A DNA stretch of 64,000 nt, from NCBI GenBank assembly GCA_964016885.1, contig OZ024742.1, positions 189,906,001 through 189,970,000 of the forward strand, written 5' to 3'. The first letter of the stretch is position 1; each line of letters begins with the position of its first letter. This DNA comes from Eledone cirrhosa (Eukaryota). Below the pieces are notes generated by a model that saw only the letters and a list, made by a program, of their open reading frames with translations, was not told where the DNA came from and made no database searches. Position numbers and translations under genes: made by a program. Below, piece by piece: positions 1 through 64,000 of this stretch.

Positions 1-1990
1 CAATCTCCCAGTGCGTGGAGAAGCTGATGTTTAAGTCCTTTAGTGATGTGATGTAGTCCGCGAGCGAGGTGGAGTGCCTTAGTTTTCTATTTGTGAAAGA
101 GTGGAGATGTGTTCGAAACCTAATTTTGAACGGGCCGGAGGTGGCCCCTATATAATGTTTAACGCTATTGTGGCTAGTAATAGTGCATCTATATATAACC
201 CTATCAGTCAAGCAGTATCCTCTAAGGGAGCAGCGTCCTCTGTCGCGGCAGTTGCAATTTCTGTCGCGGTTCCGTCTATTTCCCACGGTAAGGCTATCAT
301 TGTTGCTGCCTACGTTGTTACCTACGCTACCGCAGCTGTCGTTATCACAATTACAACCCACAGCACGCGGGGTGGTGCGATTGTTATTCCGCACGTCATG
401 TTCTGCATGTTCCCCAGTCATTTCGCGGTTATTCTGGTTGCGTCTGCGGATGCCGTTGCCAACACTATTGGATGCTGCCAGGGAGTTGTTAAGGCCGATA
501 TAGTTATTGTCAGGTGTAGGTACGTCTGTGTCGAGGTGCTGTGTCTTGGTGATCTTACTGTGGTTCGTTGTTCCTATGATGTCTGCTAGGTTAGGAGTAG
601 TAGAGAAGGATATTTTTATATTGTTCCTATTAAGAATTTTTCTATACCTATGGTTGGGCGGGAAGTTCTTCTCTAAGGCTTCGAAGAACATCCGGGGTAT
701 GTTGGAGGCCACACTCCGAGAGTAGGGGTGGTGGAACCATAGGACGTTACGGTGGCGATTACGTGTCCTTGTACTTTTGCTACGGGTGGTTCCATCTAAG
801 TGACCGCTCTTATGTGTGTTCATGCGCAGTCGCCCGTTCGGTGCCCCTTTCACTTTATGCTCGGGTGCACTCTTTCTACCTCTTCCATGTTTATGTACAC
901 GAAGATGTTGGTTGGAAGGCGTTGGTAGTAGGCCGTCGCCTTTGTTGGTTTTGTAATAGGGGAATAGTTTGAGTAATCTACAGTGTTCACCGTCGCGGGG
1001 GACGTGATCTTAGGTGCGGTTATCTATTCTATTATATCCGACTTCAACGAGGTCGCCGCGTGATCGGTTATAGGTATGGCTTACTATAACGTTAGTTTTA
1101 TGAGGGGGGTGGTTTCTAGAGCTAGCGTTAAGGATGTAGGAAATTCCTCGGTTAAAGCCGGCGCTTATCAGGGCCCTATTGTAGTAATCAGCCGCTTGGT
1201 TGAAGATATCCTCATTGGCGGATAGCCTCGAGATTCTATGTGAGATACTATAGACTATGGAGTTGAGAGTCTGCTTAGGGTGGTTGGAGGCATAATTAGT
1301 ATAAGAGAGTCACTCTCCAGGCTTATGGTATGGCTTGTATAAGCCCGTACTCAACTCCAGGGTCAGGTCCAGGAAGTTGACAACCCTGTGGTTGAGGTCC
1401 ATAATTACGGATAGGCCGTATGACTTAAAGAACCTGTGTATATGTTTGTTAAGATTCTCTATCCTACGGGGGCTATGGTTCCTAACGGTAAACAGGGCGT
1501 CGTCCCTATATACACCTCCTTGTAGGGCCGGTATTTCTTCCCTAAGCTTATGTAGGAGGTATATCCCGACCAGGTCAGTTGCTTGCGCTGAGTCACTGGA
1601 CCCCATCGTGACATCGAAGTTATCAGGACGGTTAGTTCTGGTCCAGTGGGAGCCTTCGAACTGGATAATGGTTCTACGTGCCGCTAGAATTATGTCTATT
1701 TCTTTTTTAGTGAGGCTAGTGTTAGATCTAGCTAAGATAAGTGCCTTATTTAAGAGTATGGGGGAGATAGAGTCGTAGTAGCTATCTAGATCAAACTGGA
1801 TGAATTTCAGGGTGGCTTTATCCGGCAACTCGGTGAACCAATTTATGACCTGGTCGGTGTTGCCCCAGAGGCAGGCCTTAGCCTTTCTATTAAGCTCGAG
1901 TAGTACTCTGTCGAGGATCACTTTACTAATCTTACCTATATCTGATGTAGAGGGGCATATTAGTCTAATAGAGGGGCTTTCATTAAAGTC
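1..1990 (-). mobile_element. Penelope-like element, lineage A (RT + C-terminal GIY-YIG), 5'-truncated at (TA)n, frameshifted, runs off window start
   Basis: ORF 1310-2101(-) gives FIQFDLDSYY, VTMGS and GVYRDD; manual translation of 270-1(-) gives CNCRDRGRCSLRGYC-VIYRC-HYIGATSGPFKIRF; (TA)n at 1991-2080. Confidence 0.9.
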
Positions 1991-2008
1991 ATATATATAT
2001 ATATACAT

Positions 2009-2105
<97 letters not shown>

Positions 2106-2111
2106 CATGTG

Positions 2112-2228
2112 AAGGCGTGTGGCTGATTGATTAGAGAACTGGATTCGCAATTGTGAGGTTGTCAGTTCGATTCCTGGACCAGGCGATGTGTTATGTCCTT
2201 GAGCAAGACACTTTATTTCACGTTGCAC
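2112..2228 (+). mobile_element. tRNA-derived SINE with CORE-like central domain (partial)
   Basis: A-box-like TGGCTGATTG, B-box-like GTTCGATTCC, then GTCCTTGAGCAAGACACTTTA; relatives at 3081-3185, 7180-7415(-), 18781-19045, 30105-30430. Confidence 0.7.
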
Positions 2229-2671
2229 CTTCTACCTGTTGTTGCGACCGATAGAGAGTATTAGCAATTGGAAAGACCAACGGAAACATTCTTTCCTTGG
2301 TCTGATTTGACGAAAGTCGATCGACAAAAAAAATAATATACACCTTTTATGTTATGTTTTTTACCAAAGGGTAAAACTGATGAATCCGGTTAGTAAACGA
2401 TGATGCAATAAATTAAAGCACTCAACATTATGCAAATCATTGATGTGTTATCCCATGGCTGGTGCAGTAATGGAGTTAAATATCCATTAAAAACAACAAA
2501 AGGCCAGACTGAGAACTTTCTTTAAAACCATCCAGAATCATTCAGGGATGGTTTGCCATTACAATAACACCAAATTGTCGAATCATCCCTGAAACAAATC
2601 TATCCTCTATTTTCTATTCTTAGTTTGTGTTTGCCATTATCCTGTTATCTTATATAACTAATTCTGCAATC

Positions 2672-2747
2672 AACACCTGATGAAAACGTCTAGGTCTTAC
2701 ATCATGATCAGATGAGGAAATTCGGCCATTGAAATATGTATAGTATT
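2672..2747 (+). ncRNA. Type I hammerhead ribozyme motif (decayed)
   Basis: aacac-CTGATGA-imperfect stem II-GAAA-tatgta-TA-gtatt; downstream flank similar to 34553-34600(-). Confidence 0.5.
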
Positions 2748-2817
2748 TTCCCAGAATTAAAATTCTAAAGAAAGTTTCGAGTCTGGCCTCCTGTTGTTTT
2801 TAATGAATATATATTAA

Positions 2818-3020
2818 TTTAATATAGAAACGGCTTCTAGATGACTAGAACTGTTTCATTCGAAAGAAGTCATCAGAAAAGCCTTTCCTAATGATTTCTT
2901 TCAAATGAAACAGTTCTAGTTCTGTAGAAGCCATTTCTATATTAAATTTGATGTTTACACTCTTCTAATATATTGAGTACCTTACTTACTGTGTTGCCCC
3001 GATTGAACCCGGGACTCACA
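2818..3020. mobile_element. Short palindromic ORF-less element with an HHR motif in each arm
   Basis: Arms 2818-2880 and 2885-2945 are inverted copies; minus arm CTGATGActtctttcgaatGAAA, plus arm CTAATGAtttctttcaaatGAAA; right-side extension ends at (CT)n(TA)n; third copy 16141-16203. Confidence 0.6.
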
Positions 3021-3080
<60 letters not shown>

Positions 3081-3082
<2 letters not shown>

Positions 3083-3362
3083 CGAAAGGTTGTGAGTTCA
3101 ATTCTCAGGCCGGGTGATGTGTTGTTTCCTTGAGCAAGACACTTTATTTTACATTGCTCCAGTTTACTCAGCTGTAGAAATGAGATGATAGGGACTGGGG
3201 TCCATATCATTCCACTGCAAAGTGGTCATGGAGGTGCCATGGCAAAAAAGCACCCAGCACTCACTGTAAATGAGGTTGGTGTTAGGAAGGGCATCCAGCT
3301 GTAGAAATCAAGCCAGAATCAGTTCCCGGCCCACCCTTGCAAGCAGGGAACAGTGGGCGTAA
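3081..3362 (+). mobile_element. Composite SINE: CORE-like head plus RTE-type 3' tail
   Basis: 3170-3362 is near-identical to 33371-33565 and ends in the CCCTTGCAAGCAGGG...GGCGTAAAA tail. Confidence 0.65.
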
Positions 3363-3851
3363 AATTAATTTCAATAGTTATCTTAATGAAAAATGCTTTT
3401 TGTCGTACTGCTATCATATCAATGATAGGTTAAGTCCAATAACAGCCAAATAGGACATAAAGGATCTAGTTACAAACCCATAACATCTGACCTCAACTGG
3501 AAGCAATGTTACACAGTTATCTTCTGTTGTCAGATACTGCTATTTATTCCAAATAAAAGTTCTGGTTAATATTAGTGTTACTTACAAATACGTTAGAATA
3601 ACTATGTTAATTAATAAAATGTATCATTGTATATTTTGGTGTATGTGTGTTTTTTTAATGCTTATTAAGTATACAATTGTTTAGATTTTTTTAGGGGGGG
3701 GGGTAGAGTGAATGTGGAAAGAATCCTATCAATTTCATAAGCAATCAGTCAATATATTGATCTGAATTTAAAAAAAAAAATTTAGACATTAAAAAAATGA
3801 ATAGTTACTTTGGAAATAGACAAACAGAACAGAAACATAATCCACAGTTGG

Positions 3852-3852
<1 letters not shown>

Positions 3853-3890
<38 letters not shown>

Positions 3891-3970
3891 CCACAACCAC
3901 AACAACAACAACAACAACAACAATGATAGTAATAATAACAATAATAATAATGATAATCATGATAATAAGA
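3853..3970. repeat. (CAA)n/(TAA)n microsatellite
   Basis: Direct inspection. Confidence 0.95.
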
Positions 3971-4697
3971 CGGTGTGCAAAGCAACAGGAGAGACAAAAA
4001 AACTGAGAGAATATACCGACAATATGAGTGTGTTGTTGGGTGGTTAGCCAATCATTTCAATGTAAGTCCATTGATTTATGGCCAGAAATAGAATGTAATT
4101 ATTATTTTCCTTCATTTTTATGTTTTCTTTTTCTGTTTTTGATTCTTGTTATTGATTTATTTTTATTTATTTATTGCTTTGTTAACGGAAGTAAGTTATG
4201 GGCAATTACTTTGGGGTTTTAACAAGACTCTACCAATGAGTTGTTTGTTAGCTTCTATCATTTATGACATGGGGCCATGAAGAGAGGAATGGATGCCTAC
4301 ATACCATAGTGTACCATACCATACTGTAACACAGTGTGCGTGTGAGATAACATGGAGTGGTGGTGGTACAAGAAGTAATGAGGGATAATGTAAAAGCATA
4401 GTAACTTAAACATATGCAAGAGGGGTTTTGTGTGGCTCCTCATGGATGAATGCATTTGAATATATATGGTTGGTTATGAATGCTTCCAGCCATAAACCAA
4501 GTGCAATTGATCCATCATTCACAGAAGACTGAGTGTTTGCTATAAAGCTTTACAAAGCCAATACAGTGAAACCTGTTTCATAGCCAATTATTATTTCTCT
4601 CTACTTTTCAATAAGATATTTTGCAAACAAAACAAAATTGAAAAAAAAAAAATTATACATACATATATATATATAATATATATAGAGAGACAGAGAT

Positions 4698-5020
4698 ATC
4701 ATCATCATCCTCATTTAATGTCCACTTTTCCATTCTAACATGGGTTTGACAAGTTGTTCTGTTGTGAGATAAGCCAGGTCAGATGACCACATCTTGCTCA
4801 CACAGTACTGATTTGGGCTTGGTTTCTACAGCTCGATGCCCTTCCTAACACCAACCACATTTACAGTGTCGACTGGGTGCTTTTTGTCATGACACCTACA
4901 TAACCACTTTACAGTGTGTACAGGGTACCTTTTGTCGTGTCACCTACACGACCACCTTATAGTGTTGGCTGGGTACCTTTTCTCGTGTCACCTACACGAC
5001 CACTTTACAGTATGGGTTAG
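4698..5020 (-). mobile_element. RTE-tail SINE or LINE 3' UTR fragment with internal ~45-bp tandem units
   Basis: (CAT)n tail, GATGCCCTTCCTAACACCAACC motif, repeated ACCACTTTACAGTGT...GACACCTAC; relatives at 22125-22290(+) and 31325-31565(-). Confidence 0.65.
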
Positions 5021-5033
5021 GTTGTATATATAA

Positions 5034-5160
5034 TGCATGGCTGTGTAGTTGAGCAGTTCACTTTGCAACAATGTGGTTCTGGCTTCAGGAAGACTGTAGA
5101 GTGGCACCTTAATCAAGTGTCTTCTACTATAGCTTCGGGTTGACTAATGCTTTATAAGTG
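5034..5160 (+). mobile_element. Second tRNA-derived SINE family (partial)
   Basis: GCATGGCTGTGTAG head and GTGGCACCTT..AAGTGTCTTCTACTATAG core; relatives at 7995-8110, 17873-17980, 41520-41880(-), 43850-43965. Confidence 0.55.
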
Positions 5161-5559
5161 TATATATGTATGTACATGCATGTGTGTGTGCGTGTGCATG
5201 TGTGTATGTGTGGGTATGAGCATGTGTCCACATCTGTGGTTACATTTGTGTCTGTGTTAATGTCCTAGTGTGACTGGGGAGGGTGTCATTGACAAGGAAT
5301 AATAACCAAGATTTGACAGAGGAGAGAACATGATCTTAGTGTAAAGAGTAAGATAGAGTGATAGGATTGAAGGGGAAATGAGTAGAAGAATGAAAAGGAA
5401 AGCAACATGGGCAACATGACAGGATATCACTAGAGATGTGCCATGTATCTCTGCAACTACACTGTGCATAACATCTATCTTTGTCTTATCAAGTGTTTGT
5501 GTGTGTTGATGTTCTCTCTTCCACAATATCACTGACTCCATATCTCTTGCTTTCCTATC

Positions 5560-5815
5560 TCTCACTATTACAAGCAAATGGGAGCCCACACGCTGACCAT
5601 TCTACAGCCCTGGCAGACAGAATAGAAAAGGTGTTTCTCCAGAGGATGGTGAGGGAGACATGATGGAAGAGTCATTCCAGCTCACGAGACTCACACCTGC
5701 AGGTAGCCAACTCTGTGCCGATCGTGGTAAGTAGGGAGGTGGTCCTAGGGCCAAGGACGGCAGGAGTCTCCACTGCTATGGGCTTGACCATAAACCTGTT
5801 GTAGAGCAACCGCTA
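5560..5815 (-). pseudogene. CRE-like non-LTR retrotransposon restriction-like endonuclease C-terminal fragment
   Basis: Manual translation FMVKPIAVETPAVLGPRTTSLLTTIG...SRELE*LFHHVSLTILWRNTFSIL fits the P.AVET.G.LG...RE...L.QR.S...RGNA pattern. Confidence 0.65.
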
Positions 5816-6142
5816 TTGACAGAGTATAGTGAGAGGAAACAACATAAAATATATTGTAGGTTAGTTATTTGCAGAATTATATGTATATGATGCGTTGGAA
5901 GAGTAGTTAGAATATTGGATAGAATGTTTCAAGGTATTTGTTCCAGCTCTCTGTGCTTTGAGTTCAAATCCTAGCAGGCACATCTTTCCTTTTCATCATT
6001 TCAAGGTTGATAAATAAAGTGCCAGCCCATTACTGGAATTGATTCTTATCTCTCACTTTCTCTCTTTTATTTTGTCTTTTTATCTTTCTATCTGGAAGAA
6101 ACCAGCTGTATTAGAAAATGATGGTGATGGACTCTACCAGGG

Positions 6143-6616
6143 TTAATCCATTCATGACTGCATTTCTAATGAAATACTGTCTATTTCAATTAATTAATGA
6201 AGCATTTCGAGGGATTTACTAAATTTATTAATCATTTCATTACTAAGATAGTAACTTAATGTAAGGTTCTTATATAAAATTATGTTTAAAGATTTTAATT
6301 AAAATTGGAAACCTTTAAAATGGGTGATTTTATTTCATAGAACTAGAGCCGGTTTTGGCCAGGTTGATAACTAAAGGGTTAACCCTTTCATAACCACATT
6401 TCTAAGGAAATACAGACTATTTTAATTAATTAATGAAGAATTTGATGTATTTACTCAATTTATTATTCATTTCCTTATTAAGATAGTAACTTAATGTAAG
6501 GTTCTTATATAAAATTATGTTGAAAGATTTTAATTTAAGTTAGAAACCTTTAAAATAGGTGATTTTATTTCATAGAACCAGAACCAGATTTGGCCAGGTT
6601 AGTAACTAAAGGGTTA
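6143..6616. mobile_element. Two tandem TTAA-flanked MITEs (piggyBac-like ends)
   Basis: TTAA(C/T)CC(T/A)TT...AAAGGGTTAA ends, two ~237-bp similar units sharing the TTAA at 6380-6383; relatives at 22788-23150(-), 20710-21050, 42971-43159. Confidence 0.6.
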
Positions 6617-8231
6617 AATGTCTAAGACTCTCTGTATATCATGGTGGTGTCCCTACAACTACAATGGGTTTCAGGTCAATAGATAAATCGATGGAAATAA
6701 ATAATATCTATCATCTATAACCTATTGATAGCAATACTGGATTATGTCTACAGCTGATTGATTTACATACAACAGAGTAATATTTGTTTGTTGTTTTTTA
6801 GTAAAATACCTGTATGACCACCATGAAATAGCAAATATAAATATGACAACATAAATGATATAAGGAATTTATGTTAATAATATTAATAATAACAATATTG
6901 ATGATAATAATTGTTTCTACTATAGGCACAAGGCCAGCAATTCTGGGGGAGGGGAAAGTCGATTAAATCAATCCTAGTTCGTTACTGGTAATTTATTTTA
7001 TCAACCCCGTAAAAATAAAAGGCAAAGCTAACCTCAGCCTTTAATAATAATAATAATAAAAAGAAGAAATACTAATTATGTCAAAATATACATTGATAAT
7101 TTGAAATTAGAATATAAAAATCATTTAAAACATCACCATCATCCTTTTTGGTCCATTATTTCATACATGGACTGGATAGTAAAAAATAAAAATTAATATG
7201 TATGGACATGGCTGAGCATTCTGCAGACATGTTCTATTAAGATAGTTCTCAGGGCGATTTAATGTGATAAAGTTGGCCATTTGAATTACAGGTACAACTA
7301 AGTAAACTGGAACAATAAAGGCTGTTGTTGAAGTACATAATATGTAACTAGGAATCAAACTCAGGACTTTACAATCATGAGCCAAACACTCTAACCACTG
7401 AATCATGCGCCTTCATGTCTATTAAACGCATCACCATTGGCAACTATATCATAAAAGCTACTATAATTCCCTACCAAAATAACTGAAAATTAAACCCTTG
7501 CAAAAAATAAAATAATAGAATAGAAATAAGAGAGATAATAAAATTGCTCCTGTGAATCAGAAAGAAAATAATCTATGGGAATAAAAGAATTAAGTCCAAG
7601 GTTGTGAAACTAGACAATGGAATTTGAACAATAGATGCTAAGAATAGGAAATTTAACTTCTTGATATTGTCAGGGAACAAAAGCGATTGTGACATTATGA
7701 TTTAACCAGATAAGGAGGCATCTTTTTAAGAAATAATCTCATATTGTTGTTGTTCGTGTTGTTTTGTGGTGGAAACTGAAGAATATATAGACTTTGTAAC
7801 AAATCTGTAAGAATCAATTATGTTCGTGAAATCATACAGCTTTGATATAATTCTATAATGTTTCATAAATTGGGAGTGAGGGGAAAATGATAGATAGATA
7901 TGCCTGTAGTATTTAAAAGTAACATTAAGAATATTTATCAGATTTAATCTAACCAATAGGTAATTACCCCTCTCCCACATTATGTGCGTATATAAAGTGA
8001 AATGCACATGGTTTTGCATTCAGTCACAATGTGTGGCCTCTTGGGAAAGTATCTCTTATAGCCATGGGTTGACCAATGCTTTGTGAGGGAATTTGGTTGA
8101 TGGAAGCTATTTCATTAACCCTTTCCGGACCATATTTTAATGAAAAATTTCCTACTTCAATAAATTCATCAAGAATTTAAGAAAGATTTACAAAATTTTT
8201 TTTCTATTTTGTTACTAAGATAGTACTTAAC

Positions 8232-8830
8232 ATCAAAATGTTGGTTGGTTTCGTCCATAAAATCTGTTCAGCGATTCTTTCCTAAGACATTCTAACCCCA
8301 TGCCCATAGTATCTGAGCTATGATCTTTCAATTCTGAGAACTAGCATCTCTACCTGGAGTGATCCTCTGATTCCGAGCTATGCACTCAATCAAGCAATGA
8401 TACTCCAAATACCCTTCAGAAGAACCCCATTTTGGCTGCTTGAATATACAATTGTATTCTTTTGGTCATTACCCAAGATTCAGGACCATTGGTAAGAGTT
8501 GGCACAAATACCAAATTGTAGATAGCAAGTTTGGCTTTTACACCTTCCTCCCTTCTTCTCAATACCAAATGCTAAAGCTGGCACATTACTGCATCAGCTC
8601 TTGCAATTCTTGCTCTTAATTCAGCCTCCTACCTTCCATCACTCATAAAAACCACCCTAAATACTTGAACAGAGAAAATCCATTCAGATGTAAATTGCAC
8701 TGCACATGCTTCCTTGAGAAGATGATAGTCTTAATTTTCACAGCACTGATTTTCAATCCAGCCATACAGCATTCAGCATCAAACCTATCAAGCTGGTTGC
8801 TGGGGCTGTATTTGTGTGTCACCCAGTCAC
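8232..8830 (-). pseudogene. RTE-clade LINE RT C-terminal relic
   Basis: Decayed RT/thumb segment homologous to 13905-14230(+) and 21545-22020(-) (YGHV.RM...GRRPRGRP..RW type motif). Confidence 0.65.
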
Positions 8831-9015
8831 CAAATCATGGCATAATTAGGAAAAAGCACTCATCTTTAACATAAATGTCAAGAAAGATTCTGTCAGTGTT
8901 CACTATTTGAAAAAAGCTCACATGGAAGTGGAAGCACCTTTAGTGCAGGACCAAATTAACCCAACATTAGTGCTTTCATCCACAGGTACATCTAATTCTA
9001 CTCCAGCAACAAGAA

Positions 9016-9048
<33 letters not shown>

Positions 9049-9053
<5 letters not shown>

Positions 9054-11814
9054 ATACTTTGGGAGGGTCATGTTGCCAATATGAAACGCATGCACCAGTT
9101 GCTTTCACTCCAATTTATTATAAAACAAATTATATATTTAAAAATTTATAAATTTCCAGTTGGTTGGTTGGTTCCACAGCCGGACGGTTGTTCATATATT
9201 GTCAAAGTTCTATCGTCACACATTCTGTGACCTCTTCAGTGACTGGGGGTTCTTTTCTTTGTTTTGTGCCTCTCCTTTGTTTTGTCCTACGCCATCTTGT
9301 TTTTGTGTGTGTGTTGTGTGCTTAGTTTGCGCATGTGTTACATCCGAGTGTCTGTGTGTGTTTTTATTTGTTTATTTACATGTTACTAGTTGGTTGTTTG
9401 TTCTATGTGTGTTTTCATTTTGTCCTTAATTATAAGTTGTGATGTTGCTATTCCATTCATGTTTTCTATTTAATTTTGGTTAGAGTTCATTTATGTTTAT
9501 TGCCTCTGTGATTTGTCTAAACATTGCGTCTTTTCTGTGTGAAGATTTTATTTTTATTTCTATGTTCTCTAATTTGCCCTTATGTTCTATTTTAGCATGT
9601 TGGTGGAGTACTGATGATTCTTTTCTATCTTGAATCTCTCACCAGTGTTCATTTAATCGTTCTCCTATACTACGAGCTGTCTCACCTATGTACACTATAT
9701 TCTTATCTTTACATTGTCCTTCAGTACATTTTATGCTATATACTATGTTTCTAGTTTTGCAGTTTACAGATTATGCATTTCTTATGTATTACTAATAAGT
9801 GTTTTTATGGAGGTACCTGTTCTTTCTACTATCTTAATATTTAGTTTAAGTTTATCTAGGGCCCTTCTAAATTTGTAAGCTAATTCACCTCTAGGGGTTG
9901 TATTGATGAACATTACACTCTGGTATTTATTGCTATCATACCATGAGTTTATTCTATTAACCTTATTCCTAGTTCTTTCTATTCTATTCCAAAGTTTGCT
10001 CCTATACAAGGAGCAGGTCCCATTTGTATCATTATTTACCATTTTTTCCCATTTGGTTCTGGCTCCTCTATATACTCTGATTTTATCTCTCTTATTGTAA
10101 CCAGAGAACTGCATACGGTGGATGAAGTGTTGTATGTGTCTCTCTAGTTCTTTGGGGTTGCACATGCGGGACACGTTTCTCACCACCCGTACCAAATCCG
10201 CAATCAGTATGTTGAATTTGGTGTGATCCGAAACAGCTGAGTTTCGGTGGATCAGATGTTTGGAAGTTATGGGTTTGGCATAATGGGAATGGAGGATTTG
10301 TTTTTGTTATTAATGGTTTCTAACCAGAGCTCTGTGTCTAGTACAGGTAATCGATGGTGGGGTGTTTGCTTGGGTAGTCTATAGTAACTCTAATACTCTG
10401 GTGGATGCTTTCCATGGTGTTTTTCTCTAATTCCTGACTGTTCTCTAGTGGGGGTATTTTTACTACGATGTTTAAATCATCAACGTAGCGAGAGTACCTT
10501 ATCAGGGTTAAGAGGTTGCTGTCTTCTAATTGTTCTTTAAGTTTATTGTCCCACCATACCATGAATAGGTTAGCTATGTCACCTACAATGCTAACACCAA
10601 TGGTTGCTCCCTCCTCTTGGGCATATGTTTTTCTATTAAATTTGAACATATGTTCCTTAAAGGTTAGTTTTATACTGGCCCCCACCGCATGTGCAATCAT
10701 TTTCTTTAGTTCATCATGGTTTTCCATGTATAGGAGCAAATTTTGGAATAAAATAGAAAGAACTAGAAATTCTCCTTGTATAGGATCAAATTTTGGAATA
10801 GAATAGAAAGAACTAGGAATTCTCCTTGTATAGGAGCAAATTTTGGAATAGAATACAAAGAACTAGGAATAAGGTTAATAGAATAAACTCATGGCATGAT
10901 AGCAATAAATACCAGAGTGTAATGTTCACCAATACAACTCCTAGAGGTGAACTAGCTTACAAATTTAGAAGGTCCCTAGATAAACTTAAACTAAATATTA
11001 AGATAGTAGAAAGACCAGGTACCTCCTTAAAAACACTTATTAGTAATACATACCCTTTTCAAAGACCTCCCTGTATAGATAAGAAATGCATAATCTGTAA
11101 ACTAAGCCCCCATATAAACTGCAAAACTAGAAACATAGTATATAGCATAAGATGTACTGAAGGAAAATGTAAAGATAAGAATATAGTGTACATAGGTCAG
11201 ACAGCTCGTAGTATAGGGGAACGGATAAATGAACACTGGCAAGAGCTTCAAGATAGAAAAGAATCATCAGTACTCCACCAACATGCTAAATTAGAACAGA
11301 GGCAATAAAGATAAAAGAACTCCAACCAAAATTAAATAGAAAACATGAATGGAATAGCAACATCACAACTTACAATTAAGGACAAAATGAAAACACACAC
11401 GTAGAACAAACAACCAACCAGTAACATGTAAATAAACAAATAAAAACACACACAGACACCCGGATGTAACACATGCGCAAACTAAGCACACACCACACAC
11501 AAAAACAAGATGGCGTAGGACAGAACAAAGGAGAGGCACAAGAAAACGAAAAGAATCCCCAGTCACTGAAGAGGTCGCAGAATGTGTGACGAAAGGACTT
11601 TGACAATATATGAACAACCGTCTGGTTGTGGAACCAACCAACCAACCGGAAAATTATAAATTTTTAAATTTATAATTTAATTTATAATAAATTGGAGTGA
11701 AAGCAGCTGGTGCGTGTGTTTTTTATTGGCAACATGACCCTCCCAAAGTATAACAATATCGGTTTCAACACACGTTTTCAGATAAAGAATCTTGCTAAAC
11801 AAATTCAGAAACGA
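9049..11814. mobile_element. Penelope-like element, lineage B, inverted (head-to-head) partial dimer in (TA)n
   Basis: Minus arm 9049-10730 (GATIGVSI, RYVDD, RMQFSGY, YIG); plus arm 10727-11760 (CIDKKCIIC, IVYSIRC, VYIGQT); mirrored 3' ends; extra tail 11761-11814; (TA)n on both sides. Confidence 0.92.
11562..11604 (+). ncRNA. Minimal type I hammerhead in PLE-B pseudo-LTR
   Basis: gtca-CTGAAGA-g-gtcgca/tgtgac-GAAA-ggac-TT-tgac; UU at the cleavage site is unfavourable; mirror copy 9201-9243(-) has GATA instead of GAAA. Confidence 0.6.
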
Positions 11815-12300
<486 letters not shown>

Positions 12301-12776
12301 AGATGCAAGAGTAAAATCTATAACAACCCTCCATGTGGATCGTAGCTGCAGAAGATAGACTGAAAGATGTAAAACTGTAACATTATTCATATGGTTTAAT
12401 ATATTCTCTTAGGCTTGTCTGTTGCTTAGCACTACTTTCATTTCCAACTATGGAATATATACATACAAACACACTACATACCTACATACACACACATACA
12501 CACACATATATATATATATTCAAAATTCTGTACACAACATACACACACATACACACAAATATATACAAGGTCTATTGAAAATATAAAATATATCCGGCTT
12601 TATTTTTCCACAAAGGAAATAATGAAGTTAAAGAAGCAAAAGTATTGAGTGTAGAGATAGCTGCACACATTGATGTGCATGTGTGGTTTTTGACAAGCTT
12701 ACTGGATGTGTCAATCACTGTCTGATAGCCATGCTGTGAAAAGTTGAACTATTTACATCACATTTTCATTTCGACT

Positions 12777-13530
12777 ATGATGACAGAATGTGTGAAACAA
12801 TACTTTTGTATCATGTTTTGCCAAAAGCTTGGGGATGCCTAAGCAGAAACAATTAACGAAATTCAGCAGGCTTTTGGTGACAGTGCCATAGGTGTTACCC
12901 AAATAAAAGAATGGTAGAACTAGTTCAAAAATGGCGACACATTGATGGAACAGGGTCAGCATTCCAGGAAAATGTCAACCAATCACAATGCAGTTGTTAC
13001 CCAAAAAGTGTGGGACTTTATAATGAAGGACTATCGTTTGATTGTACTGGAATTCAGTGATGGGTTTAGCATCAATAAAGATTCTGCACATGCAATTTTA
13101 AAGGAGAATTTGAGCATGTACTGAATGGCAGAAAAATTTATGTGCAATTTCTGTCAAAGAACAAAAAAAAAAAATGTGTGTCAAAGAACAAAAAAAAAAA
13201 AAAAAAAAATTTAATCTTGAAGTTGTTCAGCACCTGAGTTCCTGAATACTGGGATAACTAGAAATGAGACATTAGTATATGAGTATGATTCAGAAACCAT
13301 CCAATGCTATCAAGGCTCAGAAAAGGTATGTCAGGTGCCAAGCAAAATCAATGACTGTTTACTTCAAATAACGAGGTAGTGTGCCTCACAAATATGCATG
13401 GACAAACACTTAAAAAGGAGTACAACCAACACCTATGTGATGCAGTTTAATGCAAGATCTGTGGGCCTCAAAAGACACTATGCCAGGCTTGTTCGGACTT
13501 TTGATTTTTCCCCCAAAATGAAGATGCCAT
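12777..13530 (+). pseudogene. mariner (Mos1-type) transposase relic
   Basis: MTECVKQYFCIMFCQKLGDA*AETINEIQQAFGDSA..QIKEW*N*FKNG (HTH), SAHAILKENLSM, ITRNETLVYEYDSET (decayed TGDETW..YDPET); many stops. Confidence 0.8.
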
Positions 13531-13904
13531 TGAAAAGACAAGCAAAAACAGACAAAACTACTATCAAATCCTCAGCTGTTGTATGTGGCTCAAACACAGT
13601 TTTGTATCTTTGAATAACAGGACTGCAAATCTCATAGCACCACTGGCTATGAAAATAACCACCAAAGACAATTAAAGCAAATAAGATGCTGATAAACATA
13701 CATTTAGTCTCACTATGATCATATTACAGATACTTCATATTTGGAGGAAGATCAGTGTATATATGCATTTCATTGTCATTATTGTTTTGACTTTGCCTTT
13801 CATCCTTACGGGGTCGATAAAATAAAGTACCAGTAATGTACTGGGTAATTTCTGGCCCTGTGCCTAAAGTAGAAACAATTATTGTTTAATCGATATGATC
13901 ATAG

Positions 13905-14230
13905 CTTAAAATACTTGATAGAGTATGTAGCTCGGAGATCAGAGAGTCACTCCAGGTAGAGCTGCTACATCTCTGAATTGAGGGATCACAGCTCTGATAC
14001 TATGGGTATGTGGTTAGAATGTTTCAGGAAAGAATTATGGACAGATTTTACGGGCAAAACCAACCAGCAGGAGATCCAGAGGTAGACCACAAGCAAAACG
14101 GTTGGATAACATCCATGAGCTCAGCTGATCCTGCTTAGGGGACCAGCCACATCAGTTGGAGAGGGTTGCTTCTGATAGAACCCATTGGAAGGGGTGTTTG
14201 AGGACTCTGCCCCCAATACCCTCTCAAGAA
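13905..14230 (+). pseudogene. RTE LINE 3' relic
   Basis: Homologous to 21545-21860(-); YYGYVVRM...AKPTSRRSRGRP. Confidence 0.65.
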
Positions 14231-14741
14231 TAATCTGTTGGCAGATTGTCTATGTGACTTTTGTGATGGTTTTGGAGTCCTACATTTGACAAGCATATTC
14301 AGCCATACTCATAGCAAACAAATTCATGAACAACTGGGTCTACACATACATACATACATAGACTCATACTCACACATATATAAGTGTAAAGTAATATATG
14401 GACCCTGCTAAGGTTGCACTAACAGTGTGAAGTGTTTTTCACAACTACTGGTATATATATTTATAACTTCATTATAATATATCCACCTCGAGCTCTCTAA
14501 ACCATTGCAGTTATTTCAATGTAGTTTTGTAAACTAACTTTCTTCAGTCAACTTCATGAATAATATTAGCATATTTATTTAAGGCAGGAAAATAAGAAGT
14601 CCACCACTTGAATTAACAGTTGGAAAGAAAGCACATACAGTCAGATGTGTAGTTTCTCTCTCTCTTGCATACACACACACATATATATATAACCCATGCT
14701 AGCATGGAAAATGGACGTTAAACAGTGATGATGATGATGAT

Positions 14742-14781
<40 letters not shown>

Positions 14782-15055
14782 TGGGGGGGGAGAGGGAGAG
14801 AGAGAGCCAGTGAATCTTGAGGCGATAGAATACAGTGTAGCAATAATGTAATGTAATAAATTAAGTTGAAAACAGGACAAAATACAAACAGAAAAAAATC
14901 AAATGGAAAACCAGAAGACATAAACGAATGAAATGAGAAATAGGACATAACTCAATAAACATTTCAGAACCACAGGTATTTTTGGTTGTATGAGTAATAC
15001 GAGGGTGTCTTGATAAGTTCCTGGCTTTAGGTAAAAGAAAATACAAGAGGATCAG

Positions 15056-15398
15056 TCCCGTCCCACCACCCCCACCCCATCCACACCACCCCATTCTATG
15101 TAAAGTTATGTTGGTGCCGCGCCATCCAGGCCGAAACAAATGAGATCGTGTAGGTGTCATGACAAAAAAACACACAGTCCACGCTGTAATGTGGCCGTGT
15201 AGGCAACACGGTAAAAACCTCCCAGACCCACACTGTAAATGTGGTTGGTGTTAGGAAGGGCATCCAACTGTAGAAAACCTGCCAGACAGTCCTATGCGAG
15301 CAAGACAATCACTCTTGCCTCAAGTGGGAATACCCCCGTCCAAACCCATGCAAGCGTGGAACACGGACGTTAAACGTTGATGATGATGATGATGACGA
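15056..15398 (+). mobile_element. 5'-truncated copy of young RTE 3' UTR
   Basis: Near-identical to 26055-26393; (GAT)n tail; preceded by a mariner-like end TACGAGGGTG at 14998. Confidence 0.8.
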
Positions 15399-15574
15399 TT
15401 CTCCTCTCAGATTCACACACGTATTGCAGCAGTCTTACTTCCCCTGTACTGATAACAGCGGTACCTTTTCATGATACCCTTAAAGCCAGGAGCTTTTCAG
15501 CACCTCCTCGTATACCATAGCTCTGAACTCTACTCTGGCTGAGTAGCCAAAGTAGGCCATATATATATATAGTC

Positions 15575-15870
15575 ACTTCAGCCACACACCCTGGTATTGC
15601 AGCCCACTATGCAGAGGAAAGGAAGATAAACAAATAGTGAGGATTGTCCAGCCACTTCCTCTTCGCACCGATCGCCGTCAAGACCTCAGGTATACTTGGG
15701 CCCTACACTGCCGAGCTCCTCCACAAGATCAGAATACTAGTGGCCCATCTGAGAAAGGAGCCCTGTGAGGTGGGGTGGCTGTTGCAGCGGGTGTCACTGG
15801 TCATAGTCTGTGAGAATGCTTTTGTGGTCATGTCCATTGAGCACAACCCCATTACCACCGTACCCTAGGC
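15575..15870 (+). pseudogene. CRE-like non-LTR restriction-like endonuclease C-terminal fragment
   Basis: GIAAHYAEERKINK...FLFAPIAVKTSGILGP...EVGWLLQRVSLVIVCENA. Confidence 0.7.
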
Positions 15871-16959
15871 CCAGAGTCCAATCACCCTTCCCCTGTCCCA
15901 TTCTTCTGTGACGCTAGAGCTCTTGCCTTTCCCTTCCCTTTTTTTAAAATATCTTAGACCACGAAAAACAGGCAGAGGTGGTGAGAGCAGACCTCAGATA
16001 TCTGAAACTCACGGAGGAGATGACAAAGGACTGTGACAAGTGGAGAGATGCTGTATTGAATAGGACCTGTCCAACTCTTGCAAGCAGGAAAAAGTGGACG
16101 TATGATGATGATGATGATCTTATATATATATATATCATGTTTAATATAGAAATGGCTTCTACAGGACTAGACCTGTTCTATTCAAAGGAAATCATCAGAA
16201 AATGTGTATATATTAAATATATATATATAAATTTGGTGATAGGAAGAGCACCCAGCCATCTAAAAGTTGTCAAAGTTGTGTTGGGAGACTTACCAGTTGT
16301 GTCAAAGACTTGTCAACCTTCTCAGTGATGGTGTATGATAAATTGCACTCAGTACACTCTGTAGAGTACAGAAACATATGTAAGTGAGATGCAGGTCGCT
16401 GGCCCATCTGAGAAGTCAGTAGCACTGATTTAGTGTTGACTTGGTCTGTGATAATCCATCCAACCCTCTTGTTAACAGAGGAAACAGTTGTTAAATGGTG
16501 ATGATGATGAGGATATAGTTTTATATGCTTTGTTGAAAATATATATCTCTTCTCTTGCCAGATTTCATGACATCTCTGCCACATGAAATAAGTTGACAGA
16601 GTCCTTAGACAGTCATTAGGCAGTCATTAAAGAGTCAGGTAGAATACCTTGTGGTAATTGTTCCCTCTCTCTGTGATTTTCATACCCTACAGAGGTCAAC
16701 ATAAACTTTCATCCTTTTGAAGTCAATAAAATAATACACCAAGTCTCTGATGGTAGATGGTGGATTGGTAAAATTGTTAGAACTTCAGATGATATATCTT
16801 ATGGTAGTATCTGTTCCAGCATTTTGTATTCTATGTTGAAATTCCACCTCTGAATTTAAATCTGAATTTAAATACCCAGGGCTAGTCACCTGACCACAGG
16901 ATCACAACTGATTATGAAAAATGCAATTGGTGGAGCGATAACATGGATGTCTGCTAATG

Positions 16960-17024
16960 TAACCAGATGATGACAATGATAAGATGGAAAAGAATGATGA
17001 TAACAAGGATGACAATGGTGGTGG

Positions 17025-17069
<45 letters not shown>

Positions 17070-17440
17070 CAGTGGTGATAGCAATGGTGGCGAGGATCAT
17101 GATGATGATGATGATGATGATGGTGGCATGCTGGTGGCAATAATGAAGATAATGATGGTGATGATGATGATGATGATGATGATGACAGTAGTGGCAGCAA
17201 TGGTGACGAGGACGATGATGATAGTGTAGTGCTGGTGGTGATGATGATGATATCAATGACAGTAGTGGCAGCAATGGTGACAATGACAGTAGTGACAGCA
17301 ATGATAGTGGAGTACTAGTGATGATGATGATGATGATGATGATGATAATGACAGTGGTGACAGCAATGGAGCTGAGCACGATAATGATGGTGAAGAGTGC
17401 TGGTGGTGATGGTGATGGTGATGATAGTGCTGATGATGCC
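16960..17440. repeat. Degenerate (GAT/GGT/GAC)n trinucleotide repeat
   Basis: Direct inspection. Confidence 0.9.
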
Positions 17441-19236
17441 ATCTGAATGAAATATTGAGCAGAATTGTCTGCAGGTTTTCAAATAGTGAAAGAAATAGTT
17501 TACTTTCAGACCAATTCAGAACATTAAATATTCATTTACATTTTCTTAACAAAAATAAGGTGAAAGGGGAAAAATACATTTTATCTTGATCAAGGTTATG
17601 GTTGTATGCAAGAAATAATTTTAAGTCAAAGTCATTAGTGACACAATTATAATCTCTATGTATGGAGGAAAAAAGTACCAGTAACCATTATCTTGAAATA
17701 CTCATATCATTTAGGAATCAAACTATTTAATATGAAATTTTATTTTATTATAACATTACTTGATGTAAGATTTTAGTTTGATGAAGCATAAAATAAGAAG
17801 AGAAGAAATGGTTGACCTTTTAATATATAATATGCAAATACATAATTCTTTCTTGTATTGCCATCGATGTAGCAGCATGACCTAATGGCTATGAAGTTCA
17901 CTTTGTAGTCATAAGGGCCCAAGTTCAATCCCACTGTGTGGCATCATGAAGAAATGTCATTTACCATGACCTCAGGTCAACTTATATCTTATAAGATAAT
18001 TGAAATGAAAAACAAACATACTCAATATACAAAATCTCACAATGATTGACATTATATAAAAATAATTGAGCAATAAAATAAAAATAAAGCACAAAAGGAA
18101 GAAGAAAAAAGGAAAGAGAAAAGGGATCAAAACAAAGGAAGAAACAAAGAGATCAAGCAATGAAAGTGAAATTAGGTAAATGGAAACTGCTTGGAGACCC
18201 ATCAGATGGACTGTATCTGTAATTCAAAAGGCCAGCCTTGTAACATACTGTGTCACACAGAATTAATAACAATGAAAATTATTATGTACTGTGCTCAAGT
18301 GCACTACAACTCATCAAAGGTAGTATTTTTCTAATTATCCAAATTATTGATTATTTTCAAAATTATTTGAAAATCATAGGCGGTAATTTTTATTAGAAGT
18401 TTGTTAACAAAGGGTTAAATATAGAAACATTTTATCTGAATATAAAGTACTTGGTGTATATCCAGGATCGAATATTGAGCTTATGCTGGTGTTATTCTCA
18501 CTACAGTTATATATCCTAGAAAATGCTTATATTTCATTTTCTGAAGATTTCATATTTAGTATAATGCCTTCATTTTGAAAGGTTTTACTACAACAAGCAT
18601 TTTAGGACCCATGTTCCCTGCTAAAGAAGCCTCATGGCAGATTTTTTGCCCATCATTGTGTCCTTATTTTAGATAGTGTTTTATGACCAGGTGCCCTTTC
18701 TGGCACTAACATTTTCAAACACCCCATACAGTTTGCAGGAATATGGTGTACCTATTCTAAACCAGATACACACAGCTAATGTGGAGACACGTGGCCTAGC
18801 GGTAAGGGTCTTACAATCATAATGCTGAGGGTTCGATTCCTGGGTTGCATGTTGTATTCTTGAGAAAAATACTTAATTTCACGTTGCTCCAGTATACTCA
18901 GCTCAAAATGAGCAATAGCTGGGGATTTAACCCTGCAATAGATTGGCATCCTGTCCAGGGGGGAGTCTTGTACTCTCAGTCGCTTCATGCCATAAAACCG
19001 GGATAAACATCAGCCAAATGAGCCTTCTGGCTTCAGACAGACTTTAGAGGTTTTTTTTAGACACACAGCTAAAGTATATTTAATATCTCTCTACCCGCCT
19101 ACTTGTCCTTAATTTCCTTTGCTAGATACAATTTAAGAATTTCAAATTTATTATTCATCAGAAAAAAAATGTTGGTTTGTGTTTCAACAAGTTTCTCTAT
19201 GTCTAGCACTTGTCAAAATACTCACCAAGCTGCTTT

Positions 19237-19468
19237 TAACTCATAACAACCTGTAATGATTTACCAGAAAATAATTAAAAATGGATTTGTTAATACAAAT
19301 GTTTGTAGTATCTTTTCACTCATGGACAGATCTCAGATCTTTGTGAAAATTTGCAGCATTAAAGTAAAGACACGAATTGTTTAATGTGGTGAAGACATTG
19401 TGCAGTCCTGGACTTTTCATCAATGTCTTCCTAATGTGATTTCATGTGGTACTGAACATTAAAAGTTA
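19237..19468. mobile_element. TTAA-bounded MITE, second family
   Basis: TTAACTC...AAAAGTTAA ends; homolog 40000-40248 (TTAACTCTTAA...TTAAGAGTTAA). Confidence 0.5.
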
Positions 19469-19588
19469 AATACCTGAACAAAAAAAATGTAGTTCATTTT
19501 TCTTTTTTTCTGATACTATGAACTAATGACTTGTGACAAATAGCTTCAGTTATTTTCTATACTATACATACAGACATATATATATACA

Positions 19589-19676
<88 letters not shown>

Positions 19677-19708
19677 TATAGACATATATATATATATATA
19701 TATATACA

Positions 19709-19776
<68 letters not shown>

Positions 19777-21544
19777 GACATATATATACACATATAGACA
19801 TATATATATATATACATATAGACATATATATATATAGGCATATATATATAGACATATATATACATATAGGCATATATATATAGACATATATATATATATA
19901 TATATACATATAGTCATATATACATATATATACATACATATACATACATATACATACATATACATACATATACATACATATACATATATATATATATACA
20001 TACATACATATACATATATATATATATACATACATACATATACATATATACATACATATACATCTATATATAGATATATATATATATATATGTATGCATA
20101 TATATACATATATATATATGATATATATATATATATGATATATTTATATATTTACATATACATATCTACATATATATACATATATATATAAACTTGAGAG
20201 AGGCCAAAGAATTACTATTGGTGGAGCTTAATGTTCTTGCTTTCAGTTTGAAAGGTTTTACTGATGTCCAGGAATGAACTTGACAGCAGCAACTCTGGGA
20301 TTAAGAAGATTGAATTAACTATAAAAGAAAAAAATTCCATCGTTATATGAGAAAGGATTTAGAATCAGATTTGAGATAAAGAAGAGAAGAAACTGTCTGC
20401 ATTAATCAGTGACTGGGATATTAAGAATATAGAAATTGTATCTGAAGTAAAATGTCTTCGTATCAGGACATTGATATGCAAATGATATAGCAGAAAAATA
20501 TGAAAAAAAAAAGCAAATAGCTATAATCGATGTAAAGTAAGTGTATGCTAGAGGTTAACTGATAGCTTTTGCTATGTAAATCTAACATATATTGAAGACA
20601 ATCATGGCTCCTTAATCATCTTCATATCTGCAGTGTATAGTGATGGCTTGATTGTAGGACAGTAGGTTGGACAGGGTTAATGACGCATAGTTCCAAGTTA
20701 AGATCCTGCTTAACCCTTTCATTACCATATTTCATGTCATGCTAATATGAAAAGCTGACATTAAATGATGATGATAATGATGATAAACACTTTAAACCTT
20801 TCAGTACAATATTTCTAATGAAAGACCCTGCCTATAGTTTTCAAATAATTTTGAATATAGTGAAGAATGTGGAGAGATTTGATAATATAACTAACTTTCT
20901 CATTATTGAATTAATTGGTGAATGGAACATAACAAAACGTTCTTACATAACATTATGATGGAAGGCTTCAGATAAATATAAAAACTTTAAAATAAATAGT
21001 TTTGTATCATAGAACTAGAAAAGTTTTCCAGTGATTTGGTATCAAAATGCTTGACTTATCATTATCATCATTGTATAACATCCACTTTCTTTGCTAGTAA
21101 GGGTTAGATTGGTTATCAGCAGACCAGGCTAGTACATTAAGTAGAGGTAATGACCTTATGGTCAGTCAGGATCTTGCATCTTGCTTACATTCCTGCACCC
21201 TACTGTGTGCTCGGGTGCACTGGCAGCCTTCAACTCTTATCTGATTTTACTCACTACCGAGTGTACTAGCAAGGTTGTCATTTCCTAAACGATCCTCTAA
21301 ACCCTTTATTTGGCAAGTTTTCTATGGTCAGTTGTCTTTCCTATCACCAATCATTTTACAGTAAGTACTGAGTGTGTTTATTATGTAAATTCCAATGTTA
21401 ATGAGGTTAGCAGAAGACTCCTCATGACTCTTTGGTAAGGTTTCTTTTTTATCTTTCTTGGGTTAGTAGAATTGATACCAACAATTAAAGAGTAGTCAAG
21501 ATATAAAATACAAGAAGGTGGTAAAAGTTCTTCTTCTTTTCCCA

Positions 21545-22020
21545 TTTATTCCTGAGAGGGGCAGAGTCCTCAAACACTCCTTTCAGTGGGTCCTGTCAGA
21601 AGCAACTGTTTCCAACTGATCCCTCTGGATGCCCAAGTGAGACCAGCCAAGTTCATGGATGCTATCCAACCATCTTGCTTGCGGTCTTCTCCTGGGTCTC
21701 TTGCCGGTTGGTTTTGCCCACAAAATCTGTCTAGCGATTCTTTCCTAAGACATTCTAACAACATGCCCATAGTATTGGAGCTGTGATCTCTCAAATCAGA
21801 GAAGTAGTGGCTCTACCTGGAGTGACGCTCTGATCCCTGAGCCACTCACTCTATTGAGTAATGTTACTCCAAAGAGCCTTTGGAGTAACCCTATTTCGAC
21901 CTCTTGTATTCCCAATCATATTCTTACCCAAGATTCATGACTATAGGTAAGGGTCAACATAAATACAGAATTAAAGATAGCAAGTTTGGGTTTTACATCT
22001 ACCTCCCTTCTGATTACCAA
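21545..22020 (-). pseudogene. RTE LINE 3' relic
   Basis: Translates to YYGHVVRM...AKPTGKRPRRRPQARWLD-like segment. Confidence 0.7.
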
Positions 22021-22079
22021 ATTGCTTTTTTTGTATAAGTTCAATTAATTATTTATCTCTCTTATGGACATTTATATAC

Positions 22080-22120
<41 letters not shown>

Positions 22121-23151
22121 TGTAAACATGGTTGGTGTTAGGAAGGGCATCCAGCCGTAGAAAACCCGCCAGACAATCCTATATGATCAAGACAACCAAT
22201 CATGCCTCACGTGGGACAATTCCCGTCTAAACCCATGCTAGCATGGAAGATAGACGTTAAACGATGATGATGATGATGATGATGATGATGTCTCCTTCTC
22301 AACAAGGAAGATGAAAAAACACTTAATTTTAAATCTTTAATTTTTAGTTTTTAATCCTTATAATTCTTTTTATTTGTAATACTCAACATTTGATAAGATG
22401 AATTTTACTAATACATCAAAACCGGTAATACTTTATATACTTTATATACATTATAAAACTCTTTTTTTAAAAGAATTGTCCCTCTCATTTTTTCAATAAT
22501 GCCACTTTAACGAATCAAAGAAAGAAAAAAAAAAAGAAAAACAGACCCTTTAATATATTTTCAGTGCTATTTCCAATTCCACCTTCCCTCTATAACCATT
22601 GTTTTGTATAGAACCTTACTTGCCTTTTGAAATATATATATACCATCAACCATACTGTTATATATATATAGTAATGACAATGATTACAATAGTGATGATG
22701 ATAGTAATGATGATGTTGTTACTTATATTTCTGTCAGCATTCACCCAGGATAAGTTGAGCCTACTCTAACCAGTGCAGCAACAACATTAACCCTTTAGTT
22801 ACCAACCCAGCCAAAACTGGATTTGGTTCCATCAAATAAAACCACCCATTTTAGAGGTTTCCAAATTAAATCAAAATCTTCCAACATAAATTTATATAAG
22901 AATATTACATTAATTTACTATCATAGTAATGATTAATAATTTCAGTAAATCCCTTGAAATTCTTCATTAATTAATTAAAGTAATGAAGAATTTCAAAGGA
23001 TTTACTGAAATTAACTCTGCCTTTTATCCTTACGGGGTCGATAAAATAAAGTACCAGTAATGCACTGGGTAATTGCTGGCCTTGTGCCTAAAGTAGAAAC
23101 AATTAATTAATTAAAGTAATGTGTACTTCATTAGAAATGCAGTCATGAAAT

Positions 23152-23757
23152 TACAGATATTGTCACAGATGTCAATCACAGATATTGTCACAGCCATCAA
23201 TCACAGACATTGTCACAACTGTCAATCACAGATATTGTCACAGACATTGTCACAACTGTCAATCACAGATTGTCACAACCGTCAATCATAGACATTGTTA
23301 CAACCGTCAATCACAGACATTGTCACAACTGTCTATCACAGACATTGTCACAGCCATCAATCACAGACATTGTCACAACCGTCAATTACAGATTGTCACA
23401 GCCATCAATGACAGACATTGTCACAACCGTCAATCACAGACATTATCACAACCATCAATTACAGATTGTCACAACCGTCAATCACAGACATTGTCACAAC
23501 TGTCAATCACAGACATTGTCACAAGTGTCAATCACAGACATTGTCACAAGTGTCAATCACAGACATTGTCACAAGTGTCAATCACAGACATTGTCACAAC
23601 TGTCAATCACACATTGTCACAACTGTCAATCATACATTGTCACAGCTGTCACTCGCACATTGTCACAACCGTCAATCACACAGATTGTCACAACTGTCAA
23701 TCGCAAACATTGTCACAACCGTCAATCACAGATTGTCACTAACAGTCAATCACTGAT
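23152..23757. repeat. 25-bp minisatellite (TTGTCACAAC(C/T)GTCAATCACAGACA), about 24 copies
   Basis: Head-to-tail units of 23-25 bp with no unique spacers. Confidence 0.95.
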
Positions 23758-24247
23758 ATTGTTTCTACTTTAGGCACAAGGCCAGCAATTACCCAGTGCG
23801 TTACTGGTACTTTATTTCATCGACCCCGTAAGGATGAAAGGCAAAGTCAACCTCGGCGTGTCAGCCAGTTACAATTCCAATGACAGCCACCATATATGCA
23901 AGGACCAGATGTTAGCTCAAAATCCGACAGGATCATGCCAATCCACAATTTCAACTGTTTATACCATCTCTGGAGATTTGACAGCATAAGATGAGTTAAT
24001 ATTTAGGGCAATAGAGGGCATGACTAAACCAACAGAGGTTCCTTTTGAATAGAAACTTTTGGAGGACATTAACCGGCTGTAACCAGTCACTCATACTGAT
24101 GTTAAGGTATTGTACTCAAAATAAATAATATCAAAATCTTGTAGATTCAATATTATGTGAGATAATTATGTGAGATAAAGCCTTTACAATGTGAATGCTA
24201 AAAGGTTAATCCAATAGAGACTATGAATTCCAAAATTGGCACAATGT

Positions 24248-24467
24248 ATGATGATGATGATGATGATGATTAGGAGGAGGAGGAGGAGGAGGACAACAAC
24301 AACAACAATAATGATGATGATGAGGTCGACAACAACAACAACAACAAAAACAACAATGATCACCGCGATTATGATGATGATGATGCTGAGGTTGACAACA
24401 ACAACAACAATGACAACCATGATTATGATGACCATGATGATGACGAGACAACAATGACCACGACATT

Positions 24468-24502
<35 letters not shown>

Positions 24503-24791
24503 AATGATGATGTTGATGATGATGATAATGATGTTTCTTATTGACCACAGAGCTAAGGACATTATGATGATGATGATGTTGATGATGATGATGATGATGA
24601 TGATAATGATGATGAGCTTGACAACAACAACAATAACAATGACCACGACGATTATGATGATAATGATGATGATGATGATGATGATGATGAGGTTGACAAC
24701 AACAACAACAACATTGACCACCACGATGATGATGATGATGATGATGACAAGGTTGACAACAACAACAACAACAACAATGACAACTACGATT

Positions 24792-24827
<36 letters not shown>

Positions 24828-25008
24828 GTGATGATGGTGATGATGGTGATGATGATGATGATGATGATGATGGTGATGATGGTGATGATGATGATGACAA
24901 TGACGATGAGGGTGATGATGGTGATGATGATGATGACAATGACTATGACAATGACTATGATGATGACAATGATGATGATGATAATGATGATGATGATGAT
25001 GATGATGA
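24248..25008. repeat. Compound (GAT)n/(CAA)n repeat with higher-order unit
   Basis: Recurrent (GAT)n-GAGGTTGAC-(AAC)n-AATGAC-GATTAT block. Confidence 0.9.
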
Positions 25009-25390
25009 ATAAGTAGGAAAAAAACAAAAGCCTGTAAAAAGAACTAATTCATTGCCATAAACAAATATAGTGGAGTCTGTGTAAACAGAGAAGATAAAAA
25101 GCTCAACGATAAAATATCAGCAACAATAAATAATAGAAAAGTAATTTATCATAAAGACACAGTGAAAACAATTAATCTATCTTGTAGCTATATTAGTTAT
25201 AGAGGAAAGTGGGTGAACATCTCTCAACACACTGGATCATTATATAGGAACAGTTAAACATATAAACAACAGACTTTGAAACTATAATATATATATATAT
25301 ATCTATAATATATATATCTATATATCTATCTATAATATATATATATATCTATATATATATCTATCTATATATATATATATATATATATAG

Positions 25391-26393
25391 CTCTTTCAAT
25401 TGCGCAGAGGGTTCTATAGAAATAGTGGACAGCTTCCGTTACCTGGGCGATAAAATCAGCAGTGGGGGAGGGTGCTCTGAAAGTACTGTAGCTAGAGTCA
25501 GAACTGGTTGGAAAAAGTTCAGAGAGCTTATACCACTATTAGCTGCTAAAGGGTTCTCACTAAAAATGAAAGGCAGGTTGTACGATGCCTGCATACGAAC
25601 AGCAATGCTGCATGGCAGTGAGACCTGGGCATTGTGTGCAGAGGATATACGCAGACTAGAGAGGAACGAAGCTTGCATGCTCCGCTGGATGTGTAACAGT
25701 AATATACGTGAACGGCAAAGCATAAACGAACTAAGGAAAAAATTAGAGATAAGAGGGATCAGATGTTGTTTACTCGAGAGAAGGCTACGTTGGTATGGAC
25801 ACGTGATGCGCATGAAAGTCGATAGCTGTATAACAAAGTGCAGGGCAATAAAGATAGACGGTAGTCACGGAATAGGCAGACCTAGAAAAACCTGGGACGA
25901 GCTGATAAACTCCGACATCACACACTTACACCTCTCCAAGACAATGTCACTGGACCGAGACCTTTGGCGGTACTCAGTAACAGAGAAGACCCGCCTTACC
26001 TAAATACAAAGTAAAACCTACTACAGTCAGTAGGCATCTCTAACAAAATACACCCCCGTCCCACCACCCCCACCCCATCCACACCGCCCCTTTCAATGTA
26101 AAGTTATGTTGGTGCCACAAAATCCAGGCCGAAACAAATGAGATCGTGTAGGTGTCACGACAAAAAAACACACAGTCCACGCTGTAATGTGGCCGTGTAG
26201 GCAACACGGTAAAAACCTCCCAGACCCACACTGTAAATGTGGTTGGTGTTAGGAAGGGCATCCAACTGTAGAAAACCTGCCAGACAGTCCTATGCGAGCA
26301 AGACAATCACTCTTGCCTCAAGTGGGACTACCCCCGTCCAAACCCATGCAAGCGTGGAACACGGACGTTAAACGTTGATGATGATGATGATGA
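25391..26393 (+). mobile_element. RTE-clade LINE, 5'-truncated (RT thumb/C-terminus + 3' UTR + (GAT)n)
   Basis: ORF 25425-26003: FRYLG, MLHGSETW, RRLRWYGHVMRM, GRPRKTW; starts at (TA)n. Confidence 0.9.
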
Positions 26394-26539
26394 TATGTTC
26401 AGAAGAGATTATATATATATATATATGAACGTATGTATGTATGTATGTATGTATGTATATGTAGGTACATATGTATGTACGTATGAATATAAATGTATGC
26501 ATATAAATGTTTTGTATATATATATACATATATATATAC

Positions 26540-26612
<73 letters not shown>

Positions 26613-26613
26613 C

Positions 26614-27141
26614 ATCATCATCATCATCATCATCATCATCGTTTAACGTCCGTGTTCCACGCTTGCATGGGTTTGGACGGGAGTTTTCCCACTTGAGGCA
26701 AGAGTGGTTGTCTTGCTCGCATAGGACTGTCTGGCGGGTTTTCTACAGTTGGATGCCCTTCCTAACACCAACCACATTTACAGTGTGGGGCTGGGAGGTT
26801 TTTACCGTGTTGCCTACACGGCCGCATTACAGCGTGGACTGTGTGTTTTTTTGTCGTGACACCTACACGATCTCATTTGTTTCGGCCTGGATTTTGTGGC
26901 ACCAACATAACTTTACATTGAAAGGGGCGGTGTGGATGGGGTGGGGGTGGTGGGACGGGGGTGTATTTTGTTAGAGATGCCTACTGACTGTAGTAGGTTT
27001 TACTTTGTATTTAGGTAAGACGGGTCTTCTCTATTACTGAGTACCGCCAAAGGTCTCGGTCCAGTGACATTGTCTTGGAGAGGTGTAAGTGTGTGAGGTC
27101 GGAATTTATCAGCTCATCCCAGGTTTTTCTGGGTCTGCCTA
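26614..27141 (-). mobile_element. Inverted second copy of the same RTE 3' end
   Basis: Reverse complement of 25875-26393 with few differences. Confidence 0.9.
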
Positions 27142-27294
27142 CATATATATGTATATAAATGTATACATGTATGTATGTGTGAATATATATCTCTATATCT
27201 ATGTATGTATGTATGTGTATATTTATATATATATATATATATATACACATAGATACACTCACACTGGGGTCCTGACTGTTTTCCTATATATATA

Positions 27295-28579
27295 CAGGGT
27301 GCGGACGATATTTGTTCGCAATTTTCAACTGGTAATTTTATGCAAATTTTTTTTTTCCATTGTCACTCTTGTCTTCATAAAAACAGTGACTATATTTCCA
27401 TTATTTATTTTCAGAATAATTGATTATGAATAATTTTGAACCTCCAAAATTGTAGAAGAGACACGGAATTCTTCTTGGAATCCGCGCCGGGAGGACAAAT
27501 AAGGAAATTTCAGACTTTCTCAGTGTCACCAGGAGAATGGTGGAAAAGGTCAGAAAGGAATTGGAAGATTCAGAATTCAACTACGAAGCAACATCAGAGA
27601 GGAAAACACATGATCGATGATCTGACGCCTTCAGAACGCCCGAGTTCGTCGCTGAAGTTCAGGATATCATCAACAATGAACTTAGCAAGTCGATGCATGC
27701 CATTGCAAGGGATGAAAAGGCGTGGATGAAAAGCTCATTAGGCTGGTGGTACATGAAGACATTCTCTACGTTTCATACAAGATGAGGAAATGACAATTTC
27801 TGTCAAAGGCAATGCAAGAAAAGTGACTGAAGCACACAAAGAAGCTGATCAACAAGTTGAAACACCCACTGGAGCCAGACATGCTGTAGTTTTTCTCCGA
27901 TGAGAAAAACTTCTGCCAAGACCAGAAGATCAACTCCCAGAACAACAGGTGGTTCGCTGTCTCATCCAAAGACATGCCCAGAGTCATGCAGACAAAGTTT
28001 CCAGCGACAACATTGGTCTTAGGTGTCGTCAGCAGTCAAGGTGACGTCATGCCTCCTCATTTCTTCCCTGAGGGCCTCAAGCTGAATACCGATGGCTACA
28101 TCCGCGTTCTGAGCGAGATAGTAAAGCCCTGGATCGACCAGGTAGCTGCAGGTTGGCCGTACGTGTGGCAGCAAGACTCAGCACCCTGCCATACCAGCTG
28201 AAAGACTCAAGCCTGGCTGTCAGAGAACTTCGTCGACCACATTTCACCTGACATCTGGCCTCCCTCGACTTCTTTGTGTGGGACACAGTGGAACAAGACA
28301 CTAACAGATCTAGCTGCAATACAAAAGACGATCTGAAGGCCAGGATCACAAGTGCCTTTCGGGGCCTAAGTCGGGGGACAGTGACAAAGGCCTGTAGCCA
28401 GTTCTGAGGCAGCCTTGAGGCCGTCATCAAAGCCAATGGCAGGTTTATCAATTAAGATCGAAAGAACAAGTCATGAAGATAAACTGACTTAAGTTTGATA
28501 AATAAATCTTAAAAGATAAAACTACTGTGTTATTTTTTCCTAGACAGTAATCTTGCAAACAAATATCGTTCGCACCCTG
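27295..28579 (+). mobile_element. Tc1/mariner DNA transposon (maT/DD37D-like), full-length but inactivated
   Basis: 27-bp TIRs CAGGGTGCGGACGATATTTGTTCGCAA / TTGCAAACAAATATCGTTCGCACCCTG (2 mismatches), TA on the left; FSDEKNF, VWQQDSAPCH, LDFFVW; stops and a deletion near the third catalytic residue, so subfamily is by resemblance only. Confidence 0.88.
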
Positions 28580-28580
28580 A

Positions 28581-28618
<38 letters not shown>

Positions 28619-28994
28619 GTATACATGTATGTATGAGTGAATATATATCTATATATGTGTGTCTGTATTTAACAGTGGTAGAAATAGAATAGAAAAATGA
28701 AACAACAAAAAAATATCTAAAAATCAGATAATGTTAAAAACAACAATGATCCTTCCTAAATCATAAAGAATCTGCCAATATGAGTAATGGACATTTTGTT
28801 TTTAACAAACCACACTGTCTACATTTTAAAATATTACACAAACTTAGCTAAAAATAAAGTAAAAATAACCTGTCTCACCAAAACTAGGATAGGGTGTTTA
28901 ATATAATCAAAATAAATAAAATGTATAACGAATTTGACTCTACTACCAATATTGAGCACACCCATCGATAAATGTTTGTTATAATTCTATTAGT

Positions 28995-29346
28995 AAAACA
29001 TGGGCTGTGACTACAGAGGATGTGCAGAGACTGGTGAGAAATAAAGCAATTACGTTCCATTGGATGTGCAATGTAAGTGTGAGAGAAAGGCAGAGCGCTT
29101 GAATGGGATGAATAAGAAGCTGGGTTTAAGAGGAATCCTATGTGGTGTGCAAGATAGAAGACCTGGACAGAGGTTATGAGAGCTGACCTCAAATCACTTA
29201 GATTCACAGAGGTGATGACAAAGGTCCACAATGTGTGGAGAGATGCCATGATGAGAAGAACCCCCCACCCCCCACCCCCCACACCCGTGTACGTTCCATG
29301 CAAGCTTGGAAAAATAGAACATGATGTGATGATGATGATGATGATG
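28995..29346 (+). pseudogene. RTE LINE 3' relic
   Basis: MRADLKSLRFTEVMTK..WRD, stem-loop tail and (GAT)n; similar relics at 15955-16118, 30810-30985, 42480-42815. Confidence 0.65.
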
Positions 29347-29415
29347 AATGTACCATTCTTAATATTTGCATGCATCATAATCATCTTCATTATCCTTATT
29401 ATTATTTTATGTTAA

Positions 29416-29605
29416 GCCGGTGGATTGGCAGTATCAGTAGAGGGTCGGACGTCATGCTTTGCAGCACAGTTACGTCCCTTTACGGACTGAGTTCAAATCC
29501 CGCCGAGGTTAACTTTGCCTTTCATCCTTACGGGGGTCGATAAAATAAAGTACCAGTAATACACTGGGATAATTGCTGGCCTTGTGCCAAAGTAGAAACA
29601 ATTAT
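29416..29605 (+). mobile_element. tRNA-derived SINE with Meta-like domain, full-length
   Basis: GGTGGATTGGCAG head, GAGTTCAAATCCC B-box, GCCTTTCATCCTTACGGGGTCGATAAAATAAAGTACCAG core, TAGAAACAATT end; copies at 6910-7040(-), 13785-13885, 23013-23105, 23758-23858(-), 29785-29925, 41600-41793(-). Confidence 0.8.
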
Positions 29606-31854
29606 TTTATCTGTCACCTCCTCAGAGGTTTACTCTTTTGAAACTGGCTCTAATCCTCTCTCATCAGGTTTTCCTCAGTTTTTTTCTCTAGTGCGACTTC
29701 TTTTCCTTCACATTTCCTGCCACTTTCCAACCAGTGGCTATCATCCATATTCATCACATGTCTAAACCTGAGAAATTAATTTTAACAGCATAGTTACGTC
29801 CCTTTACGATCTGAGTTCAAATCCCGCCGAGGTTGACTTTGCCTTTCATCCTTACGGGTTCGATAAAATAAAGTACCAGTAATGCACTGGGTAATTGCGG
29901 CCTTGTGCCTAAAGTAGAAACAATTAATTTTAACATCATTGGTTGTGTTAGTCATTATATTTCGACAGAGGTTTTCTGGCTGGATGTCCTTCCTATCACC
30001 AACCACATTACAGGATGGACTAGGTGCATTTTATCATGTCATTAACATTAGAGGGGATGTCTTACTGGACTTAGGTGTCTTCTCTGCTCTGTATCAGTTT
30101 TAATTATGTGAAGACACATGGCTTTGTGCGTAAGGTATTTGGCTCACAATCGTAAAGTCATGAGTTTGAATCCTGGCGGTGTGCACTGTCCTTGAGCAAG
30201 ACACTTTATTTTCACGTTGCTCCAGTCCACTCAGCTGGCTAAAATGAGTTGTACCTGTAATTAGAAGAGCCAGCTTTGTCACATGCTGTGTCACACTGAA
30301 TCTCCCTGAGAACTACAGTGAAGGCACGCATGTTTGTGAAATGCTCAGCCACTTGTACGTTAATTTCACAAGCAGGCTGTTCTGTTGATTGTATCAACAA
30401 GAATACTTATTGTTGTAACCAATGGAGTGCTAATATGCTTAGTTTTAATTCAGAGTTACTGCTTTCCTAGACAGGTTGTCTTCACTACATATGTGTATTT
30501 GTGTGTGTATACAACAAGAAGCTGAGGTTAGTCTTGTAACCCCTAGATCAGGCTTCATATTCATCAAGTAGTCCTATTTGAGACAATATTTTTCAACCAA
30601 ATGCTCTTCCTGGTGTCAACCAATCTAGATATATTTCTTATGACATGGTGTATCTATTATAAACCAGATACACACAATGTATTTGTGTGCGAGTATGTAC
30701 TGATAACTTTATAGAGAAGTTGGGCAAGTAAACAAATTTGAAATTTATTTGATTTTATAATGAAACTGCCCCCATGCATATATTAACTATAAAAAGAAGG
30801 AAGCTGCAGTAGAGATAGACCCAGAAAGACCTGGGCAGAAGTGATGAGAGCTGACCTCAAATTGCTGAGACTCACAGAGGAGATGGTGAAGAAATGCAGC
30901 TAGTGGAGAGTTGATATGCTGAGAAGGACCTGTCCAACCCATGCAAGTGTGGAAGAACGGACATAAAAATGATGGTGAGGATGAAGAATAGTTAAATACA
31001 GCAAGCAAATTACTCTTGGAGGTGGAAATAGGTGGACTAAGATACCTATGGACCCTGAACTATATATCTGCTGAATAGCAGACAGCTGCATATTCAACTA
31101 GTTTATAATTTACATATGGACTGTGTGGCAGCTTTTCACTATAAAAGTAAATATATCAAAATTTTCAAACTTACCCAATTCCTTCATAAACATATCAGTT
31201 AATTTATATTTCAAGTCAACTGTTATAAGTTTCAATTTAGCAGTGTTGGGTTATATATGGATTGTGGCAGTTTTTCACTATAAAAGCAAATATATTACAA
31301 TTTTCAAACTTACCCAATTTCTTTGTCATCGTTTAACGTCCAATTTCCACGTTAGCATGGGTTAGACAGGTTGTCCCATTAGAGGCAAGTTTGGTCAGGT
31401 GACCGTGTCTTGCTCATATAGAACTATTTCTGGCTAGGTTTCTATCGCTGGACACCCTTCCTAAATGCCAGCCACATTTACAGTTTGTCATGACACCAAC
31501 ACAACCACTTTACAGAGTGGACTGGGTGCTTTTTGTCGTGACACCTACATGACCACTTTACAGTGTGATATTTCAAGTCAACTGTTACAAGTTCAAATTT
31601 GGTAGTGTTGTGCTGGTTAGTTTTCTTTAGTAGAATGGCTATGATGATGATGATGGGTTAGCTAGTTTGTATTAGTATGATGGTTATGATGATGATGGTG
31701 GGTTAGCTAGTTAGCTTTAGTGTATTGGTTATGATGATGATGATTAATTAGTAAAATTAATTCTATTCACGTTAAACAGACCAGTCAATTAATGAAAATA
31801 GTTTTTAATAAATGAAATTTTTTTTTTAAATTTAAAAATATATAACAAATATCA

Positions 31855-32150
31855 TAGTGATGGCAGTGGTTGAGAAATTGGAGGTGGTGGTGGTGGTTGT
31901 GAAGGTGGTAGTGGTGGCAATAGTTGTGTAGGTGATGGTGCCTGTGGTGGTGGTTGTGAAGGTGGTAGTGGTGGCAATAGTTGTGTAGGTGATGGTGCTT
32001 GTGGTGGTGGTTGTGAAGGTGGTAGTCGCAGGGGTTGTACTGGTGGTGGTGGTGGTGGTGGTGGTGGTGGCAGTGGTGTTTGTGAAGGTGGTGGTGTGGT
32101 GATAGTAGTAATGTTTGTGAAGGTGTGGTGGTGATGGCAGTGATCGTGGT
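31855..32150. repeat. (GGT)n-rich repeat with a ~57-bp tandem duplication
   Basis: Direct inspection. Confidence 0.85.
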
Positions 32151-32502
32151 AGTTAGTCATATTTCTGAAATTGTATCCTCATTTGTTAATGTAATATATC
32201 TCTGCTATGATATGTTGAAATATAGCGTCTGTTTATTTATTTATCAAATGATATTAAGCAATAATACTGCTGTTTTGTAGTATAGTATAGTATCTATGGC
32301 AGCAGACGATATCTGGCATGTTCGCTTATTATCTATATAATATCTGGTCTGATTCACATGGCAAAACATGTTTCTATGTGTGTGTCTTCTTCATAAAACA
32401 AAATTAGAAGCCTCTCAGTATTTTGTTCATAGATAAAAATCTATAACTGTATAATAATCATTGCCTACAGTCATATATATAACTAGCTACCCCCTTGGTC
32501 AT

Positions 32503-32543
<41 letters not shown>

Positions 32544-32544
32544 T

Positions 32545-32576
<32 letters not shown>

Positions 32577-32729
32577 CGCATACATATATACATACATATA
32601 TATATACACATACATATATACATACGTATATATACATACATATATACATACATACATATATACATAAATATATACATACATATACACATATATATACATA
32701 TATATACATATATACATATATATATACAC

Positions 32730-32760
<31 letters not shown>

Positions 32761-32782
32761 TACATGTATATACACACATATG

Positions 32783-32864
<82 letters not shown>

Positions 32865-32866
32865 TA

Positions 32867-32944
<78 letters not shown>

Positions 32945-33299
32945 TATACACATATATATATATGTATGTATTATATCATCATTTTACATCTGATTTCCAC
33001 ACAACCATGGGCTGGAAAGGTTGTCATATTCTGAGACTAGACAGGTTAAAAGATCATACCATTCTCATACGTTCCATTTTGACATATTTTCTGACTGGAT
33101 GTGCTTCTTCTCTCCACATACAGACTCATATATATATATATATATGTGTGTGTGTGTACACATATATACACATATACGCACACATATATACATGCGCACA
33201 CACATATATAAACACACCCATTATATATATATATAAATATATATTATATATATATAATATATATATATGATACACGCGCACACATATATATACAAACCC

Positions 33300-33341
<42 letters not shown>

Positions 33342-33589
33342 ATATATATAATATATATATGTATATACTCCGCTGTAGAAATGAGATGATAGGGACTGGG
33401 GTCCCTATCATTCCACTGCAAAGTGGTCGTGTAGGTGCCACGGCAAAAAAGCACCCAGCACTCACTGTAAATGAGGTTGGTGTTAGGAAGGGCATCCAGC
33501 TGTAGAAATCAAGCCAGAATCAGTTCCCGTCCCACCCTTGCAAGCAGGGAAAAGCGGACGTAAAATGAAATGATGATGATATATATGAT

Positions 33590-34528
33590 AAATTCAGGCT
33601 ATGGAAACAGCAGTTGGAATTAAGAGGACTGAGAGTGAACCTAGCTAAAACAAAAGTGTTGATGAGTAGAAAAGAGGACAAAACTCTGATTCCGTCAGGG
33701 AAATGGCCATGTTCAATTTGCAGAAAAGGAACTGCCATAAATTCTATAAAATGTACACAATGCAAATCTTGGGTACACAAGAGATGTAGTGGGATAGAAG
33801 GCAAACTAACAGGTAGGGAGAAATACGTATGCAGTAGATGTACAGGGAAATTTGACAGTAGTAATCACAGTGATAGACACATTTTTCAAATGCAGGTGGG
33901 TTCTATAGAAGTGGTTGATAGCTTCCGGTACCTAGGTGATCAGATTAGCATGGGAGGGGGGGTGTTCCGAGGCCATAGTATCTAGAATAAGGATGGGTTG
34001 GAAGAAGTTTAGGGAGCTGCTTCCTCTGCTGATAAAGAAGGGTTTCTCTCTGTGTATGAAAGGCCAGTTATATGATGCCTGTGTGAGGTGCGCGATGCTG
34101 CATGGTAGTGAGACATGGGCAGCAACTGCAGAGGATATACGACGGCTGGAGAGAAATGAGGCAAGCATGCTCCGTTGGATGTGCAATGTCAATGTGCATG
34201 AACGACCGAGCATGGATGTGTTGAGAGAGAAACTGTGTTTGAGAGGGATAAATTGTAGTGTGTGGGAAAGGAGATTGCAATGGTACGGACAGGTGATGCG
34301 CATGGAGGATGACCGATGGGGGAAGAAGTGCCAAGGAAGATGTAGTAGAGGAAGACCACAAAAAACATGGGAGGAGGTGGTGAGAGCAGACCTCAGATCG
34401 CTGAAACTCACAGTGAAGATGACAAAGGACCGTGACAAGTGGAGAGATGTTGTGCTGAATAAGACCCGTCCCACCTTTGCAGATGCAAAAGGGAAAAGCA
34501 GATGCAAAATGATGATGAGGATGATGAT
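33590..34528 (+). pseudogene. RTE-clade LINE RT C-terminal region with PHD-like Cys cluster; frameshift at a G run near 33955
   Basis: GLRVNLAKTK, WPCSIC..CTQCKSWVHKRC..CSRC, FRYLG, HGSETW, RRLQWYGQVMRM, GRPQKTW. Confidence 0.88.
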
Positions 34529-34600
34529 ATATAATATATATATATATATATAATAAAATAACAGGAGGCTGGACTTGTGTAAATCTTTGAAAGGTTTATT

Positions 34601-34658
34601 ATACTATGATCATTTCAATGACCGGGTTCCGTATGAATCCGGTGATATCATCAGGTAT
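34601..34658 (-). ncRNA. Minimal type I hammerhead, intact core
   Basis: atac-CTGATGA-stem II (accgg/ccggt)-GAAA-tgatca (palindromic stem III)-TA-gtat. Confidence 0.75.
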
Positions 34659-34800
34659 TCGAAATATAATAAATGAATGTAACAGATAAAATCCATGGGG
34701 CTGAAAATCATAGACCCGAGGCACGCTGTGAATTATCTCTACCACGTGTGGCTGGACGGTCGCTCTAGATTCTTTTAGTGTTGTTTGAAATGTATAGCCT

Positions 34801-34886
34801 TACACACGCTGATGAACCATAGGCTAATCATTTCTGTCAACAAATTAGTTGGTGAAACAGATCCTTTCGGATTTGTACATGTGTGT
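34801..34886 (+). ncRNA. Type I hammerhead with full stem III, intact core
   Basis: tacacacg-CTGATGA-acca..gctaat/attagt-tggt-GAAA-cagatcc(tttc)ggatttg-TA-catgtgtg; GUA cleavage after 34877; one mismatch in stem I. Confidence 0.8.
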
Positions 34887-35049
34887 TAGATAGTTATCAA
34901 GGTACGTATTTGCACTATGATTTATACTTTTAATTATTGTGTGTCTACTTTGCCTTCCATGGGCTATAGATTCCATACACTGGTGGTTTTTCCCTGTTTG
35001 ACTGATGGCACACTATCTCTCTCTCTCTGGTATGTTGTCTTTTTTACAT

Positions 35050-35094
<45 letters not shown>

Positions 35095-35830
35095 TATAAA
35101 TATTGTATTTATTTGGCAAAATTCTTGATGTGAAATCATGTGTTAAAACAGTATTGTTATACTATGGGAGGTCATGCTATCAATAAAAACACAACATTGG
35201 CTGAGTTTCACTTCAGATTTATTACTAGCCAGGTAAAAGGTGGTGGATTGGCAGTATTGGTAGGGCATCAAGCAAAATGCCTTACAGTATTTAATAATAA
35301 TAATGAAATTATTGCATACAGTGCTCAGGTACACTACAACTCATCAAAGGTGCATGCATAGTACATAGAATAATGTACAAATGTCAGGAAAGTGAACAGT
35401 TTATGAGTCATGATATATACATGTGTGCATGTGTATGGAGGGGAGATATCAGGTGTTATGTTGGCAAATTTCAGGAAGTATGGAGGTTTTAAAGGATGCA
35501 GTGTCTCTGTAGCTAACAACTGATGCAGGTAGTTTGTTAAATCCTTTCTTTCATTCTTCCTAGGTCATTAAGATAAAGCACCAATAAAGAACTGGGATTG
35601 ATATAATCGATATAATTCAAAAAGATTACTAGACATGTATCTAAATTAGAAATCGTTATTAGCCTGGTAAATAATCCATTCCTTGGTTAGTTTAACAACC
35701 AGATGTCTATTTAATTGTCAAGCTCTTTCATCACACATTTTGTGATCTCCTCAATAACTATTCTTGCTCCTCCATGTTTCCTCTTCATTTTGATTTCGTT
35801 CTTTTATATATATATATATATATATATAGA

Positions 35831-36038
35831 TAACGAAGGAAATGTGGTAAGGAACCAGGTGGACCATAACGCACCAAAGTACTCAATACTTAGGGTAGTA
35901 GAGTGGGTAATAGGAACGAGTAGGACCCCAACGACTGAGCTCAAGCCGTTTCGATGGCTAATTCTGGACGGCTAATTCAGTCCAGAATTAGCCGTCGAAA
36001 CGGCTTGAGCTCAGCCGTCGGGGTCCTACTCGTTCCTA
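35831..36038. mobile_element. Short hairpin element in (TA)n carrying the 3' half of a hammerhead
   Basis: Inverted arms 35911-35969 and 35980-36038; GAAAcggct..agccgTC; second copy at 63651-63845. Confidence 0.75.
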
Positions 36039-36179
36039 TATATATAGATATATATATATATATATATCATCATCATCATTTAACATCTAATATATATATA
36101 TATACATACAGTCTGAAGCTAGTAGTTGAAATGGCAAGAGCACAGTTGTTAGGCCCCGACTCTTTCTAATAAACTCTAC

Positions 36180-36335
36180 TGACCTTGGAATGGGGCCTAC
36201 ATTTCACATCTAGCCTAGGTCTACTACCAGTTTGGAGTGCCCTACATTTTACATCTGGCCTAGGCAGATGTATATTTTCCTTCTAGCCTGGATTTATTAC
36301 CAAATTTGGGGCCTACATTTCCCTCTGTCCTGGTC
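36180..36335. repeat. Degenerate tandem repeat (GGCCTACATTT..TCTAGCCT)
   Basis: 3-4 imperfect units of about 35-48 bp. Confidence 0.5.
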
Positions 36336-36519
36336 TTGATTAAGGTTGATGTGTGATGATGAAGTAGGTAATTTTCACCAACTGGATGTAACTCTTGCTC
36401 AATATCACTTAAACTAAACTATTATGTCAATCTATGTTTTTACTTCTCTAATCTACAACAGACAGTGAATATCCAGTATAGTGGATACTATAAAATATGT
36501 AAAACCATTTAATGTCAGT

Positions 36520-39326
36520 AGTGCGTTACATCCACCGCCAATCGCTTCCAGTCGCGATCCACCGGGAGGCTTCCCATTTCGTGCACACCCGGGATGGGAT
36601 CAATGGACTGACATCGGATGCAACCTCTAACCACACTTTGAACACTGTCTGTTAACGTCCGAGTCGATTCTCCTGGCTAGGAACAGGGTCCTATCCACTC
36701 CCATGAGGTGCATGTCATGCAACCCTTTCAGATCCGACTCGGTCAGCTGACACACGGCAGCTATCTCCTCTTCTACCTCCTCCGGCGCTTCCATCCAGGC
36801 TTTCTTCACCCTGGTTAAGACGTCCACCCTATTTTTCTCTGAGGGCATGAAAACTATGCTCAGCCTCAGGTCGAACTCGGTGGCCAGCTCTCCTAAAGTT
36901 CCCAGGCGGCGTTTTATCAGCATCTCCGCCGCCCCTCTCGTTCACACTCTCTTCTCACTGGTGAGCACTGATCTCACCCATCCGAGTACAGTAACCGAGT
37001 TGGTGCGTATCTCGATGGTGTGCAGTCCCCACCTCAGGGCGAGGTTCACCCCTCTCAACACCGCATCCAGTTCGGCCACATTGATGTGGTTGCAGTCGTC
37101 CTTCTTCCTAAGTCAGGCTGCATCCTCGACCTCAACACCTCCTATCTCCAATGTGACACCCAGCACTATGCTGCTGGCATCGCACCATACGATCCCGCTC
37201 TGCGATTTGGGAACATACCAGCATCCCCGCACTGGGTCGTCGGCCTTCACCTTCTCCACGATCTCCTGCATCATGGCCACCATCCTCTCTTCCACTCTGT
37301 CATTCCAAGTCACCCCTCCCGCTTGTCTCTTGACATAGCTGCATCCCATCCGGAGCCACCCACCAACTTTCCACACACCGAGAAAAGCTCCCGCCTACTC
37401 ATACTTGGGCCCAGTTCTGGAACTTCATTTCCCCTCTGGAATACCAAGACGCCCGTCCTGTCTCGCCGTAGCCTAAGTCCCAGCGCGGCTCCTCCCTCCA
37501 ATGCTTCTGATGGCTTCGCAGCCAGTCCATCCCCATGTAAATGGCTCGTGACCTCCGCCGCCGACACTACAGACTCGTCCACTAGGATGTCGTCAATGTA
37601 GGAATTAGTGGCCCTCTTCATCTTGTCGGCCTTTGCCAGAATGGTCTTGAGGACCGCCGCCATGATCTTCGGTGCAGAGCTCAGCCCCAAACCGAGCCTG
37701 GTCAGGCAATATGTCTGGCCCTTATACCTGACCAGCTGATACTGCCAGAGCTTCTCATCTATATGAAATTGCAAGTATGCCGACTTTAGATCTATGATTG
37801 CGGAACCCCCCCCCCTCCCGTCATGCGTCTCCACTCACGCAGGGTTTCCCCACAGACATCCGTGACCTCACTACCCGTGTGGCATGACACATGCTCGTTC
37901 AGCTCCCAAAAGTCCAGTACTGGCCTCACCTTGTTCTTCGTGGGTTGTGCCACCGCCATTAACGGCAATACTCCGCACTTCACCTCCTCTTTCCAGGGAA
38001 GCAGAATGCCCTCCTCAATCCATCTCTCTACCTCTCGCTCAAATTCGCTCCTAATGTCTCCCTTCAATGTGTGTTGATAGCAGCCCACTTTGTTCTTCAG
38101 TGTTGGTGGTTCTCCCCTCCAGTACCACTCAACAACCCATCGTTGCCCATCGAACACGGCCTTGAAGTCTTTGTCCTGCACAGTGTAAGCGGGGTATTTC
38201 TCCTCATGGGCCTTCTGGTTCTCCTGTCGCGTACTCACAGCGCATACCGATGCTGCACCGTTAAACGACACACCGACGTTGTTCACTGTGATGCATCCTA
38301 GACAGCCAATTGCGTCCATGCCCATAACCACGCCAATCCCATCCACCACGTTGTCAACTACGATGGCAGAAAGCCTTATTTTCCTTCCCTGTACCGCCAT
38401 CTCCAGCTCGCTGCGACCTCGGCATTCAATTTTCCTGCCGTCGACTGCCCTTATGTTGCTCTTCCCTCTCCACCTCTGCGCCACCCCTGCAGTCACCAGT
38501 GTTGTCGTACAGCCCGTGTCCACGAGGGCTCGCTGTGGCTTTCCCCTCACGAAGACTTCCACCACGGGCAGCGCCTCTACTCGTAGGCAACTACCGGCGC
38601 AGTAGTTCCCCTTGGATCGTTTCCCTGGTCGCAGTTAGTAGCGCTGTGGCCTGGTCACTTACACCGGTAGCATATTATTTCCAGCCTTGACTCTATACAG
38701 TCTCTCGCCATGTGCGGGCCCTGGCACCTAAAACAGCGACCTCTAAACGTTTGCGGGCGACCGCGTGCCGTGGTTGCCTCCCTTTCCCCATTTCGCTGCC
38801 AGCTGTCTTGAGCCTCTGTAGTTGCTATCGCCACGACACTCTTCTTGGCATCTTCTGCTATGATGCAGGCTTGCTCCACCAGTGAACGCATCTCCATTTC
38901 TTTGTAACCCGGGAATTGCTGCAGTTTCACCGCTATGTCGTCTGGAAATCCATTTATGAATGCTAACCGCACCGTGCGTTCGCATTCTGCCTGATATCCA
39001 GCCAACATGGCCAATCGCCGTATTTCCGCTGCGAAAATGTCAACGCATTCACCGTTCCATCTAATCCAGCTTAGCAAAGCGGCTAACGGTCCCTCTACGA
39101 ACGCTTCCATCATGCGCCTCTCAATCTTTTGCGGATCCCTTTGGCTGTGTTCATCCAACTCAAGGAAGAGTACCAATGCGTCCCCCTTGAGGTACAGTGC
39201 CATGAGGCCAGCCACATCTATCTTCTGTAAGCTTTAGACCAGCCGGACTTCTCGCAGCCAAGCGATAACATCGCCTTCACCGGTGAATGCCTTAATCGCA
39301 TCGCTCATTCGTAGTCTCGTCGCCAT
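36520..39326 (-). mobile_element. Ty3/Gypsy-type LTR retrotransposon internal region (gag-PR-RT-RH-partial IN), pseudogenised
   Basis: gag from ATG 39326 with CFRCQGPHMARDC and CYRCK*PGH knuckles; ALVDTG protease; SYIDD RT; WCDAS RNase H; zinc-finger remnant and LAVDVTH integrase start, then truncation. Confidence 0.9.
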
Positions 39327-39632
39327 GTCCTAATTTGTCTTGCGGTATGTAATAAAAAAAAAACGGCAGACTCCTCTCTGTTTTTCCAGTAGCTTTGTTT
39401 TCGAGAAAGTTTTTTTTTTTTTTTTTTTTTTTTTCAATCAGATCTCAGTTTCCAGTGCCGAAATAGCTTGTGGTTAGAAAAAGCTATCTCACTTACCGCT
39501 TTTCATAGGCGCCGCTAAATCCCATGGCTGGTTTCTCCTCTTCCACGTGCATCCAACTCATTAACACCAGGAGCTGCCAAACTCGCGTCCACCACGTTCC
39601 TGATCACCACTAGAGAGAGACCGACCTGCTGG

Positions 39633-39700
39633 CCCTTCCGGTCGAGCACCCTTCCGGCCAAGCACCCTTCCGGTCAAGCACTCTTCCGGTCGAGCACTCC
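39633..39700. repeat. 16-bp tandem repeat x4 in the Gypsy leader region
   Basis: C(C/T)CTTCCGG(T/C)C(G/A)AGCA units. Confidence 0.85.
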
Positions 39701-40814
39701 CCAGCTTCCGGCCACCGCACACCACACCATACCCACACTTTTGAGTATCAGTAATGTAAATATATCAGGACAAATGTTCTTACTTACTACTGGAAGCCTG
39801 TACATGGTCCATTGATCTTCTAGAAACAGTAACCAAATCTTCTTCAAACCAATCTTTAATCAGAAAAGAAAAAGAAAACAGCTGACATAATGTGGTCTTT
39901 GAGAAATGACAGATTGGGTGAACAAAGCTGGGATACGTTTAAATACAAGTGGCTCAATCAAAGCTGGCCTGGGGTTAAACAATAAGAAAAGTAAAAACTT
40001 TAACTCTTAACATGCTGTAATGATTTAGCAGAAAACATTTAAAAACTGGTTTGTTAATTAAAATGTTTATAGTATCTGTACAAGTGGACATAAAATTGCT
40101 CTAGAAATTTGCAGTATTAAAGTATTAATGTATTAAAAAAGTATTAAAAATTTGCAGTATTAATGTTTTGTAGTCACATTATAGTTTCATATATTTTAAG
40201 AATGTCTTGCTAATGTGGTGTCATATGGTACAGGACATTAAGAGTTAAGTTAAATCATTTCCTCCACTGTAAAGGACTAATTTCACTCTTTCCATTTTCT
40301 CTTCCACCTACCAGCTATGGTGTTGGGATTTGTTTTATTTTATACAGTTTACATGAAATCAGGCTAACATGTTGCTAAAACTGCAGCAAGATGCTTCTCC
40401 CAAGATGCTAACTGAATTAATAAAAGGTCAAAATTAAGCTATTTACATTCCAAACCATCTCAAGCAGAGATTTTTGATACGAGTTATGCATCATAATTCT
40501 GCTGTATTCATCATCAATAATATCTTCATTATCACTGGGATTTTTTCTCTTTATATCCACATTGCGTTTCTTTACTACCATGTGTAATATAGACAGTTAT
40601 GATGTATCTAATTCCTGTAGAATCCTCCACTGTTTAGTTTTCTAACAGTAGAGCTAATCAATAATGCATATCAGAGTGCCTCACAGTGGTTTTTCAAGAA
40701 AAGTTGAAGCTTTATTGAGAAACAGTGTCTCTTTCGCATCAGAGAAATTGGTTTTCTTCTTATGTGGAGCAAAGAATTTGGTAAATAAATCAATAAACTT
40801 TCTTATATCACATA

Positions 40815-41010
40815 CGCACATAGATATTTAACTACACATGAACACACACATATATTTAACTATGTATACACACAGAGATATTTAACTATGTACAAACACA
40901 GAGATATTTAACTATGTACAAACACAGAGAGATGTTTAACAATGCACACACAGATATTTGACTATACATACACAGATATTTACACAAACATACACACAGA
41001 TATTTAAGCA
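40815..41010. repeat. ~26-bp degenerate minisatellite (CACAGAGATATTTAACTATGTACAAA)
   Basis: About 7 imperfect units. Confidence 0.8.
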
Positions 41011-41599
41011 CAAGAATTTAGAAAGATAGGTAATAAGTACTTTGCTTTAACTGGATTTATGAAAGCAATTAATTGAGATTCAGTAAGAAGTTTAGATATA
41101 TTTATATCCCAAACTTAATTCTCTTAATCTTTCCCTGGCTGAATTAATTTTACCAGTTATTCAATGGAATGGAATGGACTAGCATTGGTCTTGATGATGA
41201 GTGCTCCAGTTGTTGGATCAATGGATTGCACTGCTTGTGAAATTAATGTACAAGTCCCTGAGAATTCTACAGAATGTAATCCTCAGGGAGATTCAGCATT
41301 ACAACATTTGCGACAGGTCTGGATCTTTGAATTACAGATACACTATCTACTAGGATTCTAAACAGTTTCTACCAATGATGATTCCAACTGCCAATGCGAG
41401 TAATTACAAACTATCTACCACCTTCTAGTTTGCCCCAATCTTGAAGATTCATGTACACTTATCGCCCTTGAAACCTTAACACCCCAGGCAAGGCTCTGTG
41501 TGCAACACTGGATGGGTGTGGTGTAGCAACTTGATAAGAAGAAGTTTTTATCGACTCAATTTTACTTGCAAAGCTTCTGTTGAGTTGAGGCTATGGTAC

Positions 41600-41793
41600 A
41601 TAATTGTTTCTACTTTTGGCACAAGGCCAGCAAATTACCCAGTGTATTACTGGTACTTTATTTTATCGACCCCGTAAGGATGAAAGGCAAAGTTAACCTC
41701 GGCGGGATTTGAACTCATAATGGAAAAGGCCATAACTCTTTGCGTCAAAGCATGGCATCCGACCCTCTACCGATACTGCCAATCCACCGCCTT
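41600..41793 (-). mobile_element. Meta-like SINE nested in an older SINE, with target-site duplication
   Basis: Flanking GGTACATAAT (41595) / GGTGCATAAT (41795); host SINE halves on both sides. Confidence 0.75.
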
Positions 41794-43963
41794 AGGTGCA
41801 TAATACTTGCTTAATATGCCACACAGTGGGATCAAACATAGTATCCATTGTAGGGCAAATATTTTAACCATTCAGCCATGCCACCTCCACGTTATTCAAT
41901 ATCTACTAACAAACAATACCACCAAGAGCCAATATTGGGGTAACTGAAATAAAATCTGATCACAGGTTGAATATCATGAAAAGAAATGTCAACAGCCAGT
42001 CAGTAGAAGAGGCACCACTAGGTGGGGTGGCTGTTGCAGCAGGTGTTGCTGGCCATTGTCCGTGGAAATGCCTTTGCAGGTTTGTCTGCATGGCACAACC
42101 AAAATACAGCCCCACCCTAGGCGTTGAGCCTGTCACCCTCTCCCCTTCCCCCTTTCTTTCTTCTGTGGTCTAATAGTCCTTGCTCTTTCCTTCCCTTTTT
42201 TCTCATTTATGGCATTTATAGTCCTTTTCTCTACTTTCCTATACAGCCAAATCTGCCCTTCTTTACCACTTTCCTTCTTTTTATTCATTACTTAATTTTT
42301 TTTTAATCTTTTTTTTTTTTTATATTTCCATCATTGTATAACTTCTGTCTGTAAAATATAGTTGACATAATATGTTTATGTATAACATATAACAAAATAT
42401 AATTAATTTCCCTTCCCATTTTATGGTTTGATGAGTGAGCAGTGTATTACCAAAAGAAAGAAAGACAGACAATGAATTGCAGAGTATGATGGATGTTATT
42501 TAAAAAATGGAATGAGATGTCTGGGTTATGTGCTGAGGAAAATTGAAAATAACAGTGCATGGAATAGAGCTAGTAATGAATGTTATGAAGAGAAATGGAA
42601 TGACATGGCTAGATCATGTATTGAGAAAGTATGAAAGTGGGGGTGGAATAAGAGTGTGTGGGGGGGGGGGCTGAAAAACTAATAAGAAGCAGATGGGGGA
42701 CAATCATTTGAGAGATGAAGGCCTTGCCCCATCTAAGGCATAAGTGGATCTGATTAACTACTGATTTGTCCAACCCTTGCTAGCAGGGAAAATGGATGTT
42801 AAATTATGATGATGATAATGATATTCATTGGCAAATTGACAGAAATGTTAATGTATTGATCTAAATACCTTGTGATATTTATACTAGTTCCTTTTATTCT
42901 GAGTTCAAATCTTTGTCCACCTGGGGTTCATAAATAAATACAAGTCTATGGTGTTGGTCTGGCAGATTCTTTAACCCTTTGTCATTTACATTACTCTATA
43001 TTTACTATTATATTTTCATGGTAAAGGCTTTATCTAACATAATTATCTCACATGATATCGAATCTATGAGAATTTTATATTATTTATTTTGAGAATAATT
43101 CCTGAACATCAGCATGAGTGGCAGAAAAGGGTGAGAGATTTCTGGCTGGATACGACTGGTTTAAAAGCTAAAGGGTTAAACCATCACATGGGATGTCTTG
43201 TAGTATATGTTCTGGCTCTTTGACTTCTGAATTCAAATGATACCAAGATCAACTTTGTCTTTCATCCTCCTGAAGTCAATAAATAAAGTACCACCCAAGG
43301 TCTCATGCTTATGAAAAATGTCAGAATTGGTTAGATGGAATGTGTTTAGATGTCCATCAGATGACATGTATATGTAATTCCAGTCCATACTGTAAAGTCA
43401 CAAAAAGTCCGCTAAACTAGTTAAACTTTTAAAAAATAAGTACGGGGGTTGATATGATCGATTAAATCCCTTAAATGCGATACTCCGGTATGGCCAGTCT
43501 GAAAACATAGTTTAGAAACCTACCAGAAATAAACAAGGGCGGTAACTCAATGTATTTCTTTTTTTGTAATGAAAAATACCACATACCACCTTTTTTTTTA
43601 AATAATTAGTAAACATCGTGTTTGACAAAATTTACTTCACATTTTTTTCTTCATTCTCGTCACTGTTCTTATTTTAATTATTCTTTTGTAGTAAATAATA
43701 GAGTTTTCAAAAAACATTACTTTTATGTTATATACATCGTTTTCTAATTTAGGAGTAAGACCGGCAATATTTCATTGGTGCTAGGCACAAGTACTTGGCC
43801 GGGTGTTTTTTTTACTGACTCCAAAATTATGAATGGGCTAATATAACTCCTGGTTCTGGGTTCAATCTCCCTGCCTTGCACCTTAGGCAAATGTCTTCTC
43901 CTATAGTTACAGGTTGACCAATGGCTTCTAAGTGGGTTTTGGTAGGCGGAAACTGTAGAACCT

Positions 43964-44041
<78 letters not shown>

Positions 44042-44042
44042 A

Positions 44043-44095
<53 letters not shown>

Positions 44096-44138
44096 TATAT
44101 ATATATGTATATATATATGTATATATATATATATATAA

Positions 44139-44500
<362 letters not shown>

Positions 44501-46180
44501 AAAAACAATGATCAGGTAAGAAAAATGGTCGCACATGCAATAGGGGCTAGTATAAAAACTACCCTAAAGGGCCACATATTCAAATTCAACGAGAAGATCT
44601 ACACCCAAAATGAGGGAGCAGCCATTGGCGTCAGCATAGCTGGTGACGTTGCCAACCTTTTTATGGTATGGTGGGAAAGGAGACTCAAAGATCTCCTTGA
44701 TGAGAGCTCCATAGACCTCATCATGTACTCTCGTTACGTAGACGACATCAATATAGTAATAAGGATATCCCCACAAGAGAGCACTAACAAGTTTAATTTA
44801 GAACGTAGCACAATGGAAAGCATCCAGCAGATAGCTAATTCCATACACCAGAGTATAACTGTAACTATCGACTACCGTTCCAAACACCCTAACAATAGAC
44901 TACCTGTATTAGCCACGGAACTCTGGATTAACACTATAGACGAGAGAGCCCAAATTCTCCACTCACACTATGCTAAACCCATGGCCTCCAAATACCTCAT
45001 ACTCAAAAACTCAGCAATGTCCAGTAGTGCTAAGTTTAATATTCTGATCGCAGACTTGGTACGAGTGATGAAGTACGTGTCCCGCATGTGCGACACAACA
45101 GAAATGGAAAGACACATCCAACACTTCATCAACCGCATGCAGTTCTCTGGCTACAACCAAAGAGACAGAATCAGAGTATACGAAGGAGCCACGGAGAAGT
45201 ATAAGACCCTCTTAGAACTGGACATGAAAGGAATTTGCCCATTATACAGGAGAAAATCATGGAATAGCTTAGATAGGACTAGACATAAGATAGGGAAAGC
45301 TACCTCATGGTACAACAACCAGAGATACCAGAGTATCATATTTGTGGACGCTACCCCTGGAGGGAAATTAGCTAACCAGTGTAGAAAGGCCCTGAGAAAG
45401 ACCCACTTAAAGATTCAGGTGGTAGAAAAGCCAGGAACCACCATAAAATCCCTGATCAGCAAAACCTACCCTTTTAAGAAAACCCACTGTACTAATAGGA
45501 AATGTATCATATGTAAAGTAAACCCCCGGATAAACTGTAAAACTAGAAACGTAGTCTATAGCATAAGATGTACAGAGAAACATGACAACAACATACATAG
45601 GCGAGACAGCTCGCAGCATAGGTGAAAGGATAGACCAACACTGGGAGGAACTAAAAGGACGAAAAATCGGTTCAGTACTATACGAACATGCCAGACAACA
45701 ACACGACGGTAACATAGACAACATAGAAATTAGAATAATATCTAAACATAGAAATGACCCAGCAGATAGGCAAATCAGAGAGGCCAGCGAAATAGAACTT
45801 AGAAGGCCAAGGCTAAACAGAAAAAATGAATGGAATAACAACAACACCCTAACAAACAACACTGACCTAAGAGAAGTATAAATAAATAAATAAATAAATA
45901 CATACACAAGCACAATAACAACAAACACATATAAACACACACTAGTAAACTAAGATAGAATACAATAACCAATACACAGTCACCCAAACACGAACACATC
46001 AAACAAAACACTATACATACACGCAAATGCATGCGCAGAGAAGACAAAATAATAAACAAATAAATAAATAAACAAACAAAATAAAGATGGCGTAGGCATA
46101 CAATACAACGGGAGGAAACATAATAGCACCACTGACGATGTTGCAGATGTGCAACGAAAGAACTTTGTTAGACTATATAT
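44501..46180 (+). mobile_element. Penelope-like element, lineage B (second subfamily), 5'-truncated
   Basis: ORF 44525-45625 (GAAIGVSIAG, YSRYVDD, RMQFSGY, CTNRKCIIC, VVYSIRC); frameshifted EN 45582-45881 (YIGET, EH..H, REASEI). Confidence 0.92.
46127..46170 (+). ncRNA. Minimal hammerhead motif at PLE 3' end
   Basis: CTGACGA-t-gttgca(gatg)tgcaac-GAAA-gaac-TT; stem I is weak. Confidence 0.55.
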
Positions 46181-46247
46181 ATGTGTTTGTGTCTATATTG
46201 TATCTGTATACATATATACATGTACGTGTACATACTTTTATATATAC

Positions 46248-46278
<31 letters not shown>

Positions 46279-46373
46279 CATATATATATACATATATATA
46301 TATACATATATATATACATATATATATATACATATATATATATACACATATATATATACATATATATATATAC

Positions 46374-46407
<34 letters not shown>

Positions 46408-46408
<1 letters not shown>

Positions 46409-47238
46409 CAAAATATTAAACAAATAATGAATAAAACAATGAAACAGTTCCTTATATTAAACAAAAAAAGTTCATTATTTAACGATCGTTTCTAGGATAT
46501 ATATGTGTTAGAATTGGCATGCATATTCAACAGATCTATGTACAAAATTATACAAAATTATACAAACTATCAAGATTAAATATACATACCAAACACACAT
46601 ATATGCCGTCTTCAGAAATAATGAAATATATTTATTGATAATAACAACAATTCAAAATTTCCGGTCCGTTTGGGAACGGAGTTCAAATTGACCAATGAAA
46701 ATACAAAAAATGTTATGCAGTTTGGTGTGTGTATATACATGTAATTAACTTCGTACACATATTTATACAAAGATTTATGCTCAACATGCATACGCATGCC
46801 AAAAAGATGTATGCAAATACAAAAATTCAAGGCTAATGTCTTTGTAAGTTTATAATCCACAGATAAAATGCGTATAGACACATAAATATGAAATAAGTGT
46901 ATACACATATTCACATACTCACACATATCCGTACACTCACACACACACACGCGTATATGCATAAACATACACATAATTACGAACATACATACACACACAC
47001 ACACACCCACACACATATATATGTGGATATAATATTATCATAAGCACATGGATATTAATGCACACACATCTAAACACTGCCACACACATTTAGATCAAGA
47101 TACAGAAATTAGGTGGGAGGGGGGGAGAGGTCAGTATTCAACGGTTTAAGCAGACTGCTTGTTTATAGATGTATCTATAAACTTAGAAATAAAAAGAAAA
47201 GAAAAGAAAAAGAAAAAAGAAAAAAGAAATATATCAAG

Positions 47239-47304
<66 letters not shown>

Positions 47305-47372
47305 CATCTACACATACAACACACACACACACACATATATAAACATATACATATATATATATACACACATAT

Positions 47373-47415
<43 letters not shown>

Positions 47416-48911
47416 TACACATATATACACACACGCATATATACACACACATATATACACATACACGCACATATACATATACATACATACTTATATACAT
47501 ATAGACATACACATACATACATATATATATACACATATACATACAGGCATACATACATACACACATACACACATACATACACACACATACATACTCATAC
47601 ATAGACATAGATATATATTCACACACACATACGCACTTACATATACGCATATATACAAATACTTACGCATCCATATATCCGTATATACATACAAACACCA
47701 CTACACTCTCACACAACTCAGACATACAAAGAAAAAGGTATATACATATACACATATACACATACTAATAGAGATACATATACATATATATACATATATA
47801 CACATATATATATATATATACATATATATATACATATATATATATATATACATATACACACATGTACACACACATACACATACATACATACACACATACA
47901 CACATACATATATAGTCACACACACACACACACCTACACATTCATACACATACACATATATAAAGATATATATACACACACACATACACACACACACATA
48001 TATAATAAACATATATATATATATATATATACATACATATATATACACATATACATACACATATACATACATACATACACATACATACATACATATACAC
48101 ACATATACATATACACACATACACACATACATACATACACACACACATACATACACACACATACATACTCATACATAGACATAGATATATATTCACACAC
48201 ACATACGCACTTACATATACGCATATATACAAATACATACGCATCCATATATGCGTATATACATACAAACACCACTACACTCTCACACAACTCAGACATA
48301 CAAAGAAAAAGGTATATACATATACATATATACACACATAAATAGAGATACATATACACATATATATATATATATACATACATAAATATATATATATACT
48401 CACACACACATACAACCATAAACACACATACAAACACATACATACACACATATATACATATATATACACACACACAAAAACACACATACACATATATATT
48501 TACATATATATATATATACACACATATACACACCTTCACATATATATATATACACATAAGTTATATTATAATAATAAATAATATATATATATACACATAC
48601 AAATATATATATAGATAGACATACATATATACATATACACACACACACACACACTCACATATATATGTGCGCACACGTACATATATACACATACACACAT
48701 ATACACATAAACATATACATGTGCATACATGTACATACACACATATACCCACATAGATACGAAGATACACATATATATAGAGAGACATACATATACATAC
48801 ACATATATACACACACATACATACACACATATATAAACACACACATATACGCCCACACACACATACACATATACATATATACACATATATATATACACAT
48901 ATATATACACA

Positions 48912-48979
<68 letters not shown>

Positions 48980-51690
48980 AATATACATTCTTATTTGCAT
49001 GCGCATATATGTATTTTTATACTCAGATATAAACACCCAAACATATATACACCTACCTACATATATATTCATACATACACGCTTACAAATACAGATGATA
49101 ATAGTATGGGGGAAAGGGGGGGTGGAGAAGGGGATTATAGTAAATATATGTTTCAAGAAACATAGAATATTAATCTGTATTTGGATCTCAATATATGTTT
49201 TTACATAGTTTCAGTGTTAGGAAATGCAAGAAATAAGGCAAAATTATTCATTTCAAAATAAGTATACCATTAATTATAGGTTAACTAAACTAAAGATAGT
49301 TAACATATTGATTTCTAAGGTGTAAATTAGTTAGGTTTATAATATTTGAAGCAGAATTTTGAAGTTAAATAGTAGTAGAGTATTAATTATAGTATAACTA
49401 AATTAAAATTATTAACGTTATGGTATCAATATTAGGAATTGAATTTAGTAATAGGGAAAAAACAAATAAAGTATTACATCGGTAGTAGAATATAAATTAT
49501 AGGTTAACTAAATTAAAAATTATTTATTAATTTCTGTAGTATATGTTAATTAGGTATATAATAAATAAAACAGATATTGTATTTTATCAATAGCAGAATA
49601 TAATTATATGCAAATAGAAATCAAAATTAATATATATACATATACATATACATACACATATATATATATATACACATATATATACATACATACACATACA
49701 TATACATACATACATATACATATTTTTTCAAAAATCGCAAAGAATATATTAACTAGGTATACATCCAAAACACATCCCATTCTATGATTACATGACACTC
49801 TGCAATCCGTCTGTATTAGGATACTAATTTTAAGCCAATTAAATTAAATTTTTAGGTTGACTAAATTTAAAACCAAATTATAAATATATTTCTAAAATGT
49901 ATATTAATTAGGTCTATAATACTAAAAATTATTTCTCTGTCATTGAATACACGATATTTTGTTATATTTTATCTGTAAAGGAATTTTAATAAAGGGTTAA
50001 ATAAATTAAAATTAATCTATAAATTAAATTACTAAGTATATATTAGTAATATTTAAAGGTTTTTCACAATTTATGATTACACAATATTTTATATTCTCAT
50101 CTGTAGTAGAATTTTAATTAAATTAAATTTATAGGTTAACTAACATTTAAATTAAATTATATATTAATTTCTAAAATAATGTTATTAATTAGGTTTATAA
50201 TATTTAAATGTTTTTTTTAGTTTATGATTACACGATATAATTAATTCCTGTCGTTTATTTAATAGGATATCCTTAGATTTCATTATTTCAAATAGTTCTT
50301 GGGAACATAATCTACATTCATTTCTATTATTTTGATAAGGGGTGGCTCTTTTGAGCACACTCCAGGTCAAATCATATTCTATATTCTTATTTTTATAACT
50401 ATTGATTTTTTCTGCTAGAGATGTTGTATTAGCCAGTGCGGCATTTTTAAAACTATGCTTGTGGGTATTAAACCTTGTCTTAAAATTGTTAGAAGTAGCT
50501 CCTATATATGAGCAAATAGAATCTTTAGTTTTAACATTACATTTATAGACTATGTTGTTAACAAGACAATTCCCTTTTAATGGGCAGTTTGCTTTGTTTC
50601 TACAGTTACAACCTTTCGTTAATTCTGTATTTGAGGAGATATTATGGTTAGTTTGGTGTATTGGTGGTATACTTATGGTTTTCTTACATTTATATGCATT
50701 ATAGGCACTTATATTTTGTTTTATGTTATTTGTTGTTGAGTATGAGAATTTAACTGTAGACCTATTTAAGATTTGATGGTATTTGTGGTTTGGCGGGAAG
50801 TTTTTCTCTAGGATATAAAAAAATTTTTTAGCAATATTATCCTTAATTTGTAAATTAAATGGAGCATTATACCAAGTAACCCGTCTATTACGGTTTCTAT
50901 GTTGTTTATTATTTTTATTATTTTTATAGGTTGTATCGTGATGTTTACTAGGAGGATGTGTGTGTGTGTATGTATGTTCGTAATTATGTGTATGTTTATG
51001 CATATACGCGCGTGTGTGTGTGAGTGTACGGATATGTGTGAGTATGTGAATATGTGTATACACTTATTTCATATTTATGTGTCTATACGCATTTTATCTG
51101 TGGATTATAAACTTACAAAGACATTAGCCTTGAATTTTTGTATTTGCATACATCTTTTTGGCATGCGTATGCATGTTGAGCATATATCTTTGTATAAATA
51201 TGTGTACGAAGTTAATTACATGTATATACACACACCAAACTGCATAAAATTGTTTGTATTTTCATTGGTCAATTTGAACTCCGTTCCCAAACGGACCGGA
51301 AATTTTGAATTGTTGTTATTATCAATAAATATATTTCATTATTTCTGAAGACGGCATATATGTGTGTTTGGTATGTATATTTAATCTTGATAGTTTGTAT
51401 AATTTTGTATAATTTTGTACATAGATCTGTTGAATATGCATGCCAATTCTAACACATATATATCCTAGAAACGATCGTTAAATAATGAACTTTTTTTGTT
51501 TAATATAAGGAACTGTTTCATTGTTTTATTCATTATTTGTTTAATATTTTATCTTGACTCTGAATTCCGTTTATCTTTCACCGAAAGTGATTTTTCATTG
51601 CATCTCTTCTTTCCATGATATCCGGAATACATTGAGTTCTTCATACGGATTGGACACTACCGTAAACTCTTGGTAGATTTATCTACATAA
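46408..51690 (-). mobile_element. PLE lineage A copy: GIY-YIG end plus long 3' region, bounded by a ~600-bp inverted repeat
   Basis: ORF 50185-50950(-): VTWYNAPF, CNCRNKANCPLKGNC, IVYKC, SYIGAT, CRLCSQE, SCNH; 46408-47013 is the reverse complement of 50955-51550. Confidence 0.85.
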
Positions 51691-51704
51691 TTATATATAT
51701 ATAC

Positions 51705-51757
<53 letters not shown>

Positions 51758-51857
51758 TATATACACATATATATATATATGTATATATATATGTATATAT
51801 ATATATATACATATATATATACACATATATATATATATGTATGTATATATATATATA

Positions 51858-52647
51858 TTAAGACAGGAGGGAAGAAAAAATGGCTTCACTTGTGCTTTCA
51901 ACAAATTTATTTTCTTCACAAAATCCCAAAAGAATTTTTCTTAAAAAAATTATTTCATAAATTAAGTTGTTGGTTGTTGGTGAGGTATTGTTTCGTTTTT
52001 AGAAAGACCTTTCACGCTGAGGTGCGCTTGTCAAACTGATGTGTATGTGGTGTGTTGTTCTATATATAGGGATTTAACATGTCTGTGGTGTGGTAGGGGT
52101 TTCTTTTCTCCCCCTTTAATAAGTGCATGGGTGTAGGTGTGTTGAAAAAGTGTTCATAGCAGTAATGAGTTGAGACGGTGAGTAGGGTTGGGTGGGGAGA
52201 AACTTAGAAAGTGCGGCCTGCCCCGGTCATTCTCGAAAAATTCCTTTATTCAGGGGAAAAAGCTTTTAGCATCGCTTTTGTGTTGAGAATGGTCACAGGC
52301 AAATCGCACCTGTCAAGCTTGTGAATAATTATTTTTTCTTTTTTTCCTGAAGAATTTGGGGAGAAAAGAAACCCCTACCACACCACAGACATGTTAAATC
52401 CCTATATATAGAACAACACACCACATACACATCAGTTTGACAAGCGCACTTCAGCGTGAAAGGTCTTTCTAAAAACGAAACAATACCTCACCAACAACCA
52501 ACAACTTAATTTATAAAATAATTTTTTTTAAGAAAAATTCTTTTGGGATTTTGTGAAGAAAATAAATTTGTTGAAAGCACAAGTGAAGCCATTTTTTCTT
52601 CCCCCCTGTCTTAATATACCTAACTGTACCAAGGATTACACATATTT

Positions 52648-52652
<5 letters not shown>
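51858..52652. mobile_element. ORF-less inverted-repeat element in (TA)n (PLE pseudo-LTR-like)
   Basis: Arms 51858-52113 and 52358-52614; 38-bp extension on the right. Confidence 0.8.
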
Positions 52653-52682
<30 letters not shown>

Positions 52683-52708
52683 CATATATATATATATATA
52701 TGCATATA

Positions 52709-52880
<172 letters not shown>

Positions 52881-53054
52881 TAGTAATAATAATAAATTTG
52901 AAGACTAAAATCCAAAGAGGGTTCGATAAGGATAAATATATATCAAATATATAAGAACCGTAGAGAAAATATTTATTATCTGTTATTTTAATAAATATAT
53001 ACATATATATATACATATACATATATATATACATATATATACATGTATATATAT

Positions 53055-54136
<1,082 letters not shown>

Positions 54137-54163
54137 TTATATATATGTATATATATATTTATA

Positions 54164-54354
<191 letters not shown>

Positions 54355-54376
54355 TTACATATATATATATATATAT

Positions 54377-55153
54377 AATATTAAGGATACTATTTATAGT
54401 TATGTATATTTTAAAATATAAACAGGGAAGGTCAGAAATGTATTACTACCTTATTACCAGTAAGATAAATACCTCAATGTAATAACATCAGTTGTTCTCC
54501 AGAGCAGTTATATAGAATTCACAAGAATCAAAGCTATGTTCAAAGCATTTATTCACTTACAATTGTTTCATCCAAACCTAGGCTTGGAATCTTCGGAGCA
54601 TTTTTCGATGTTTGTACATATAATTGACTTCCTAATCAACGCAGGAGACATGCAGATACATATATATATATTCATGTACAGTGGAGTGACATGTATTATA
54701 CTATACTATATTTGTACAGCAATTCAAATTTAAAATCAAAATCAAAATTAAAATACATGTGGCAGATAACACAGATAATGTAAGGGGATAGTTTGATAAT
54801 CAGATCTAGTAGATAGTGTATGCGTTAGTCTAACGCATACACTATCTACTAGATCTGATTATCAAACTATCCCCTTACATTATCTGTGTTATCTGCCACA
54901 TGTATTTTAATTTTAATTTTAATTTTGATTTTAAATTTGAATTGCTGTACAAATATAGTATAGTATAATAAATGTCACTCCATTGTACATCAATATATAT
55001 AAATGTATCTGCATGTCTCCTGCGTTGGATAGGAAGTCAATTATATGTACAAACATTGAAAAATGCTCCGAAGAAAACAAGCCTAGGTTTGGATGAAACA
55101 ATTGTAAGTGAATAAATGCTTTGAACATAGCTTTGATTCGTGTGAATTCTATA
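54377..55153. mobile_element. ORF-less palindromic element in (TA)n with HHR variants
   Basis: Arms 54508-54827 and 54829-55153 with almost no spacer; HHR motifs at 54554-54600(-) and 55063-55110(+). Confidence 0.8.
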
Positions 55154-55414
55154 TACATATATATATATATACATATATATATATAAACATATATACATAT
55201 GAATTTTAGTACAGCATTGCCGAAGCTTTAGTTTGCGGCCAAGTTAACGAATGCAAATTCGGTATATAGCTTTAGCACTCGAATGGGAATAGTACCCCCA
55301 GAGTAATAGCAATACGTTTAGACAGCTTAGCAAATGGAATATAGCGATCGGCAGTCCAGCCGCATTACCACAGCAACGAAAATACAGGACTCAGGAAAAG
55401 ATTTTAGACATATA

Positions 55415-55478
<64 letters not shown>

Positions 55479-55481
<3 letters not shown>

Positions 55482-55946
55482 ATAAAAAGATGGTTAAAAG
55501 AGTTCCCTGTATTTTATTATGCGCATTTCAAAAACAAATATCATCATGCAATAACATTTACGTTTTCGTCAGATAAAATAGGGAGACATGTCTCCCTATT
55601 TTATCTGACGAAAACGTAAATGTTATTGCATGATGATATTTGTTTTTGAAATGCGCATAATAAAATACATGGAACTCTTTTAACCATCTTTTGATCTTAT
55701 ATATTATTTATACTCCAGTCCTACAAACAACATCTCAACTTACATGTCTCCCTATTTTATCTGACGAAAACGTAAATGTTATTGCATGATGATATTTGTT
55801 TTTGAAATGCGCATAATAAAATACATGGAACTCTTTTAGCCATCTTTTGATCTTATATATTATTTATACTCCAGTCCTACAAACTGTAGAGTGCTTCTTA
55901 TCCGATATCTGCATTGCTTTATTGTACTACAATAAAACTCACCTCC

Positions 55947-55949
<3 letters not shown>
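55479..55949. mobile_element. Triple-hammerhead mini-element in (TA)n
   Basis: Inverted copy 55479-55588, direct copies from 55589 and 55743 (156-bp period), unique tail to 55949. Confidence 0.85.
55597..55667 (+). ncRNA. Type I hammerhead, intact (identical copies at 55753-55823 + and 55510-55580 -)
   Basis: tattttat-CTGACGA-long stem II-GAAA-tgcgca-TA-ataaaata; perfect 8-bp stem I; AUA cleavage after 55659. Confidence 0.85.
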
Positions 55950-56012
<63 letters not shown>

Positions 56013-56046
56013 CATATATACATATATATGTATATATATATATATA

Positions 56047-56082
<36 letters not shown>

Positions 56083-56101
56083 TACATATACATATATATA
56101 C

Positions 56102-56132
<31 letters not shown>

Positions 56133-56153
56133 CATACATATACATATATATAC

Positions 56154-56194
<41 letters not shown>

Positions 56195-56261
56195 CTTATA
56201 TATATACATATACATATATATACATATATACATATACATATATATATATACATATATATAC

Positions 56262-56292
<31 letters not shown>

Positions 56293-56321
56293 CATATATA
56301 TACATATATATATACATATAC

Positions 56322-56434
<113 letters not shown>

Positions 56435-56553
56435 CATATATATACATATAGATACATATATATATATACATATATATACATATATATATATACATATATA
56501 TACATATATATATATATACATATATATACATATATATATATACATATATATAC

Positions 56554-56588
<35 letters not shown>

Positions 56589-56589
56589 C

Positions 56590-56739
<150 letters not shown>

Positions 56740-56762
56740 GTATATACATATATATACATATA

Positions 56763-58800
56763 TTTCGTTTCTGAATTTGTTTAGCAAGATTCTTTATCTG
56801 AAAAAGTGTATTCAAACCGATATTTCTATGCTTTGGGGGGGGGGGTCATGTTGCCAATAAGAAACACACCCACCAGTTGCTTTCACTTCAATTTATTATA
56901 AATGAAATTTATAAATTTAGGAATTTATAAATTTCCGGTTTGTTGGTTGGTTCCACAAACAGATAATTGTTTATATATTGTCAAAGTTCTTTCGTCACAC
57001 ATTCTGTGACCTCTTTAGTGACTGGGGATTCTTTTCTTTGTTTTTGTGCCTCTCCTTTGTTCTGTCCTACGCCATCTTGTTTTTGTGTGTGTTGTGTGCT
57101 TAGTTTGCGCATGTGTTACATCCGGGTGTCTGTGTGTGTTTATATTTGTATAATTATTTGTTTATTTACATGTTACTAGTTGGTTGTTTGTTCTATGTGC
57201 GTGTGTGTTTTCATTTTCTCCTTAATTGTAAGTTGAGATGTTGTTCCATTCATGTTTTCTATTTAATTTTGGTTGGAGTTCATTAATGTTTATTGCCTCT
57301 GTGATTTGTCTAAACATTGCGTCTTTTCTGTGTGTAGATTCTATTTTTATTTCTATGTTCTCTAATTTACCCTTATGTTCTATTTTAGCATGTTGGTAGA
57401 GTACAGATGATTCTTTAATATCTTGAAGGTCTCGCCAGTGTTCATTTATCCGTTCCCCTATACTACGAGCTGTCTGACCTATGTACACTATATTCTTATC
57501 TCTACATTGTCCTTCGGTACATCTTATGCTATATACTACATTTCTAGTTTTACAGTTAATATGGGGGCTTATTTTACAGATTATACATTTCTTATCTATA
57601 CAGGGAGGTATTTGAAAAGGGGATGTATTGTTAATAAGTGTTTTTTATGGAGGTACCTGGTCTTTCTACTATCTTAATATTGAGATTATGTTTACCTAGG
57701 GCCCTTCTAAATTTGTAACCTAATTCACCTTTAGGGGTTGTATCGATGAACATTACACTCTGGTATGTATTGCTATCATACCATGAGTTTATTCTATTAA
57801 CCTTATTCCTAGTTCTTTCTATTCTATTCCAAAATATGCTCCTATACAAGGGGCAGGTCCCATTTGTGTCATTATTTACCATTTCTACCCATTTGTAAGC
57901 TAATTTAGAAGGGCCCTAAATAAACATAAACTCAATATTAAGATAGTAGAAAGACCAGGTACCTCCGTAAAAACACTTATTAGCAAGACATACCCTTTTC
58001 AAAGACTCTCATGTATAGATAAGAAATGTATAACCTGTAAAATAAGCCCCCATATTAACTGTAAAACTAGAAATGTAGTGTATAGCATAAAATGTACTGA
58101 AGGACAATGTAGAGACAAAAATATAGTGTACATAGGTGAGACAGCTCGTAGTGTAGGGGAACGGATAAATGAACACGGGCGAGACCTTCAAGATAGTAAA
58201 GAATCATCTGTACTCTACCAACATGCTTAAATAGAACACAAGGGTAAATTAGAGAACATAGAAATAAAAATAGAATCTACACACAGAAAAGACGCAATGT
58301 TTAGACAAATTACAGAGGCAATAAACATAAAAGAATTACAACCAAAATTAAATAGAAAATATGAGTGGAACAGCAACATCACAACTTACAATTAAGGACA
58401 AAATGAAAACACACACACACATAGAACAAACAACCAACCAGTAACATGTAAATAAACAAATAAATAAATGAACATAAACACACACAGACACCCGGATGTG
58501 GCGCATGCGCAGACTGAGCACACAACACTCACACAGAAACAAAATGGCGTAGGACAGAACAAAGGAGAGGCACAGAAACAAAGAAAGGAATCCCCAGTCA
58601 CTGAAGAGGTCACAGAGTGTGTGACGAAAGAACTATGACTATATATAAACAACTATCTGGTTGTGGAACCAACCAACCAACCAACCAGAAATTTATAAAT
58701 TTATAAATTTATTATAAATTTATTATAATAAATTGAAGTGAAAGCAACTGGTGCGTGTGTTTCTTATTGGCAACATGACCCTCCCAAAGTATAACAATAT
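56763..58800. mobile_element. PLE lineage B inverted partial dimer (same subfamily as 9049-11814)
   Basis: Minus arm 56820-57895, plus arm 57895-58800; GIY-YIG ORF pieces (YIGQT, RQITEA); tail 56763-56820. Confidence 0.92.
58596..58640 (+). ncRNA. Minimal type I hammerhead, intact core
   Basis: agtca-CTGAAGA-g-gtcaca/tgtgac-GAAA-gaac-TA-tgact; mirror copy 56980-57023(-) has CTAAAGA. Confidence 0.72.
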
Positions 58801-59070
58801 ATATTATAGATATATATTATATATATTATATATATATTATATATATATTACATATATATATATTATATATATATATTATATATATATATACTATATATAT
58901 GTATATATATTATATCTATATATTATATATATATTATATATATATATATTATATATATATATATATATTATATTATATTATATAATATATATAATATATA
59001 TATATATAATATATATATATATAATATATATACATATATATAATATATATATATATAATATATATATATA

Positions 59071-61200
59071 TTCCGACCTTACGGATGCTGAAATTAAAAT
59101 TATTATGGAAGCGAGGAAAACTATTGTTAAATTTGATGATAGCTACTGGGTTCGCAAAGATAGACCTTCTTATTTTGATGTTACTATGGGTTCCAATGAT
59201 TCGGCGGAAGTAACAGATCTTGTGGGAATTTATATCACCCACAGACTACAAGGAAAATTCAAGGATCTCCACGGTGGAATCTACCGTGACGATGCGCTCC
59301 TATTAGTTAAGCATATGAATAACGAGAATTTAGAATGTATGCGTAAAAAAATCAGAAAGCTTTTTAAGGAACCAGGATTAAATATTACATTTGAATATAA
59401 CCTCAAAGAGGTCAATTTCCTTGATGTTACTTTGAATCTCAATACAGAAACGATTAAACCGTTCCATAAACTAAATGAGAACCTTAAATATGTAAATACG
59501 AGTTCTAACCATCCACTCTCTATAATTAAATCCATCCCTAGAAATGTTTCTCATAGAATCTCCCGCCTGTCGTCCAACCAACAAACCTTCAAAGACATGC
59601 CGAATATTATGATGATGCACTTAGGAAGGCCGGACACCTAGATAATATAGAGTATATAGTCGAAGATCACCAAAACACCCAAAATAAATCCCATAGGGGT
59701 AGAAATAGCACAGAATCACCACCATACATACACTACCGCAATAGACACAATAATAGTCGCACACCACCAAACAGAAGGCGATGTAAAGAGTATATATGGT
59801 ACAACCCGGTCTATAACAACTCTATTAAAACCAATCTACCCTCACAATTCTTTCGATTAGTTAAAAAACACTTTCAAACATCACATAAATATAATAAAAT
59901 CTTAAACCCTAACACTATTCGACTTTCATATTCAACCGCCCCTAATATTGAACAACATATAAAAAAGCTAACGCAAAACGGTTGTATAAACGCCTTCCAA
60001 CACATTACAATACACGTAAAACATTAGCTATAACATCACAAAACAACAAACAACATCCCGTCCTACCTAAGCAACCTCATCAACCCATCCATGCCAATAC
60101 AACAACGCAAAATTATAACTGTAACTGTGTCCAACCAGGAATGTGTCCGTTGAACAATCAGTGTCTTGAACGCAACATAATATACAAATGTACTATCGAA
60201 TCGGATAGACAGAAGTGGTACTATGTGGGATCTACAGCCACCTCCTTCAAATCACGCCTTTATAGACATCGTTACTCGATAAAACATGAAAACCAGCGTT
60301 ATGTAACAACACTCGCAGACAAGGCTTGGCAGCTGCGTGAAAATAACCAACAATTTAACCTAAAATGGGATATTATAGCGGCTGCCCCTCCATGTTTCCC
60401 ACGGACAGGAATTTTGTAAATTATGTAATATGGAATTATTTTGTATTATGAAATCCAAAAACATTTTATTAAATAACAGAATAGAGCGATCGTTATACTG
60501 TAACCATCGCTTAAAATCTACATTTTCATATTACAAATACTACCAGGATTGAACGCCTGTCTCCATCTCCGTTTGATTGTCAAAATACATATTAACATTC
60601 TCTATTAGTCTTAATTCTATCAACTCTTCTATTATTTACCATTTAATATAAACTGCTATAGATAAAATGAGATTTCTTAATTCAATTCCCTAATGCATAT
60701 ACCAGCTGGCTACTAGCATTGATGTTATTCAATAGCAGTCGAAATCTCCCGCTTCCTTAATTGACACTTTATAATTAATACTACTACACCAAATGTCCAG
60801 CCCTGTCCATTGTTCAATTGGTCAAGTATAGATTAAAATAGGCACTCCCAAAAATTCTTATTTAGATAAAATAAACCATTTACTCATTGTATTCTCATTA
60901 GACACCCTTTATATACTTGTTTAGCAGTAAATTGAATTACCATCTGTCATATACTATCCCCTCTCTTCTTCCTCTATTACAACTTATATAAATATTTCAA
61001 TTTTTCTGATTTTTTCCAATTTATCCAAAATCTCTGAAGAAGTGACAACTGATTATACATTTGCTATCGAATACTTGCTAACATTATATGATTACGCAAG
61101 CAGCAATACATAGGTATTCCGTCTGTTACAGAAACATATGTCAATACCTAATAAATTCCTTTATTTTTAAAAAAGCACTTTCATTTTATATTCATCTTTT
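59071..61200 (+). mobile_element. PLE lineage A copy, 5'-truncated, frameshifted
   Basis: VTMGS, GIYRDD, VNFLDV, IWYNP, CNCVQPGMCPLNNQC, IIYKC, YYVGST, final stop near 60552; (TA)n on both sides. Confidence 0.92.
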
Positions 61201-61216
61201 CTATATATATATATAT

Positions 61217-61251
<35 letters not shown>

Positions 61252-61493
61252 ATATATATATTATATATATATTATATATATATTATATATATATTATATA
61301 TATATATATTATATATATATTATATATATATTATATATATATATATTATATATATATATATTGTATATATATTATATATATATATTGTATATATATTATG
61401 TATATATAAATATATATATATATATTATATATATAATATATATATTATATATATATAATATATATATTATATATATATATATATATTATATAT

Positions 61494-61833
61494 ATGGCTC
61501 TGAACATTAATCAGTATACACTGAGGATGAAAAACTCAGAGCTGTATGGGAGCATCCCAAAAGTCAGCTCAAAAGTGACACAGAGGAGACTGAGGTTGGC
61601 TGGACATGCTCACCGACATCCAGAGTTGACATTGCACTCAGTGCTCCTTTGGGAGCCCCTACATGGACACACTAGAAGAGGAAGACCAAGGTTAACATAT
61701 GTTGATGCCCTAAGGACAGACACTGGTCTGTTGGAGATGCAGGATATGGCAGCGATAATGAGGGACAGAGACCGCTGGAGAGAACTCGTCCATGGATCTC
61801 GGGAATTTTACCCGCCTTAGATAGATAGATAGA
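61494..61833 (+). pseudogene. RTE-group LINE 3' end with (GATA)n tail
   Basis: RRLRLAGH..RH, LLWEP, RRGRPRLTYVD, DRDRWR; stop followed directly by (ATAG)n. Confidence 0.8.
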
Positions 61834-61842
61834 TATATTATA

Positions 61843-61925
<83 letters not shown>

Positions 61926-62033
61926 ATATATTATATATATATATTATAGATAAATATTTTATATATATATATATATTATATATATATATATATTATATAT
62001 ATATTATATATATATTATATATCTATATATATA

Positions 62034-62105
<72 letters not shown>

Positions 62106-62394
62106 ATATATATATATATATTATATATATTATAGATATATATTATATATATTATATATATTATAGATATATATTATATATATTATATATATTATAGATA
62201 TATATTATATATATATATATATTATAGATATATATTATATATATATATATATTATATATATATATATATTATATATATATATATATATTATATATATATA
62301 TATTATATATATATATATATTATATATATATATTATATATATATATATAATATATATATTATATATAATATATATAATATATATGTATATATAT

Positions 62395-63212
62395 TTTTTC
62401 ATTCATATATATTTTTATTTGTCTGACCCAAATTCTCTTGGTCGCGGTTTTCGGCTGTGCGAGTGATTATTTAAGCATTGTCTCAGTGTGTTGGTATTTA
62501 AACGTTAGTTATAGCTCTGGTTTATCCAAACTATTGGGCACTTTGCGACACATTTCGAAGATTGTGTTTCGTTATTTCGTTGGCCGATGTTCCGATTCTC
62601 GATAATTTATATGTATTTATCTCCAGTCTTTAGCTATTGATCAGTTAATTTTATTGATTTTTTAGTTGATCCTATTGACTGATGAATAGCTCATGTTAAT
62701 TTTAACCCGTCTGTTGAGAACTCTAATTCGATATGTGATATTTTGTATTTTTACAATAATATACACTACTGAATTCATTCGCCTAATATAGGGTTCCCTC
62801 CCTTGCTACACCCCACGTGGATTTAGTAACGGGTTCCCTTGTATTATTGAACTAAACGCCTGTTGAAGAAGTGGTTTCCTCATTCATCATCTTACCAGAA
62901 GCCATATATTTTTTATGTAAGCTGACGGTAACTGATTTAGGAGCCGCAGAAACTCACATGCTGGAATTTACCATCTTTCCAGGGGTCCGGGTAAATTTTT
63001 CATTCATATATATTTTTATTTGTCTGACCCGAATTCTCTTGGTCGCGTTTTTCGGCTGTGCGAATGATTGTTTAAGCAATGTCTCAGTGTGTTGGTATTT
63101 AAACGTTAGTTATAGCTCTGGTTTATCCAAACTATTGGGCACTTTGCCACACATTTCGAAGATTGTGTTTCATTATTTCGTGGGCCGAGGTTCCGATTCT
63201 CGATAATTTATA
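62395..63212. mobile_element. ORF-less direct-repeat element in (TA)n
   Basis: ~215-bp direct repeats 62395-62612 and 62996-63212. Confidence 0.75.
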
Positions 63213-63221
63213 TATATATTA

Positions 63222-63313
<92 letters not shown>

Positions 63314-63354
63314 ATATATATATTATATATATTATATATATATATTATATATAT

Positions 63355-63388
<34 letters not shown>

Positions 63389-63435
63389 ATATATATTATA
63401 TATATTATATATATATATATATATATTATATATAT

Positions 63436-63467
<32 letters not shown>

Positions 63468-63525
63468 ATATATATTATATATATATATATATATTATATA
63501 TATATATATATATTATATATATATA

Positions 63526-63594
<69 letters not shown>

Positions 63595-63599
63595 ATATT

Positions 63600-63631
<32 letters not shown>

Positions 63632-63650
63632 CATATATATTATATATATA

Positions 63651-63845
63651 TAACGAAGGAAATGTGGTAAGGAACCAGGTGGACCATAACGCACCAAAGT
63701 ACTCAATACTTAGGGTAGTAGAGTGGGTAATAGGAACAAGTAAGACCCCGACGGCTGAGCTCAAGCCGTTTCGACGGCTAATTCTGTTCGCATTAGCCGT
63801 GGAAACGGCTTGAGCTCAGCCGTCGGGGTCTTACTTGTTCCTATT
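63651..63845. mobile_element. Second copy of the half-hammerhead hairpin element
   Basis: Near-identical to 35831-36038 but with a different hairpin centre. Confidence 0.8.
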
Positions 63846-63867
63846 ATATATATATATATATATATAT

Positions 63868-63914
<47 letters not shown>

Positions 63915-63919
63915 TATTA

Positions 63920-63992
<73 letters not shown>

Positions 63993-64000
63993 TATTGTAT

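Follow-up and report, generated by a model that had tools for sequence, protein, structure and literature searches.

A triple-hammerhead locus of Eledone cirrhosa is probably a fold-back insertion of a Hydra-type Penelope-like terminal repeat carrying a single-copy duplication

The window analysed here is a 64,000-nt stretch of the Eledone cirrhosa genome (GCA_964016885.1, contig OZ024742.1, 189,906,001–189,970,000, forward strand). Within it the segment 55479–55951 sits between two (TA)n runs, a microsatellite at 55410–55478 that is the likely insertion target and a (TA)n-rich microsatellite at 55950–56763, and consists of terminal repeat (pLTR) sequence of a Penelope-like element (PLE) in three pieces. 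The leftmost piece, a 5'-truncated inverted arm on the minus strand (55473–55588), has no tail, carries two private mismatches and stops at the short end of the family (about +45 to +53 from the cut). It meets the plus-strand sequence at a 4-nt palindrome native to the family (55587–55590), likely the self-priming site, and the larger palindrome centred on 55588|55589 has arms of about 116 bp with two mismatches. Direct copy 1 (55586–55728, plus strand) holds 143 nt of pLTR and ends at +69, which is neither of the two normal ends of the family. A filler of 13–14 nt that is foreign to the family (55729–55742, plus strand) separates it from direct copy 2 (55743–55951, plus strand), which ends at the long end of the family (+136) and has one private change relative to the sister copy L002 described below; a tail of about 83 nt (55868–55951, plus strand) is present on this arm only. 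The two direct copies are identical at 142 of 143 bases, and the tandem is composed of a 143-nt repeat plus the non-family filler, with 1.9 units present.

Each piece contains a type I hammerhead motif, located at 55510–55580 on the minus strand in the inverted arm (predicted cut after 55518) and, on the plus strand, at 55597–55667 in copy 1 (predicted cut after 55659) and 55753–55823 in copy 2 (predicted cut after 55815). All three display an 8-bp stem I made up entirely of A/U, the core boxes CUGACGA and GAAA, an AUA triplet and a palindromic stem III (8 nt including A15.1 and U16.1). The sequence bears out an earlier note on this DNA in its description of one inverted and two tandem direct hammerheads, with a palindrome centred at 55588/9 and plus-strand cuts predicted 156 nt apart. 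The stem II that the note called long is indeed long, but it is imperfect: the catalytic register opens with A-U rather than G10.1-C11.1 and contains a C.U mismatch at pair 4. Similarly, the 156 nt proposed as a unit is the spacing of the cuts, whereas the repeat that belongs to the family is 143 nt and the filler is not part of it. Rfam returned no match at the gathering score in the window, and no hammerhead family was matched at E ≤ 10; the hammerheads are therefore called from the anatomy of the motif together with its family context. The miRNA-type Rfam matches obtained at E ≤ 10, below the gathering score, were hairpin-driven and caused by the palindrome, and were rejected; a sigma-70 promoter scan was set aside as inapplicable to an animal genome. 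The motif is not a chance occurrence, as a 28-nt stretch taken from the ribozyme is found 21,395 times without mismatch in the 3.0-Gb genome (G000) and its reversed control not at all. The 50 of 90 window frames that were scanned revealed no host gene, only transposon domains, although small exons could be missed.

The hammerhead motif is the pLTR of a PLE, a context overlooked in the earlier reading. A DNA search of the same genome gave at least 45 matches (40 of 103 candidates having been scored) spread over many contigs, of which only the window copy spans all 156 nt, the others ending at or before position 145. One locus, L032, retains the order pLTR, broken ORF (1250–3647) and pLTR, with 3,707 nt between its predicted cuts and terminal sequences that are 95–98% identical to 55743–55951. 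Here the hammerhead is in the sense orientation relative to the ORF, and the first ATG of this frame-broken ORF lies 215 nt downstream of the first cut. The frame is broken in every copy read, and encodes an RT (YRDD box) followed by a GIY-YIG-type domain (Y-F-G-S-T endonuclease box). When the natural frames of L032, L033, L036, L038 and L039 were translated separately, they displayed DKT, YRDD, CxCX5C, CxxC before a conserved E and CxH after a conserved N, and neither DKG nor CX2-5CxxC was present in them. The N-terminal RWK motif reads RLRWI in both of the copies that include this part, a sample of two copies only. Seven parent frames gave no relevant Pfam match, and the parent frames and a homolog went unrecognised in a PDB search. 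A homolog search identified 200 unnamed proteins of about 700 aa that share 33–42% identity with the parent; among six that were read, RWK or RWR occurs in five, and Pfam RVT_1 matched one, below its cut-off. On the evidence of these motifs and homologs the parent is an EN+ PLE, with RT and GIY-YIG between pLTRs.

The available text of Craig et al. (2021, PMC8557442) characterizes the Hydra clade by DKT in place of DKG, a CxCX5C linker, CxxC and CxH around the conserved E and N, the lack of CX2-5CxxC, an N-terminal RWK motif and a preference for insertion into (TA)n. By eye, the parent frames agree with the Hydra rows in Fig. S7 of that paper, as far as the figure was available, and not with those of Penelope, Neptune or Nematis. 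Naiad and Neptune, which were considered first, were ruled out by domain order and motifs. The motifs indicate that the parent is likely to belong to the Hydra clade. It shares with the clade as described in PMC8557442 the RT followed by a C-terminal GIY-YIG-type domain, the DKT, CxCX5C, CxxC and CxH signatures, a type I hammerhead close to the 3' end, insertion into (TA)n, truncated copies in inverted orientation and a tail at one end only. It differs in reading RWI instead of RWK and in the about 1.1 kb that lie between the end of the ORF and the ribozyme. In contrast to PLEs in the published accounts available, its unit is 3.7 kb rather than <3 kb and its tail is about 83 nt rather than 30–40 bp. 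The ribozyme sequence, with its 15-bp stem II and perfect 8-nt stem III palindrome, is unlike the 26 Hydra rows of File S2 of Craig et al. that were accessible. Core boxes are intact in 82 of 86 ribozyme copies, and the family is, as judged from sequence, likely a young and very abundant Hydra-type PLE with a hammerhead. A search of the literature, covering mostly openly available papers, found none on this Penelope-like family.

The geometry of the insertion was compared with 55 other 3-kb loci, chosen by likeness to two queries, from 69 that were fetched. The 14 excluded loci comprise the finding itself (L001, L003 and L031), the other copy in the window (L040), duplicates (L023 and L056) and long refetches (L032–L039). 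Selection by likeness biases the end of the matched arm, not that of its partner. Head-to-head ribozyme copies are present in 27 of the 55 loci. These loci contain 87 ribozyme-bearing pieces, of which 43 end near +53, 43 at the long end and one between, and the next 16 bases are TA-rich in 73. The long end lies at +139 on the L032 query, which carries a 3-nt insertion, and at +136 in the window, and the two 3' ends of the family are about 83 nt apart. Adjacent head-to-head pairs combine one short and one long end in 24 of 26 cases, and the other copies mostly fold back at a different short palindrome near −123. The first 100 listed of the 21,395 28-mer matches, all on one contig (C1), form 37 neighbour pairs within 8 kb, comprising 29 head-to-head, three tail-to-tail and five same-strand pairs. 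These data show that the fold-back arm, the tail and the (TA)n target are the norm of the family. They are in line with the published Penelope pattern, in so far as the sources were accessible, which includes truncated copies in inverted orientation, partial tandems, a tail at one end only and palindromic junctions; published in vitro work, likewise seen in part, connects the tail with two sites at which the RT starts. The insertion is young because the sister copy L002 is nearly identical to both direct copies, matching copy 1 over 142 nt and being one base off copy 2 and its tail. A second copy of the family in the window (44256–44500), with its ribozyme on the minus strand, belongs to a diverged subfamily, is 89% identical and has its own fold-back centre.

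The window is dense in head-to-head insertions. Further fold-back palindromes occur at 54509–55155, 25873–27141, 51674–52818, 35910–36039 and 2816–2948, and hammerhead-like boxes accompany some window palindromes (near 2876, 16198, 46615 and 51345). Fragments of three more elements (626–1990 and 50206–50913 on the minus strand, 59072–60525 on the plus strand) share 32–57% amino acid identity with the parent ORF, and by these sequences the window is home to several Hydra-like families. Another Penelope-like family, with an RT and then a GIY-YIG frame (weak Pfam matches), occupies 56504–59071, 9583–11298 and 44483–45878; it forms long fold-backs and has its own hammerhead-like motif near 58601 (+), 11566 (+), 9239 (−) and 46132 (+). 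A 274-nt direct repeat with 665-nt spacing at 53099–54037, between two (TA)n runs and with a CUGAUGA box at 53461 (−), is a partial tandem of a non-coding element, and 36630–39233 on the minus strand is a fragment resembling an LTR retrotransposon, with matches to aspartyl protease, RT and DUF7047.

The feature that sets the locus apart is the junction between the direct copies, which is unique and contains a locally matched filler. A 29-nt pattern across it has one match in 3.0 Gb, and the tandem arrangement, whose absence elsewhere the earlier note had named as telling against its reading, is absent from the other genomic copies examined. A same-strand partner at 156 nt was found at none of the 55 other loci and in none of the 37 close neighbour pairs, in which the five same-strand neighbours are 3,334–7,477 nt apart. 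A second same-strand ribozyme occurs in four of the 55 loci, at about 341, 410, 624 and 1,573 nt, and the entry at 143 nt in the same-strand table (L020) is a partial copy without the CUGA box. The same-strand counts in the 55 loci come from a survey that replaced a regular-expression list of direct pairs, dropped as the palindromic motif also matched the opposite strand. The filler with its flanks (55726–55744) is a 19-nt exact match to 57227–57245 on the minus strand, 1.5 kb away, just past the GIY-YIG frame (57225–57644, minus strand) of the other Penelope-like family, and its ends share 3-nt and 2–3-nt microhomologies with this donor. Shuffles predict 0.01 matches for the filler 19-mer at two mismatches, and it has four exact matches genome-wide, including the junction and 57227–57245. 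The copy at 57227–57245 is the most likely source of the filler, since it matches the 19-mer exactly, unlike the other two copies of the donor repeat in the window, which depart from that sequence at two positions. Contigs from public runs depart from the reference at 55728 and rejoin it at 55743 in family sequence; no contig from six such runs of unrecorded kind bridges the filler, which is evidence neither way.

The sequence of the junction suggests that the 143-nt duplication likely arose in place. Templated insertions of <25 nt that are copied from flanking DNA are a mark of polymerase-theta repair, according to the portion of a review that was available (PMC12426944). The filler resembles the products of polymerase-theta end joining described there in its length of <25 nt, its flanking origin and the minimal pairing at both ends; here, by contrast, the donor is 1.5 kb away and the insert lies inside a 143-nt tandem duplication. 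The distance of the donor does not separate DNA repair from RT jumps, and the repair enzyme is not identifiable from sequence.

The predicted folding of the transcript depends on whether the inverted arm is included. Folded without the arm, 55589–55949 adopts a double-hammerhead topology, with probabilities of 0.89–1.0 for the stem III between the copies and 0.71–0.84 for the crossed stem I. When the arm is included, one copy pairs with it at a probability of 1.0 and the dimer helix falls to 0. The proposal in the earlier note that the tandem pair supplies a dimer partner in cis is consistent with the predicted fold of the pair by itself, but in the whole insertion the inverted arm is predicted to sequester one copy. 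A read-through transcript would contain a duplex of about 116 bp, which would leave one dimer partner unavailable; according to the folding model, some cleavage may be possible when transcription begins at the centre 55588|55589 or beyond it. In the predicted lowest-energy fold the register of stem II slips and pairs C7, G8, A9 and G12; the energies, −34.6 (slipped) against −24.2 kcal/mol (cores held open) for the pair and −10.1 against −1.8 kcal/mol for the monomer, overstate the advantage of the slipped register, as the folding program ignores core and tertiary contacts. Across 64 distinct copies 97.4% of stem cells are paired, mostly by one-sided wobble changes, and in stem II seven of 15 pairs vary on one side only and three on both. 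Covariation in these copies was not above shuffles (22–184 of 500), and the slipped register scored alike.

In the accessible text of Cervera and de la Pena (2014, PMC4209133), PLE hammerheads cleave weakly in vitro, even as dimers, and pairs on opposite strands 100–700 bp apart were already noted. One published PLE hammerhead, in the part of the account available, needed the protein of the element, and its cut site coincided with neither the start nor the end of any read. The motifs described here resemble the dimer-acting PLE hammerheads of the available sources (PMC4209133; Lunse et al. via PMC6765202) in being type I, in lying in the pLTR and in combining a short palindromic stem III with a long stem II. 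They differ in their 8-bp stem I, in having no extra base after A9, in A-U or G-U rather than G-C at 10.1-11.1 and in the conserved C.U mismatch of stem II.

We are rather confident that the locus is a 5'-truncated fold-back insertion of a high-copy Hydra-type PLE terminal repeat together with a single-copy 143-nt duplication, likely made in place. It is likely ordinary transposon debris and not a new circular-RNA element. By analogy with the known Penelope cycle, the endonuclease of the element would have cut the (TA)n run, and reverse transcription would have begun at two sites about 83 nt apart, giving the short and the long end. The aborted cDNA may then have folded back at the 4-nt palindrome to give the head-to-head arms. 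Subsequently a DNA end at 55728 would have copied 13–14 nt from 57227–57245 by means of the 3-nt microhomology, and the copied end would have been joined again to the beginning of the arm, with duplication of 143 nt. The third hammerhead is present because of this single-copy duplication. In the full-length element the ribozyme would cleave at two sites one unit (3.7 kb) apart, the first of them about 215 nt upstream of the ORF; its job likely belongs to that element, and at this locus it is likely a passenger.

How the duplication and the filler were made is the less certain part of this reading, and we favour, with some reserve, polymerase-theta-type repair or replication template switching over RT jumps during insertion. 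The RT-jump alternative involves the same element and departs from the preferred reading only at the junction step, where the RT would have jumped from the RNA to nearby DNA or a transcript and back. It is a possible, less probable, course of events. For Penelope elements the sources available describe joins at microhomology, template jumping and the capture of sequences between pLTRs, and the direct copies differ at one of 143 positions and the arms at two of about 116, which implies that the events are close in age. Against such jumping, the direct copies have an identical starting base, as fits the copying of one from the other, the end of copy 1, at +69, coincides with neither RT start site, and the size and local origin of the filler are typical of repair insertions. 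The tandem could also be an artefact of assembly beside a palindrome and long (TA)n runs, since palindromes and microsatellites are hard to assemble according to the literature available. This we consider very improbable, as neither a filler with microhomology on both sides that matches a single diverged copy nearby, nor the base by which the direct copies differ, would be expected from a collapsed or doubled repeat.

The remaining alternatives ascribe a function to the tandem. The locus might be a newborn, single-copy retrozyme, in which a chance duplication created a double hammerhead in cis that releases and circularises a 156-nt RNA. Animal retrozymes, in the accounts accessible to us, are tandem repeats of 150–450 bp with low GC whose expression yields linear and circular RNA, and they have been argued to originate from pLTRs (Li et al., bioRxiv 10.64898/2026.07.22.740005, available in part). 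A 156-nt unit of 29% GC fits this range. Together with the predicted double-hammerhead fold of 55589–55949, the partial cleavage of dimeric PLE hammerheads in the available text of PMC4209133 and the presence of retrozyme-like arrays in the same genome, this speaks for the idea. We nevertheless regard it as improbable. There is no second copy of the junction in 3.0 Gb; the truncation 72 nt before the cut would leave little upstream pLTR for a promoter; the inverted arm is predicted to pair fully with one copy; the slipped register of stem II is predicted to be favoured by about 5 kcal/mol per copy, in a program that ignores core contacts; PLE hammerheads are weak in vitro, as described above; and the unit has no long 3' end of the family. 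Reads of less than about 100 nt from a 156-nt circle would in any case be indistinguishable, by their sequence, from the genomic tandem. The earlier suggestion of a retrozyme-like element with a 156-nt unit could further be read as an established family of which the locus is one array, given that two tandem intact hammerheads pass the minimal screen in the accessible text of Li et al. This is the least credible of the readings, as the junction is single-copy in the assembly, just one of the 45 matches covers the 156 nt fully and the 156-nt spacing recurs neither at the other loci nor among the close neighbour pairs. Retrozymes are recognised by intact type I hammerheads in two or more tandem units, which the locus has in its 1.9 units, and by a dispersed family of monomers, dimers and multimers, whereas this junction has a single match in the genome. 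Compared with the animal non-LTR retrozymes in the available text of Cervera and de la Pena (2020, PMC7229834) and Li et al., the locus shares two tandem type I hammerheads, a length in the 150–450-nt range, low GC, the non-coding character and a relation to pLTRs, but it is one copy with 1.9 repeats and a locally templated junction.

Arrays with a fixed unit do occur elsewhere in the genome. A 310-nt non-coding unit is repeated about 10.7 times, identically, in L033 (1423–5055, G000:C77), where it is flanked by (TA)n, and is found again in L035 (1–568); each unit has one type I hammerhead with a palindromic stem III. The 310-nt ribozyme has 4,251 exact matches, the first 100 of which fall into 10 clusters at a fixed spacing of 310 nt, and nine of these first 10 clusters are a minus-strand run followed by a plus-strand run, a divergent head-to-head arrangement. 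A 469-nt unit (L032:5199–8173, G000:C8) has 1,471 exact matches and forms tandem and head-to-head arrays between (TA)n runs; its canonical type I hammerhead has G10.1-C11.1 and a 7-bp stem I. L035 contains a further hammerhead-like motif at about 877, 1803 and 2244 (−), two of which are 441 nt apart, possibly a third array family. In blastn neither the 310- nor the 469-nt unit matches the parent element. Their fixed units at many loci mark the 310- and 469-nt families, at the level of sequence, as retrozyme-like, and the arrays of the 310-nt family have the geometry of Penelope-type insertions. Divergent head-to-head arrays would be the expected trace of Penelope-type reverse transcription round a small RNA circle. 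Among the mostly openly available papers that were searched, none on head-to-head retrozyme arrays was found.

The locus itself matters little, as one of many thousands of truncated copies, and the 310- and 469-nt array families are a better lead than the 156-nt tandem. The Penelope-like family has a modest use, in that its two sharp 3' ends, 83 nt apart, would allow the two-start-site model of insertion to be tested in a clade other than Poseidon. If a 156-nt RNA were nevertheless released here, it would be a datable example of the origin of retrozymes from pLTRs, and the chance duplication would represent the first step through which Penelope-like ends may have given rise to the 310- and 469-nt hammerhead arrays.
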